DNA of 40,739 nucleotides from the sequence record KF669656.1. One strand, given 5' to 3'. The DNA is from Acinetobacter phage Petty. Made by a program: the position numbers and the translations under genes. Positions within the stretch are counted from its first letter, which is position 1. Every line of letters starts with the position of its first letter. This document shows positions 1-40,739 of this stretch, in pieces. The notes under the pieces are model-generated. The model had not been told where the DNA came from, searched no databases, and worked only from the letters and a program-made list of their open reading frames with translations.

Positions 1-308
1 TATAGTTTTCTGAGAGGGTATCCCCACCCTGCGCCGTCCAGCCTTCCCCCATAGGGTTCTTGCTTAGGATGACTTAGTCTATGATCAAGACTTTATAGTA
101 TCCTAAGCTATTTATTATCAAGACTGTTTCATCTTTTAATCTCCTTTCGTGGTAACTGATTGCAAGTTTATACAGTCCTTTCGATAGTGTCAAGCATTTA
201 TTGATAAATTTATTCAACTATTTTTTAAATCGGGTACTAAGTCTATGATTATCAATAGATTATAGTTATATCTTTATAGATTTATATATAGATTTATAGG
301 TTTATAGG
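1..308. repeat. Left direct terminal repeat (DTR), at least 308 bp
   Basis: Positions 1..308 are identical to 40432..40739 (checked by alignment of line blocks; offset 40431). The first ~50 nt are relatively GC-rich (gagggtatccccaccctgcgccgtccagccttccccc); the rest is AT-rich with short internal repeats (atcaagact x2, agtctatgat x2, tagatttata x3). Confidence 0.9.
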
Positions 309-382
309 TTTATTCATAGATTCAACGGCTTGCCTTTTATCATTTACTTTACCTTTTATCGTTTTAAGTATCCTATTGAGTA

Positions 383-450
383 TCTCTAATCATTCTCTAA
401 TCAATTCGCTAGTACTTCTCTAATCATTCTCTAATCATTCTCTAACCAAT
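383..450 (+). repeat. Tandem array of an 11-bp unit TCTCTAATCAT: about 5 copies plus one interrupting segment
   Basis: Read directly: tctctaatcat / tctctaatcaat / tcgctagtact / tctctaatcat / tctctaatcat / tctctaaccaat. It sits just inside the left DTR, analogous to the short repeat arrays next to the T7 terminal repeats. Confidence 0.8.
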
Positions 451-472
451 CTATAGAATATTTATTTAATTA

Positions 473-488
473 TTTTTTTTTTTTTTTT
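473..488. repeat. T16 homopolymer tract
   Basis: An uninterrupted run of 16 T starting at 473, in the left-end non-coding region. Confidence 0.85.
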
Positions 489-518
489 ATTCATTCTTAG
501 ATATTCTTATTTATTTAT

Positions 519-547
519 TCTATCAGTGTCCCTTCTAAATTTATTAT
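519..547 (-). promoter_or_regulatory. Inverted copy of the putative phage-RNAP promoter motif, oriented leftward toward the DTR
   Basis: The reverse complement of 515..545 reads aataaATTTAGAAGGGACACTgaTAGAATAA. It matches the + strand copies at 9791, 12922 and 19847, especially the 9791 copy (..GGGACACTacaTAGAATAA). Confidence 0.5.
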
Positions 548-696
548 TATTAATCAATAACTTATAAGACTCAGAATGTAATTATTTCGCCTTAAATGTA
601 ATTATATGTAATTACTATATAACTATATAAAACAATAACTTACTATTAAAAAATGTATCTCAATTGTAATCATTTAAAAATTTATTCATATTGTGC

Positions 697-724
697 TTGA
701 CATCCTGATTTTTTCAGGTAATAT
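697..724 (+). promoter_or_regulatory. Strong sigma70-type early promoter P1 (TTGACA-16-TAATAT)
   Basis: TTGACA at 697..702, 16-nt spacer, TAATAT at 719..724; A/T-rich UP-like sequence upstream. Confidence 0.7.
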
Positions 725-802
725 GAGCCTCGTACCAAGCGAATAACGCAACGGTATAGACTAGCTAGGGATGACCTACTTAGTAATTAATTAAAAATAT
801 GC

Positions 803-831
803 TTGACATCTAAACTATGAATCGTTATAGT
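803..831 (+). promoter_or_regulatory. Strong sigma70-type early promoter P2 (TTGACA-17-TATAGT)
   Basis: TTGACA at 803..808, 17-nt spacer, TATAGT at 826..831; upstream aaaaatatgc resembles P1 and P3. Confidence 0.7.
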
Positions 832-920
832 TGAGTTAAGTTTTAAATAACTGTACAAGTGCATGAGCCTAGCATTGTCTAAGGCAAGATTGACAAGGTA
901 CAAAATAATTTAAAAAGTAC

Positions 921-948
921 TTGACACTATCGAAAAACAGTGTAAAGT
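921..948 (+). promoter_or_regulatory. sigma70-type early promoter P3 (TTGACA-16-TAAAGT)
   Basis: TTGACA at 921..926, 16-nt spacer, TAAAGT at 943..948. A weaker fourth TTGACA at 889 has a poor -10. The three tandem promoters parallel T7 A1/A2/A3. Confidence 0.65.
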
Positions 949-1233
949 GTGAAGCATACAAGGGCAATTTGCTAAGCCTAACGGCATAACATAAGCGGTC
1001 AAACGTGGCGTTATAAAGTTTTGTAAGGTATCTTGCCACCTAGTAGATGATACTAGGATATTCTTTAAAGCAGACTAAATAAGAACCCTAAGCTATTGAA
1101 GCCTAGATTGTACCTTTAAGGTGTGCAATGCAATCAATGATGGATAAAATAGTGATGGTTGAGTGTACCAGTAGGCATAGGCAAGGGTCTATGTTATTTC
1201 AAGGGACACAAAAGCAAAGTGACTAGGCTAAAT

Positions 1234-1276
1234 GTTTGTTTATAGTATGATCACGGTATTTGTTGCTGTGATCATG
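1234..1276 (+). promoter_or_regulatory. Conserved early-region hairpin element, copy 1 (candidate RNase III-type processing site)
   Basis: gtttgtttatagtATGATCACggtatttgttgctGTGATCATgc: 8-bp perfect inverted repeat with a 13-nt loop, preceded by the shared GTTTnTnTATAG-ATGA motif. Lies 60 nt upstream of the first gene. Confidence 0.45.
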
Positions 1277-1335
1277 CAATTAAACAATCGGATAGTACGC
1301 TTGTACTCACAAACCTTAAAATAGGAAGTAATACT

Positions 1336-1863
1336 ATGACTATTAAACTTTACTCTACTGCTGCTGAAATCAACAAAAGCATTGTGTCTATTGCTGCTCG
1401 TGGTAAGAAATTAGACAATGACATCCAATTGACAGGTGTATCTTGTTTAAACCATGTTGCCCTTCATGGCGATACAACACTGTTGGATAAGCTAGTCAAT
1501 GCAATGCCTAAAGGTGCTCGTAAAGGTGCGTTCTGTGAATGGGCTGTTAAGTACGGTATGGTACGTATGCTTGACCGTGCGAATCCTGCTGACGCTGCTG
1601 CTATTGAACAAGGTCGCCTGTTCGCTAAGGACAAAACTAAGTCCTTCTCTGTTGAAGATGCGTTCGCTAACAAATGGTGGGACGCTAAGCCAGAGGCAGA
1701 CTTGCTGACTACTTTTGACGCTGCGAAAATGGTAGCGCAATTAGTTAAGAAGTACACTGCTGCCCAAAAAGCCGATGGCGTGGAAATCGTTGGTCAAGAT
1801 GATGCACTGAAAACACTCCGAGCGTTCATGCAATCGCTTGAAGTATCGCAAGAAACCCTGTAA
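1336..1863 (+). CDS. Early hypothetical protein (175 aa), first gene after the promoter cluster
   Basis: ATG at 1336 with AGGAAG RBS 8 nt upstream; ORF track 175 aa; phage-typical codon usage (cgt/ggt/gct). No recognisable motif. Confidence 0.75.
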   Translation: MTIKLYSTAAEINKSIVSIAARGKKLDNDIQLTGVSCLNHVALHGDTTLLDKLVNAMPKGARKGAFCEWAVKYGMVRMLDRANPADAAAIEQGRLFAKDKTKSFSVEDAFANKWWDAKPEADLLTTFDAAKMVAQLVKKYTAAQKADGVEIVGQDDALKTLRAFMQSLEVSQETL

Positions 1864-1864
1864 A

Positions 1865-1910
1865 GTTTATATATAGCATGAGTGCGCTGCGCTCATGTTA
1901 GTATATAATC
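1865..1910 (+). promoter_or_regulatory. Conserved early-region hairpin element, copy 2
   Basis: gtttatatatagCATGAGTGCGctgCGCTCATGttagtatataatc: 9-bp stem (one G-U) with a 3-nt loop. Starts 2 nt after the stop at 1863; contains TATAAT at 1903..1908. Confidence 0.45.
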
Positions 1911-1924
1911 AAGGAGTTATAGCA

Positions 1925-2113
1925 ATGGCTGTATTTAAAACACGCACAGTGGACGCTACCACTATCCAAAAAACTCGTGTACGCCAGTACAAAGATTCAA
2001 CCGAAGGGTATAATGTGGTGCGCCTGTTAGATATTAATGGCAACATTATAGGCAATGCTTTGATGGACTTTGAAGCTGATGCACCATTCTTTCGCCAGTA
2101 CCAATACACCTGA
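1925..2113 (+). CDS. Early hypothetical protein (62 aa)
   Basis: ATG at 1925 (MAVFKTRTV...) with AAGGAG RBS at 1910..1915. The ORF-track start at 1895 lies inside the upstream hairpin arm and is unlikely. Confidence 0.65.
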   Translation: MAVFKTRTVDATTIQKTRVRQYKDSTEGYNVVRLLDINGNIIGNALMDFEADAPFFRQYQYT

Positions 2114-2159
2114 GTTTACATATAGCATGAATCCGTGTGGTTCATGTTAGTATGTAATC
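2114..2159 (+). promoter_or_regulatory. Conserved early-region hairpin element, copy 3
   Basis: gtttacatatagCATGAAtccgtgtggTTCATGttagtatgtaatc shares the 5' GTTTAYATATAGCATGA and 3' TCATGTTAGTAT flanks with copy 2. Follows the stop at 2113 directly. Confidence 0.45.
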
Positions 2160-2176
2160 TAACTAAGGAACACGCT

Positions 2177-2341
2177 ATGACGTTCTACGACTACGTTACA
2201 ACGCAGCGTATCTGTGATGCGTTTGTAGATGACTACGGGAATCTTGTACCCTTGAATAGTAGCACGTACTTTACGTGGAATCTGTGGGCAGACTTTGACC
2301 ATTACTATCACGGTACTAGCCGTACCATGTTGGGAGCTTAG
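2177..2341 (+). CDS. Early hypothetical protein (54 aa)
   Basis: ATG at 2177 (MTFYDYVTTQ...) preceded by AAGGAA RBS; in frame with ORF-track entry 2135..2341. Confidence 0.6.
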   Translation: MTFYDYVTTQRICDAFVDDYGNLVPLNSSTYFTWNLWADFDHYYHGTSRTMLGA

Positions 2342-2342
2342 T

Positions 2343-2432
2343 ATGTTGCACCGTTTTAATCGCCATGCTGTACTCACAGATGTTTTAATAGCATCTGTAT
2401 CGTTGATCGCTCATGTTGGATTCCTTCTATGA
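2343..2432 (+). CDS. Putative small hydrophobic peptide (29 aa, MLHRFNRHAVLTDVLIASVSLIAHVGFLL)
   Basis: ATG at 2343, 6 nt after GGAG (2333..2336) and 1 nt after the upstream TAG stop. Single predicted TM helix. Below the ORF-track size cutoff. Confidence 0.35.
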   Translation: MLHRFNRHAVLTDVLIASVSLIAHVGFLL

Positions 2433-2503
2433 TTGATGCTCTAATATTCTGTGCGTTCCTTGCCGTTGGTGTAGCGTTGGCTGCACTGTATGATAAATAC
2501 TAA
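2429..2503 (+). CDS. Putative small hydrophobic peptide (24 aa, MIDALIFCAFLAVGVALAALYDKY)
   Basis: ATG at 2429 overlaps the stop of the preceding small ORF (ATGA coupling); ends TAA 2501..2503, 13 nt before the next gene's ATG. One TM helix. Confidence 0.3.
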   Translation: MIDALIFCAFLAVGVALAALYDKY

Positions 2504-2516
2504 TTCTGAGGTTGCT

Positions 2517-3119
2517 ATGTCTATCCTATCTGTAAACCCTAAACTTAACTGCATTTTCAACGAAGCCTTAAGTGTTGCCCTTCATAATGTTAGGATGCAA
2601 ACTGAGCTTGATGTTGTGTACACCGAGCATGACGTACCTGAAACGGGCAAGGCTATTCATGCCATGTTCGTTGAAGCTGTACAAGGTAAATGTAAGTTCC
2701 GTGTGTTGAGCGCAAGTAACGAAGCTGAGAACTTGTACTTCACACCTGACACCAACCTGTTGTACCGTGCTGTACACGATATTGATCATGCTTTATGGTA
2801 CAATGTTGGGCGTGGTACAACTAAGCAAGCTGATGAAGTGTTCTTGAATTGCCTTATGGCTAAACGTGCGTATGATTACGCCATGTCATGTGACAGTTAC
2901 ACCGAGTTAGAAGCACTGTATGTATTCTTTGCGGTGTACCATGACACTGTTGGTCAAGTACATTACTATGTACAGAACAAGGCGTTCTGTGAGAACCAAC
3001 GTGCCTTAACAATTGACCTAATGAACAGTTGTGACGGTGTGCGTTTTGTTAAACACGGACAGCTTAACCCTGCTTATGCTGTTATGAAAAGTTACTTACA
3101 AGAGTGTGGTGTACTATGA
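2517..3119 (+). CDS. Early hypothetical protein (200 aa)
   Basis: ATG at 2517 (MSILSVNPKL...) after GAGG RBS; in frame with ORF track 2490..3119. Confidence 0.75.
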   Translation: MSILSVNPKLNCIFNEALSVALHNVRMQTELDVVYTEHDVPETGKAIHAMFVEAVQGKCKFRVLSASNEAENLYFTPDTNLLYRAVHDIDHALWYNVGRGTTKQADEVFLNCLMAKRAYDYAMSCDSYTELEALYVFFAVYHDTVGQVHYYVQNKAFCENQRALTIDLMNSCDGVRFVKHGQLNPAYAVMKSYLQECGVL

Positions 3120-3517
3120 AACGATTTACTTTAGCGAACCTGAAAACAGTCTACGATGAGTTGGCTGTGCTGCTGGATAATTGGGAATCCATTGCTGCCT
3201 ATGACGGCTATGGGAATCTGTTGATCACTGGCATTGAGAAGCCTGTGTGTCCAAGTGTTGGTCTGTGCTACACAGTGCTGTACCATGCGTTTTCTAATCG
3301 CCCTGACCTAGCCGAGCAGTACTTGTGGTGTACCTTCGATGGGTACTCTGGTTGTTACCACTACCCTGTAGGTGGTGAGGACGAGTACGAGGAGGAGTAC
3401 TGTGAGAACCTGTACCGTAATCCTGAACGCAAACGGTTGGCTGAGCATTGTTACCATGAAATAGGTATGATGATTCGCCTGTGGTCTGAGAATCCAAATT
3501 ACTACACAGAGGAGTAG
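3116..3517 (+). CDS. Early hypothetical protein (133 aa)
   Basis: ATG at 3116 overlaps the upstream stop TGA 3117..3119 (ATGA coupling); MKRFTLANLK...; acidic Tyr/Glu-rich C-terminal segment. Confidence 0.7.
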   Translation: MKRFTLANLKTVYDELAVLLDNWESIAAYDGYGNLLITGIEKPVCPSVGLCYTVLYHAFSNRPDLAEQYLWCTFDGYSGCYHYPVGGEDEYEEEYCENLYRNPERKRLAEHCYHEIGMMIRLWSENPNYYTEE

Positions 3518-3521
3518 TATT

Positions 3522-3959
3522 ATGAATCGCTTTGATTTTGACACACCTAGCGAACTGTTGCTAGAATCCCTAATTCTACATGGCACACCTGTTCGGGTGT
3601 ACTATGGTTCTGCTGATGGTACAGACTACATGCACGATGCTATGACTGGTCGCCTAACACGTACCAAAGGTGGTGTTGGTCTTGTTGATCACATAGGCTT
3701 AGTGCCTGTTGATACATCACAAGTGGTACGTATTCAAGACTTGGACACTCTAAAGGATGTGTTCACCCACCCTGAATATAGCTTACCTATCTTTAAGGTT
3801 GAGGAGTACACCGACTGTTGGATTGTACGTGATGAAACAGGTATGAAGTACAGTGTGTTCTCATCGTTCAAACGTGCTGTGAATTGGATTATGCAAGTCA
3901 CTGGTGGAAATCACGAAGCCTTACGTGAGCTTAACTGGAAGCCCTATCAAGGGTGCTGA
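3522..3959 (+). CDS. Early hypothetical protein (145 aa)
   Basis: ATG at 3522 with GAGGAG RBS; ORF track 145 aa. Confidence 0.75.
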   Translation: MNRFDFDTPSELLLESLILHGTPVRVYYGSADGTDYMHDAMTGRLTRTKGGVGLVDHIGLVPVDTSQVVRIQDLDTLKDVFTHPEYSLPIFKVEEYTDCWIVRDETGMKYSVFSSFKRAVNWIMQVTGGNHEALRELNWKPYQGC

Positions 3960-4092
3960 TGTACTGTTATGCAATGGTTTTAAAATATCTATCACGTATT
4001 GTGAGGGTATGCGTTTCAGTGTTCATCGTAAGGACAAGAAGTTGCTCACGTTCTACACGTTACAAGAAGCTGTTGCATGGTGCGAGGATTAA
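3904..4092 (+). CDS. Possible small early protein (62 aa or less) in the +1 frame, GTG start uncertain
   Basis: The frame-1 ORF 3883..4092 shows phage-like third-position T bias through 3960..4092. The alternative ATG-3959 frame there uses rare AGG/AGA and gives an R/S/C-rich product. No ATG start or clear RBS; GTG at 3904 or 3925. Confidence 0.35.
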   Translation: MEITKPYVSLTGSPIKGADVLLCNGFKISITYCEGMRFSVHRKDKKLLTFYTLQEAVAWCED

Positions 4093-4093
4093 T

Positions 4094-4321
4094 ATGGACT
4101 ACGATCAATTTGTATTCAGCCAGTTGTTTATGATAATCTTTAAAGTTAGTACAGCGCACATGACTTACGATCAAGTGCACCCTGTATTACATAAGGTATG
4201 GGAGCACTGGCTATTGACGGATGCACTGTACGGACGAGCCGATCACGAAGCTGGTTACGATGCAATGGCACGTTACCTACAGGAACATAGTTCAGGTATC
4301 ATTATGTTATTGAATAAGTAA
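4094..4321 (+). CDS. Early hypothetical protein (75 aa)
   Basis: ATG at 4094 (MDYDQFVFSQ...) with GAGG RBS 4084..4087, 1 nt after the TAA stop at 4092. This is the C-terminal part of ORF-track entry 3953..4321, whose N-terminal part looks non-coding. Confidence 0.6.
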   Translation: MDYDQFVFSQLFMIIFKVSTAHMTYDQVHPVLHKVWEHWLLTDALYGRADHEAGYDAMARYLQEHSSGIIMLLNK

Positions 4322-4365
4322 CACGAGTGTCTGTACTCGCAAGTCTAAAATTTTACATGGCACAT

Positions 4366-4400
4366 GAGAGCAGCCATTTTCAAATGCTCTCCTTTGTTGG
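4366..4400 (+). terminator. Hairpin (GAGAGCA-12nt-TGCTCTC) followed by CTTTGTTGG: possible early-region terminator or processing site
   Basis: 7-bp perfect stem at 4366..4372 and 4385..4391, then a U-rich tail, between the genes ending at 4321 and starting at 4410. A second small hairpin lies at 4324..4339. Confidence 0.3.
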
Positions 4401-4409
4401 AGTTCAAAC

Positions 4410-4901
4410 ATGACTAAAGAAAATAAACAGCAGATCGTTATTAACCATAAGGTTGAGCAAGTTGTACGAGCCATTTACTTTGGCTTTGAGAAGGACAACC
4501 CTGCTGTGTTAAGCACTGGTGTAAACAAGGGAGCAGCCTTATCGTACTTCGACCCAATGGATAATGTGGTTATCGGTATTGCAGATGCGTATGGTATTCG
4601 CTTTAAACCTGAGAGTAACAGTGCTTTGATTGCATTAGGGTATCATCCAAGTGCTGTGTTGTTTGCATTGACACGTATGCGATTGAATGGTGAAGCTGTT
4701 GTACAGCGTGTCGGTGATGATCTTGTGGCTATCCATGCTGCTGTTGCTCAGCTTGCCCGTGATGTGGTATTCAATTGGGAAGTTCCTAAGTGTACAACGT
4801 CCCGTGTGACTAAGGAAACTAAGTTCAAGAAACCTATGCTTGAGAGTTACAAAACAGTACTACGTCTAAACAAAGGTATTAAGCCACCGTTGTTCGCTTA
4901 A
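4410..4901 (+). CDS. Hypothetical protein (163 aa)
   Basis: ATG at 4410 with GGAG RBS; ORF track 163 aa. Confidence 0.75.
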   Translation: MTKENKQQIVINHKVEQVVRAIYFGFEKDNPAVLSTGVNKGAALSYFDPMDNVVIGIADAYGIRFKPESNSALIALGYHPSAVLFALTRMRLNGEAVVQRVGDDLVAIHAAVAQLARDVVFNWEVPKCTTSRVTKETKFKKPMLESYKTVLRLNKGIKPPLFA

Positions 4902-4976
4902 GTACTAAGCGGTTATTTATAGATGCACTTCGCTGAGGTGTATCTATTAAGTAACTGTGATCAAAAGGAGATCAAT

Positions 4977-5510
4977 ATGAAGTACCCTAACGTGCTTATT
5001 AATGTGTTCGGAGCAGCGCACTTACAGGCTGTGATCAACGAAGGTGAACGTGCTGGCTACACAGCAGAGCAAAGCGACTTGGCATACTTTCTTGAGGGTG
5101 ATTTCAAGAGTAAGTGTGTACACTTTCAAGAGGACGGCACGTTCTATGTGTACACAGGGTTTACGGCTCAGGAATTACACAAACACTCCCACTCACGTTA
5201 TAAAGGTTCTATCGTTATTAAACAAACACGCCAGTTACGTAAGGCTTTATATAACACGGTAGCTTCCCGTGATAATCTGAGTACCCTTTGTGTGCGTACT
5301 CGTGAGTGGTGTTATAAGTGCGCTGTACCGCCACATAAACACTATGCACCTAAAGCACAGCAAGTTATTAATGTGCAACCTGATGCACCTATTGTGTGGG
5401 AACGTCCTAAAACTGAGAACACACTTGTTAATAAGTTCTTGGTACTATGTGCTGTAGCCTGTATTAAGGTTAAGCAAGCAGTAAATAAAATTGTTAAACA
5501 CTTGAAGTGA
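4977..5510 (+). CDS. Hypothetical protein (177 aa)
   Basis: ATG at 4977 (MKYPNVLINV...) preceded by AAGGAG; the ORF-track start at 4923 lacks an RBS. Confidence 0.7.
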   Translation: MKYPNVLINVFGAAHLQAVINEGERAGYTAEQSDLAYFLEGDFKSKCVHFQEDGTFYVYTGFTAQELHKHSHSRYKGSIVIKQTRQLRKALYNTVASRDNLSTLCVRTREWCYKCAVPPHKHYAPKAQQVINVQPDAPIVWERPKTENTLVNKFLVLCAVACIKVKQAVNKIVKHLK

Positions 5511-5517
5511 GGTGAGT

Positions 5518-5796
5518 ATGTCAAAATCAGAAATGTTGCAAACGAATTTGGATATTAGTCTAAGTGTACCACCTAAACCACCGAAATTAGAGGAGTACCC
5601 TTGCATTAAGTTCTGGATGGGTAACCCTAAAGAGGCACTATTATTCTTAACAGAACACACAGCTATCCGTGTAGGTTCATCGGGTGAATCTTTAGGTATG
5701 TTGTACAAGCATTATAGTCTAGGTGCTAACCATAGCGGTTGGGAAGATGCACCGAAAGGTACAGAAGTTAAAATTGTGTTCGTTCAAGGAGAGTAA
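5518..5796 (+). CDS. Hypothetical protein (92 aa)
   Basis: ATG at 5518 with GAGG RBS at 5507..5510; a GTG at 5512 in the same frame is possible. Confidence 0.7.
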   Translation: MSKSEMLQTNLDISLSVPPKPPKLEEYPCIKFWMGNPKEALLFLTEHTAIRVGSSGESLGMLYKHYSLGANHSGWEDAPKGTEVKIVFVQGE

Positions 5797-5798
5797 CA

Positions 5799-5942
5799 TT
5801 GGCTAAGCGTAAAGAGATCGAAGTAGAATTAACACCTTACGAAGAACGTAAGGAATTGCAACGTGCACGTCGTTCAGCAGAGATTGAACGGCAGCGTGAG
5901 CGCAAGGTTAAACGTCGGGATAAACGCTCTCAGGCTTATTAA
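5799..5942 (+). CDS. Small highly basic protein (47 aa, TTG start; AKRKEIEVELTPYEERKELQRARRSAEIERQRERKVKRRDKRSQAY)
   Basis: TTG at 5799 lies 5 nt after GGAGAG (5788..5793) and 2 nt after the upstream TAA. Clean phage codon usage (cgt x6); ends TAA 5940..5942, 9 nt before the next ATG. Too short for the ORF track. Confidence 0.5.
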   Translation: MAKRKEIEVELTPYEERKELQRARRSAEIERQRERKVKRRDKRSQAY

Positions 5943-5951
5943 GGAGGTGGT

Positions 5952-6212
5952 ATGCCTACTACCTATAGAATCAAGGTACGTTCAGTTGAACATTACCGTG
6001 AGTGCGTTACAGCATTGAAGGAAGTAGGTGTACGGTTCATGTGTTCTGATGAAGATGAGTTAAGCATGTACCGTTACCCTAAACGTCTTAAGTCTGCATG
6101 GATTTATGTTGGCTTAGATCGGAATGGTTGGACGTTCTTTTCTAAAAGTATTGTTAAATACGCTCATAAGGTTACTCTTAAGGATGTACTCCGAGCATTG
6201 AGGAATGAGTAA
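5952..6212 (+). CDS. Hypothetical protein (86 aa)
   Basis: ATG at 5952 with AAGGAGGTGG RBS. Confidence 0.8.
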   Translation: MPTTYRIKVRSVEHYRECVTALKEVGVRFMCSDEDELSMYRYPKRLKSAWIYVGLDRNGWTFFSKSIVKYAHKVTLKDVLRALRNE

Positions 6213-7063
6213 TGCACCAATCAGAATGGCTTGATGAAGCTAAGAAAGTATCTGTTGGACAGCATCGTCGTGTGTATCATGGGGCTGAACGCAGACCTAA
6301 CCTTGTTGTATGGAATAACGAGGAGTCATGGAGTGCGTACTGTCATGCTTGTGGTACTGGTGGTAAGGTCTGGAAAAAGAGTTTACAGCGTGTTGAGGTT
6401 GAAGCACCTGTGTACAGGAAGTACCTGAACTTAAAGCAGTGTGTAACGCTCCCTGTGCTTGCTCAGCAGTACCCTAGCAAGTACGCAGCTATGGTAGTAC
6501 TACTGCACAACAAACACATGTCTACGGCTCTCCTACAGCGTTACAAGCCATTGTACAATCTTGAGGATGATCGTATAGTTCTTAGGTTCAATGGTGTACA
6601 TATGGGTAGAGATTGTACAGATCGTAGCCATGCTAAGTGGTTGCACTACCACCACGATAACCCTGTTGGGTTCGTGTACTTGCAATCCAAAAACACATAT
6701 CGTACACGAGAGCCTGTTGTTATGACTGAGGATGTATTCTCAGCCATTAAGATTAACCATTACACAGGGTTATCTACCTTGTGTTGCTTAGGAGTAAAGA
6801 TAAGTGACGAACTTATTGAATTTATACTTGACTGTCACGCAGCTTCAAGAACAAGGACGCATTTCTCAACGGGAGTGCCTATTTACCCAATCGTGTGTTT
6901 CGATGGTGATGACGCTGGTGATCGTGGTAGGTTGGCTGCTCGTGATCGCTTTGGTATTCGGGGTATTGCTTTTGATGAAGTACGTGTTCCTGACGGCTTA
7001 GACCCAAAGGATTTGCGACATAATGAACTTGTTGAATTGTTTAAACATATTGGAGATACATAA
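6212..7063 (+). CDS. DNA primase (TOPRIM domain)
   Basis: ATG overlaps the upstream TAA (TAATG). TOPRIM acidic motif VCFDGDDAGDRG; CHAC Zn-like motif near the N-terminus; sits directly upstream of the helicase as in phiKMV-like phages. Confidence 0.8.
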   Translation: MHQSEWLDEAKKVSVGQHRRVYHGAERRPNLVVWNNEESWSAYCHACGTGGKVWKKSLQRVEVEAPVYRKYLNLKQCVTLPVLAQQYPSKYAAMVVLLHNKHMSTALLQRYKPLYNLEDDRIVLRFNGVHMGRDCTDRSHAKWLHYHHDNPVGFVYLQSKNTYRTREPVVMTEDVFSAIKINHYTGLSTLCCLGVKISDELIEFILDCHAASRTRTHFSTGVPIYPIVCFDGDDAGDRGRLAARDRFGIRGIAFDEVRVPDGLDPKDLRHNELVELFKHIGDT

Positions 7064-7311
7064 TGTATTTAGTAATCCCACGCAGTCAAGCAGAAGTAAA
7101 TCAAATTGTTTCTTTCTTGCACAGTAATCCACATTGGAAGGATTTAGATGCTCCGAAGGACGAACTGTTCCGTGTTGGGCAAACAGCTATCTTCTGGAAT
7201 GATTCTGGTCGTTGGTACACACCTATGGCATACGAAAGTACCCTTGAACAAATCAAGGATTATGGCGAAGGTGTTGTACACATAAAGGTAAACGAACTTC
7301 ACACACTTTAA
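7063..7311 (+). CDS. Hypothetical protein (82 aa)
   Basis: ATG at 7063 overlaps the primase TAA stop (TAATG). Confidence 0.7.
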   Translation: MYLVIPRSQAEVNQIVSFLHSNPHWKDLDAPKDELFRVGQTAIFWNDSGRWYTPMAYESTLEQIKDYGEGVVHIKVNELHTL

Positions 7312-7320
7312 GAGGACGCT

Positions 7321-8658
7321 ATGGAGGACATCGACTTATTACGATTTAGTATGAATCGTAAGCAGTTCCAAACAACCTTCAATATGATTGATGAGGATAT
7401 TTTCTCATACGATGTAGTAAGTATGTTGAAGTGGTTTAAGTACTACTTCAAGACTTACACCGATGATGCGAATGTGAATATCGAGAAGTTATCTACACTG
7501 ATGAAGTTAGATAAGTCCACCGATAAGAAAACATTTGAGATCACACGTAACATCTTGAATCTGTTGAAGATACCTATTGAACCTACAGTTCGAGCAGCTT
7601 TACTTGAAACCTTAGAAACTCGTCGTCTGGCTGGTGAACTTGGTATCCTGTTAAAGCGTTTCGATAACAATGAGGAGATCGACTTCTCGTTTGAGATTCT
7701 ACAACGTGCTCAGGAATCTTATGCCCGACGTAAGATCAAGCATGGTGGTGCATGGGAAGATGGTGACGTATGGCAGATGGTACAGGAAGATGCTGATAAC
7801 TCAGGTTATTTGTTTGACTTCTTACCACGATCATTCTACATGCAGATCAAGGGTGTAAACGAAGGTGACAATATTTGTATTGGCGCACCTACTAACAAGG
7901 GTAAAACTTCTTTCCTAGTGAACTGTGCCGTTAGCTTTGCAAAGCAGCATAAGGAACTGTATGATAAGTACCTCAAGGTTACACAGGCTGAGGATTGGGA
8001 CGAACCAGAGGACTTCAAGCCTATGGTATGGCGACCTGTACTTTATCTTGTGAACGAAGGTACAGCCCGTAAGATCACGCCTCGTGTGTACCAAACGGCT
8101 TTAGGTGTAGATCGTAATAAGTTGTTTGAACTAGGTAGTGCTGGTAAGTTAGAGTCCGAGTACGTTAAGATACTTGGGCGACGTGACGCTATCCGATTGG
8201 TGAACGTGCATGGTATGACTGTATCAGAGATTACCCGTGTGATCGAACAGCATAATCCTTTCCTAGTAATCACTGATATGACAGGTCGTATCCGTGCGAA
8301 CTCAGGCAGTGGTTCTAATGACGTTGCTCAATTAGAGGAAGTCTGGGAGAACATGCGTGTTCAAGCAGCTATCCAATCGTTTATCCACATTGGTACTATT
8401 CAGATTAGTGCGGAGGGCTTCAACAACTATTATCCACCTATTAGTGCAGCACAGAACAGTAAGACTGGTGTGCAAACTACATGGGATTTAGCGATCTACA
8501 TTGGTGCTATGCTTGAACCTGCTGAGGGGCAAGAGGGAGTACGTGGTATCAGTACACCGAAGTCTAAAATGGCAAGAGCAGGCTGTAAGGATATTATCCA
8601 GCAGCTAACACACTTCGACCCAGAACTCAATACTTGGAGATTACCAAATGATGAATAA
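7321..8658 (+). CDS. DNA helicase (DnaB/T7 gp4 helicase-domain family)
   Basis: Walker A ICIGAPTNKGKTSF; AGAGGA RBS; 445 aa; positioned after the primase. Confidence 0.85.
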   Translation: MEDIDLLRFSMNRKQFQTTFNMIDEDIFSYDVVSMLKWFKYYFKTYTDDANVNIEKLSTLMKLDKSTDKKTFEITRNILNLLKIPIEPTVRAALLETLETRRLAGELGILLKRFDNNEEIDFSFEILQRAQESYARRKIKHGGAWEDGDVWQMVQEDADNSGYLFDFLPRSFYMQIKGVNEGDNICIGAPTNKGKTSFLVNCAVSFAKQHKELYDKYLKVTQAEDWDEPEDFKPMVWRPVLYLVNEGTARKITPRVYQTALGVDRNKLFELGSAGKLESEYVKILGRRDAIRLVNVHGMTVSEITRVIEQHNPFLVITDMTGRIRANSGSGSNDVAQLEEVWENMRVQAAIQSFIHIGTIQISAEGFNNYYPPISAAQNSKTGVQTTWDLAIYIGAMLEPAEGQEGVRGISTPKSKMARAGCKDIIQQLTHFDPELNTWRLPNDE

Positions 8659-9610
8659 AATTCACGAGCACTTGTCTGCAACTAAGTCACCTGTACAGTT
8701 GGTCAAGCACTTTGATGAAGTGATTGATAAGCACAAAATTTACCCAATGATTGTACAACTCAAGCATGATGGTGTTTACGCTCTACAAGTTGTTCAGGGT
8801 GGGCAGAGTGCAGTGTACAGTCGAACAGGTAATTTATTGTTCTCAGACGCAGTAGCTTGCGTTATAGGCGACTGGACGAAGTTACCTGATGGTGTGTACA
8901 TCGGTGAGCTTATCTGCCCTGTAATGAGCTTAGAGGAGCTTTCAGGGATTGTTTCTCCTAATCGTAAGAAAGCCTTGAACGCTGAGGAGATCAGTAACCT
9001 CATGTGTTATGGGTGTATCCGCTACCACGATTACCTAACATTTGACGAGTTACTTGCTGGCTCATCTGACAAGTCGTATAAGCATCGTTACCGTCAATTG
9101 TATGCCCACCTTGCCAGTGCAAACCTCAATGAACTGATTGTTGAATCAAGTACAGTGAACTCGTATGAGGAGATCGAACAGATCGCTGAGCGTTACATTG
9201 CAGCAGGGCTTGAAGGTGTCGTGGTAAAACAACCTGATGCTTCATGGTTAGCTGGTCATAAAGGTTATCGTGCCATGAAGATTGTACGTGGTGTATCTTT
9301 GGACTTACGCTGTGTCGGTGTACTATATGGTAAAGGTAAACGTGCTGATCAGATTGCTGCCCTTGAGTTTGAATACAAAGGTAATAAGTTCAAGGCTGAT
9401 CTTGGTAAAGGTTGGACTGATGAGCGACGTGCTGAACTTACGAAGAACTATGAGCTAACCTTTGACCCTCATAAGGTTCACGAAGCTGAGTTCAATCCGA
9501 TTGGTAAAATCTGGGAGGTCAAAGCCTTAGATATTTCAAGCACTGGTAAGGCTTTACGACTTCCAAAGGTTGTACGTGTACGTTGGGATAAGGATGAACC
9601 TGATGCTTGA
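8648..9610 (+). CDS. ATP-dependent DNA ligase
   Basis: Adenylation motif I KxDG (VQLKHDGVYAL); 320 aa, comparable to the T7 gp1.3 ligase; the start overlaps the helicase end by 11 nt. Confidence 0.85.
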   Translation: MMNKIHEHLSATKSPVQLVKHFDEVIDKHKIYPMIVQLKHDGVYALQVVQGGQSAVYSRTGNLLFSDAVACVIGDWTKLPDGVYIGELICPVMSLEELSGIVSPNRKKALNAEEISNLMCYGCIRYHDYLTFDELLAGSSDKSYKHRYRQLYAHLASANLNELIVESSTVNSYEEIEQIAERYIAAGLEGVVVKQPDASWLAGHKGYRAMKIVRGVSLDLRCVGVLYGKGKRADQIAALEFEYKGNKFKADLGKGWTDERRAELTKNYELTFDPHKVHEAEFNPIGKIWEVKALDISSTGKALRLPKVVRVRWDKDEPDA

Positions 9611-9790
9611 TGTATTATTAGTTATGGTGCTGCTGGTTATTGCAGCACTCACTGTATTCGACAATGGAGATCGAGATTGAACGTCATCGTAGCATTAATA
9701 TTTGGTTAAGTCTGACATTGTAAAGTTATGTAAAAGAACCTTCATTTTACTTACATTCTGACCTTTGTAACTGGTTGATTTAATGTAAGT

Positions 9791-9817
9791 AATTTAGAAG
9801 GGACACTACATAGAATA
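9791..9817 (+). promoter_or_regulatory. Putative phage-RNAP promoter (AATTTAGAAGGGACACTacaTAGAATA) upstream of the DNA polymerase gene
   Basis: One of three + strand copies of the conserved 17-nt core AATTTAGAAGGGACACT, intergenic, 27 nt before the RBS of the gene at 9844. Confidence 0.6.
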
Positions 9818-9843
9818 AAAGCATAATCCGAAGGAGAGATTAA

Positions 9844-12189
9844 ATGGCTTGGCTAACGCTGGATTTAGAAGTACAGAACCATAAATGGTTTGGTTCAGTA
9901 GCTTCACCGCATTGCCCTGATAACTACATTGTTGCTACTGGTTGGGCTACAGATGCTAACCCTGTAGAACATGAGTACTTCGATACTAAAGAACAATCTT
10001 TAGAATCTGACTGGTTAGAACGTGCACTAGAGGGACAACGTATTCTAGTCGCTCATAATATTACGTTTGAATTACACTGGTTGTTTAAGTGTTATCCTAA
10101 AGTAATCTTCAATTGGTTAAACAATGGTGGACGTTTATTCTGTACACAGTTAGCAGAGTACCTACTTACTGAACAAACAGAACAGTATCCGAAGTTAGAG
10201 GATTGTTCTGTCAAGTACCGAGATCAAGGTGTAGATGAACATGATGTTCGTAAACTCGATGAGGTTAAGATTCTTTGGGAACAAGGTGTATTAACTGCGG
10301 ATATTGATAAGGAGTTACTACTTAGTTATCTATGTGATGATACTCATGGTGACGTAGCGAATACCCGACGTGTAGCTTTCAAGCAGTACGCCTTACTACA
10401 ATCTCGTGGTATGTGGAAGATGTTTCAGGCTCGTATGGACAGTGTGTTATTCAATGCTTTGGCAACGTACAATGGTTTGTATGTGAATCAGCCTGTAGCT
10501 CAACGTAACTTGAAAGCACAGCTAGAAGCAATTGAGAGCCTCACAGAGCGTATCTTGAATTACTTACCATCTGATCTACCAGATGAACTGGAGTTCTCTC
10601 TAACGAGCCAATACCATCGTTCTGCATTACTGTTTGGTGGGGCTATCAAGTACCGTAAGAAAGTATCTTACTCACCTAAGAAGTACGTAAAGACTGCTGC
10701 GTATGAGTTCACGTACCCTGAGAGTGGTGAGAAAGACTACTGCACCATTGATGAGTACAATGCTGGACACAAGTGGGCTACTCCCGAAACAGTTACACGC
10801 TATAAGTCTGGTAAGAACAAGGGGCAACCTAAAATATTCCAGATTGATTCCACTGAGGAACTTCTTAAGTGGGGTGATGGTACGTATGTATTCGATGGAT
10901 TGATTGACTTCAACGATCTACCAAGCCACGTAGCTGAACAGTACATTGGTAAACGTGCAGAGTTCAAAGGTAAGCGTGAGCTTGTATGTGGTTCACCTAT
11001 CTACAGTACTTCGGGTGATAGTCTGGATGTCCTTGCGAACTTCACAGATGTAGCTAAGCCAATTAAGGAACTGGCAACATTGCAGAAGGATACAGGCACG
11101 TACTATCTCATGGAGGATTCTAACGGTAAGGTTAGCGGTATGCTACAGTTCGTTGAACCTGATAGTATCATCCACCACCAACTGAATAGCTGCTCGACAA
11201 TTACTGGTCGCTTGTCATCAAGTAAACCGAACTTCCAGAACTTACCTCGTGCTGATGAAGATGAGGATGGGAACTTAAAATCCCGTGTGAAGGAAATGTT
11301 CACATCACGCTTTGGTGATCAAGGTCGTATCGTGGAGGTGGACTACAGTGCACTCGAAGTTGTGACACTGGCAACCATTTCTGGTGATAAGAACTTAATG
11401 CGAATGCTGAACGAAGGTATTGACATGCACTGTTATCGTTTAGCTGCTAAACTTGGAGAGGATTACGATGAAGTAAAACGTAAATGTAAAGATCAGTCAC
11501 ACCCAGAACATGCTCGTTATTCCGTAATGCGTACTGAGATTAAACCTCGTGCCTTCGCCCACCAGTACGGAGCTTCTGATGCTGGTATCTCTTACAGTAC
11601 AGGGTGTACATTGGAGGAGGCTAAGGAGTTCAAGCGTATTGAGTTTGAGCTATTCCCAGAGTCTAACGCCTACCCTAACGATATAGTTCGCCCAGAGGTT
11701 GAACGTCGTGGTAATGAAGGACTACCTCTCCGTGAATGCGTAGATGGTGTCTGGAGTATCTATCGACGTGGGTACTTCAAAGCGAAGTCTGGTACTTGTT
11801 ATTCTTTCCGACAGTACCCTAAACGTGTAGATGGTCAAATGATCATGGACTACAAGGATACCCAGATCGCTAACTACTGGTGTCAAGGTGAGGCATCATT
11901 CATTGTACAAGCTGCATGTGGTCGTGTAGCTCGTGAGTTCATCCATCGTAACTTCTTTGATGGGCAAGCACTACCAATCAACACAGTACACGATGCTATC
12001 TATCTTGACTGTGCCACTGAGGAGATCGCCATTGAAGCTGGACGTTTAGTTAGAGAGATCATGGAGAGCACACCTAAATGGCTTACAGAGGTTATCCCTG
12101 AGTTATTAGAGTGGAATTATCACATCACACCATTCCCTGCTGCTTGTGAACAGGGGGTAAATATGGCAAATAAAACCCACGTAGATTAA
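9844..12189 (+). CDS. DNA polymerase (family A, T7 gp5-like) with N-terminal 3'-5' exonuclease domain
   Basis: 781 aa. Pol motif A DYSALEVV, motif B K-x3-AFAHQYG, motif C VHDAIYLD; N-terminal exonuclease region (LDLEVQN). Strong GAAGGAGAG RBS. Confidence 0.9.
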   Translation: MAWLTLDLEVQNHKWFGSVASPHCPDNYIVATGWATDANPVEHEYFDTKEQSLESDWLERALEGQRILVAHNITFELHWLFKCYPKVIFNWLNNGGRLFCTQLAEYLLTEQTEQYPKLEDCSVKYRDQGVDEHDVRKLDEVKILWEQGVLTADIDKELLLSYLCDDTHGDVANTRRVAFKQYALLQSRGMWKMFQARMDSVLFNALATYNGLYVNQPVAQRNLKAQLEAIESLTERILNYLPSDLPDELEFSLTSQYHRSALLFGGAIKYRKKVSYSPKKYVKTAAYEFTYPESGEKDYCTIDEYNAGHKWATPETVTRYKSGKNKGQPKIFQIDSTEELLKWGDGTYVFDGLIDFNDLPSHVAEQYIGKRAEFKGKRELVCGSPIYSTSGDSLDVLANFTDVAKPIKELATLQKDTGTYYLMEDSNGKVSGMLQFVEPDSIIHHQLNSCSTITGRLSSSKPNFQNLPRADEDEDGNLKSRVKEMFTSRFGDQGRIVEVDYSALEVVTLATISGDKNLMRMLNEGIDMHCYRLAAKLGEDYDEVKRKCKDQSHPEHARYSVMRTEIKPRAFAHQYGASDAGISYSTGCTLEEAKEFKRIEFELFPESNAYPNDIVRPEVERRGNEGLPLRECVDGVWSIYRRGYFKAKSGTCYSFRQYPKRVDGQMIMDYKDTQIANYWCQGEASFIVQAACGRVAREFIHRNFFDGQALPINTVHDAIYLDCATEEIAIEAGRLVREIMESTPKWLTEVIPELLEWNYHITPFPAACEQGVNMANKTHVD

Positions 12190-12201
12190 TTAGGAGGTTA
12201 T

Positions 12202-12662
12202 ATGTCAGGCTGTATTAATTGGAACAAAGGGCTTGCTCATAATGGGTACGGTCTGACCACTCGCAACAATAAGACTTACAGAGCACATAGATTGGCGTAT
12301 TGTGATCATCATGGTGTATCACATGATAGTATCAAGGTAAGGTTGTACGCCATACTTGTGACAATCGTAAATGTGTAAATCCTGAGCATTTGGTATTAGG
12401 TACACATCAAGATAACATGGATGATATGAAGCACCGTGATCGTGCAGCCAAAGGTTTAAACAACGGAGCGTGTAAACTTACACCTGAACAAGTAAATTAC
12501 ATTAGAGCACACTATAAGCGTGGCTGTACTGAGTATGGTACAGTTGCGTTAGGTAAGAGATTTAATGTACATAACAGTACTATAGGTCGCTGTGTACGAG
12601 GCGACTACCATGCTGCTGCTGAACAAGGTGCAAGCATGGCATACAAGGAGCATATCGAATGA
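12202..12662 (+). pseudogene. HNH homing-type endonuclease disrupted by a frameshift
   Basis: Frame A 12202..12378 encodes MSGCINWNKGLAHNGYGLTTRNNKTYRAHRLAYCDHHGVSHDSIKV... then stops. Frame B 12330..12662 continues ..GKVVRHTCDNRKCVNPEHLVLGTHQDNMDDMK... Together they form a canonical HNH core; they join if one G is added in the aagg run near 12336. Confidence 0.7.
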
Positions 12663-12928
12663 CACCTGAACTAGCTTATGCTATGAAGGTACTGTACATC
12701 AAGGCATTGAGTCCACAACAGTACAGTAGCCTGCTTAGTATGTTCCAGCATCAAGGTGTACGGGAGGTAGTAGTTCAACTACCTTACCGCAGACCTGATA
12801 TTAGACGAGATAGTCCACTACCAAGTGCTGATCAACTTCATCATGTGCTCAGTTTAACGGTGGAGGACTTCTGGGACGCTATGGATTCTATTGACCATTT
12901 AGTATCAATTGTTCCTTCTAAAATTTAG
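12659..12928 (+). CDS. Hypothetical protein (89 aa)
   Basis: ATG at 12659 overlaps the TGA of the HNH frame (ATGA). The stop codon sits inside the palindrome CCTTCTAAAATTTAGAAGG. Confidence 0.65.
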   Translation: MTPELAYAMKVLYIKALSPQQYSSLLSMFQHQGVREVVVQLPYRRPDIRRDSPLPSADQLHHVLSLTVEDFWDAMDSIDHLVSIVPSKI

Positions 12929-12947
12929 AAGGGACACTTATAAGATA
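12922..12947 (+). promoter_or_regulatory. Putative phage-RNAP promoter (AATTTAGAAGGGACACTTATAAGATA)
   Basis: Identical over 26 nt to the copy at 19847..19872; intergenic, 36 nt upstream of the ATG at 12983. Confidence 0.65.
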
Positions 12948-12982
12948 GTAAACGTATTCACTCACTTTCAAGAGGTATTATT

Positions 12983-13852
12983 ATGAGCTTTTTAAATCAA
13001 CTTCAAAACATTGACGTAACTACTTTAGATGATATGACTGACGTAAAAGTTGGTGGTGAGTCACGAGGCTTACTCCCTACTGGTACAGCTTATGTACGTC
13101 CATGTATGTACATCGAGTACGGTTCACACGTACAAACATTCAACGGTGTGGCTAAGCCTGCTGCTCCAATCTTTAAACTTGGCTTCCGTATCGTTGGCGG
13201 TGGTGGTTTGAACCTTGAGGGTAAACCTGAGAAGTACGTCCTTGAAGAAGGTAAGTTCCCATTAATTACTACATTCGATACAACTTTAGGGTTCTATGAG
13301 AAGTCTAAATCTATTCAGTACTTCAACGCACTGAACCGTGTTGGCAACAAAGCAACTCACTTCGTACAGAAGATTGCTGAGCAATGTATCTACGCATTAC
13401 CTATTGGTGTGAAGAAGAACAAGCAAGGTAAGGACGTGCAAGATATTGACTTCACGAATCTACAAGTGGCTCTGAACCAAGAAACATTCGAGCAGCGTAC
13501 TGGTGACCCTACACTGTCTGATGAACATATCCAAGTGTTCTTATGGGATACACCTACTATCGAAATGTGGGACAGTATCTTCATCGAAGGTGAGTTCCCT
13601 GCACAGAAGGATGAGAGTGGCAAGATCACAAAGCCTGCCCGTTCACGTAACTTCCACCAAGAGAAATGCTTAAGTGCTCTGAACTTTGAAGGTTCACCAT
13701 TACAGTTACTTCTCCAAGAGAAAGGTAAGTCGTACACAATCCCAGAGTTACCTACAACTCCTGATGTACCAGAGGAAACACCTAATGAGCCTGATGCTGT
13801 GACACCGCCACCTACTGATGGTGCTGTGCTTACACCGCCAGACTTAGACTAA
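12983..13852 (+). CDS. Hypothetical protein (289 aa) with Pro/acidic C-terminal tail; candidate ssDNA-binding protein (inference only)
   Basis: AGAGG RBS; directly downstream of a phage-promoter copy and followed by a strong hairpin. C-terminus TPDVPEETPNEPDAVTPPPTDGAVLTPPDLD. No catalytic motif seen. Confidence 0.7.
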   Translation: MSFLNQLQNIDVTTLDDMTDVKVGGESRGLLPTGTAYVRPCMYIEYGSHVQTFNGVAKPAAPIFKLGFRIVGGGGLNLEGKPEKYVLEEGKFPLITTFDTTLGFYEKSKSIQYFNALNRVGNKATHFVQKIAEQCIYALPIGVKKNKQGKDVQDIDFTNLQVALNQETFEQRTGDPTLSDEHIQVFLWDTPTIEMWDSIFIEGEFPAQKDESGKITKPARSRNFHQEKCLSALNFEGSPLQLLLQEKGKSYTIPELPTTPDVPEETPNEPDAVTPPPTDGAVLTPPDLD

Positions 13853-13859
13853 GGTTAAC

Positions 13860-13895
13860 GGAGAGTACAACATCCTGTACTCTCCACTCTATTTC
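13860..13895 (+). terminator. Stable hairpin (GGAGAGTACA-6nt-TGTACTCTCC) with partial U tail: putative terminator or RNA-processing structure
   Basis: 10-bp perfect stem at 13860..13869 and 13876..13885, followed by ACTCTATTTC; lies 8 nt after the stop of the 289-aa gene. Confidence 0.45.
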
Positions 13896-13916
13896 AGATA
13901 ATACACAGGAGATCGT

Positions 13917-14027
13917 ATGTACACTCATATTCCAGAAGTAGCTTCACCAGCAAATTGTCCTAACTGTGGTTTAGTACCTACATACACAGGTGCTTGTCCT
14001 TATTGCGGAGAACGATTACATGATTAA
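13917..14027 (+). CDS. Small zinc-ribbon protein (36 aa, MYTHIPEVASPANCPNCGLVPTYTGACPYCGERLHD)
   Basis: ATG at 13917, 7 nt after AGGAG; two CxxC pairs (CPNCG...CPYCG) spaced 13 aa apart; its end overlaps the exonuclease start by 8 nt. Too short for the ORF track. Confidence 0.5.
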   Translation: MYTHIPEVASPANCPNCGLVPTYTGACPYCGERLHD

Positions 14028-14994
14028 CTTAGCTCATTTAGGCATCTCTCCTGAGATGTTGGCTAATACTAATCTCTATGTACCAAATGGTAGTGATGAT
14101 CGTGTGCTACTGTATGATGGTGATGGTGCATGTTATGTACACACTGCTGGTGTACGTAGATTAAGCACAGCACAAGACAGATTCGAGAAAGATATTCTCA
14201 CTATGATGTACTTAGCGAAGTGTTCTACAGCCCGTGTGCATTTAACACCTAAAGGATGCCGTAAGAACGATAGACACTTATTGCTAGGTGTTAATCCTTA
14301 CCAAGAGAACCGAAGTGGTACGAAGAAGCCAGACCTGTTAGAGCCATTGCGAGATAGTGCTCCACAGCATTTCGCAGATCATCCGACGATTAAGATTATC
14401 AGTCACTACGATATTGAGGCTGATGATGGTTTGATGATTGATCACTACAGTATGTCGAATGGTATCTTACTCTCAGCAGATAAGGATTTAACAATCAGTC
14501 CAAAGGAACAGTACTTCCCTGATGATGGTAGCTTCTTAATGCTGCCTAACGGTGATCGCTTTGGTTGGATTGCTCGTAAGGAATGGCTAACACCTTCTAA
14601 ACGACCTCAAGCTAAGTGTATTGGTAAAGGTACAAAGTTCTTCTTAGCACAAATGCTTATGGGTGACTCTGCTGATAACGTAAAAGGCATCTTAAAGCTC
14701 AATGGCAAGGTTTGTGGCTTTGCTGGTGCATTAGCCTATTTAGGTCACATTCAATGCGAACACGAGGCTGTGAACGCTGTTCTTGATGCCTACCGAGTTA
14801 TTGACCAGAACCCTATACCAGAGGCAGAGGCAATGTGGTTACTTCGTTATCGTGGTGATAACAGTTACAAGTACTTCACTGAGAACGAACTCACTACGGA
14901 GAACAAGCAGTTCTTAGACGATTGCTGGTTCAATCGTAAATGGAAGATGACGGAGGAAGAGTACTATGACCGACAAAAACACACTTCGGACTAA
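14020..14994 (+). CDS. 5'-3' exonuclease (T7 gp6 / FEN-like)
   Basis: ILLSADKDLTIS resembles T7 gp6 VIISCDKDFKTIP; N-terminal acidic DGDG region. ATG at 14020 preferred; the in-frame GTG at 13990 (ORF track) is possible. Confidence 0.8.
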   Translation: MINLAHLGISPEMLANTNLYVPNGSDDRVLLYDGDGACYVHTAGVRRLSTAQDRFEKDILTMMYLAKCSTARVHLTPKGCRKNDRHLLLGVNPYQENRSGTKKPDLLEPLRDSAPQHFADHPTIKIISHYDIEADDGLMIDHYSMSNGILLSADKDLTISPKEQYFPDDGSFLMLPNGDRFGWIARKEWLTPSKRPQAKCIGKGTKFFLAQMLMGDSADNVKGILKLNGKVCGFAGALAYLGHIQCEHEAVNAVLDAYRVIDQNPIPEAEAMWLLRYRGDNSYKYFTENELTTENKQFLDDCWFNRKWKMTEEEYYDRQKHTSD

Positions 14995-15433
14995 GCAGCT
15001 ACAACGGATTCCACGATCACAGTTACGTTCTGTTATGCTTCTTTTATATCAAAAGCAAGGTAATGTATGCGCTATTTGTGAGAAGCCTATTGATTTTAGT
15101 GTGACAGGGCATTCGGCTAACTATGCAGTCGATCACTGTCACCGCACTGGTGAGATTCGAGGTACGTTACACAAGTCTTGTAATAGTGCTGAGGGCAAGG
15201 TAGCTAATGCTGCTGGTCGTTGGGGTGCTAAGTCTACGGACTACGATGACATCATTGAGTTCTTAGATAAGTTAGTGATATACCTTAAGAAGTCCCGTAA
15301 TAAAGGTACAGGTCTTATGTACCCTGACCACAAAACCCCAGAACAAAAAGCAGAAGCCGATAAACTGAAACGTCGTAAAGCCTACGCAGCCAAGAAAGCT
15401 GCCGAAGCAGTATCTAAGAGGAAATCAAATTGA
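14966..15433 (+). CDS. Endonuclease VII (T4 gp49-like Holliday junction resolvase)
   Basis: CAICEKPIDFSVTGHSANYAVDHCHRTGEIRGTLHKSCNSAEGK aligns with T4 endo VII CLICQREL..NHLDHDHELNGPKAGKVRGLLCNLCNAAEGQ. GGAGGAAGA RBS; overlaps the exonuclease end by 29 nt, so a downstream start is possible. Confidence 0.85.
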   Translation: MTDKNTLRTKQLQRIPRSQLRSVMLLLYQKQGNVCAICEKPIDFSVTGHSANYAVDHCHRTGEIRGTLHKSCNSAEGKVANAAGRWGAKSTDYDDIIEFLDKLVIYLKKSRNKGTGLMYPDHKTPEQKAEADKLKRRKAYAAKKAAEAVSKRKSN

Positions 15434-16362
15434 GTATTAAATTCACACGCTTGAAACACTGGAAACAGACTGCACTTAAAATGTATCACTTGGAAGGTAA
15501 GAACTATACGGAAATTCACAAAGCATTGGGTGTACCGTATGACACTGTGTACGGTGCGTTACGTAAACTGAACGAGTACTTCGATGCAGACACCGTAAAG
15601 AGTAACATGCGTTTACCAACAATCTTCGTGATTGGTGATACACAGTGTAAGCAAGGTATTGATCTTGATTACATGAAGTGGATTGGTTATTACATTGCCC
15701 GTAAACGTCCTGATATTATTATTCATATCGGTGATCATTATGATATGGCTGCACTGTCGAGTTATGATAAAGCATCACTCAAGGCAGAAGGACGACGTAT
15801 CATTGAGGATATTCGTGCTGGTGATTTAGGCTTAGAGTACATTGAGAAAGAGATTGCCAAAGTACAAGGTTATAAACCTCGTAAGATCATCACACTAGGC
15901 AACCATGAAGAACGTATTGATCGCTTCGTTGGTCTTAACCCAGAGTTTGAGGGCTTCATGGGTACTGACCAGTTAGCCTTTGAGAAGTTCGGTTGGGAGG
16001 TTATTCCTTTCCTAACCCCTTGTGATGTAGAGGGTATTTCATTCCAGCACTATGTTCAGAACGTGATGACTGGTAAGCCTCTTGGTGGTACAGCATTGAA
16101 TATCTTAAAGTCCTCTGGTAAGTCATTCGTTATGGGTCATAAGCAAGTGCTTGATATTGCTATCAAACCTACTCTTGGTGGTGGACACCAGATCGGTATT
16201 GTGGTAGGTGCTTGTTACTTACATGATGAAGGTTATAAAGGTGTGCAGGGTAACAATCACTTTCGAGGATGTGTGATGCTTACCGAAGTACATAATGGAT
16301 ATGCACTACCAAGTCCTGTATCTTTGGATTACATGCGTAAAGTTTACGAAGCGAATCATTAA
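15430..16362 (+). CDS. Calcineurin-like metallophosphoesterase with N-terminal sigma70-region-4/LuxR-like HTH
   Basis: Phosphoesterase motifs VIGDTQ, HIGDHYD, GNHEER. N-terminal LKMYHLEGKNYTEIHKALGVPYDTVYGALRKL reads as an HTH. TTG start at 15430 (TTGA overlap with the upstream stop) is needed to include the HTH. Confidence 0.75.
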   Translation: MSIKFTRLKHWKQTALKMYHLEGKNYTEIHKALGVPYDTVYGALRKLNEYFDADTVKSNMRLPTIFVIGDTQCKQGIDLDYMKWIGYYIARKRPDIIIHIGDHYDMAALSSYDKASLKAEGRRIIEDIRAGDLGLEYIEKEIAKVQGYKPRKIITLGNHEERIDRFVGLNPEFEGFMGTDQLAFEKFGWEVIPFLTPCDVEGISFQHYVQNVMTGKPLGGTALNILKSSGKSFVMGHKQVLDIAIKPTLGGGHQIGIVVGACYLHDEGYKGVQGNNHFRGCVMLTEVHNGYALPSPVSLDYMRKVYEANH

Positions 16363-16371
16363 GGAGTCTGT

Positions 16372-17013
16372 ATGAAGATTGGTCTTATTGGATTAGCTGG
16401 TGCTGGTAAGGATACTGCTGCTGTTATTATGCAGCGTATCTTACAGGAGCAGACTGGCAAGTACTACAGTATCGAGCGTTATGCAAACTTGCTTAAGACG
16501 TGTGCTCGTAGAGTGTTTGGCGATAACTTTGATGATCGTGATGTGAAGGAAGTTAAGATACCTGTCACTAAAGAGTTACATGATCTTATGATTGCAGTTA
16601 CATCGTACTGCCAACGAGCGTTAGGGCTTCGTGATAAGGACATTGATCGTTGGCATAGCCTGTGCAATAAGCATCTTGGCAGTCTATCCGAAGTCAGTCC
16701 ACGACTGTTCCAACAACTGCTAGGTACAGAGGTAGGACGGGCTATTAATCCTGATGTGTGGGTAAACTACCTACACTCACAGGACTATGGCATGATCATT
16801 ACAGATTGTCGTTTCCCAAACGAATTAGTAGATAAGCGTATCTTAATTATTCGTCACGATGTACCTGAGAATATCCATAGCTCGGAGGAGTTTGCTGCAA
16901 AGCTACAGACTGATCATACAGCACGTTTAGGTGTCGTTGATTACGTTATTCACAACACAGGTACGATTGAAGAACTCGAAACACGTTTACGTTTCGCACT
17001 CACAACACTTTAG
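16372..17013 (+). CDS. dNMP kinase (P-loop)
   Basis: N-terminal Walker A MKIGLIGLAGAGKDT as in the T4 gp1 dNMP kinase; AAGGAG RBS. Confidence 0.75.
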   Translation: MKIGLIGLAGAGKDTAAVIMQRILQEQTGKYYSIERYANLLKTCARRVFGDNFDDRDVKEVKIPVTKELHDLMIAVTSYCQRALGLRDKDIDRWHSLCNKHLGSLSEVSPRLFQQLLGTEVGRAINPDVWVNYLHSQDYGMIITDCRFPNELVDKRILIIRHDVPENIHSSEEFAAKLQTDHTARLGVVDYVIHNTGTIEELETRLRFALTTL

Positions 17014-17021
17014 GAGTTCAA

Positions 17022-19493
17022 ATGCAAGACCTATATGAACGTCAGTTAGCGTTGGAGGAGGAGTACTCTAACGCAAGTTTAGCAGCAGGGCAACAGGTCG
17101 TATTAGATGCCTTTAAACAGGGTCGTGCTGCTGATATTAGTGCAGGGCGTGTCCTACTAGCCAAAGCCTTTGAAGCAGGCTTAGAACAGTTTACAGTGGC
17201 TCTAGCGAAGCCTTCTCGTGGGCTTGCTGGCAAGTACCGTAAATTATTACACTATGCACCTCCTGACGTTTTGGTAATGGCTGGTTTACGTGAAGTTATT
17301 AACGCATGTGCCAGTGCAGAACCAGTAAGTATGCAATACGTATTAACTCGTGTAGGACGTATTATCGAAGCTGAGTCTATGCTGGCTTGTATGCAACAAG
17401 TGAACGCACAGTACACTAATCGTACAGTACAGTACTTAGATTCAGCAGGCACAAAATCAATCACTCACCGTTACCGTACATTCTTGTCTGGTGCTCAGAA
17501 CATGGGTATGGATTGGGAGATATGGTCAAACACAGAACGTGTGCAAGTGGCTCGTATATTACTCACAGAGTTATATGAAGCTACAGGCTTGTTCAAGTGG
17601 GTGACACCTCAGTACAACTCATCACATACACAGTACTACCTAGAACCTTCTGAGGCTCTGGCTAAACACTTCCAAGATATTCAGAGTGCTGCTCGTGCTG
17701 TCATTAAGTATCCACCTATGCTCATTAAGCCTATGGATTGGGAAGGTTACATGAACGGTGGGTATCTAACTGAATGGTTTAGACACAATAGCCCTATGTG
17801 CTCACTTCGATATGTACGCCAGATTGATCGCAACTGGATTGTCAAAGGTCTATCAGATGAAGCTGCACAACCTGTACGTGATGCAATGAACAAAGCACAG
17901 AGTACAGCATATCGTGTTAATAAACAAGTACTTGAGGTACTGCGTAAAGCGACAGCAATGCGTGTGGGTATTTTAGGTTTACCGTCATTTGCTGAACTAC
18001 CTCAACCTGAATTTCCACTAGCAGATGGTTGGCAAAAGGATGATGCAACTGAATCTGAACTTGAGATTTTCCAACTATGGAAATCTCGTATGGCAGCTTG
18101 GTACACGGCTGAGAATAAACGCAAAGGTCGTCATACAGGCATTTTAATTAAGTTACGTGAACTCACACGATACAAGGACGAGGAGGCTCTGTACTTCCCA
18201 ACATTCATCGACTGGCGTGGTCGCCTGTACTTCCGTAGTGCATTGAATCCACAAGCCAATGATGCTGTGAAGGGGTGCTTAGAGTTCGCCAATGGCAAGC
18301 CTCTTGGTAAAGATGGTTTGTTCTGGTTGAAGGTACACGTAGCGAATTGCTGTGGTTATGATAAGCATGACCCTGAACTAAAGGCGAAATGGACTGATGA
18401 GAACTGGACACAAATTGAAGATTTTATCAATAACCCGTTGGACGTTGATGCCCCTGAACCAGACACAGCATTTACCTTATTACAGGCTGGTCTGGCACTT
18501 CAAGCTGCGCTATCGCTGGAGAATCCAGAAGCCTACGTATGCCATGTCCCAGTCGCTATGGATGCAACTTGTTCAGGTCTGCAACACCTCAGTGCGCTCA
18601 CTCGTGACCCAGTAGGTGCGTACTATACTAACCTGATTGATAACGGTACTGATAAAAAGTCCGATATTTATTTACGAGTAGCCAGTGTAGCAGACGAAAC
18701 GAAAGCAGACTTCTGTTTACGTAAGAAAACTATCAAAGGTAAAGTAGAGAACGTGGCTGACCTTGTACTAGAGCATTATTGGAAGGAACGTAGTATCAGT
18801 CGTAATATGGCTAAGAAGCCTGTAATGACTTTCGTGTACGGTAGCACGTTATTAAGTACCATCGAGAGTATCGCATTAGATATGTCAGAGGGAGGTATGC
18901 CCGTCATCGAAGAAGATGGTAAGGTCATCTACAGCCACACAGCACTTGCCACACCTATTGGTAAAGCACTTCGTCGTGGTGTCTTAGAAACTGTACCAGA
19001 AGCAGCTAAGATGATGAGTTACTTACAGAAAATTGTACGTAGCCACAAAGATCAATGTATGCGTTGGTTCACACCAGTAGGTGTTCCAGTAGTGAACTGG
19101 ACAGAAGGTACTACAGACAAACGTATTAATATCCGTTCTATGGGTGTTGAGAAAGTTCTGATGATCTTCCGTACAGGGGAGTACGATACTCGTCGTGCAG
19201 CTAATGGTATTGTACCTAACTTTGTACATAGTATGGACAGTGCTCACCTATGCGCTACAATCAATCATTTCGAGGGTGACGTACTACCTATCCACGATTC
19301 ATTTGCAACACACCCTAGCGACGTAAGTGCTTTACACACATCACTTAGAAGTACATTCGTAGAGTTATACCAGAACTTTAAGATCGAAGATTTCTTGGAG
19401 TTCAATAGTGTGGATTACGAAGAACACACACCACCACCTCAAGGTAACTTAGATTTATCTCATGTTATCAATTCCCGTTATATGTTTGGTTAA
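17022..19493 (+). CDS. Single-subunit DNA-dependent RNA polymerase (T7 RNAP family)
   Basis: 823 aa. DWRGRLYFRSALNPQANDAVKG matches T7 DWRGRVYAVSMFNPQGNDMTKG; catalytic motifs DATCSGLQHLSALTRD, PVMTFVYGS, IHDSFAT, NFVHSMD. Confidence 0.95.
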   Translation: MQDLYERQLALEEEYSNASLAAGQQVVLDAFKQGRAADISAGRVLLAKAFEAGLEQFTVALAKPSRGLAGKYRKLLHYAPPDVLVMAGLREVINACASAEPVSMQYVLTRVGRIIEAESMLACMQQVNAQYTNRTVQYLDSAGTKSITHRYRTFLSGAQNMGMDWEIWSNTERVQVARILLTELYEATGLFKWVTPQYNSSHTQYYLEPSEALAKHFQDIQSAARAVIKYPPMLIKPMDWEGYMNGGYLTEWFRHNSPMCSLRYVRQIDRNWIVKGLSDEAAQPVRDAMNKAQSTAYRVNKQVLEVLRKATAMRVGILGLPSFAELPQPEFPLADGWQKDDATESELEIFQLWKSRMAAWYTAENKRKGRHTGILIKLRELTRYKDEEALYFPTFIDWRGRLYFRSALNPQANDAVKGCLEFANGKPLGKDGLFWLKVHVANCCGYDKHDPELKAKWTDENWTQIEDFINNPLDVDAPEPDTAFTLLQAGLALQAALSLENPEAYVCHVPVAMDATCSGLQHLSALTRDPVGAYYTNLIDNGTDKKSDIYLRVASVADETKADFCLRKKTIKGKVENVADLVLEHYWKERSISRNMAKKPVMTFVYGSTLLSTIESIALDMSEGGMPVIEEDGKVIYSHTALATPIGKALRRGVLETVPEAAKMMSYLQKIVRSHKDQCMRWFTPVGVPVVNWTEGTTDKRINIRSMGVEKVLMIFRTGEYDTRRAANGIVPNFVHSMDSAHLCATINHFEGDVLPIHDSFATHPSDVSALHTSLRSTFVELYQNFKIEDFLEFNSVDYEEHTPPPQGNLDLSHVINSRYMFG

Positions 19494-19503
19494 GGAGTCT
19501 ATT

Positions 19504-19827
19504 ATGTTAATTTCAATTATTGTTCTTGCAATCCTAGTTGTTTCTGCTGTAGCTACAACTGTTTACCGTTCACCTAAGATTAAGGTAGCATGGGCAGAAT
19601 ACGTAGCCCTAGTTAAGTCTATGGGTACTAAGAATTTCTTAGCGGAGTGTAAGGACGATCTTAAGCACTCTTGGAACGTAACCCGTAAAGCATTTGGTAA
19701 CTTATGGCAAGCATTCAAATTAGTTGGCTTGTGGTTGAGTGTACCTTTCATTGTATTTATAGGTTTACCACTGGTTCTTTTATTGGTCTGTTTAGCATTA
19801 ACTTTCGTTCCCAACCGTCGTATCTAA
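19504..19827 (+). CDS. Small membrane protein (107 aa, TM helices at both ends)
   Basis: ATG at 19504 with AAGGAG RBS; N-terminal MLISIIVLAILVVSAVATTV and C-terminal LWLSVPFIVFIGLPLVLLLVCLALTF. Confidence 0.65.
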   Translation: MLISIIVLAILVVSAVATTVYRSPKIKVAWAEYVALVKSMGTKNFLAECKDDLKHSWNVTRKAFGNLWQAFKLVGLWLSVPFIVFIGLPLVLLLVCLALTFVPNRRI

Positions 19828-19846
19828 GTTATTGATTCTATATTAA

Positions 19847-19872
19847 AATTTAGAAGGGACACTTATAAGATA
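19847..19872 (+). promoter_or_regulatory. Putative phage-RNAP late promoter (AATTTAGAAGGGACACTTATAAGATA) ahead of the structural module
   Basis: Identical to the 12922 copy; intergenic; immediately followed by GGAG and the first structural-region gene. Confidence 0.65.
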
Positions 19873-19883
19873 GGAGATAAGAT

Positions 19884-20087
19884 GTGACTACTCATAAACG
19901 AACAGATTTAACACCTAAAGCCCCTAAGTTTACTCAAGATCAGATTGATTGGTTAGATAGTATATTCCCAGAGAATGAGAATATTAAATCCACTAAAGAG
20001 GAGCTATTTATTAATCTAGGTACTCGTCGAGTAGTTCTGTATCTTAAACGATTGCATAGTGAACATAAGCGTAACGCTTTATTATAG
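19884..20087 (+). CDS. Hypothetical protein (67 aa, GTG start)
   Basis: GTG at 19884, 7 nt after GGAG; the adjacent ATG at 19882 is followed at once by TGA. Confidence 0.55.
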   Translation: MTTHKRTDLTPKAPKFTQDQIDWLDSIFPENENIKSTKEELFINLGTRRVVLYLKRLHSEHKRNALL

Positions 20088-20096
20088 GAGGTATTT

Positions 20097-20372
20097 ATGG
20101 GTATGGGTTCTAAACTTAAGAAGTTGGTTAAGAAAGGTATTAATAGCTTATTCGGTGTAGGTGCTATGAAAGATATGGCAGCAGCACAGGAAGCTCAACT
20201 ACGACAGCAAACTGAGGCAGCTAAACTGAACTCCATGAACGAGATAGATAACGTGACGCAGTTCTCCGATAATACTGCACAATTCGCTGACTTTGGTGGT
20301 GGTGATAATACCAACCGTCGTAAGAAACGAAGTGCTGGTGCATTCTCAAGTGGTATTGGCTTACAAGTCTAA
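20097..20372 (+). CDS. Hypothetical small virion-module protein (91 aa)
   Basis: ATG at 20097 with AGGAGG RBS; the gene just ahead of the portal gene. Confidence 0.7.
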   Translation: MGMGSKLKKLVKKGINSLFGVGAMKDMAAAQEAQLRQQTEAAKLNSMNEIDNVTQFSDNTAQFADFGGGDNTNRRKKRSAGAFSSGIGLQV

Positions 20373-20381
20373 GGAGGTGGT

Positions 20382-21923
20382 ATGAACAACCCACAGTACA
20401 AATTAAGTGCTTTATTTGCCAAGTACCGTGATGATGCTCTACTATCCAAACTTGAGGAGTACGCTCAGTGGACTATCCCTAGCGTATTTCCTCGTGAGGG
20501 TTCTATGGGTAATTTCCAGAACGCTTCTATTGAGTACGACTTTCAAAGTAAAGGTGCACTCGTTGTGAATCGTTTAGCTACAAAGTTAGCCAGAACCCTA
20601 TTCCCTGCGAACACCTCGTTCTTTCGGATGGACTTAAGTGATGAAGTTAAGAAGTTGTTTCAACAACAACAGATTGATGACATCCTTTCCTATGAGAACA
20701 AGGCGTGTGAACGTATCTTCTTGAATGCGTCGTATGCACAGTTGGTTCAAGCAATGCGCTTATTGATCATTACAGGTGAGTGTTTACTATTCCGTTACAA
20801 TGACAGTATTCGAGTGTACTCCCTACGGAACTACGTTGCAAAACGAAGTGCGTTAGGTGATATACTTGAGCTAGTTATTGTAGAGAAGAAGTTTTACTCT
20901 GAACTTGATGAGGCAGTCCAAGCCGTGATTGATACCCAACCCAACGACGATCAATTAGACTTGTACACCCATGTTAAAAAGACTCCACAAGGAACTTGGG
21001 TGGTTCGACAGGAAATTAATGGTAAAGACATCGGCACATATGCTGAGTACATTAACAAGTTATGCCCGTACATTCCTGTAACATGGAACTTCGTGAACGG
21101 TGATAACTATGGGCGTGGGTACGTAGAGGACTACGCTGCCGATTTATTCAAGCTGTCTGAGTTATCTCGTGCATTAGCTGAGTATGAATTAGAAATGCTC
21201 CGTATCCTACATATCGTAAACCCTGCTGGTATCTTTGACACGCACACTGCTGAGTCTGCTCCTAGCGGTACGTATGTGCATGGCGACCCTGCTGCGGTTA
21301 CACCTTACGAGTCTGGCGAGTACAATAAAGTACTACAGATTCGACAAGACTTACAGCTTATTGAAGAACGCTTGGATGTAGCTTTCATGTACACGGGGAA
21401 CTCTCGTGACGGTGAACGTGTTACAGCTTATGAGATTCGAGCTAATGCTGAGGAAGCAGAACAAGTCTTGGGTGGTGTGTACTCACAACTCTCACAGAAT
21501 TTACATTTACCTCTGGCGTATTTATTACTCCACGAGGAGAACGATCAAATCATTTATGATATTGAACGTGAGAATTTAAAACTTAATATCTTAACAGGTT
21601 TACAGGCTCTATCCCGTAGTTCCGAGAATCAGAACTTAGTGGTAGCTTGTTCTGAGATTAACACAGTTATCCCTACCTTCACACAACTAGGTCTTTCTAA
21701 GAAATGGAACATTGATGCCATTGCAGAAAGTATCTTAGTGGCGAATGGTGTGAATATCCAGAGTATGCAGTACTCGGAGGAAGAATTAATGCAAATCCAA
21801 CAGGCTGAACAAGAAGCGCAGATGCAACAGCAGATGCAAGCTCAAGCTCAGATGATGGGTGCTGGACAATTAACAGGTCAAGAATCTGCGGTAGATGCTT
21901 TAGCTGCTGCTCGACAAATGTAA
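20382..21923 (+). CDS. Portal (head-to-tail connector) protein, T7 gp8-like
   Basis: 513 aa; first large gene of the structural block. Gln-rich C-terminus QQAEQEAQMQQQMQAQAQMM typical of T7-family portals. AAGGAGG RBS. Confidence 0.85.
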   Translation: MNNPQYKLSALFAKYRDDALLSKLEEYAQWTIPSVFPREGSMGNFQNASIEYDFQSKGALVVNRLATKLARTLFPANTSFFRMDLSDEVKKLFQQQQIDDILSYENKACERIFLNASYAQLVQAMRLLIITGECLLFRYNDSIRVYSLRNYVAKRSALGDILELVIVEKKFYSELDEAVQAVIDTQPNDDQLDLYTHVKKTPQGTWVVRQEINGKDIGTYAEYINKLCPYIPVTWNFVNGDNYGRGYVEDYAADLFKLSELSRALAEYELEMLRILHIVNPAGIFDTHTAESAPSGTYVHGDPAAVTPYESGEYNKVLQIRQDLQLIEERLDVAFMYTGNSRDGERVTAYEIRANAEEAEQVLGGVYSQLSQNLHLPLAYLLLHEENDQIIYDIERENLKLNILTGLQALSRSSENQNLVVACSEINTVIPTFTQLGLSKKWNIDAIAESILVANGVNIQSMQYSEEELMQIQQAEQEAQMQQQMQAQAQMMGAGQLTGQESAVDALAAARQM

Positions 21924-21932
21924 GGAGATACC

Positions 21933-22829
21933 ATGACAACTTTTGCACAACAACCTCAACCACAAGCTCAACAACAAGTACAGCAAGTGCCTGCTGCTGG
22001 TTCACCATTGACACCTAACGCTGTCCCTGCTGGTATCCCACAAATCCCTGCTGGTGCTCAACTAGGTGGTGAGGGTTATGCTCAGAATCAAGCTGCTGCT
22101 GTGCCTCAGTATCAACAGCCTCAACCACAATTCCAAACACCTGTTCCACAGCAACCTGTAGTACCTGTAGTACCTGTAGCTCCTGTAGTTCCTAAACAAC
22201 AGCCTAATCCGTATCAAGCCCCTGCAATTGACCCTAACGCTAACTACATCGACACTTCAATTCAGTACTTAGCTTCTGAGTTAAATGTAAGCCCAGATGC
22301 TTTTGACGCAGTTCTGGATAAGGCTTTAGAGCATGGTGATATTAATTTAATTAACCCTGCTGCTATGGGTAACTTAACACCAGAACAGGCTCAACGTGTT
22401 ACGGCTTTAGCTACTGCTGCGTACCAACAAGTACAAGAGCAAGTACGATCAGCACAGAACACTGTGTATGAACTTGCTGGTGGTGAGGCTGCATGGAACA
22501 ATGCTATTCAAACATTTAACAGTACTGCTACTGAGCAAGAGAAGGCTTATGTAGAATACTTGATTGACCAAAAGGTTGATGCTCGTGCTGCTGGTGAGTA
22601 CGTTCTTAACGTACTACGCACCAGTGGTCGTACTAACAACATTGTACAAGCTCCTGTAGTGGGTGGCGTTGGTACAGTAACACACGGTTTATCTCGTGCA
22701 GAGTACATGGCTGAGGTCGCTAAGCTCGAACAAGAGATCGGCAACCGTTCATTCGATGACCCTATGTTCGCTGGACGTATGGCTGCACTTGATCAACGTC
22801 GTGCACTAGGTCGCCAACAAGGTCGTTAA
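21933..22829 (+). CDS. Scaffolding protein
   Basis: 298 aa, Gln/Pro/Ala-rich and low complexity; lies between the portal and capsid genes as T7 gp9 does. Confidence 0.8.
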   Translation: MTTFAQQPQPQAQQQVQQVPAAGSPLTPNAVPAGIPQIPAGAQLGGEGYAQNQAAAVPQYQQPQPQFQTPVPQQPVVPVVPVAPVVPKQQPNPYQAPAIDPNANYIDTSIQYLASELNVSPDAFDAVLDKALEHGDINLINPAAMGNLTPEQAQRVTALATAAYQQVQEQVRSAQNTVYELAGGEAAWNNAIQTFNSTATEQEKAYVEYLIDQKVDARAAGEYVLNVLRTSGRTNNIVQAPVVGGVGTVTHGLSRAEYMAEVAKLEQEIGNRSFDDPMFAGRMAALDQRRALGRQQGR

Positions 22830-22843
22830 TTCAATTTAAACAT

Positions 22844-22860
22844 GGGAGGTAATTCCTCCC
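22844..22860 (+). promoter_or_regulatory. Hairpin GGGAGG-taatt-CCTCCC in the scaffold-capsid intergenic region
   Basis: 6-bp GC stem 20 nt upstream of the capsid ATG; possible mRNA-stabilising or processing structure. Confidence 0.3.
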
Positions 22861-22879
22861 CTACTATAAGGAGATATTT

Positions 22880-23890
22880 ATGCCTACTTTATATGCTGGT
22901 AATGCTACCCGTCCACATTGGGGCGGTGCTTCGTCTGACATCGACCAACACTTAGAGAAGTACGATGGTATTCGTGATTCTAAGTTTAACTATGTTTCGC
23001 AGTTCGTGAGTTTATCGGCACAGCGTTCTGTGGCTGATGAAACTAACAACTTCCGTTTTGACCGTTTGAATACCTCTGAGGTTAAAGGTCGTGGTGTAGG
23101 TGGTGATATTGTTGCTCAACGTGTTACTTCTGCTAAAGTAAACGTCGTTGTAGAAATGATGATGTACATTCGTAACCCGATTGATTACTTGGATAAGTGG
23201 ACTGCACCTGACTACTTAGGTGATATGGCACGTAACAACGGTACTTCATTCGCTAAAGCGTTTGACGAAGCACACATCATTCGTCTTATCAAAGCCCGTA
23301 ATTGGGTAGCCCCTGCTCACCTCAAACCAGCTTTCAACGATGGTATGTCTGTGACTGTAGATGTTAAAGGTGGTAATGCCTTGACTATCTCGGACTTGGA
23401 GGCTAACGCTGCTGCACTGTACGTTGCTATTGGTAAGATCGTTGAAGAACTTACTATCCGTGACACTCCATTGGAGAACATGGTGTGCTTAGTAACCCCT
23501 GCTCAGTTCAGCACTTTGTTGAATCACCCTAAGTTGATCAATAAAGATTACACTGAGAGCAATGGTGACTTCGCTCGTCGTCGTGTGGTTATGGCTCACG
23601 GTATTCCTATCGTGCAGAACACGTCTTTCCCTAAGACTACCATCACTAACCACATCTTGAGCACTGCCACTAACGGTAATGCTTTCAACGTGACTGCTGA
23701 TGACCTTAAGGGTCAGATCATCGTGTTCGACAAGAACTTATCGTTGGTGACTGTAACTGCTAAGCCATTCACCTCTCGTTTCTATGACGATGAAACTAAC
23801 ATGACTTATGTACTTGACTGTTACTCTATGTGGACTGTTGATGTACGTCGTCCAGACACCATTGGTGTTGTGTTAGTGAACGAGGTATAA
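22880..23890 (+). CDS. Major capsid protein
   Basis: 336 aa; position after the scaffold gene; strong AAGGAGA RBS; followed by a canonical terminator, as for T7 gene 10 and phiKMV gp32. Confidence 0.85.
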   Translation: MPTLYAGNATRPHWGGASSDIDQHLEKYDGIRDSKFNYVSQFVSLSAQRSVADETNNFRFDRLNTSEVKGRGVGGDIVAQRVTSAKVNVVVEMMMYIRNPIDYLDKWTAPDYLGDMARNNGTSFAKAFDEAHIIRLIKARNWVAPAHLKPAFNDGMSVTVDVKGGNALTISDLEANAAALYVAIGKIVEELTIRDTPLENMVCLVTPAQFSTLLNHPKLINKDYTESNGDFARRRVVMAHGIPIVQNTSFPKTTITNHILSTATNGNAFNVTADDLKGQIIVFDKNLSLVTVTAKPFTSRFYDDETNMTYVLDCYSMWTVDVRRPDTIGVVLVNEV

Positions 23891-23895
23891 TCGTA

Positions 23896-23926
23896 TAGGC
23901 TACTCTCACGGGTAGCCTTTTTTTAG
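23896..23926 (+). terminator. Rho-independent terminator after the capsid gene
   Basis: AGGCTAC-tctcacgg-GTAGCCT stem-loop followed by TTTTTTT, 6 nt after the capsid stop. Confidence 0.8.
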
Positions 23927-23946
23927 TTTGTAAAGGAGATTATTAT

Positions 23947-24192
23947 ATGGCAAATTTAGGTCACGTAACAAGTACTGCTTTGACTGGTGAAGAAGCCCCT
24001 GTGTTTGAAGCAGCAACAGTCACTAAGGTCGTGAAGCAGGCAGCTAAGACTAATGATGAAGTACAGAACTTACGTACTGAACTAGCTGAAATGAAAGAGC
24101 TAGTTGCTGCATTAGTAGCTGCGAAAGAACCTGTAAAAGAACCTACTACTCGTAGTCGTGCTAAGGCAACAGACGAGGTTAAGGAAGGTTAA
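23947..24192 (+). CDS. Small Lys/Glu/Ala-rich protein (81 aa)
   Basis: ATG at 23947 with AAGGAGA RBS, immediately after the capsid terminator; helical, charged sequence. Confidence 0.65.
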   Translation: MANLGHVTSTALTGEEAPVFEAATVTKVVKQAAKTNDEVQNLRTELAEMKELVAALVAAKEPVKEPTTRSRAKATDEVKEG

Positions 24193-24198
24193 TACATT

Positions 24199-24287
24199 GT
24201 GAACTCAGAAATGGGTTCACTTTAAGATAGTAGTTCCCTTGAATGAAGATAAGTTCAAGATTGCGCTACTATCTTAAAGTGAATCAC
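24199..24287 (+). promoter_or_regulatory. Compound inverted-repeat structure between the 81-aa ORF and tail tube gene A
   Basis: GTGAAC-10nt-GTTCAC (24199..24220), then a 13-bp perfect inverted repeat TTTAAGATAGTAG / CTACTATCTTAAA (24221..24233, 24266..24278) enclosing a nested CTTGAA/TTCAAG hairpin, then GTGAATCAC. Confidence 0.45.
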
Positions 24288-24305
24288 TTAATAAAGGAGG
24301 ATAGT

Positions 24306-24857
24306 ATGGAACTATTGAAAGCTGTGAATGCTGTTCTACCACATTTAGGTGAACACCCAATCACACGTATTGAAGGTGCTAAGCACCCCACAGTCGATCT
24401 TATTTTGGCTGCTATTGAACGCCATCGTTTATCTCTATTGAGTTCTGGTTGGTGGTTTAATGAGCTTACTATGACAATTCCAGTAAACTCAGATGATATG
24501 ATTGATGTACCAAAAGATGCTTTAGCAGTATATGGTATTGATTGTCAAGTTGAGATTGATGGTGAGAAGTTCTTTGATTTAGCTAATGGTACACGTTATT
24601 TCACAAAACCTATTAAAGTACGTATTATTCGTGATATTGAGTTTACGAAGTTACCAATTGCTGTAGCGTTGTACATTACGTATAGTGCTGGTGCTGAGGT
24701 GTACTTGCAAGATTATGGGCGTGAGAACACTGTACCAGAGTTACAAGACTTGGCAACTAAGCAGTTATACTTAGTGGAGCAAGAGAATCTTCGTAAACGT
24801 AATTATAATAGTCGTAATTCAGTACGACGCAGTATCCGTGCTGTCAAGTTCCGATAG
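24306..24857 (+). CDS. Tail tubular protein A (T7 gp11-like)
   Basis: ELLKAVNAVLPHLGEHPITRIEGAKHP...SSGWWFN parallels T7 gp11 [27 protein letters not shown]...SRGWTFN; AAGGAGG RBS. The ORF-track start at 24243 lies inside the hairpin. Confidence 0.85.
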   Translation: MELLKAVNAVLPHLGEHPITRIEGAKHPTVDLILAAIERHRLSLLSSGWWFNELTMTIPVNSDDMIDVPKDALAVYGIDCQVEIDGEKFFDLANGTRYFTKPIKVRIIRDIEFTKLPIAVALYITYSAGAEVYLQDYGRENTVPELQDLATKQLYLVEQENLRKRNYNSRNSVRRSIRAVKFR

Positions 24858-24865
24858 GAGGTAAT

Positions 24866-27151
24866 ATGGCTTTATTTGAAGGTGTTTATAAATCCTTAAT
24901 TCAAGGCGTATCGCAACAGACTCCACAGGAACGTGAGGATGGTCAATTAGGTGAGCAGATCAATATGCTGTCTGACCCTGTTACTGGTTTACGCAGACGT
25001 GGTGGTATTAAGTATCATGCTTCTTTAGGTGTATCACCTAACTGTTATTTCAAAATCATCATTATTAATGGTGATGCTTATATTGTGGCAGTTAATACTA
25101 CTCTAGGTAAAGTGAGCGTTATGAACTTCAATACCAAGCGAGTAAGCACAATCAATAATGATTATTTTATAGCTCCGTCTAAACGTAGTATCCGTACTAC
25201 AGTATCACAAGATAAACTATTCATCGTGAATACAGACAAAGTTCCTACTAAGGATGTGACTGGTGTATCGACACGCCTTACACCTTATGGGAAAGGTTAC
25301 TTTAGTATTCGTGGTTCTGCGTTCTCTAAGAAGTTCTTTGTGACTTTAGATCACCCTAAGATTGGTCGTAAAACCTATGACGTGACTACATCTGATACTG
25401 AGGCTGCAAACGCATCACCTGAGTGGGTGGCTACTGAGTTGAAGAAAAAGATTGTAGCTGACATAGGTACTAATGCAGATGTTCACGTAAATGGTAATAC
25501 TGTAGAGATTATTATTCACGACCACATGAACACCTTGCTTACGGTCACTAGCCCAAGTACTGCTGGTGGTTATATGCTAGTGTCTGAAACTGCCCGTGTA
25601 CCAACACGTACAGAGTTACTTGGTCGTTTATACGTACTGGATGACTTTACTATGGCTGTGGGCAATACAGGTAACTCTGCGTACTATCGGTACTCTTTAG
25701 AAACAGGGCGGTGGTCTGAAACTTCTAAGTACGAACCGCCTTATAAGATTAAAGATGAACCACAAGTACTCTTGATCGAAGATGGTACTATTAAATTAGA
25801 ACCTATGGGTATTAAACAGCGTTCTGCTGGTGATGATGATAATAACCCAGAACCTCAGTTCTTGGGCTTTGGTATCACTGGTATCGGTTCATACCAATCA
25901 CGTATTGTACTTCTTAGTGGTGCTTATATTTATTTAAGTAAGACTGACACATACAACGAGTTCATGCGTACCTCAGTGACAGAAGTACTGGACAATGATG
26001 CGATTGAGATTTCAAGTGCGTCATTAACAAGTGCTCAGTTTGAATACTGCATTCCGTACAACAAGGATTTAGTTCTTGTGTCACAGAATCAGCAGGCAGT
26101 TATGCCAGCTAACAGTACTGTATTAACTCCACGTTCTGCGGTTATTTATCCAAGTACAACACTTGATTTATCTTTGGCAGTAGAACCTAGACCTGTAGGA
26201 CGCACAATGTACTATGCGTATCAGCGTGGTGTCGAGTACTACCAAGTGGGTGAGTTCATTCCAAACACGTATGCAGATGCACAGTACTACAGTCAGAACT
26301 TGACAGATCATATCCCTTTATATGCTAATGGTATTTGTACATCTATGAGTTCATCGAGTACTAACAACATGGTGGTATTTGGCTCAGATTCAGAAGAAGT
26401 ACTTGTTAATCAGTATATGTGGGTAGGTGAGGAACGTAGTCAAATGGCTTTCTATAAATGGAATTACCCTTACCGTGTAATGCACACTGACTTCATTAAT
26501 GAGTATCTCATTGCAATTATGGATGATGGCGTTGGTGGTGTTTATGTAGGTACACAGAACGTACAGTTAAACCAGTTAGATGATAAACCTATTCCATATT
26601 TAGATATGTACACGTACATTACAATTCAGAATGGTGTTGGTGATTTACCACGTATGTACATCGGCTCTAATTTTAAAGCAGTCATTTATGATGACCGTAA
26701 TCGACGACATAAGGAAGTAGCTTATACTGTAGATGAGAACACATCACAGATTAAGTGTCCTTACAATGGTGTAATTGCTATTGGTTTACCGTTCGAGAGT
26801 TCATTCACGCTAACGCCTCCTTTTATCCGTGATGATAATGGTCGAGTCATTGCAGGGACACGTACAACGATTCAACAGCTACGTATGACTTTCAAGAGTA
26901 CAGGTACATTCAAAGTGACCGTTAAGGATACTATGGGTACTGCGTATGACGGTGAAGGTATTACAGCTTATACATGGTCTGAGGCTGATCTCGGATATTC
27001 TTGGGTGAATAGTATCGGTGCAGTAGTTATCCCATGCCGTACACGCTTATCGAGTACAGATTGTACAGTTAAGACAGACGGTACTACTGACATGAACCTA
27101 GTGAGTACAGAGTATGTACTGCGACTAGCTAGTAAACGTAAGAGGTTATAA
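24866..27151 (+). CDS. Tail tubular protein B (T7 gp12-like)
   Basis: 761 aa; N-terminus MALFEGVYKSLIQGVSQQTPQER resembles T7 gp12 MALISQSIKNLKGGISQQP; follows tail tube gene A. Confidence 0.85.
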   Translation: MALFEGVYKSLIQGVSQQTPQEREDGQLGEQINMLSDPVTGLRRRGGIKYHASLGVSPNCYFKIIIINGDAYIVAVNTTLGKVSVMNFNTKRVSTINNDYFIAPSKRSIRTTVSQDKLFIVNTDKVPTKDVTGVSTRLTPYGKGYFSIRGSAFSKKFFVTLDHPKIGRKTYDVTTSDTEAANASPEWVATELKKKIVADIGTNADVHVNGNTVEIIIHDHMNTLLTVTSPSTAGGYMLVSETARVPTRTELLGRLYVLDDFTMAVGNTGNSAYYRYSLETGRWSETSKYEPPYKIKDEPQVLLIEDGTIKLEPMGIKQRSAGDDDNNPEPQFLGFGITGIGSYQSRIVLLSGAYIYLSKTDTYNEFMRTSVTEVLDNDAIEISSASLTSAQFEYCIPYNKDLVLVSQNQQAVMPANSTVLTPRSAVIYPSTTLDLSLAVEPRPVGRTMYYAYQRGVEYYQVGEFIPNTYADAQYYSQNLTDHIPLYANGICTSMSSSSTNNMVVFGSDSEEVLVNQYMWVGEERSQMAFYKWNYPYRVMHTDFINEYLIAIMDDGVGGVYVGTQNVQLNQLDDKPIPYLDMYTYITIQNGVGDLPRMYIGSNFKAVIYDDRNRRHKEVAYTVDENTSQIKCPYNGVIAIGLPFESSFTLTPPFIRDDNGRVIAGTRTTIQQLRMTFKSTGTFKVTVKDTMGTAYDGEGITAYTWSEADLGYSWVNSIGAVVIPCRTRLSSTDCTVKTDGTTDMNLVSTEYVLRLASKRKRL

Positions 27152-27153
27152 AC

Positions 27154-27855
27154 ATGGCTGATTATAGTAGAGAGTTCAGTTCTGGTTTACAAGGTGCTCA
27201 GATAGGTGGTCAGGTTGGTGGTGTTTGGGGTGCTGTGATCGGTGCTGGTATCGGTATCTTCATCGGTTCTGAGCAGCGTAAGGCTGAGGCACGTATGCGT
27301 GATGCGTATAATGCTCAAGTACTTCGTTATGCTGCACAAGACTTATTTGATATGCGTCGTGCACAGAACGTAGAGAACACACGAACAGCACAGGCACTTG
27401 CTACCTTACAAAACCAACGTAAGACACAGACAAGTGCTGCTACTGCTGCTCTAGGTGCTGCTGAGATTATGGGTGCATCTGGGGTGGCTTTACAACAAGC
27501 ACTTGACTTCCAGACAGAAGAAGCAATGGCTGATACAATCCTGAATTGGGAGATCGGTGTGGAGAACTATAATACTCAGCTTGAGAAAGGTTTTCAGCAA
27601 CGTGCTGCATCACTTGATCGTGGTAATGGTCAAAGACAGGTAGACGTTATGGGCAGTATCTTAAGTGGGGTTAGTTTATACAACAGCACATTCAAGGGTG
27701 AGGGTGGTAACATGATCAGCCAAGCTAAAGGTTGGTTCTCAGGTCAAGCAAGTACACCTAAAGCTATTGAGAAGTATGACCCACGTTGGAAAGATATGTC
27801 AGGTGGTTCAGGTAAAGGTGTCTTGAGTACACTAAACGCCAACACAAGTAACTAA
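27154..27855 (+). CDS. Internal virion protein A (gp14-like position)
   Basis: 233 aa; Gly-rich hydrophobic N-terminus GGQVGGVWGAVIGAGIGIFIG; first of three consecutive internal-core genes. Confidence 0.65.
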   Translation: MADYSREFSSGLQGAQIGGQVGGVWGAVIGAGIGIFIGSEQRKAEARMRDAYNAQVLRYAAQDLFDMRRAQNVENTRTAQALATLQNQRKTQTSAATAALGAAEIMGASGVALQQALDFQTEEAMADTILNWEIGVENYNTQLEKGFQQRAASLDRGNGQRQVDVMGSILSGVSLYNSTFKGEGGNMISQAKGWFSGQASTPKAIEKYDPRWKDMSGGSGKGVLSTLNANTSN

Positions 27856-27865
27856 GGAGGTTCTA

Positions 27866-30682
27866 ATGCGATCTATGGTAAATTCGCCTGCAATGGCTAA
27901 TGTTGAAATCTCTGGACTACAGCCGATTGAACGTCCACAACAGGAGAGTTTAGGGTCGTTCCTTGCGAGTATGCTACCAGAAGTAAATAAAGCTATCTCA
28001 ACTTATAAGGATGAGAATGCAGATTATTATATGGCACTAGGTCGTAATGACCGCCTTAACGATGTACACCGTGAGGTTAGTATCTTAGGTCGCCAAGCAT
28101 ACGAGCAAGGTTTAGAGTTCCAACATATTGTAAACAACCAAGCAATTCTTTCTGGCAAGTTCATGGAAGATGTAGATTCGATGGATGTGAACAACACAAC
28201 ACCAGAACAACTACAAGAACGTGCAAAGCAGTACTTAGATGAATCTGTGAATAACATTTACTCGGCTAAGACTCTTTCACCAGAAGCTAAGAAAATACTG
28301 TACGAAGCTCAGATCAAAGAGAACGCAACGTACATGAAAGAAATCAACACCAAGCAACAACAGATTGCGAATGATGTGACATACAACACGATGATGAACT
28401 TGTCATTGACGTTTGCTCGTGACTTGGGTACTAGCTCAGATACCCCTGCGGATACTGTCCTTAAAGTAGAAGCGTTTAAGACTAAGATGTTTAGTCTGGA
28501 GCGAGAGCTAGATAAGGCAGCAACCGCAGATGAGATTACCAAGCGTATTAATGCCCGTTTAGATACTATCTTCACCAAACAACTTGATACGTACAAAGCT
28601 GGTGGTACGGCTGAGGATATTAAGTCTATGGAGCAGTTAGTTAATCTTTCTGAGCACTTCATGGAAACAGATTTAGACTTAGCTGTGAAGTTACAGACTA
28701 AAGCTATGAAGTACATTGCCGAAGTTCAGGAGAATAATGATTCTCTTAAAGAACGTGAGGTTGCAGAGTTAGTTGCCGATTGGACACTTAACCCTGATAA
28801 GGTTACAGAAGAAATGGCTAAGGGTGCATTAGCAGAGATTTATGGTGATGGTTCTCTGAGTATTAAAGGTCAAACCTCTATGGGCAAGACTATCCTAAGT
28901 GCGTACACAACAGCAACGAATAAAGTTGTTAGTGGTGCAGAAATGCTAGACCCTTCGTTGTATGAGTCACCTTCTGCTGCTTTACGTGCAGGGTTCTCAG
29001 AAGATAAATGGGTAAGTGCTTCTCTTGAGAAGTTACTTCAACAGACTGGTGATGCTGCGGAGGCAGGGTATCAGTTAATCCTAAAAGGTAATGGTACAGA
29101 GTACTCTCCTGATGCAGTACGTAAAGGTTCTGAATCTATGTTCCGTACATTCAGTGGTTATGTCACTATGGGTGATGCAGAAGTTAAGAACGACCCTTAC
29201 GGTGCTAAACGTCAGCAAGATTTCGCCCGTGTACAAGCACTGTATCAACAGTACAAGAAGGATAACAACTCCAAAGCTCTTGATCTACTTAGTGGTGTTG
29301 ATGAGCGTTACCGTTCAGCCTTTGCTACTGTGCTTGAGAATGGAGGTTCTTTGGAGAGTGTACGTGAAGCATTGAAGTCACCTATTGCTACTACTGAGAA
29401 GTACAAGTTCGTAGATCAAGGTATTAACGGTGTTACTGCTGATACTATCGGTCTTAAGGATGAGTTACTTGGTGGTGCTGGTGGTACTCGTTTCAACAAC
29501 ATTTCAGATGCACTGAATGATACGTATGTTAGTTACGTCAAAGCTGCTATGACAGCCTCTCGTTCACATATTGTAATGGGTGTTGGTTCAGGTGACACTA
29601 ATGACGTGTTCTCTCGTTATCGTGATGCTGGTGGACTTATCAAGTCACCTAAAGGTTATAGTTCTGCTATCGTACCTATTCAAGCTGCTAAGAACTTAGC
29701 TAAGCTAAAGAACGATGGTGGTGCACCTATTGGTCTGGACTATATTGGTAAAGCCATTGACGCTAAACGTGAGGAGTACGCTAAGAAGTATGGTGTACGT
29801 CCAGATAACGTGATCGTTGTAAGTAATGACGTCGGTACTCAATTCCAATTCTTAGCTTATGATATTGAGAGTAATCTCTATGGTTTACGTAAAGGTAAAC
29901 CTGTGTTGAAGAATGGTAATGAAACAGGTATTAATGCTGGTGGTATGGAAACAACTGCTCGACTTATTGCAGATGCTAAGAAATACTATGCAGAAGATTC
30001 CCGTAGAAAGACCAATCCTACTAAACAGGAGTACGATGAACGTAAGAGTGGTGTACGTATTGGACGTGCTGTAGTTGTTCCTAAAGGTACTTCGAAAGGA
30101 GTGCCTGTTAGTATCAACTCATTGTACGCAGAAGGTATGGGTGGTAACAAAGACCTTGCTACTATGTGGGTTAATCACATGCAGAGTATGGAAGGCTTTA
30201 CTACTACAGGTACACAAGCTACGGATGCTAACACAAAGAACGTAAGTACCGTATGGGCTAATGGTATTACAGAAAAGAGTGCTACACCTAAAACCATTAA
30301 TATGCTAAAGGCTGCCAATGGTGACCCACAGCGTATCATGGATATTCAAGGTGGGTTTATGCGATCTTACTACCAAAAGATGAACATCAATAATGACTTA
30401 GCTAAAGCTGGTGTGCCTATTCCTACAGCGAGTATGTATCCAGCACAGTTCAAACAGTCTTTGATGCTTATTTACGATGCTGCTTGGCATGGTCATAATG
30501 GTGCTTTACACGGTACGAAAAATAACGGTGTTATTGCAGCTATGAATGCACCTAACTATGCACAAGGACTTGCAAGCTTAAAAGGCACTTCTGTGTACAA
30601 CCGCAGCAAAGCTAATCACAGACGTAATGTTTGGATGGAGAGTGCTCTTAAATCACACTTCAAAGCAACTGGTAAACTATAA
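27866..30682 (+). CDS. Internal virion protein B (gp15-like position)
   Basis: 938 aa; second core gene; AAGGAGG RBS. Confidence 0.65.
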   Translation: MRSMVNSPAMANVEISGLQPIERPQQESLGSFLASMLPEVNKAISTYKDENADYYMALGRNDRLNDVHREVSILGRQAYEQGLEFQHIVNNQAILSGKFMEDVDSMDVNNTTPEQLQERAKQYLDESVNNIYSAKTLSPEAKKILYEAQIKENATYMKEINTKQQQIANDVTYNTMMNLSLTFARDLGTSSDTPADTVLKVEAFKTKMFSLERELDKAATADEITKRINARLDTIFTKQLDTYKAGGTAEDIKSMEQLVNLSEHFMETDLDLAVKLQTKAMKYIAEVQENNDSLKEREVAELVADWTLNPDKVTEEMAKGALAEIYGDGSLSIKGQTSMGKTILSAYTTATNKVVSGAEMLDPSLYESPSAALRAGFSEDKWVSASLEKLLQQTGDAAEAGYQLILKGNGTEYSPDAVRKGSESMFRTFSGYVTMGDAEVKNDPYGAKRQQDFARVQALYQQYKKDNNSKALDLLSGVDERYRSAFATVLENGGSLESVREALKSPIATTEKYKFVDQGINGVTADTIGLKDELLGGAGGTRFNNISDALNDTYVSYVKAAMTASRSHIVMGVGSGDTNDVFSRYRDAGGLIKSPKGYSSAIVPIQAAKNLAKLKNDGGAPIGLDYIGKAIDAKREEYAKKYGVRPDNVIVVSNDVGTQFQFLAYDIESNLYGLRKGKPVLKNGNETGINAGGMETTARLIADAKKYYAEDSRRKTNPTKQEYDERKSGVRIGRAVVVPKGTSKGVPVSINSLYAEGMGGNKDLATMWVNHMQSMEGFTTTGTQATDANTKNVSTVWANGITEKSATPKTINMLKAANGDPQRIMDIQGGFMRSYYQKMNINNDLAKAGVPIPTASMYPAQFKQSLMLIYDAAWHGHNGALHGTKNNGVIAAMNAPNYAQGLASLKGTSVYNRSKANHRRNVWMESALKSHFKATGKL

Positions 30683-30693
30683 GGAGTTAGATA

Positions 30694-33600
30694 ATGGTAG
30701 ACAATACTAAACCTGTGGCTATGCCTCTAGGACAACCAATCAAAGGTATTCCAGTAAACGTAGCACACGACCCAAACGTGCCTGTTTCAGAGCGATCTAC
30801 AGGTGAAGCTCCTGTTCTATCATTAGTTGAACCTTCTGAAACGCCTGCTCCTGTCCCTAAGACAGAGGCAGAGCAGGCACTTGATTTAAAGATTGAAGAA
30901 GAACGAGCATCTGTATTGGCATCTATTGGTGCTGGTATGGGTGGTCTAGGTATTGATATATACCGTAGTGCTCGTAGTGCATTAATCTATGAGCGTGACC
31001 CTAATTTTAATCACCAACCATTAAGTGATGAGTTCTTCACTCAGGCTGGTGCGGGTACGCCAGAGGAAGTTAAGTACTTGGCAGATGCTAAGAACGATGC
31101 TGACTTTGAAGATCGTACCAAGTATATTTTAGACAACCGTATGCGTCGTCAAGCTATGGCGGATAACCCTGTGTCTGGTCTTGTAGGTTCTTTAGTGGAC
31201 GTAGATATTGCTGTAGGTGGTGCTAAGATTCGTAATGTTGCTAATGCTGCTTCTACAGCAGGGCGTTTAGGTACTCGTGCTGGTGCTGGTGCTATTGGTG
31301 CTGGTGCTATGGTAGGTATCCAAGCTGCTCAAGGAGATAACACCTTACGCACAGAAGGTGAACAGTTAGGTGATGTATTCACTATGGGTATTTCCCGTTC
31401 ACTTGCTCCATTGGCTAAAGGGCAACCTCAAGTAATTGCTGGTGCTGGTGCACAAGGAGCACAAGGCGTTCCTACCACTGTACAACAGAGCGTAAACAGT
31501 GCTGCTAACCAAGTGCAACAACAGATTCAGACTTATACACCGCCAACAGGTACACCTACACAACAGGTTGCTAAGAACAAGTACATTGCTGCTTTACAAA
31601 GTACTGCTGATTACCTTCGTTATATTACTAATGGAGATACAACTACAGTAGTGAATAAGCTGTTAAGTAACCCAGCCTTCAACAATGGCGACGATGTTGT
31701 GAGTCTACAACAGGTGTACCTGAACAACTATGGGCAGCGTTTAAATGCGTTCTCCGATGCCTTCAAGGATGCTATCGCTGCTACTGGTACACGCAGTAAC
31801 CCTATTTCACGTATTACAGGACGGTATGCTCGTGCTGCGGAAGCTGTAGGGTCTGATTTCCAAGTAGCGTTACAACGTGTGGATGCAGATGTACTTGACT
31901 ACTACAAGACCAATGGTGTACTGCCTAATGATGTAGAGTTCAATAAGATGCTTGCTGCCCATAACAATGAGCCACATATTAACTCTTTGATTAAGGCTTA
32001 TATGGATTCTGGTATTGCTGAGAAAGCGTATGATGATATGCTGAGTTCTCCGTTGGCTATCCGAGAGGAGATCGACCCAGTTACAGGTAATACAATCCAA
32101 ACGAACATTATGGATGACATTGTACGTCGTCCTACGTATATGCGTTTACAGCATGATTATGACCGTATGGCACATACTGTAGAAGTTGCTAAGAAAGCTA
32201 CTTGGGATGAAATGGCTACGTTTATCGGTGACCAGATCACTAAGATGTATCCTGATCTATTAAATCCTAAAGGTGCTGGTAAGGCATTTAAACTCTCAGT
32301 TAAGCAAGTAGGTGATCACTATTTACAAACACAACGTCAAGCCTCTCGTGGTTTAAGTGACGTTTCTGCTGTGGGTATGAGTGTAGAGGATATGGCTAAG
32401 TTACTCACTGAGTCTGGTCAAGTTACTCAAAAGGAAGCTGTTAGCCTAGCATCTGAGATTTACAAACGCTCTCACGATAAAGGTACATCTATGCCTAAAC
32501 ACTTACGTAGACGTATTGATTGGGACTGGAATGCTACCATGCGTACTGCATCTGGTCATAAGTTAAGTATGCGTGACTTCGTGAACTCTAACGTGATGGG
32601 TAACTTAGAAGGTTATACCACGAGTCTTGGACACCGTTTAGGTCTTGCTGGTTATGGTCTTAAGAGTGAGGCTGACTTAGATAACCTATTAGAAAGTTAT
32701 TACTCTAAACTTCCTGCTGATGTGTCACCACAAGAAGCCAGACAGTTTATGAAGAACACTAAGGATACTTTGCTAGGTCGTCCTATTGAGAACAACCCTG
32801 TTCCAGAAGGTGTACGATCTGCACAAGCCGTTGCTGATATGTTCTTACTTGCTAACTCAGGTTTATTAGGTATGGTGGATGTAGCTTCTCAATTACAAAA
32901 AGTAGGTGTTATTCGTTCAATCCCTGCTATACGTAAAGGTTTAAAAGCTGTGTTCAAAAGCATGTCAAAAATAAGTAAGCAAGATGCTAAGGACTTAGAG
33001 GACATCTTAACATTACGTATGCTTCAAGGTTCTCAATGGAAGAACTTTGTACCACGTTATGCAGATAACTTCGAGGTATCTGGTGGTATCCATGAGGCTG
33101 CTCAGTACTATGGACAGAGTGCTCGTTTTATGAACTTATCAGAATCCCTAAAGCGTTTCCAAGTTGGTATCCTAGCTTCTGTGTACGCACGGAACTTGAA
33201 ACGTGCCATGAAAGGTGACGCTAAAGAGTTAGCCTTTATGAAGGATAAACTCAAGATAGACGGGACACTTATAAGAGAGATAGAACAAGAGTACGCTAAA
33301 CATGGTACAAACATTGATAATTGGAGTAATGCTGTACGGGTGAAGTACGAACAGAAGATTTACCACGATGCTGATAACTTAGCGATGTCTGTACATAACG
33401 GTGAAGTGCCTGCAATCCTAGAGCATTCTGCTGTAGGTCGTATCATCTTCCCGTACATGCGTTATACATTCGCTATGCAGAACAAGGTGCTTCGTAGAAC
33501 GTACAACCGTGATGGTGCTACAGGTTTAGCCATGTTACTTGCTTTCCAGATTCCTACTGCAATGCTGGTGGCAGCAGCAATTAACGTGCGTAAAGAAAAA

Positions 33601-33861
33601 GAACCTGACCATGACTTAGCTCTAGGAACTATCAAGAGTATGACGGCTTTCGGTTCATTGAACTACCCGTTTGAGATTGCTATGAGTGGTTTGGATGGGG
33701 GTGGTGTTACAGCGTTAGCCCCATTTGGTAAAACTTATAACTTCGGTAAGGAGTTATTCACTGGTGGCGAAGATGGTGAGGTGTCACCGTACAAACTCAT
33801 CAAGAACTCACCGATTAATGCTACACCATTAGATTATTTAGCTTTAGCTTTGGAGGATTAG
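30694..33861 (+). CDS. Internal virion protein C (gp16-like position, ejection-channel protein)
   Basis: 1055 aa; largest core protein, directly ahead of the tail fibre gene. No lytic-transglycosylase signature noted by eye. Confidence 0.65.
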   Translation: MVDNTKPVAMPLGQPIKGIPVNVAHDPNVPVSERSTGEAPVLSLVEPSETPAPVPKTEAEQALDLKIEEERASVLASIGAGMGGLGIDIYRSARSALIYERDPNFNHQPLSDEFFTQAGAGTPEEVKYLADAKNDADFEDRTKYILDNRMRRQAMADNPVSGLVGSLVDVDIAVGGAKIRNVANAASTAGRLGTRAGAGAIGAGAMVGIQAAQGDNTLRTEGEQLGDVFTMGISRSLAPLAKGQPQVIAGAGAQGAQGVPTTVQQSVNSAANQVQQQIQTYTPPTGTPTQQVAKNKYIAALQSTADYLRYITNGDTTTVVNKLLSNPAFNNGDDVVSLQQVYLNNYGQRLNAFSDAFKDAIAATGTRSNPISRITGRYARAAEAVGSDFQVALQRVDADVLDYYKTNGVLPNDVEFNKMLAAHNNEPHINSLIKAYMDSGIAEKAYDDMLSSPLAIREEIDPVTGNTIQTNIMDDIVRRPTYMRLQHDYDRMAHTVEVAKKATWDEMATFIGDQITKMYPDLLNPKGAGKAFKLSVKQVGDHYLQTQRQASRGLSDVSAVGMSVEDMAKLLTESGQVTQKEAVSLASEIYKRSHDKGTSMPKHLRRRIDWDWNATMRTASGHKLSMRDFVNSNVMGNLEGYTTSLGHRLGLAGYGLKSEADLDNLLESYYSKLPADVSPQEARQFMKNTKDTLLGRPIENNPVPEGVRSAQAVADMFLLANSGLLGMVDVASQLQKVGVIRSIPAIRKGLKAVFKSMSKISKQDAKDLEDILTLRMLQGSQWKNFVPRYADNFEVSGGIHEAAQYYGQSARFMNLSESLKRFQVGILASVYARNLKRAMKGDAKELAFMKDKLKIDGTLIREIEQEYAKHGTNIDNWSNAVRVKYEQKIYHDADNLAMSVHNGEVPAILEHSAVGRIIFPYMRYTFAMQNKVLRRTYNRDGATGLAMLLAFQIPTAMLVAAAINVRKEKEPDHDLALGTIKSMTAFGSLNYPFEIAMSGLDGGGVTALAPFGKTYNFGKELFTGGEDGEVSPYKLIKNSPINATPLDYLALALED

Positions 33862-33862
33862 T

Positions 33863-36619
33863 ATGGCTTATGTAGAAAAGGAAATGAACCTCAAACGGTC
33901 ATTCGTAGAGTACAAGGTAACACAACCTACTACAAACTTTGCACTCCCGTTTGAGTTCGTTGAGGCAGAGCAGAACCTTCGGGTTCGCCTCAACGGTATT
34001 GATATTGAGGATTTAGGTTACTCGTTCTTAGTGACGAATAATATAACTGTCCAAGTGACACCAGCAATCCCTCACGGTACTTTAAGTATTTCACGGGAAA
34101 CCGATATTGATAAGAACCTGTATAAGTTCACGGCTGGTGCGTTATTTGAAGCACGTACTATGGATAAGAACTTCGAGCAGATTCGACATTCACAGCAAGA
34201 GGTACGGGATGGGTTCGAGAAGTTATCTGATGCTACTTACACGATCATTGATACCTTACAAGATGTAGGTCAAGCAGCACAGGATGCTGCTGACGCTGCG
34301 GAGCAAGCTGCTCAAGCAGCTAATGATGCAGCAGCGCAAGTTAATGATAAGGTATCACAGGTAGAGATTGATTACATCCACGAGAACGGTGCAGCACTAC
34401 CTCACAAAGATGGAATTGATTATGAAGAAAACGCTGTTGTTGTAAAAGGTGGGGTTTTGCAGCAGTGGAAGGGTGGGGCTTGGGTTAATGTTGGCGAACA
34501 AGAAGTTAAAAAATATCTTCTTGTAGCTGGTGTCGATGAATCTGAATTGGATGATGACTACAATTATCTCATGCAGCGACTAGCACAAATTGCAGTGGAT
34601 AAGGGCTGGGATGCTTCTTTCGTTGTTGATGGAAATATAAACCAACATGAGCGCAATACAGGGGTTAAATCCTTAAATCAACTGCGCCTAACAAAACCAT
34701 CTAAGAAGGGGGATCGTGTATTTCTTGCTTCAGTAAATGAAGCTCAAAACGAGGGTGGTGGGGAGTTTATCGCAACTCAAAAAGCAGGCTTAGTTGATGA
34801 TGGTGGTTTGGTTATTGCATCGCCTGATCCGATGCTGTTTTGGGTGCGTGTACATTATGATACCGTGACACCTGAAATGTTCGGTGCAGTTGGTGATAAT
34901 ACCGCAGACGATGCGATCCCATTACAAAAAACAATGTCATGCGGTCGGGCTATTGAGTTCGACAAAGGGCGAAAGTATAGATCAAGTAAACCTATCGAAA
35001 TGTTTACAGGTCAAAAAATTAAAGGTAATGGCGCAAAGATTACCAAGTACACTGCGAGTAAAACTGGTATCACTGGTCGCACAGACCCAAGTGGAAATCC
35101 ATATGATTATGACCAAGACTGCGCTGTTGTTTTCGGGGCATGGTATGGTTGGTATAGTTACATCGATATTGAAAATCTGACGATTCAGAAAGAAGCTGTA
35201 CTTGGGGCAGATGTCGGTAAAGTCTTTTTTGCACCATATATCAGCATGTCTTCATTAAAGAGCGTTGTTGTTAAGGGCGGTGAGTACGGTTTTTATGGCG
35301 AAGACTTGTGGATGCTCAATTGGACTCGATGCGAAGCATATTCTAAATGCGGTTTTTATGTGGGTACAGGCACAAGCAACCAGTTCAATACTTGTTGGTC
35401 AAAAGAAACTAAGGAAGGTTATTCTGCATTCCGACTTCATAACTTAACGTATTCCTCTTTGATCAACTGCTGTGCAGAGCATGTCGGTGAGGATGGTGCG
35501 CCTGCTGAAGCTGCCTACCATATTACAAACTCTGACTTAACCATGATAGGTTGCGGAATTGAGAATATACACGCATATAATTTAATTCGCATAGGATACT
35601 CGTGGGTAACGATTGAAAATCCTAGTTTCATTTACGGCATTAACAATAAATATCGTCACGGGACATATACAGGTTTAATAGACGTATCCAGTTCTGATAG
35701 TGTCGTGACGTTACGTGGTGGGCATATTACCGCTACAAACTCAGGTACATTCGCTGATGCGGTTCGAGTGGGTGGTGGTACTTTTAATTATGAGACACCT
35801 CTTTGGAATAACGTAGGTTTCCCTGATGATAGTAGTGGGTTTAAAATACGCATATCTAATTATGCTGCAATTATGAATTTGACGGGTTTCGACGGTCGAA
35901 AATATACTTTCAATGGTCGTAGTAAAAAATGGGATATTCACACAAAAGCAAAGTTTTTAAATGGTTTACAAGCTAACCTGCTCGGTACAACTCATTTAAA
36001 CAACATTCGTAAAGACTTCTATATTGGAACACAAAATAAGGGTAATAATGGGTCTGTAGCAAACGGGTATCCATTTGATGGATTTGGTGGTACAGTTCTA
36101 AACTTTTCAGACGAAGACGCCGCACAATATTCTAACACTGCACAACTTGCCTTATCTGCCGTATCCAATAGAGTCTTTTTTAGGAGGGCAGCATACGAGC
36201 AAGCTCTTGGGTCTTGGTTCGAGTTTAGAACATCAGCCAACACTACTGTGGACGCTAATGGATTTGTCAAAAACGCATCGCCGATTGTTAAGCTCTTTGC
36301 TGACCGTATTGAGCTTAATGATGATGCAGAAAAGCAAAATATCGAGTTTGAAAAACTAGGCGTTGGTGATTACTTGATTAAAGGCTCTAGTGGATTTTCT
36401 GATAACGGTTGGTACATCGAAACCCCTAAAGATGCAAATGGAAATGTGCTGTTTTCGGTCATCTATGCAACACTAGAAAATGGCGACATTTCGGTAAAAA
36501 CTTATCAGAAAAAGTTTGATCTTGAAACAGCCTCTATTGTTGCTGATCTTGAGCAGCCTGTGGACATTACGGTAGGACGTTGGATTGACTTGCGACTAAA
36601 TGAGGTGAGTGCAAACTAG
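33863..36619 (+). CDS. Tail fibre / tailspike: T7 gp17-like N-terminal anchor plus C-terminal beta-helix depolymerase-like domain
   Basis: 918 aa. The N-terminal ~170 aa have gp17-like anchor character. From about 34400 onward codon usage shifts sharply (ggg, gcg, cga, aaa, ttt, caa) and the protein is rich in G/N/S/T repeats typical of pectate-lyase-like tailspikes. Confidence 0.8.
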   Translation: MAYVEKEMNLKRSFVEYKVTQPTTNFALPFEFVEAEQNLRVRLNGIDIEDLGYSFLVTNNITVQVTPAIPHGTLSISRETDIDKNLYKFTAGALFEARTMDKNFEQIRHSQQEVRDGFEKLSDATYTIIDTLQDVGQAAQDAADAAEQAAQAANDAAAQVNDKVSQVEIDYIHENGAALPHKDGIDYEENAVVVKGGVLQQWKGGAWVNVGEQEVKKYLLVAGVDESELDDDYNYLMQRLAQIAVDKGWDASFVVDGNINQHERNTGVKSLNQLRLTKPSKKGDRVFLASVNEAQNEGGGEFIATQKAGLVDDGGLVIASPDPMLFWVRVHYDTVTPEMFGAVGDNTADDAIPLQKTMSCGRAIEFDKGRKYRSSKPIEMFTGQKIKGNGAKITKYTASKTGITGRTDPSGNPYDYDQDCAVVFGAWYGWYSYIDIENLTIQKEAVLGADVGKVFFAPYISMSSLKSVVVKGGEYGFYGEDLWMLNWTRCEAYSKCGFYVGTGTSNQFNTCWSKETKEGYSAFRLHNLTYSSLINCCAEHVGEDGAPAEAAYHITNSDLTMIGCGIENIHAYNLIRIGYSWVTIENPSFIYGINNKYRHGTYTGLIDVSSSDSVVTLRGGHITATNSGTFADAVRVGGGTFNYETPLWNNVGFPDDSSGFKIRISNYAAIMNLTGFDGRKYTFNGRSKKWDIHTKAKFLNGLQANLLGTTHLNNIRKDFYIGTQNKGNNGSVANGYPFDGFGGTVLNFSDEDAAQYSNTAQLALSAVSNRVFFRRAAYEQALGSWFEFRTSANTTVDANGFVKNASPIVKLFADRIELNDDAEKQNIEFEKLGVGDYLIKGSSGFSDNGWYIETPKDANGNVLFSVIYATLENGDISVKTYQKKFDLETASIVADLEQPVDITVGRWIDLRLNEVSAN

Positions 36620-36642
36620 TCGCTCAGTAAAACCTTTTTAAA

Positions 36643-36680
36643 CCCTGATCTTTAATTAGATCAGGGGGTTTTTTTTTTTA
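36643..36680 (+). terminator. Strong rho-independent terminator after the tailspike gene
   Basis: CCCTGATC-tttaatta-GATCAGGG followed by GG and T11. Confidence 0.85.
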
Positions 36681-36780
36681 TTACCAAAATTTAGGGCGCA
36701 AGTGAATGCGTCAATTCTATTGATGCACTGAAAGGTATCATCACCCAACTTTAAACACAGCAAACCACAAGGAGAATTAC

Positions 36781-37134
36781 ATGAACATCGTAGATTGGTT
36801 CTATGCAGTTCTGATCTACGTATGGTCAGAATTAGATAAAGTCGCTTTAAGCGCAAGTACCTCAGCTATTGTAGTTGCGGTACTCCGTATGCGTAAGCAT
36901 GGTAAGATTCTTTGGAGCGAAGCACTACTATGTGGTGTATTCGCTACCATTGCTATTGTTGGTTTACAGTTTATTCTGGCTGTCTTAGGGTTACCGTCAG
37001 ATGGTTGGGTTAATGCTGTAGTCGATGGTGGTAGTACAGTCATTGGTGCTGGTATCGGTTGGTATGGTACTGATCGTACTGTTGAGTTCTTAGAAAACAA
37101 AGTAGGAGGTCGTGATGAGCAAGACACTGAGTGA
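36781..37134 (+). CDS. Holin (117 aa)
   Basis: AAGGAGA RBS. Hydrophobic segments WFYAVLIYVW, LLCGVFATIAIVGLQFILAVLGL and TVIGAGIGWYG; charged C-terminus; immediately upstream of and overlapping the endolysin gene. Confidence 0.7.
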   Translation: MNIVDWFYAVLIYVWSELDKVALSASTSAIVVAVLRMRKHGKILWSEALLCGVFATIAIVGLQFILAVLGLPSDGWVNAVVDGGSTVIGAGIGWYGTDRTVEFLENKVGGRDEQDTE

Positions 37135-37702
37135 GTACGGACAACGTGAGTTAGCTGATCTTTATGGTATTCCACTGGCAGCTATGAAAGCTATCGTTGA
37201 AGTGGAGTGTAAAGGTTCTGGTTTTAATTCCGACGGCACTCCTGTTATTCTGTATGAACGTCATAAGTTTTATGAAGGACTCCGAGCTATTAATTGGATT
37301 ACTAAGGCTCGTGAGTGGTCACAGAAGTATCCTGATCTGTGTAATCCATACGCAGGCGGTTACGGTAAGTACAGTGAGCAACATAAGAAGTTAGATCGTG
37401 CTGCTGAACTCAATCGAACTGTTGCCCTAGAATCCTGTTCATGGGGTCTTGGGCAAGTCATGGGTTATCACTGGAAGTCTTTAGGTTACACTAATCTACA
37501 AGAGTTCATTAATTGTATGTATAAGTCAGAGTACTGCCAGCTAGATGCTATGTGTCGTTTTATCGAAGTGAACAAGCTATTACCTTTCATTCGTAAGAAA
37601 GATTGGGCTGGTTTTGCTATGCGATACAATGGTGGTGGTTATCGTAAGAACCAGTATGATACTAAACTCTCTGCTGCGTATAAGAAATTCGGAGGTGTCT
37701 AA
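37115..37702 (+). CDS. Endolysin (N-acetylmuramidase/lysozyme-like)
   Basis: 195 aa; AGGAGG RBS 5 nt before ATG 37115. Sits in the lysis position after the holin; globular with no TM segment. The enzymatic class is not verified. Confidence 0.7.
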   Translation: MSKTLSEYGQRELADLYGIPLAAMKAIVEVECKGSGFNSDGTPVILYERHKFYEGLRAINWITKAREWSQKYPDLCNPYAGGYGKYSEQHKKLDRAAELNRTVALESCSWGLGQVMGYHWKSLGYTNLQEFINCMYKSEYCQLDAMCRFIEVNKLLPFIRKKDWAGFAMRYNGGGYRKNQYDTKLSAAYKKFGGV

Positions 37703-38025
37703 TGAGTCGTAAGAAAAGTGCAAGTGTAGCGGAATTAGAAGCCCTACACGCTGCGACTGCTCGTTACCTTAAAGGTCGCTTAGAAGATAGTACACGTCAA
37801 TCAGAAGATGAGGACGATTTTGTATTGCCTCTAGCCACAGGCGAGGTTGCGAACATTATCGCATTCTTGAAACACAACAATATTTCTGCTGCTCCTGATG
37901 CAGAAGAAGTATCAGAACTCAAACAAGAGTTCGCTAATGATTTAGAAGCACAACGTATTGCTAAAGCCGAAGGATTGCTCCGTGCATCTGATGAGGATTT
38001 AGAACGTGCTGCGTGGTTATCTTAA
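37702..38025 (+). CDS. Terminase small subunit (gp18-like)
   Basis: 107 aa, acidic and helical; ATG overlaps the endolysin TAA; directly precedes the large terminase gene. Confidence 0.6.
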   Translation: MSRKKSASVAELEALHAATARYLKGRLEDSTRQSEDEDDFVLPLATGEVANIIAFLKHNNISAAPDAEEVSELKQEFANDLEAQRIAKAEGLLRASDEDLERAAWLS

Positions 38026-38034
38026 GGAGGGTTT

Positions 38035-39978
38035 ATGACCTATATTACCGAACAGGTTGCTCGTCGTTTGAACATGCTCTCGACTGAGTGTAAGAAATGG
38101 GCAAACGCACCACATGAAATTCCTAGTGAGAAACGGGAAGAACTGAGCATGATGTTCGGTAGTACCTTTAAAGACTTCCGTGCCTTCGCTGAATTAGGTA
38201 TGAAGTACTTAGGTTTTGATCTATCGAATATGCAGGCTGATATAGCCCACTTCATGCAGAAAGGTCGTGCTAAGCGTATGGTACAGGCTCAGCGTGGTCA
38301 AGCGAAATCTACGCTTGCTGCTTTGTACTGTATCTGGTTACTCCTACGTGACCCTACGTGTCGTGTACTTATTGTGTCTGGTGGTGAGAAGCAGGCATCT
38401 GACGTGGCACTTATGATCATTCGTATGATTATGAATTGGTCGCTTCTGTGCTGGTTGCGTCCTGATATTGCTAAAGGTGATAGAAGTTCTGTTTCTGCCT
38501 TCGACGTACACCATTCACTTAAGGGTATTGATAAGTCGGCATCTGTATCATGCGTAGGTATCACTGCGAACTTACAGGGTATGCGAGCAGACTTCATTCT
38601 CGCTGATGATATTGAAACACAACGTAACTCTATGACTCAAACTGAGCGAGAGAAGTTACAGTTACTTATTAAAGAATTTGCTGCGATCTGTATTAGTGGT
38701 GAGATCATGTACTTAGGTACACCTCAGACTAAAGACAGTATCTATCGCCTCCTCCCTGCTCGTGGTTACGACGTTAGAGTTTGGACAGGGCGTTACCCTA
38801 CCAATGAAGAACTTGAGCGTTATGGGGCTGGTGTGACGATTGCGCCTATGATTATGCAGGCACTCTTAGAAAATCCAGCTTTACAGACAGGTGGTGGTAT
38901 CGAAGGTAATCGTGGACAACCTACAGATGATGGACACATCAATGAGGATATTCTACAAGAGAAGGAACTTGAGTACGGTGAGGAAGGTTTCTCATTACAG
39001 TACATGCTCGATACAACGCTCTCAGATGCTCTTAGAACGAAGATTAAGTTAAGTGATACCTTAGTACTAGCGGTAGACAATCACAGCGTTCCTGAGCGAT
39101 TACACTGGCAAGCAGAGCCATCTAAACTGTACAAGGGTAGTTCTCCTAACGTGCAGGACTTTAGAATGTATCATGCTAGTGGTGTATCAGATACTTTTGT
39201 TCCGTTTGAACATAAGGTAATGACACTTGACCCTGCTGGTGCTGGTGGTGATGAATTGTCATTCGCTGCTGGTGGTGCTACGAACTCTTACATCTATCTG
39301 TTATCAGTAGGTGGGTTCATCGGTGGTACTACTCAGAAGAACATTGAAGCAGTTATCGAGAAGATGCTGTTGCTTGATATTCATGTACTAGACATCGAGA
39401 AGAACATGGGTCATGGTACAGTTCTATCATTATTCGTAGAACGCCTAGAAGCTCTTAAGAACCTGTGTAAGCAACAATCGAAGGACATCCAATGGTTATG
39501 TACCAGTACAGGTCTATCGTTGCGTGAGCTTGAATCTAAGCTGAATCAGATAGGTCTTACAGAGTACTACTCGACTGGTCAGAAGGAACGTCGTATTATC
39601 GACACGATCTCTCCATTAACTCGTCGTCATAAGTTAGTAGTAACTGTACAGGCGATTGAGGATGATTGGGAGTACTGTAAAGGACATAACCCAGAGAAGC
39701 GATTACAGTTCAGTGCGTTTCAACAAATGGGTAATATCACGTATGATCGCAACAGCTTAGTCCATGATGACCGAGCAGACTGTGTTCAACGTGTAGTAGA
39801 GGTACTTGCTCCATTCTTGAGTAAGGATGAGGAGAAGGCTCACCAAGAGCGACAGGAGGCTGTTATAGCAGAGTTCTTAAAGAACCCTATGGGATACAGC
39901 CAGAATGTGTTAGCACAGCTTAATCGTAAAGGTATTAAGCGTAATAACTATAAACGTCGGGGAAGTATCCGTCGTTAA
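38035..39978 (+). CDS. Terminase large subunit (T7 gp19-like)
   Basis: 647 aa; Walker A-like QAQRGQAKST and Walker B ILADDIE; AAGGAGG RBS; penultimate large gene, as in T7. Confidence 0.85.
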   Translation: MTYITEQVARRLNMLSTECKKWANAPHEIPSEKREELSMMFGSTFKDFRAFAELGMKYLGFDLSNMQADIAHFMQKGRAKRMVQAQRGQAKSTLAALYCIWLLLRDPTCRVLIVSGGEKQASDVALMIIRMIMNWSLLCWLRPDIAKGDRSSVSAFDVHHSLKGIDKSASVSCVGITANLQGMRADFILADDIETQRNSMTQTEREKLQLLIKEFAAICISGEIMYLGTPQTKDSIYRLLPARGYDVRVWTGRYPTNEELERYGAGVTIAPMIMQALLENPALQTGGGIEGNRGQPTDDGHINEDILQEKELEYGEEGFSLQYMLDTTLSDALRTKIKLSDTLVLAVDNHSVPERLHWQAEPSKLYKGSSPNVQDFRMYHASGVSDTFVPFEHKVMTLDPAGAGGDELSFAAGGATNSYIYLLSVGGFIGGTTQKNIEAVIEKMLLLDIHVLDIEKNMGHGTVLSLFVERLEALKNLCKQQSKDIQWLCTSTGLSLRELESKLNQIGLTEYYSTGQKERRIIDTISPLTRRHKLVVTVQAIEDDWEYCKGHNPEKRLQFSAFQQMGNITYDRNSLVHDDRADCVQRVVEVLAPFLSKDEEKAHQERQEAVIAEFLKNPMGYSQNVLAQLNRKGIKRNNYKRRGSIRR

Positions 39979-40005
39979 TTCAATTAAATTCAACAGGAGA
40001 TTAAT

Positions 40006-40197
40006 ATGAGTTTACTAGATAAAGTTAAAGCTGTCCGTGTACAAGATGCTGAGCAAGTACTAAGTACCGCTAAAATCGTCGTACAGAGCGCACAGGCGTT
40101 AAATAGCACTGGCACGTACAAACATAAGGAGAAGGTCGATAAAGCTCTGTATGGAGCATCTGTGACTCTCTCAGTGCTAGAGCGAGTGCTACGATGA
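40006..40197 (+). CDS. Hypothetical protein (63 aa)
   Basis: ATG at 40006 with CAGGAGA RBS; right-end small gene. Confidence 0.65.
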   Translation: MSLLDKVKAVRVQDAEQVLSTAKIVVQSAQALNSTGTYKHKEKVDKALYGASVTLSVLERVLR

Positions 40198-40364
40198 GTT
40201 ATAGTCCTAGAGTTAAAGTAGAAGTTCAACGTGAGGTTCACGAAGCCTTACGTGAGCTTAAGCAAAGAGGAGAATCTTTCAATGATGTGATTGCACGTTT
40301 ACTGGAATCCCAGAAGTGTGTTCAGGAGTGTATTCAGAAGTGTTCAGGTAATTGTTCAGAGTAG
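40194..40364 (+). CDS. Small ribbon-helix-helix-like protein (56 aa)
   Basis: ATG overlaps the upstream stop (ATGA). The N-terminus SYSPRVKVEVQREVHEALRELKQRGESFNDVIARLLE has the RHH beta-strand, helix, G-x-S turn and second helix. The Cys-rich C-terminal third overlaps the GTTCAG repeat array. Confidence 0.45.
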   Translation: MSYSPRVKVEVQREVHEALRELKQRGESFNDVIARLLESQKCVQECIQKCSGNCSE

Positions 40365-40391
40365 TTCAGAAGTGTTCAGTAGAGTGTTCAG
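40311..40391 (+). repeat. Array of about 7 short degenerate repeats (AGTGTTCAGG-type, 9 to 13 bp periodicity) adjacent to the right DTR
   Basis: TTCAG recurs at 40322, 40334, 40343, 40355, 40365, 40374 and 40387 with similar flanks; the array ends about 40 nt before the DTR boundary at 40432. Confidence 0.7.
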
Positions 40392-40739
40392 GATTCCTCT
40401 TGGGAGTACTATGTCACAACCTAAAATTTGGTATAGTTTTCTGAGAGGGTATCCCCACCCTGCGCCGTCCAGCCTTCCCCCATAGGGTTCTTGCTTAGGA
40501 TGACTTAGTCTATGATCAAGACTTTATAGTATCCTAAGCTATTTATTATCAAGACTGTTTCATCTTTTAATCTCCTTTCGTGGTAACTGATTGCAAGTTT
40601 ATACAGTCCTTTCGATAGTGTCAAGCATTTATTGATAAATTTATTCAACTATTTTTTAAATCGGGTACTAAGTCTATGATTATCAATAGATTATAGTTAT
40701 ATCTTTATAGATTTATATATAGATTTATAGGTTTATAGG

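What the first reader, a model, noticed from the sequence alone, without database searches (positions are those of the whole stretch)
515..547. Inverted copy of the phage promoter motif at the left end, aimed at the terminal repeat
The reverse complement of 515..545 is aataaATTTAGAAGGGACACTgaTAGAATAA, a near-perfect copy of the promoter motif. It is oriented leftward, about 210 bp inside the DTR boundary.

Transcription from it would run through the T16 tract, the 11-bp repeat array and the DTR. In a concatemer that means it would enter the right end of the neighbouring unit.

In T7, promoters next to the terminal repeats (phiOL, phiOR) are implicated in replication initiation and concatemer processing. 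A leftward promoter at the left end is not the T7 arrangement.
Basis: partly seen in the sequence, partly recalled or inferred. Interest (0 to 1): 0.65.

Follow-up and report, generated by a model that had tools for sequence, protein, structure and literature searches.

The report
Leftward phage promoter facing terminal repeat
Near its left end this T7-family phage carries one copy of its own RNA-polymerase promoter pointing backwards into the terminal repeat; seven related genomes keep the same backward copy, and phiKMV-type phages are already known to have one, so it is real and conserved but not new, and its purpose is still unknown.

Summary
The window is a complete 40,739-bp Autographiviridae genome with an exact 308-bp terminal repeat (DTR). 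The 17-mer AATTTAGAAGGGACACT occurs three times rightward, before the DNA polymerase gene, a middle gene and the structural genes. It occurs once leftward at 525-541, about 210 bp inside the DTR boundary.

The leftward copy is very likely a working promoter. Six related genomes each use a different promoter core. Each keeps one inverted copy of its own core at the same place, between the DTR and the host-type early promoters. A fixed upstream element (TAAGTnnnTGAT) is also retained.

The AS12 motif family was validated by primer extension, but only rightward copies were reported. In the phiKMV-like phage LUZ19, cap-selective long-read RNA sequencing (ONT-cappable-seq) mapped such an antisense promoter (P001). 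Its transcripts reach the right end of that genome.

So this is a new member of a known kind, extended here to the Beijerinckvirinae-type lineage.

The predicted RNA is non-coding, unstructured and 69% purine. It enters the lowest-GC stretch of the genome.

Function is untested. I favour a cis-acting role at the DNA ends, meaning transcription that opens or primes DNA as at a T7 origin. The main rival is the published idea that it blocks read-through into early genes.

The parts
520..541 (-). Core of the leftward phage-RNAP promoter, AATTTAGAAGGGACACTGATAG. The predicted start is the G at about 520, by analogy with SP6/T7-type promoters (inferred, not mapped).
   Evidence: The 17-mer is identical to the three + copies. 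The site lies in non-coding DNA. Relatives keep an inverted copy of their own core at the same place.
552..564 (-). Upstream promoter element TAAGTTATTGATT (TAAGTnnnTGAT), at a fixed distance from the core.
   Evidence: TAAGT or TAACT starts 26-29 nt before the 11-nt core anchor in 18 of 22 promoter copies from 7 genomes, including all 7 leftward copies. For TAAGT alone, 16 of 22 copies have it in that position, against a chance rate of 2.3% per site (alignment).
571..581 (-). Far-upstream block TTACATTCTGA, shared only with the + promoter before the DNA polymerase gene (9751-9761).
489..519 (-). Initially transcribed purine-rich leader (GAAUAAAUAAAUAAGAAUAUCUAAGAAUGAAUA).
   Evidence: 80% purine and 10% GC over a 40-nt window beginning a few nt downstream of the predicted start. 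All 7 leftward copies start with short A/G-rich repeats such as GAATAAAGAATAAAG or GATAAGATAAG.
473..488 (.). T16 tract (A16 in the leftward RNA), inside the lowest-GC 60-nt window of the whole genome.
   Evidence: The lowest-GC window starts at 458 with 7% GC.
383..448 (.). Array of five TCTCTAA(T/C)CA units at 11-bp spacing, with one interruption. It is crossed by the leftward transcript.
328..340 (+). GCTTGCCTTTTAT, a motif conserved at or near the inner DTR boundary. It lies about 200 bp downstream of the leftward promoter.
   Evidence: The motif is found in all 7 genomes. In AS12 the annotated DTR end (338) falls inside it. Spacing to the promoter core is 193-235 bp in 6 of 7 genomes.
1..308 (.). 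Left direct terminal repeat, crossed by the leftward transcript. It contains the conserved terminal motif TGAGAGGGTATCCCCAC at 11-27.
   Evidence: Exact repeat of 40432-40739. The terminal motif is shared, exactly or as near variants, with L005, Acibel007 and VH-5.
40432..40739 (.). Right copy of the DTR. On a concatemer the leftward transcript would continue from here into the right-end genes in antisense.
   Evidence: No terminator is predicted on either strand in 39700-40739.
165..193 (-). Leftward sigma-70-type promoter-like site inside the DTR (TTGACA, 17 nt, TAAACT). It is a second, host-type source of leftward transcription.
   Evidence: 10 of 12 consensus matches. It is an inverted 33-nt, 79% copy of early promoter 3 (I1). 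Similar sites occur in relatives and phiKMV. T7 has the leftward E. coli promoter A0.
697..948 (+). Three rightward host-type early promoters (697-724, 803-831, 921-948), divergent from the leftward phage promoter.
   Evidence: 10-11 of 12 consensus matches each.
9788..9817 (+). Rightward phage promoter before the DNA polymerase gene (9844). It is the closest paralogue of the leftward copy.
12919..12948 (+). Rightward phage promoter before ORF 12983-13852.
19844..19873 (+). Rightward phage promoter after the RNA polymerase gene, at the head of the structural genes.

Best explanation
The site is a genuine promoter for the phage's own single-subunit RNA polymerase. It is the Beijerinckvirinae-type counterpart of the antisense promoter P001 mapped in the phiKMV-like phage LUZ19.

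Once the phage polymerase is made, it starts near position 520 and transcribes leftward. The RNA is non-coding, unstructured and purine-rich. It runs through the most AT-rich stretch of the genome, the T16 tract, the 11-bp repeats, the conserved GCTTGCC boundary motif and the DTR. On a concatemer it would continue in antisense into the right end of the neighbouring genome unit.

The role I commit to is inferred, not shown. The act of transcription works in cis on the DNA ends. The module is a phage promoter followed by an AT-rich tract, which is how T7 origins such as phiOL are built, but here it is turned round. A purine-rich RNA on a pyrimidine-rich template should favour a stable RNA-DNA hybrid. 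That hybrid could open the duplex and prime leftward DNA synthesis through the terminal repeat. This would help start replication, or help regenerate or expose the repeat at concatemer junctions.

My probability split is about 0.85 that it is a functional leftward promoter. Given that, I put about 0.5 on the DNA-end role, about 0.3 on the read-through-blocking role, and the rest on other roles.
For: Shown here:
- The 17-mer core is identical to the three intergenic + copies and is not expected by chance.
- Six relatives with different cores each keep one inverted copy of their own core between the DTR and the host early promoters. The cores are AGAAGTCGGAC, AGAAGATAGAC, AGAAGTTACAC (VH-5), the related TGAAGTTACAC (AS12), AATCATGCGTAT and GCTACACGTATAAGA.
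- The fixed-distance upstream element is retained in all leftward copies.
- A 131-bp AS12 segment holding the leftward copy matches 151 phage records.
- The motif family in AS11/AS12 was confirmed as phage promoters by primer extension (PMC5537680).
- LUZ19 P001 was mapped by ONT-cappable-seq, with antisense transcripts reaching the right end. The antisense copy is conserved in 15 other Phikmvvirus species (PMC10914365). I located the phiKMV copy at 727 (-), between the DTR (1-414) and the host promoters at 897-1272.

For the cis-acting DNA role:
- The genome's lowest-GC window (7%, starting at 458) lies immediately downstream of the promoter.
- The leftward RNA is 69% purine from 520 to 309. 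This segment is the most pyrimidine-rich + strand stretch of its length in 5 of 7 genomes.
- Spacing to the DTR-boundary motif is 193-235 bp in 6 of 7 genomes, although the sequence in between is not conserved.
- There is no Rfam match, the fold z-score is -1.18, and there is no ATG ORF, so a product-based role is unlikely.
- T7 phiOL sits at a comparable distance from its repeat (405 against a 160-bp repeat) and is followed by an A-rich, 25% GC stretch. T7 origin structure and the 160-bp repeat length are established knowledge recalled from memory.
Against: - There is no transcript or replication data for this phage.
- The leftward copy departs from the late promoters just before and after the predicted start (GATAGAATAA against TATAAGATAG), so it may be weak.
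- The AT-rich minimum downstream of the leftward copy is not universal. In AS12 and Bhz21 the genome-wide minimum lies next to the DNA polymerase gene, and in VH-5 it lies next to an internal rightward phage promoter about 0.5 kb upstream of the polymerase gene.
- Purine enrichment is modest in Acibel007 (57%) and L005 (57-62%), and the spacing in L005 is 576 bp.
- In LUZ19 the antisense transcripts are long and run over gp47-49. That is not what a short primer RNA looks like. The authors proposed transcriptional insulation instead.
- Leading-strand synthesis primed at 520 would run off the end after about 520 nt, an odd geometry for a main origin.
- KP34-like and T7 phages have the left-end promoter pointing rightward, so the orientation itself may matter in ways this model does not explain.
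Confidence: 0.45

Rival explanations
1. Transcriptional insulator. Leftward transcription in middle or late infection collides with, or pairs as antisense RNA with, late transcripts that read through the right end and the DTR on concatemeric or circularised DNA. This keeps them out of the early genes. This is the hypothesis published for LUZ19 P001.
For: The authors who mapped P001 proposed it (PMC10914365). In the window no terminator is predicted between the last genes and the DTR, or within it. Late transcripts from 19844 should therefore cross the junction and meet the leftward transcripts. The promoter sits just upstream of the early promoters it would shield.
Against: It has not been tested anywhere. 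From memory (Ma and McAllister 2009), T7-type polymerases meeting head-on can pass one another, which would make collision a weak block. The model does not explain the AT-rich tract, the purine-rich leader or the conserved spacing to the DTR-boundary motif. T7 and KP34-like phages face the same read-through problem but have a rightward left-end promoter.
Confidence: 0.27
2. Packaging signal only. The polymerase travelling or pausing on the junction from the left-end side marks it for terminase, as proposed for T7 polymerase pausing at the concatemer junction after starting at phiOR. No RNA priming of DNA synthesis is involved.
For: The promoter is the only phage promoter close to the junction. 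There is no + copy after 19844 apart from a weak intragenic match at 33250. It lies a conserved distance from the GCTTGCC boundary motif. Short repeat arrays flank the DTR on both sides, as in T7. The T7 role of phiOR and junction pausing is established knowledge recalled from memory.
Against: Late read-through transcription already crosses the junction rightward, so a dedicated promoter seems unnecessary. No pause signal was identified. The direction is opposite to T7.
Confidence: 0.12
3. The leftward transcript is itself the product. It would be a regulatory non-coding RNA, an antisense regulator of right-end genes, or the mRNA of a small peptide.
For: LUZ19 antisense transcripts overlap gp47-49. 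A 47-codon TTG ORF exists at 74-217 on the - strand.
Against: There is no Rfam match at E<=1. The fold is no better than shuffled sequence, with z = -1.18. There is no ATG ORF of 20 codons or more. The sequence between the promoter and the DTR is not conserved among relatives; only composition and spacing are. The genes at the right end differ between phiKMV (lysis and minor structural genes) and this phage (terminase and small ORFs).
Confidence: 0.06
4. Non-functional relic or chance inverted duplication of a promoter-bearing segment.
For: The inverted copy shares about 60 nt of flanks with the 9796 copy, as a duplication would.
Against: A relic would not follow the changes in promoter specificity across seven genomes, nor persist across two subfamilies whose polymerases are about 31% identical.
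Confidence: 0.03

Closest known systems
LUZ19 promoter P001 and the conserved antisense phage-specific promoter of Phikmvvirus (Putzeys et al. 2024, PMC10914365)
   Same: It is a copy of the phage's own single-subunit-polymerase promoter in the opposite orientation to all genes. It lies in the left-end non-coding region between the DTR and the host early promoters: phiKMV copy at 727 (-), DTR 1-414, host promoters 897-1272. It is one of only about four phage promoters in the genome and is conserved across the genus. Its downstream RNA is purine-rich, 69% over 200 nt in phiKMV.
   Different: The promoter sequence is unrelated (GGTTATGTCACACACA against AATTTAGAAGGGACACT). The subfamily differs, with polymerases about 31% identical. 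The genome is GC-rich and has no AT-rich tract. The LUZ19 start site is mapped experimentally, whereas this one is only predicted.
T7 phiOL (left-end T7 promoter, secondary replication origin)
   Same: It is a phage promoter a few hundred bp inside the left terminal repeat, just before the host early promoters. It is followed by an A-rich, low-GC stretch and deviates somewhat from the consensus promoter.
   Different: phiOL points rightward, away from the repeat, while this one points into the repeat. Origin activity is documented for phiOL (established knowledge) and untested here.
T7 phiOR plus the concatemer-junction pause site
   Same: It is a phage promoter whose transcripts cross the terminal repeat at a concatemer junction.
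   Different: phiOR lies on the right-end side and fires rightward, while this one lies on the left-end side and fires leftward. No pause signal was identified here.
T7 E. coli promoter A0 (leftward)
   Same: It gives leftward transcription toward the left terminus from just inside or next to the terminal repeat. The window also has an A0-like sigma-70 site at 193->165.
   Different: A0 is a host-polymerase promoter, whereas the finding is a phage-polymerase promoter.
R-loop and transcript-primed origins: the T7 primary origin, T4 oriF/oriG and the mitochondrial LSP-CSBII (a functional analogy recalled from memory)
   Same: A promoter is followed by an easily opened or hybrid-prone segment, and the RNA is not translated.
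   Different: No RNA-DNA hybrid or RNA-to-DNA transition has been shown for this element, and it lies only about 520 bp from a DNA end.

Membership tests
Promoter set of this phage's single-subunit RNA polymerase | Matches the core shared by the intergenic rightward copies | tested here: met
   The 17-mer is identical. The weight-matrix score is 27.6 bits, fourth in the genome, and 0 matches are expected by chance.
Promoter set of this phage's single-subunit RNA polymerase | Core sequence changes together with polymerase specificity in relatives | tested here: met
   Six further genomes were examined. Each has its own core (those of VH-5 and AS12 are related), and each has an inverted copy of that core at the same place.
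Promoter set of this phage's single-subunit RNA polymerase | Carries the lineage's fixed-distance upstream element (TAAGTnnnTGAT) | tested here: met
   Present at 552-564. It is found in 18 of 22 copies, including all leftward ones.
Promoter set of this phage's single-subunit RNA polymerase | Transcription start mapped in vivo or in vitro | not testable with these tools
   Rightward AS11/AS12 promoters of the same family were confirmed by primer extension (PMC5537680). There are no data for any leftward copy in this subfamily.
phiKMV-type antisense left-end promoter (LUZ19 P001) | Phage-specific motif in the opposite orientation to all genes | tested here: met
phiKMV-type antisense left-end promoter (LUZ19 P001) | Located between the DTR and the host-type early promoters | tested here: met
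   The DTR ends at 308, the core is at 520-541, and the first host promoter is at 697. phiKMV has the same order.
phiKMV-type antisense left-end promoter (LUZ19 P001) | Transcripts extend across the genome end into right-end genes | not testable with these tools
   The only support here is the absence of predicted terminators on the path. It was measured in LUZ19.
phiKMV-type antisense left-end promoter (LUZ19 P001) | Sequence homology to the Phikmvvirus motif GgtTATGTCACacACAnnGG | tested here: not met
   The window motif is unrelated. Membership is by position and function, not by sequence.
T7 phiOL-type origin module | Phage promoter next to the left terminal repeat | tested here: met
   207 bp from the DTR boundary. 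T7 phiOL is at 405.
T7 phiOL-type origin module | AT-rich segment immediately downstream of the promoter | tested here: met
   GC is 7-10% at 451-517, the lowest in the genome.
T7 phiOL-type origin module | Rightward orientation | tested here: not met
   The window copy is on the - strand. T7 phiOL is on the + strand.
T7 phiOL-type origin module | Initiates DNA synthesis | not testable with these tools
   Needs replication-intermediate mapping.
T7 phiOR / junction-pause packaging element | Promoter on the right-end side firing rightward into the repeat, with a pause signal in the repeat | tested here: not met
   There is no rightward copy after 19844 except a weak intragenic match at 33250. 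Pause signals were not assessed rigorously.
Known structured RNA families (Rfam) | Match to a covariance model | tested here: not met
   0 matches at E<=1 over 1-1400 on both strands.

The most novel reading that the evidence does not exclude
The leftward promoter, its purine-rich leader and the GCTTGCC boundary motif about 200 bp away act as one device. This device would prime leftward DNA synthesis through the terminal repeat, and phiKMV-type and Fri1-type phages would use it either as their main replication origin or to regenerate the terminal repeat at concatemer junctions. If so, these phages solve the end-duplication problem with a transcript-primed route that T7 does not use. That would explain why one of only four phage promoters is spent on non-coding DNA.
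Probability: 0.25. Interest if true: 0.7.

Novelty: new member of a known kind. Interest (0 to 1): 0.4.

Why it matters
These phages have only three or four promoters for their own polymerase. One of them points away from every gene and into the terminal repeat. It has been kept through complete turnover of the promoter sequence in two subfamilies.

That level of conservation implies an important function that nobody has tested. It concerns how T7-family phages without T7's promoter layout start replication, rebuild their terminal repeats, or keep late transcription out of early genes.

There is also a practical point. The leftward copy is unannotated in nearly all of the roughly 150 Acinetobacter Friunavirus genomes that carry it. 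Many of those phages are therapy candidates or engineering chassis, so the site should be kept in mind when their left ends are edited.

Tried and rejected
- A DNA search of the left 1.4 kb against 50,697 phage records found nothing. The phage has no close sequenced relative; the best are VH-5 and Acibel007 at about 67% nucleotide identity over the structural genes.
- An exact 16-mer search of viral contigs gave four loci. None shows translated similarity to the window, so they are chance matches.
- A search with the DTR-start 17-mer returned L005 again plus three unrelated contigs.
- The single metagenome scan, with the terminase protein, gave only a 1.3-kb fragment and distant hits.
- An exact-protein look-up of the polymerase found no source contig.
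- The 'putative bacteriophage promoters' annotated in the phiKMV record (CCTACTCCGG type) were not used. A 15-nt inverted match between the phiKMV DTR (213) and 20554 was judged compatible with chance. The real phiKMV motif came from the LUZ19 paper.
- A product-based role was checked with Rfam, folding and ORF listing, all negative.
- Sigma-70 readings of the upstream TAAGT/TGAT element were tried by eye and did not fit.
- Supplementary tables of the LUZ19 paper are not held, so the P001 coordinates could not be read.
- Pectobacterium phage PP2 (Melnykvirinae) shows 11-15-nt inverted matches between the region after its polymerase gene and its end region. Its promoters are unknown, so I draw no conclusion.

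Full report
WHAT THE WINDOW IS

The 40,739-bp window is a complete linear phage genome with an exact 308-bp direct terminal repeat (1-308 = 40432-40739) and 42% GC. All long ORFs are on the + strand. Pfam identifies:
- a family-A DNA polymerase (9844-12189);
- a T7-type single-subunit RNA polymerase (17022-19493);
- portal, capsid and tail-fibre proteins;
- a T7-type large terminase (38035-39978).

The polymerase gene sits after the replication genes, as in phiKMV-like phages. Its closest relatives are Acinetobacter phage Acibel007, Vibrio phage VH-5 and the Friunavirus group, at 63-66% amino-acid identity. KP34-like phages are at about 37%, phiKMV-like at about 31% and T7 at about 27%. No close nucleotide relative is in the phage collection. 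It is therefore an unsequenced lineage of the Beijerinckvirinae type.

THE OBSERVATION

The 17-mer AATTTAGAAGGGACACT is exact at 525-541 (-). It is also exact at 9791, 12922 and 19847 (+), each in an intergenic gap: before the DNA polymerase gene, before ORF 12983, and between the RNA polymerase gene and the structural genes. Shuffles give 0.00 expected matches.

A weight matrix built from the + copies alone ranks the inverted site fourth (27.6 bits). The next site is a weak intragenic match at 33250.

The copy lies 207 bp inside the DTR boundary. The similarity is longer than reported. The inverted copy shares TTACATTCTGA about 45 nt upstream, and ATAGAATAAA downstream, with the 9796 copy. 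It shares TAAGTTATTGATT with the 19852 copy.

ANATOMY OF THE LEFT END

Reading leftward from the predicted start (the G at about 520, inferred from SP6/T7-type promoters), the transcript would cross these features in order:
- a purine-rich leader (80% purine, 10% GC over a 40-nt window beginning just downstream of the start);
- the T16 tract (473-488), inside the lowest-GC 60-nt window of the genome (7% GC, starting at 458);
- five 11-bp-spaced TCTCTAA(T/C)CA units (383-448);
- the motif GCTTGCCTTTTAT (328-340);
- the DTR.

No terminator-like hairpin is predicted on that path, nor between the last genes and the right DTR copy.

The 520-nt RNA has no Rfam match at E<=1. It folds no better than shuffles, with z = -1.18. 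It holds no ATG ORF of 20 codons or more.

It is 69% purine from 520 to 309 and 62% overall, against 52% for the + strand of the genome.

To the right of the promoter lie three strong host-type promoters firing rightward (697, 803, 921). The two promoter sets are therefore divergent.

COMPARATIVE EVIDENCE

I compared six related genomes:
- an IMG/VR contig (L005, terminase 79% identical);
- Acibel007;
- VH-5;
- AS12 (Friunavirus);
- Aristophanes;
- Bhz21.

Each has its own repeated core before the DNA polymerase gene and/or after the RNA polymerase gene. The cores are AGAAGTCGGACGTATAAGA, AGAAGATAGACGTATAAGA, TTTAGAAGTTACACGTCTAAGA, GAAGTTACACTTATAGAAGG, AATCATGCGTAT and GCTACACGTATAAGA.

Each genome also has exactly one inverted copy of that same core in the non-coding stretch between the terminal repeat and the host early promoters. 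The core sequence differs from genome to genome (those of VH-5 and AS12 are related), yet the inverted copy follows it every time. That is the signature of a site read by the co-evolving polymerase. It rules out chance or relic.

All seven leftward copies also share three further features:
- They keep an upstream element, TAAGT/TAACT 26-29 nt and usually TGAT about 20 nt before the core anchor. TAAGT/TAACT is present in 18 of 22 promoter copies. For TAAGT alone, 16 of 22 copies have it in that position, against a 2.3% chance rate per site.
- They begin with short A/G-rich repeats.
- They lie 193-235 bp from the conserved GCTTGCCTTT(T)AT motif in six of seven genomes, and 576 bp in L005. In AS12 the annotated DTR end falls inside this motif.

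The segment between the motif and the promoter is the most pyrimidine-rich + strand stretch of its length in five of seven genomes. The genome-wide minimum of cumulative purine skew falls within a few hundred bp to the right of the leftward promoter in the window, Acibel007, AS12, Aristophanes and phiKMV.

A 131-bp AS12 segment containing the leftward copy matches 151 phage records. In most of the records listed, nothing is annotated at the matched place.

EXPERIMENTAL ANCHORS FROM THE LITERATURE

Popova et al. 2017 found the AS11/AS12 motif with MEME and reported three matches per phage, all 'rightward'. They confirmed them by primer extension (PMC5537680). The AS12 record annotates only those three. 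The leftward copy at 561-581 matches the annotated promoter at 17 of 20 positions (my count from the sequences) and was not reported.

Putzeys et al. 2024 mapped LUZ19 transcription starts by ONT-cappable-seq (PMC10914365). They found four phage-specific promoters. [quoted passage not shown] The same antisense copy is present in 15 other Phikmvvirus species. The authors suggest it may prevent transcription from running into early genes on circularised DNA.

In the phiKMV record I located the motif at 20492, 20678 and 34956 (+) and at 727 (-). The inverted copy lies between the DTR (1-414) and the annotated host promoters (897-1272). The layout in the window is therefore the one already known for phiKMV-like phages.

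COMPARISON WITH T7 AND KP34-LIKE PHAGES

The T7 record lists phiOL at 405 and phiOR at 39229. The left-end phiOL sequence and the phiOR sequence both read rightward on the + strand. It also lists a leftward E. coli promoter, A0, at 224.

The KP34-like phage VLC6 has its left-end copy of the phage motif (about 494-517) pointing rightward.

A left-end phage promoter thus appears to be a shared positional feature of the family, with orientation differing by lineage. It is rightward in T7 and KP34-like phages. It is leftward in phiKMV-like phages and in the lineage of this window.

The window also has an A0-like host-type site inside the DTR (193->165). It is an inverted partial copy of early promoter 3. 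Comparable sites occur in L005, Acibel007, VH-5, Aristophanes and phiKMV.

HOW IT MOST LIKELY WORKS

Shown or strongly supported: the site is a promoter of the phage polymerase that fires leftward into non-coding DNA and the repeat.

Inferred: its purpose. I favour a cis-acting role on the DNA ends, for four reasons:
- The module has the build of a T7 origin, a phage promoter followed immediately by the most AT-rich DNA in the genome.
- The RNA is purine-rich on a pyrimidine-rich template, which should favour a persistent RNA-DNA hybrid.
- Spacing to the DTR-boundary motif is conserved while the intervening sequence is not.
- The RNA shows no sign of being a product in itself.

DNA synthesis primed there would copy the + strand to its 5' end and displace the 3' end of the old - strand. 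This is the direction needed to rebuild or expose the left repeat.

Several points count against this view:
- The LUZ19 antisense transcripts are long.
- In AS12, Bhz21 and VH-5 the AT-rich minimum lies elsewhere, next to the DNA polymerase gene or next to an internal rightward promoter.
- Purine enrichment is modest in two genomes.
- There is no experiment.

The main rival is the published insulator idea. It fits the absence of terminators at the right end, but it does not explain the compositional features. A packaging-signal-only role, an RNA-product role and a relic are less likely.

VERDICT

The element is a new member of a known kind. What is added here is the extension of that kind to a second subfamily with clear covariation, plus a description of conserved accompanying features. 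The function remains an open and testable question.

WHAT LED NOWHERE

- Left-end DNA search.
- Exact-motif and DTR-motif scans of viral contigs.
- The metagenome scan.
- The exact-protein look-up.
- The phiKMV record's own 'promoter' annotations and a 15-nt inverted match in phiKMV.
- Supplementary tables of the LUZ19 paper, which are not held.
- An inconclusive look at Pectobacterium phage PP2.

Noticed in passing
window 165-193 (- strand) and 40596-40624 (- strand): A leftward sigma-70-type promoter-like site lies inside the DTR (TTGACA, 17 nt, TAAACT; 10 of 12 matches). It is an inverted 33-nt, 79% copy of early promoter 3 (179-211 against 903-935). Comparable leftward sites lie in or near the repeat of L005, Acibel007, VH-5, Aristophanes and phiKMV (TTGACA, 16 nt, TAGAAT at 146). 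T7 has the annotated leftward E. coli promoter A0 at 224.
   Followed up: partly
window 328-340; AS12 L014 336-348; Acibel007 L012 333; VH-5 L013 41050; Bhz21 L016 11; L005 12997; Aristophanes L015 321: The motif GCTTGCCTTT(T)AT is conserved at or near the inner boundary of the terminal repeat in all seven genomes. In AS12 the annotated repeat end (338) falls inside it. It may be a terminase or nicking signal.
   Followed up: partly
window 11-27 and 40442-40458; L005 12563-12579; L012 about 79-98; L013 about 40741-40760: The terminal motif TGAGAGGGTATCCCCAC, followed by C-runs, is conserved (exactly or as near variants) about 10 nt inside the start of the repeat in the window, L005, Acibel007 and VH-5, but not in AS12.
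   Followed up: partly
window 552-564 and the equivalent positions of all promoter copies (alignment): Promoters of this lineage look bipartite. A TAAGTnnnTGAT element sits at a fixed distance (TAAGT 26-29 nt before the core anchor). A CGTnTT block often sits about 44 nt before the anchor. Both are well outside the usual -17 to +6 span of T7-type promoters. The two tandem AS12 promoters that follow a terminator lack the element, so it is not essential.
   Followed up: partly
window 12898-12938: A near-perfect palindrome, CCTTCTAAA-A-TTTAGAAGG, is formed by a partial inverted copy of the promoter's upstream half abutting the + promoter at 12922 (site 12898 -).
   Followed up: no
window 33250-33279 (+): A weaker promoter-like copy (GATAGACGGGACACTTATAAGAGAG, 21.6 bits) lies inside the 1055-aa ORF 30694-33861. 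phiKMV also has an internal copy in its structural region, at 34956.
   Followed up: no
window 40318-40391 and 383-448: Short repeat arrays flank the terminal repeat on both sides. GTGTTCAG occurs four times, plus variants, just before the right repeat. TCTCTAA(T/C)CA occurs five times just after the left repeat. VH-5 and Acibel007 have analogous arrays before their repeats. This resembles the short-repeat arrays beside the T7 repeat.
   Followed up: no
window 576-614: Three copies of ATGTAATTA lie just upstream (to the right) of the leftward promoter, in the AT-rich gap before the host promoters.
   Followed up: no
L014 (AS12) 10105-10237; window 9751-9843: In AS12 the genome's lowest-GC window (8%, starting at 10127) lies immediately downstream of the validated rightward promoter before the DNA polymerase gene. 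That layout resembles the T7 primary origin. In the window the equivalent promoter (9796) is the closest paralogue of the leftward copy.
   Followed up: no
L017 (Klebsiella phage VLC6) 494-517: The KP34-like phage has a copy of its phage promoter motif (ATGAAGT[AT]ACCGGAGTAGGA; also at 21282 and 32803) in the left-end non-coding region, but pointing rightward as in T7.
   Followed up: partly
whole window; L012, L014, L015, L018: Cumulative purine skew has its genome-wide minimum just right of the leftward promoter (715 in the window). Its maximum is near the start of the right repeat (40393). The whole left end, including the repeat, therefore has the opposite strand composition to the rest of the genome.
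   Followed up: partly
L024 (Pectobacterium phage PP2) 88-98, 41699-41709 and 19826-19836: An 11-15-nt motif found just after the RNA polymerase gene (CTCTGTAGTTA) recurs twice in inverted orientation in the end region of this Melnykvirinae genome. This hints that the leftward arrangement may be wider, but the promoters of this phage are unknown.
   Followed up: partly

Follow-up and report, generated by a model that had tools for sequence, protein, structure and literature searches.

The promoters of the T7-group phages (T7, T3, SP6 and K11) conform to a 23-nt consensus that spans positions -17 to +6. Among phages of Acinetobacter, promoters for a phage-encoded RNA polymerase (RNAP) have been described in AS11 and AS12 (Friunavirus, Beijerinckvirinae), where they carry the sequence TTGAAGTTACACTTATAGAA; primer extension on RNA from infected cells was reported as their confirmation, and the study dealt with rightward promoters only (Popova et al. 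2017, Viruses 9:188, PMC5537680). In the AS12 record (KY268295), a 'phage RNA polymerase promoter' is annotated at 10105, before the DNA polymerase gene, and two more follow the RNAP gene, at 20377 and 20412. In LUZ19, P001, an antisense copy of the phage-specific promoter, was mapped at the genome's left end by ONT-cappable-seq, and this copy is conserved in 15 other species of Phikmvvirus (Putzeys et al. 2024, microLife, PMC10914365).

The stretch of DNA analysed here in its whole length of 40,739 nt (hereafter the window) is a complete phage genome of 40.7 kb with 308-bp terminal repeats. We propose that a short motif recurring in this genome very probably serves as promoter for the single-subunit, T7-type RNAP that the phage itself encodes, judging from the sequence. 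The earlier note on this DNA had advanced the same idea, which is now strongly supported by comparison, namely by homology and synteny with the AS11/AS12 promoters and by co-variation of the motif with the specificity loop of the polymerase. The genomic features that frame the argument are as follows.

1..308, no strand: left direct terminal repeat, identical to 40432-40739 at 308 of 308 positions
697, plus strand: putative host sigma-70-type early promoter, TTGACA-16-TAATAT, by consensus match only
803, plus strand: putative host sigma-70-type early promoter, TTGACA-17-TATAGT, by consensus match only
921, plus strand: putative host sigma-70-type early promoter, TTGACA-16-TAAAGT, by consensus match only
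17022..19493, plus strand: gene for a single-subunit (T7-type) RNAP of 823 aa (phrog_414, E = 2e-252)
23897..23918, plus strand: candidate terminator, hairpin with T-run, after the major capsid gene
36643..36666, plus strand: candidate terminator, hairpin with T-run, after the tail-fibre gene

The polymerase is 29% identical to T7 gene 1 in an alignment in which the catalytic motifs are invariant, and its homologues contain the domains PF00940 and PF14700. By alignment to T7 residues 739-770, the equivalent of the specificity loop was located at aa 693-722 (nt 19098-19187). The nearest relative of the polymerase in GenBank shows only 66% identity, and a polymerase-based locus search of viral and metagenome contigs yielded only relatives of 29-39% identity, which were left out of the comparison. 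An exact look-up of the polymerase sequence found no entry for it. The gene order is phiKMV/Fri1-like, the RNAP gene lying just ahead of the structural genes. Three strong sigma-70-type matches cluster within 697..948 on the plus strand, a position parallel to that of annotated -35/-10 signals in Acibel007, and the candidate terminator after the major capsid gene lies at a place equivalent to that of an annotated terminator in AS12. Rfam and tRNA scans of the window returned no family or tRNA matches. The T7 class II pause signal ATCTGTT occurred at chance frequency and was missing from the terminal-repeat region; hence, we claim no T7-type concatemer-junction pause site.

The copies of the putative promoter are listed below.

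516..541, minus strand: leftward (antisense) copy AATTTAGAAGGGACACTGATAGAATA, with the exact 17-mer at 541-525 (score 40)
9791..9816, plus strand: copy AATTTAGAAGGGACACTACATAGAAT before the DNA polymerase gene (ATG 9844), with the exact 17-mer (score 34)
12922..12947, plus strand: copy before the 289-aa gene (12983-13852, phrog_862), with the exact 17-mer
19847..19872, plus strand: copy heading the structural block, preceded by the RNAP gene and a 121-aa ORF, with the exact 17-mer
33253..33278, plus strand: degenerate promoter-like copy AAGATAGACGGGACACTTATAAGAGA in the internal-virion-protein gene 30694-33861 (1055 aa)

The 17-mer AATTTAGAAGGGACACT occurs exactly four times, on the plus strand at 9791, 12922 and 19847 and on the minus strand at 541-525. 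When up to three mismatches were allowed, six matches were found against 0.14 expected from shuffles. The earlier note had recognised the three plus-strand copies, which are real and do share an identical 17-nt core, but its set was incomplete, as it missed both the minus-strand copy and the fifth, degenerate copy, which lies within a gene at 33253-33278. The 12922 and 19847 copies are identical across 30 nt (12919-12948 = 19844-19873); the description of all three as an almost invariant 26-mer nevertheless fails for the 9791 copy (…CACTACATAGAAT), in which six of the last nine positions differ, and the 26-mer at 9791 was not recovered by a search with three mismatches. A genome-wide motif scan with a weight matrix, which the note had suggested, gave scores of 34-45 for the five sites, on which the matrix had itself been trained, and no more than 8 for the best of all other positions on the two strands.

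All four copies in the gene-bearing part of the genome run with the genes, and three sit just 5' of a ribosome-binding site (RBS) and start codon. The distance from motif start to RBS is about 40, 48 and 25 nt, and the uniform 30-40 nt previously claimed was not found. Likewise, not every copy taken to be intergenic is so, for the one at 12922 extends into the ORF at 12659-12928, of which it covers the final 7 nt and with them the TAG stop. In public collections, the exact 17-mer matched two viral contigs and 26 genome contigs, in each case once and in unrelated sequence as expected by chance; no match was multi-copy or in a related phage context.

The motif aligned to the AS12 promoter as ATTT-GAAG..ACACTTATA, with a local score of 13 (shuffle p = 0.0005) and one 1-nt gap, and the homologous core reads TTGAAGTTACACTTATAGAA in AS12 and TTTAGAAGGGACACTTATAAGA in the window. 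Gene order is shared between the two genomes, and both of them have sites ahead of the DNA polymerase gene and in the interval from the RNAP gene to the structural genes. The 9791 site is syntenic with the AS12 promoter annotated at 10105, before the DNA polymerase gene of that phage, and the 19847 site with the AS12 promoters at 20377 and 20412 as well as with a site at 22508 in Acibel007. We also noticed an unannotated leftward copy at 580-563 in AS12, as in the window. The two genomes differ in several respects: the central specificity positions are GGGA in the window, at motif positions 10-13, and GTTA in AS12, the block upstream of CAC is 1 nt longer in the window, and a single promoter precedes the structural genes, whereas AS12 has a tandem pair. 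Unlike in AS12, no hairpin terminator follows the RNAP gene in the window, and additional sites are present before the 289-aa gene and in the gene preceding the tail fibre. Between the two phages, the polymerases are 64% identical overall but only 31% identical in the specificity loop.

The comparison with relatives revealed core motifs specific to each lineage at syntenic sites in the window, L039, L047, Acibel007, AS12/APK77 and Aristophanes; those of Acibel007, Aristophanes and L039 were missed by a crude 16-mer seed search and found through intergenic reading and exact 11-mer repeat counts. Together, the cores of the window and its relatives form the series GGGACAC, GTTGCAC, GATAGAC, GTTACAC and ATCATGC, in which GTTG belongs to L039. 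Within any one genome the motif is uniform, whereas from lineage to lineage it changes, at the same three to four syntenic positions; this pattern argues for selection for a common reader rather than drift. In a qualitative comparison of loop and promoter sequences from six lineages, the motif co-varied with the specificity loop of the polymerase. The equivalent of T7 739-770 is only 31-52% identical to those of relatives with different cores, as against 64-69% for the whole protein. In L038, of which the polymerase is 97% identical to that in the window, the loop is 100% identical and so is the promoter, the motif being unchanged although the adjacent ORF has diverged. AS12 and APK77 have both loop and promoter in common.

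The promoter reading is thus supported because the five sites stand far above the rest of a genome that encodes a T7-type RNAP, because they are oriented with the genes and homologous to the validated AS11/AS12 promoters, because the cores are lineage-specific and co-vary with the loop, and because an antisense analogue has been mapped in LUZ19 and no Rfam or tRNA match explains the sites. Nevertheless, other explanations need to be weighed. The sites could be operators or iterons for a phage DNA-binding protein, such as a replication initiator or a repressor, instead of promoters. Such a role would accord with a 60-nt extended similarity between the left end (525-584) and the region before the DNA polymerase gene (9748-9807), with the short tandem repeats and A/T-rich tract, typical of origins, that adjoin the left-end copy, and with a lineage-independent upstream element beside many copies (described below). 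We consider this improbable, as the sites have a fixed orientation to the genes just 5' of ribosome-binding sites, are homologous to AS11/AS12 sites with mapped 5' ends, and possess a core that co-varies with the specificity loop. Moreover, as T7 promoters form part of replication origins, a function as origin would be an addition to promoter activity and no substitute for it.

It is even less probable that the motif is a promoter for the host RNAP, read with sigma-70 or with an alternative or phage-modified sigma factor. The 9791 copy does overlap a weak sigma-70-like match (GGGACA-16-CATAAT, 9800-9827, 9 of 12 positions), but the TTTAGA and TATAAG blocks of the motif lie 9 nt apart and no -35/-10 pair at 16-18-nt spacing is common to the copies. 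No sigma-70-like match was listed at 12922, 19847, 33253 or 541, the strong putative sigma-70 promoters at 697-948 look quite different, and the motif varies among lineages infecting the same host genus in step with the phage polymerase loop. An element acting as RNA, whether a processing site or a 5'/3' stabiliser, appears just as far-fetched. The 12922 copy is half of a 12-bp palindrome and forms a hairpin as RNA (-15.6 kcal/mol, z = -3.8), but it alone is palindromic, the other copies having no hairpin partner; no Rfam family was matched, and in one case the copy is in a region without genes, on its non-coding strand. The least credible explanation is that the copies are non-functional repeats left by recent duplication or gene conversion, or footprints of small mobile elements. 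The identity of two copies across 30 nt and the frequency of HNH homing endonuclease genes in this phage group would be in line with it; against it stand the retention of the motif at three to four syntenic positions despite 64-69% polymerase identity and its constancy in L038 beside a diverged ORF.

As a promoter for the phage RNAP, the motif can be compared with those of better known phages. The polymerase fold family is common to the window phage and the T7 group, and, as in T7-group promoters, the 5' part of the motif is A/T-rich and is followed by a specificity block, CACT, a TATA-like region for melting and a purine at the start. It had been held unrelated to the T7, T3 and SP6 consensus sequences; this is correct for T7 and T3, to which no significant similarity was found, but not for SP6. 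A gapped alignment to the SP6 consensus (ATTTAGGTGACACTATAGAAG; ATTTAG..G.GACACT.ATA.AAGA) scored above all 2000 shuffles, and the likeness is clear in the blocks ATTTAG…GACACT…ATA…AAGA. The K11 consensus likewise resembles the motif (shuffle p = 0.02). Since the alignments of the window motif to SP6, K11 and AS12 require 1-2-nt gaps between conserved blocks, the register of the start site is inferred rather than read off. The window departs from the T7 group in that the conserved region reaches to about -22, many copies possess an extra element at -45, and the gene for the RNAP is found late within the replication block, whereas that of the T7 group is early.

The arrangement of the sites is reminiscent of LUZ19 and phiKMV, in which a single motif of about 20 nt is likewise present in few copies (4-5), with sites downstream of the RNAP gene and within the structural region and one reversed at the left (early) end, a layout that is genus-wide. 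The LUZ19 motif GgtTATGTCACacACAnnGG has no sequence similarity to that of the window (p = 0.66), and the leftward copy in the window appears to be an analogue of P001 in layout and not a homologue in sequence. LUZ19 belongs to another subfamily (Krylovirinae), and no promoter has been reported before its DNA polymerase gene. The motif is almost certainly an ordinary feature of T7-like phages, a sequence variant of promoters that earlier work had mapped in related phages of Acinetobacter, and the general picture of T7-like transcription is unchanged. The present analysis contributes an inferred transcription map for a phage lineage with a polymerase distant from those in GenBank, adds a new pair of polymerase and promoter specificities, and offers in the core series a natural set for studies of loop-promoter recognition or for orthogonal expression systems. 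In addition, the antisense left-end promoter of the Pseudomonas phiKMV-like phages seems to exist also across Beijerinckvirinae, the subfamily of Acinetobacter phages.

If the sites act as proposed, the host RNAP would first transcribe the left end from the three sigma-70-type promoters (~700-950), reading on as far as the gene for the phage RNAP. The phage enzyme would then bind a duplex element of about 22 nt, AATTTAGAAGGGACACT(N)ATA(A), and melt its A/T-rich 3' part, starting most likely at the G at motif position 23. For the 9791 copy, the register with AS12, T7 and SP6 predicts +1 at G9813; this copy is divergent around the presumed start, and its strength and exact +1 are uncertain. The unit beginning here would run from the DNA polymerase gene onward. 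The 12922 copy, with a predicted +1 at G12944, would drive the 289-aa gene, the genes for an exonuclease, endonuclease VII and a kinase, and the RNAP gene, so that the polymerase would be under positive feedback; an equivalent site precedes the same phrog_862 gene in L039 (4595) and L047 (5337). The structural genes would be transcribed from the 19847 copy, of which the predicted +1 is G19869, with an RBS (GGAG) directly 3'; the sequence of this copy is identical in L038.

The 33253 copy is the least certain member of the set. It has three mismatches in the core, matches the 30-mer at 23 of 30 positions, and reaches a score of 39 with the self-trained matrix. Located about 600 nt 5' of the tail-fibre gene at 33863, it would probably serve as a booster for that gene, with a predicted +1 at G33275. 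In L044 and L045, where the surroundings have diverged by about 6%, the copy is preserved at 100%; it was absent from L046, a lineage of 60% identity.

The leftward copy, located in the non-coding left end, has the terminal repeat and its short repeats on one side and the putative early promoters of host type on the other, and its +1 is predicted at G520 or A519. Leftward copies at the left end were also found in AS12, APK77, Acibel007 and Aristophanes, in each case with the genome's own core. Transcription from 541-516 would yield a non-coding leftward transcript across the short repeats and the 308-bp terminal repeat, and in concatemers it would extend further, antisense to the genes of the right end. 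No credible minus-strand gene was found downstream of this copy, and the scan listed no candidate for a minus-strand terminator between 520 and 1. An 83-aa minus-strand ORF (39990-40241) was considered as a target and rejected; it belongs to no family, and the overlapping plus-strand ORF at 40006-40197 matches phrog_6687 (1e-28).

Beside many of the promoters lies an upstream element that fits TAAnnnnYTGATW, found in the window at three places.

552..564, minus strand: upstream element TAAGTTATTGATT at -45 of the putative leftward promoter, within the 525-584/9748-9807 similarity
9768..9780, plus strand: upstream element TAACTGGTTGATT at -45 of the putative DNA polymerase promoter
19825..19837, plus strand: upstream element TAAGTTATTGATT at -44 of the putative structural-block promoter

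Of 24 promoter sites in seven genomes, 11 had an exact match to TAAnnnnYTGATW where 0.04 would be expected; the element was absent from L048 and L050 and from tandem or minimal promoters. The pattern is the exact reverse complement of the IHF consensus WATCARNNNNTTR, and it is on this basis that we call the element IHF-like. The element is independent of lineage and fixed at -45/-44, whereas the core is lineage-specific. It is attractive to speculate, although we regard it as rather unlikely, that most of the promoters are bipartite, composed of a core read by the phage polymerase and a -45/-44 element bound either by a protein of the host that bends DNA or by a conserved factor of the phage. 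If such a factor does bind, promoters for single-subunit polymerases in this subfamily would be factor-assisted; we know of no factor assistance at T7-type promoters. As the class with extended similarity includes the leftward and DNA polymerase promoters, the upstream element might also mark replication or packaging.

The 17-mer AATTTAGAAGGGACACT, which the earlier note had placed at 9791, 12922 and 19847, is exact at all three positions, and a fourth exact copy was found on the minus strand at 541-525. A fifth, degenerate copy, AAGATAGACGGGACACTTATAAGAGA, lies at 33253 within the gene for a 1055-aa internal virion protein, about 600 nt ahead of the tail-fibre gene. The repeated motif is real, though under-counted: in a weight-matrix scan of both strands, these five sites scored 34-45 and the rest 8 or less, leaving the claimed set of three incomplete. 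The 26-mer described as almost invariant is identical at 12922 and 19847, which have 30 identical bases in common, but the 9791 copy diverges past position 17. Nor are the copies simply intergenic as claimed, because the ORF upstream ends, stop codon included, inside the 12922 copy. The upstream half of this site and the end of that ORF (12659-12928) form a 12-bp palindrome, TGTTCCTTCTAAA/ATTTAGAAGGGACA at 12910-12936 (-15.6 kcal/mol folded as RNA, z = -3.8), which is absent at the equivalent site of the related lineage L039.

The 40,739 bases constitute a complete linear phage genome with a direct terminal repeat (1-308 identical to 40432-40739), and an ORF scan placed all credible genes on the plus strand. 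The layout is phiKMV/Fri1-like:

Gene order (genes on the plus strand)
about 700-950, host-type early promoters
7321, helicase
8648, ligase
9844-12189, DNA polymerase
12983, 289-aa gene (phrog_862)
after the 289-aa gene, exonuclease, endonuclease, phosphoesterase and kinase
17022-19493, single-subunit RNAP (phrog_414, E = 2e-252)
after the RNAP gene, portal, scaffold, capsid, tail tube, internal virion proteins, tail fibre, lysis genes and terminase

A protein search with the RNAP identified Acinetobacter phages of the subfamily Beijerinckvirinae as the nearest in GenBank (amino-acid identity 66% for Acibel007 and about 62% for Friunavirus); DNA similarity to GenBank phages was about 72% and restricted to parts of the RNAP gene. 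Public read assemblies contained one relative at 97% and many at 60-70%. NCBI lists one relative with about 65% polymerase identity (P0026, P0145) under the name 'Vibrio phage vB_VhaP_VH-5', and relatedness alone therefore cannot establish Acinetobacter as the host.

Homology, synteny and co-variation together give good support to reading the motif as a promoter of the phage's own RNAP. The GenBank record of phage AS12 (KY268295) annotates 'phage RNA polymerase promoter', TTGAAGTTACACTTATAGAA, at three places, one ahead of the DNA polymerase and two in tandem between the RNAP-gene terminator and the structural genes. The AS11/AS12 promoters were the sole over-represented intergenic motif in the source paper, and primer extension with infected-cell RNA is reported to have confirmed them (PMC5537680). 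Our motif aligns with the AS12 sequence (ATTT-GAAG..ACACTTATA; shuffle p = 0.0005) and is found at both corresponding syntenic sites; related lineages carry their own variants at equivalent sites. The motif is a further sequence variant of an already known promoter type.

Core motifs by lineage
Window: AATTTAGAAGGGACACTTATAAG
Acibel007: ATTAGAAGATAGACGTATAAGATAG
L039 (69% RNAP identity): TATTTAAGAGTTGCACGTATAAG, additional copy before the homologue of the 289-aa gene
L047 (67%): TTGAGTGGTACACTTATAAG, additional copy before the homologue of the 289-aa gene
Aristophanes: TTTTAATAATCATGCGTATT
AS12/APK77: TTGAAGTTACACTTATAGAA, annotated and validated for AS12

The specificity loop of T7 RNAP (residues 739-770) contacts promoter positions -12 to -7, and corresponds to window residues 693-722 when the polymerases are aligned. 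Against lineages with a different core, this segment is 31-52% identical, whereas the whole proteins are 64-69% identical. The segment is 100% identical in L038, the 97% relative, whose 40-nt promoter region is also identical to that of the window although the ORF immediately upstream has diverged. AS12 and APK77 likewise have identical segments and a promoter in common. Such co-variation is the pattern expected if the window RNAP reads the motif.

Co-variation of the core with the polymerase loop also argues against the copies being operators or iterons, as do their fixed orientation relative to genes and the 5' ends mapped at the homologous AS11/AS12 sites. Host sigma-70 promoters would be expected to display -35/-10 geometry, but none is common to the copies. 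Neutral repeats would leave both the conserved position and the lineage-wide sequence replacement unexplained, and RNA elements are disfavoured because no more than one copy is palindromic and no Rfam family matches.

The earlier note regarded the sequence as unrelated to the T7, T3 and SP6 consensus. In local alignments with shuffles against the classical consensus sequences, no similarity to T7 or T3 was found, but the SP6 consensus does resemble the motif (ATTTAG--GTGACACT-ATAGAAGA; score 12, reached by 0/2000 shuffles), and K11 gave p = 0.02. As the alignment requires gaps, common descent of the promoter sequence is no more than plausible.

T7-type enzymes favour initiation at a G behind a TATA-like melted segment. 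With all sites anchored on the shared upstream element, the G of the AS12 TATAG falls on the G at position 23 of the window motif, and we accordingly predict starts, within about one base, at G9813, G12944, G19869, G33275 and, for the leftward copy, G520/A519. Leaders of 31, 39 and 15 nt would result. For termination, good candidates made up of a hairpin and a T-run were located behind the capsid gene (23897-23918) and behind the tail-fibre gene (36643-36666). From the 12922 promoter to the RNAP gene, a hairpin with a poor T-run at 13860-13885 was the sole candidate, and the RNAP would probably amplify its own gene via this promoter. Directly behind the RNAP gene, AS12 and Acibel007 carry a strong terminator hairpin; at this place the window instead has a 121-aa ORF (19462-19827) without a family match, and the scan of 19493-19846 listed no terminator candidate ahead of the 19847 promoter. 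In AS12, a non-coding, extremely A/T-rich stretch of about 115 nt (10125-10237) separates the promoter from the DNA polymerase gene, an arrangement similar to the promoter and A/T-rich tract of the T7 primary origin; at the window's site there is just the 31-nt leader.

A second element, TAAnnnnYTGATW, lies at a fixed -45/-44 relative to the predicted start of many of these promoters; in the window its positions are:

9768-9780, plus strand
19825-19837, plus strand
564-552, minus strand

It is exact at 11/24 promoter sites in seven genomes (0.04 expected), occurs in L007, L008 (AS12), L039, L042, L043 and L047 besides the window and, unlike the core, is lineage-independent. Read on the opposite strand, it gives the IHF binding consensus WATCARNNNNTTR. 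Neither the 12922 and 33253 copies nor tandem second promoters carry it, and some lineages (L048 and L050) lack it.

The 33253 copy is a probable promoter. Two relatives whose version of the internal virion protein is 92-94% identical keep the site unchanged despite about 6% nucleotide divergence, which lends modest support to promoter function (roughly p = 0.03, our own Poisson estimate); a lineage at 60% identity lacks it. A structural-region promoter has been reported for LUZ19 and KP34 (PMC10914365).

The leftward copy has the terminal repeat and the associated short tandem repeats (383-450) on one side and three sigma-70-type promoters on the other:

697, sigma-70-type promoter
803, sigma-70-type promoter
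921, sigma-70-type promoter

Equivalent leftward copies with each lineage's own core occur in AS12 (580-563), APK77 (about 665-646), Acibel007 (about 545-517) and Aristophanes (about 533-520). That of AS12 apparently went unnoticed, as every predicted promoter in the AS11/AS12 paper is directed rightward (PMC5537680). The kind is already known from Pseudomonas phage LUZ19, whose left end bears an antisense phage-specific promoter, P001, mapped by ONT-cappable-seq. Transcripts from P001 extend to right-end genes, and 15 other Phikmvvirus species have corresponding antisense motifs; the authors proposed that P001 blocks read-through into early genes (PMC10914365). The predicted leftward transcript of the window would be non-coding, and its first 200 nt would be purine-rich (68-74%) and A/T-rich. 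A role in replication priming or terminal-repeat processing is conceivable; the T7 pause signal ATCTGTT was not found in the region of this transcript and the terminal repeat.

The leftward promoter (525-584, minus strand) and the DNA-polymerase promoter (9748-9807, plus strand) resemble each other over about 60 nt (77%); this upstream similarity goes further than the core and the -45 element, and a comparable resemblance is visible too in Acibel007, AS12 and Aristophanes. Short-repeat tracts lie at 269-312, 383-450 and 470-490: tandem repeats with units TTTATAGG/TTTATAGA span the inner edge of the terminal repeat, and 4 or 5 copies of TCTCTAATCATTC together with a long T run (about 16-20 bases) are found between the terminal repeat and the leftward promoter, an arrangement like the short-repeat zones adjoining T7 terminal repeats. 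The terminal repeat also carries a minus-strand sigma-70-like site, TTGACA-17-TAAACT (165-193 and 40596-40624), a 33-nt inverted copy (79%) of 903-935 (plus strand) around the early promoter 921. Behind consecutive early genes, two 47-nt direct repeats (1864-1910 and 2113-2159, 81% identical), each with the hairpin CATGAGTGCGCTGCGCTCATG, are possible terminators or processing sites of the early region.

Follow-up and report, generated by a model that had tools for sequence, protein, structure and literature searches.

The tailspike of Acinetobacter phage Petty very probably carries a swapped-in capsule-degrading cassette

Introduction

Tailspikes of Beijerinckvirinae and Obolenskvirus phages combine a conserved N-terminal particle-binding part with a hypervariable capsule-degrading part that has moved horizontally (PMC11126041; PMC10888812), and the trees of their N- and C-termini are incongruent (PMC11126041; Evseev et al. 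2024, PMC10888812). One of them, APK116 gp43, is a K116-specific hydrolytic glycosidase and not a lyase (Timoshina et al. 2024, PMC11126041). That Petty resembles APK116 has already been published, and with it a predicted K116 specificity for Petty (PMC11126041; PMC10888812); that specificity was put forward as a prediction (Timoshina et al. 2024, PMC11126041).

Within the Acinetobacter baumannii-calcoaceticus complex, the range of capsule types open to a therapeutic phage is set by its tailspike cassette, and cassette swapping is the usual route to host-range change in such phages. For the Petty depolymerase, Dpo1, Hernandez-Morales and colleagues are said to have described EPS depolymerase activity in 2018, apparently without mapping breakpoints or composition; Dpo1 reportedly released reducing ends, which the authors took as hydrolase activity. 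In the review passages that deal with Dpo1, degradation of host EPS is presented as experimentally demonstrated, with EPS viscosity lowered and biofilm partly removed. Earlier publications already cover the enzyme activity, the similarity to the APK116 K116-depolymerase and the general rule that such modules are exchanged, so the essentials of our finding confirm known biology. The additions are modest: breakpoints placed at nucleotide level with two sister genomes, a pair of conserved joints, and a composition argument for a temperate-phage pool. The enzyme activity is taken from the literature; what we establish ourselves is that the gene is a mosaic, where its breakpoints lie, how the encoded protein folds and that the composition is anomalous.

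Results

The window analyzed is the whole Petty genome (40,739 nt), in whose ORF list the tailspike gene is one frame of 918 codons for amino acids. Its product is Petty gp39/Dpo1 (YP_009006536; 100% identity across 918 aa) and matches PHROG 3918 (tail fiber; E = 4e-172). The gene order runs from an internal virion protein (30694-33861) through the tailspike, holin (36781) and muramidase (37112) to the small and large terminases. As is typical of the Friunavirus/Beijerinckvirinae type, a single tailspike gene ends the structural module, directly upstream of the holin, endolysin and terminase genes. APK116 shares this gene order, as does L004, one of two metagenomic Petty-like genomes compared below. 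The holin ORF (36781-37134) matched PF05106 at 23.5 bits, slightly below the cut-off of 23.8. The features of the locus are as follows.

33863..36619, plus strand: tailspike gene (gp39, Dpo1), ORF of 918 aa, PHROG 3918
33863..34237, plus strand: N-terminal particle-binding anchor, T7 gp17-like, aa 1-125, clonal backbone (5JS4 match)
34238..34372, plus strand: Ala-rich helical stalk, aa 126-170, QDAADAAEQAAQAANDAAAQ (weak Alanine_zipper match)
34373..34633, plus strand: 'neck' joint motif, aa 171-257, YIHENGAALP...VVVKGGVLQQWKGGAWVNV...YNYLMQRLAQIAVDKGWDASFVVDG; proposed 5' recombination joint (cross-phage conservation)
34655..34852, plus strand: small beta domain before the helix, aa ~265-330, like the CBA120 TSP2 pre-helix domain (phmmer, pLDDT)
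34859..36229, plus strand: right-handed parallel beta-helix capsule depolymerase core and distal beta region, aa 333-789 (6EU4 match, pLDDT)
36239..36601, plus strand: C-terminal domain PF25670 (Phage_tail_C_2), aa 793-913 (Pfam)
36643..36679, plus strand: intrinsic-terminator-like hairpin and T-run past the tailspike stop, 9-bp stem; proposed 3' cassette joint
36751..36780, plus strand: conserved leader of the holin gene with its ribosome-binding region (backbone match to L004 by blastn restarts at 36751)

The anchor is of the Friunavirus/Beijerinckvirinae type: aa 7-176 matched the N-terminus of the phiAB6 tailspike (5JS4) by phmmer (E = 2.1e-37), and PF03906 gave a borderline match (23.1 bits, slightly below the cut-off of 25.2). 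Among seven metagenomic tailspikes that differ in their C-termini, the anchor is 80-97% identical, and Petty-type anchors begin to diverge, in a first tier, past aa ~120-125.

To place the breakpoints at nucleotide level, we compared Petty with L004 and L012, which were found through contigs encoding matches to the N-terminus; a search of viral contigs for related loci through the upstream 1055-aa virion protein yielded no relatives. Both genomes share the flanks of the Petty gene and its first ~180-220 codons at 91-95% nucleotide identity (~95% over the anchor), and the rest of the gene is unrelated. L004 matched at 91.5% over 23891-34495 and at 94.2% over 36751-40499; between these two points blastn returned no match, and identity per 60-nt window was 20-60% with many gaps. 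L012 matched at 93% over 32821-34523 and at 89% from 36641 on. Among the three Petty-like genomes there are thus three different cassettes. A sequence-only reading of this DNA had put the junction between a conserved anchor and a foreign C-terminal part at about 34400, and identity among the three genomes is indeed ~95% until ~34400, where the clonal frame stops. It is ~80% across all three over 34403-34495, and homology is lost at 34495 in L004 and at 34523 in L012; the cassette extends from ~34400-34523 to 36640-36750. The mosaic proposed in that reading therefore stands, but its two-part form does not, the gene being multi-tiered.

The same reading held that codon choice switches from about 34400 to the gene end. 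We scored native codon usage conditioned on the amino-acid sequence, using 2000 simulations. Codons 211-918 scored 0.037, against 0.269 ± 0.030 in the simulations (z = −7.8, 0/2000), so synonymous choice does depart from the backbone; backbone genes 200 codons or longer ranged from z = −3.0 to +3.6, and codons 1-210 gave z = −1.8. Chi-square comparison of codons 211-918 with all other genes bore out most of the individual codons that had been named. GGG rose from 7% to 17% as GGT fell from 76% to 54% (p = 9e-4), CGA from 13% to 27% as CGT fell from 69% to 31% (p = 0.003), AAA from 42% to 67% (p = 0.002) and TTT from 35% to 64% (p = 0.001). In the same comparison TAT also increased (42% to 71%, p = 7e-4). 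GCG, on the other hand, did not rise (10% to 7%), the alanine shift going to GCA, and the rise claimed for CAA was not significant (p = 0.11). The preferences ascribed to the rest of the genome were as described (CGT 69%, AAG 58%, GGT 76%, GTA 40%).

Homopolymers changed as well. Both A-rich strings quoted in the reading are present, at 34508 and 34924, and the density of A5+ runs is 4.24 per kb over 34496-36619 vs. 0.47 per kb elsewhere, a roughly ninefold difference that places 9 of the 27 runs inside 5.2% of the genome (binomial p = 5.6e-6). Profiles of GC (0.41 vs. 0.42), GC3 and GC skew were flat across the gene, and the shift was visible only in synonymous-codon scores; because GC3 is essentially unchanged, a GC3 plot is uninformative for the codon switch. 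G, N, S and T were enriched as claimed (30.9% vs. 23.5% in the backbone), but values of 30-31% are also seen in two other tail genes, and the enrichment is therefore not distinctive.

The codon deviation is uneven along the cassette: scores for codons 600-750 are close to the genome mean, and the most extreme outliers fall in codons 700-900; nowhere in the genome is the native codon score lower than in the stretch encoding the C-terminal domain (z down to −3.7). A model-free search for a single change-point found the strongest heterogeneity at codon 745, away from the junction; as this reflects the odd C-terminal domain, the search was not used to set the boundary. Between codons ~131 and ~225, Petty-like usage gave way to Friunavirus-like usage in a log-likelihood ratio.

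The module lies behind at least five different anchors at 55-80% amino-acid identity, on podovirus, myovirus and prophage backgrounds, in keeping with the proposed exchange of a receptor-binding module. The part expected to recognize and degrade capsule is highly similar to the K116-specific glycosidases APK116 gp43 and Brutus gp46. APK116 gp43, the nearest relative that has been characterized, is 69.7% identical over 87% of the Petty protein length, rising to 82-88% over aa 450-780, and the Brutus and BP10 tailspikes are 64.5-65% identical over aa 265-916, their homology beginning at aa 265 of the Petty protein. By analogy, the Petty depolymerase most likely cleaves a K116-type capsule. In architecture APK116 gp43 is like Petty gp39, with a beta-helix between a gp17-like anchor and a C-terminal PF25670 domain. 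Its anchor, however, is just ~38-63% identical to that of Petty, it does not have the Petty neck insert (aa ~180-265), and at the start of the beta-helix (aa 330-390) it is 37% identical, vs. 85-97% for metagenomic relatives. The APK116 module is also a codon and homopolymer outlier in its own genome, with a codon score of 0.139 vs. 0.39 for the adjoining gene and A5+ runs at 4.34 per kb vs. 0.60 for the whole APK116 genome.

The structure was predicted with AlphaFold2 from an alignment restricted to homologs of the cassette, in which two acidic residues of the helix, D419 and E567, are conserved almost without exception. A 107-sequence alignment was dropped for this purpose, as it mixed non-homologous C-termini over 2744 columns. 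For aa 166-918 the mean pLDDT was 82 and the strand pattern was that of a beta-helix, in agreement with the depolymerase-like beta-helix that had been anticipated. Confidence was low in the neck, 83-91 in the small beta domain and 90-98 over most of the length of the helix. The best Foldseek matches were all phage tailspike depolymerases, 6EU4 (AS12 gp42) being first (E = 1.9e-28) and 24QI (Belisarius gp86) reaching E = 7e-18. Single-sequence phmmer aligned 6EU4 over aa 327-788 (E = 1.7e-26), and a family profile recovered it at E = 3.6e-99. These two closest solved structures align with the beta-helix core over aa ~327-788 at an identity of just ~18-30% and have other capsule specificities; their alignment stops at aa ~790 and so leaves the Petty PF25670 domain uncovered. 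The small beta domain matched 5W6P/6W4Q over aa 269-390 (E ~4e-9). The C-terminal domain belongs to Phage_tail_C_2 (PF25670; E = 5.9e-30, 104.5 bits vs. a cut-off of 27) and matched the SU10 fiber 7Z47 (E = 4e-11). Petty was modeled as a monomer; by analogy with 6EU4, which has three chains, its tailspike is probably homotrimeric.

Discussion

Petty gp39 is, with high confidence, a capsule-degrading tailspike whose receptor-binding two-thirds is a swapped-in cassette. The first ~180 residues are the T7 gp17-like anchor and helical stalk of the Pettyvirus backbone, presumably fixing a trimer to the tail. The small beta domain, the beta-helix and the PF25670 domain would then bind capsular polysaccharide and cleave it, most likely by hydrolysis, so that the virion could tunnel through the capsule. 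If binding and cleavage reside in the cassette part, that part would set the infectable capsule types. The receptor-binding part, from ~34400-34520 to 36640-36750, is very probably a portable cassette, and the same module is equally foreign in the Friunavirus APK116.

The cassette was probably gained through recombination at two joints, both of them conserved: the neck motif on the 5' side and the terminator hairpin with the holin leader on the 3' side. The neck motif is 64-82% identical at the amino-acid level in many otherwise unrelated fiber and spike proteins, and 84% identical at the nucleotide level to a myovirus-like contig (L013). The hairpin, with its 9-bp stem (CCCTGATCT/AGATCAGGG) followed by a T run, is common to L008, L012 and L013 at 85-96%. 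Both joints are potential points for cassette swaps, whether natural or engineered.

The composition of the cassette, with weak host-like codon bias and many A/T homopolymers, resembles that of temperate Acinetobacter phages, unlike that of T7-like backbones, and we infer that the cassette came from a temperate-phage pool. In prophage and myovirus settings the module has 3-5 A5+ runs per kb. A wider reading, which we put forward tentatively and would not yet favor over its negation, treats the K116-type depolymerase as a defined plug-in cassette in circulation among phages of Acinetobacter. It would be bounded by two portable joints, common to podoviruses, myoviruses and prophages at 80-96% nucleotide identity, would be native to temperate phages, and would have entered at least two virulent T7-like lineages, Pettyvirus and Friunavirus, independently. 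If so, the joints could be engineered to redirect Acinetobacter phages to other hosts. As part of that reading, and with the same reserve, the T7-like backbones of Pettyvirus and Friunavirus may be strongly depleted in A5+/T5+ runs outside the cassette.

We considered whether the codon anomaly could instead be a product of gene-specific constraints, such as translational selection being weak or slow codons helping the long beta-helix to fold during translation, with no trace of transfer. Part of the low codon adaptation may be gene-specific and carry no signature of transfer, because low scores are also seen in the first 210 codons, which are clonal (0.137 vs. 0.31-0.35 for neighboring late genes), and in the unrelated L004 cassette (0.118); the C-terminus of the APK116 tailspike is likewise low within the APK116 genome. 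As an account of the whole anomaly, however, constraint is improbable: sister-genome homology collapses exactly where the composition changes, the jump in A5+/T5+ runs is absent from the L004 cassette (0.59 per kb), and in a P2-like prophage the module scores no differently from the N-terminus of the gene that carries it (0.247 and 0.255, respectively). It is less easy to set aside the idea that the Petty cassette is the ancestral Pettyvirus one, the L004 and L012 lineages having swapped theirs, so that any exchange in the Petty lineage would be old. Three cassettes in three sister genomes make the direction of change unreadable from these genomes, no donor is nearer than 77% at the nucleotide level, and no amelioration is evident in either direction (scored with the Petty codon model, the Petty copy of the module gives 0.055 and the APK116 copy 0.087). 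Nevertheless, we regard this history as rather unlikely. The Petty cassette is the compositional outlier, whereas that of L004 has backbone-like homopolymers and a higher codon score, and the neck is equally divergent (~80%) in all three genomes, which suggests that each cassette was replaced independently.

The description of the enzyme as pectate-lyase-type holds at the level of fold, the parallel beta-helix being common to pectate lyases, but fares less well beyond it. That the enzyme is a polysaccharide lyase acting by beta-elimination, in the manner of pectate lyases, seems to us very improbable. To the eye, its N-terminal cap motif (FGAVGDNTADD) resembles that of Pectate_lyase_3, a few distant relatives carry PF12708, and some Foldseek matches are lyases (7W1C, 9OZL), with E just 1e-4 to 1e-6. 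Against these, hmmscan of Pfam-A at E <= 0.1 returned no pectate-lyase family, PF12708 included; APK116 gp43 and all other characterized Friunavirus tailspikes are reported to be hydrolytic glycosidases; and the reducing ends reportedly released by Dpo1 point to a hydrolase.

Returning to the preferred reading of a swapped-in cassette, we next considered its source. The sequence-only reading had called the exchange recent, which is not demonstrable, as the nearest homologs are just 77% identical at the nucleotide level and 80% at the amino-acid level. No near-identical donor was found, leaving both the timing and the direction of transfer unfixed. By megablast against the phage collection, the gene matched APK116 alone, restricted to gene nucleotides 1234-2685. 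None of the codon models compared (Petty, APK116, P2-like prophage, podovirus prophage and host) fitted the cassette; the best, that of a prophage, reached just 0.114, and we therefore claim no specific donor. The relative that matches best varies along the cassette, which argues for a reticulate history rather than one clean transfer. The C-terminal domain has 65-69% identity with tail proteins from siphoviruses and prophages of Acinetobacter, and these proteins match Petty gp39 nowhere else.

Composition of the tailspike gene

The 40,739-bp Petty genome is T7-like (GC 0.422), and all its genes lie on the + strand. Its ends (1–308 and 40432–40739) form perfect direct repeats of 308 bp (100% identity), as fits a complete linear T7-like genome. 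Its tailspike gene is:

33863–36619 (+): gp39/Dpo1 tailspike ORF, 918 aa, matching the 'tail fiber protein' of Acinetobacter phage Petty at 100% identity

Dpo1 has already been characterised experimentally: passages in reviews describe a Petty tailspike with a gp17-like N-terminal domain, which when purified degraded the EPS of the host A. nosocomialis AU0783 and removed ~20% of biofilm.

A sequence-only reading had placed a codon switch at about 34400, and comparison of gp39 with the 33 other + strand Petty ORFs confirmed it. From backbone to gp39 codons 211–918, the shares of GGT (76% to 54%) and CGT (69% to 31%) fall, while those of AAA (42% to 67%), TTT (35% to 64%) and TAT (42% to 71%) rise (p = 7e-4 to 3e-3 each). 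GCG, also said to rise, instead drops from 10% to 7%, and the change in CAA is not significant. The codon score, which measures synonymous choice conditional on amino-acid sequence, is 0.037 for codons 211–918, vs 0.269 ± 0.030 simulated (z = −7.8); z is −1.8 for codons 1–210 and −3.0 to +3.6 for backbone genes of at least 200 codons. All five 100-codon sliding windows inside codons 701–900 score below every one of 319 backbone windows. GC and GC3 hardly change across gp39, so that a GC3 plot, proposed as a check, is nearly flat. The low score may be partly gene-specific; the clonal anchor (0.137) and the cassette of the metagenomic sister genome L004 (0.118) also lie below neighbouring late genes (0.31–0.35).

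Two A-rich strings quoted in that reading are present, at 34508 and 34924. A5+ runs are ninefold denser in 34496–36619 than elsewhere in Petty (4.24 vs 0.47 per kb; binomial p = 5.6e-6), and T5+ runs elevenfold. The reported G/N/S/T richness is real (30.9% in the cassette vs 23.5% in the backbone) but is shared by other tail proteins. More generally, A5+/T5+ runs are strongly depleted in T7-like Acinetobacter phage backbones (0.3–0.6 per kb in Petty, the Friunavirus APK116 and L004); loci from temperate phages and myoviruses that share these hosts carry 3–5 per kb. Seven of the 18 A5+ runs in the Petty backbone sit within the first 2 kb.

Sister genomes carry unrelated cassettes

Some metagenomic proteins match gp39 in the N-terminus only (80–87% identity), and two of their contigs are Petty sister genomes. 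The 36-kb L004 matches Petty at 91.5% of nucleotides over 23891–34495 and 94.2% over 36751–40499, with no detectable homology in between; L012 matches at 93% over 32821–34523 and 89% from 36641 on. Thus, each of the three Petty-like genomes fills this slot with a different, unrelated cassette. Their pairwise identity is ~95% up to ~34400 and ~80% in all pairs across 34403–34495, where an unrelated myovirus-like phage (L013) is likewise ~80% identical to each. The clonal frame therefore ends at ~34400, coinciding with the codon switch.

Exchange of the module by horizontal transfer, as first proposed, is thus supported, but as a multi-tier mosaic rather than a two-part design. The sequences do not allow the exchange to be called 'recent': even the nearest homologues reach only 77% nucleotide and 80% amino-acid identity, and we saw no sign of amelioration of its composition. 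The swap is recent in a relative sense only, in that sisters with 6–9% backbone difference hold different cassettes, and it could have run in either direction.

Proposed joints at both ends of the cassette

At the upstream joint lies a 'neck' motif (aa 171–257; YIHENGAALP...VVVKGGVLQQWKGGAWVNV...YNYLMQRLAQIAVDKGWDASFVVDG), found at 64–82% amino-acid identity behind many different N-termini and at 84% nucleotide identity in L013. The breakpoints of relatives fall within or adjoining it:

aa ~120–125: five metagenomic anchors
aa 206–212: P2-like and other fibre proteins
aa 211: L004
aa 221–232: L012
aa 241–248: several spike proteins
aa 265: Obolenskvirus

The downstream joint includes:

36643–36666: strong terminator-like hairpin 3' of the gp39 stop codon, with a T run right after it

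This hairpin also occurs in L012, in L013 and in L008; the L008 contig, whose cassette is the closest, has homology from 34599 to 36696. L004 homology restarts no earlier than 36751, inside the holin leader. On this reading, homologous recombination would swap cassettes at the neck motif on one side and at the terminator or the holin leader on the other. Directly downstream of the cassette, the first ~45–60 nt of the holin gene (36782–36840) are 88–93% identical between Petty and Friunaviruses (APK116, L006), vs ~65–70% for their backbones elsewhere; this conserved island may act as a recombination anchor.

A beta-helix fold and a probable hydrolase

Pfam assigned PF25670 (Phage_tail_C_2) to aa 793–913 of gp39 and found no pectate-lyase family. 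PDB searches with the single sequence matched successive parts:

aa 7–176: phiAB6 tailspike (5JS4)
aa 269–390: CBA120 TSP2 (5W6P/6W4Q)
aa 327–788: AS12 gp42 (6EU4)
aa 791–911: SU10 fibre (7Z47)

A family profile matched 6EU4 (E = 3.6e-99) and Belisarius gp86 (24QI; 3.4e-89). In an AlphaFold2 model of aa 166–918 (mean pLDDT 82, low in the neck only), pLDDT reaches 90–98 along an extended series of short strands resembling a parallel beta-helix, and nearly all Foldseek matches in the PDB are phage tailspike depolymerases (6EU4, 24QI, CBA120 TSP2, K2-2 TSP, AM24, Depo32). The predicted beta-helix is thus borne out. APK116 gp43, the closest characterised enzyme, is a glycosidase that hydrolyses capsule to K-unit oligomers, as are other characterised Friunavirus tailspikes (PMC11126041). 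Because these relatives hydrolyse capsule, 'pectate-lyase-type' is right for the fold but probably wrong for the chemistry; by analogy, gp39 is probably a hydrolase. Since gp43 is also the closest homologue of Dpo1, K116 specificity has been predicted for Petty (PMC11126041).

Spread and possible origin of the module

Modular kinship to gp43 and general N/C exchange among such tailspikes are already published (PMC11126041, PMC10888812); what we add is modest: mapped breakpoints, a proposed pair of joints and an argument from composition. Versions of the capsule-degrading part with 55–80% amino-acid identity turn up in many contexts:

Friunaviruses: APK116, plus a Friunavirus-like contig deposited with a Salmonella assembly
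Obolenskvirus myoviruses: BP10, Brutus
P2-like prophage (L010): A. nosocomialis and A. baumannii genomes
Integrase-bearing prophage adjoining cysS: A. baumannii
Alcaligenes phage Piluca
Several unplaced contigs

Piluca (L003 2518–4494) and the A. baumannii prophage (L011 10519–12495) are 81.7% identical over 1983 nt and have the module alone in common, their flanks being unrelated. Piluca is annotated as infecting Alcaligenes faecalis, so an Acinetobacter-type depolymerase cassette is present in hosts of another bacterial order. The best relative also changes along the Petty cassette:

Neck: P0110, P0117
aa 241–330: P0049, P0059
aa 300–540: P0003, P0004
aa 510–600: prophage proteins
aa 600–750: APK116
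C-terminal tip: P0042

The module family is therefore itself reticulate.

In APK116 the module is as foreign as in Petty (A5+ 4.34 per kb vs 0.60 for the entire genome; codon score 0.139 vs 0.39 for the adjoining gene). In contrast, it fits its surroundings in the P2-like prophage (codon score 0.247 vs 0.255; A5+ 4.7 vs 5.0 per kb). This tentatively suggests that the module is native to temperate phages and that virulent T7-like lineages acquired it from that pool, with caution called for because every codon model tried fits the cassette poorly (best score 0.114).

A Friunavirus-like contig of 27–41 kb with the K116-type tailspike P0002 (L007 = GCA_028163725.1, DAMYVY010000017.1; L006) is deposited as Salmonella enterica, a label that likely reflects contamination or a mis-assigned read set rather than a Salmonella phage.

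Other features of the genome

The lysis region (36781–38025) encodes a holin, which scores just below the cut-off of PF05106, and a muramidase (PF11860); the small terminase gene comes directly after them. Between these we found no spanin-like gene among separate ORFs of at least 60 aa, in agreement with the lysis cassette of Petty, reportedly published as 'spanin-less'. An early 137-aa ORF (3104–3517, +) without a Pfam match is a composition outlier (GC 0.478, GC3 0.544) with the lowest codon score of any Petty gene (0.012), and may be either a further foreign gene or no real gene. Several 100-codon windows of a 513-aa ORF (20382–21923) are also among the lowest backbone codon scores, down to −0.02.
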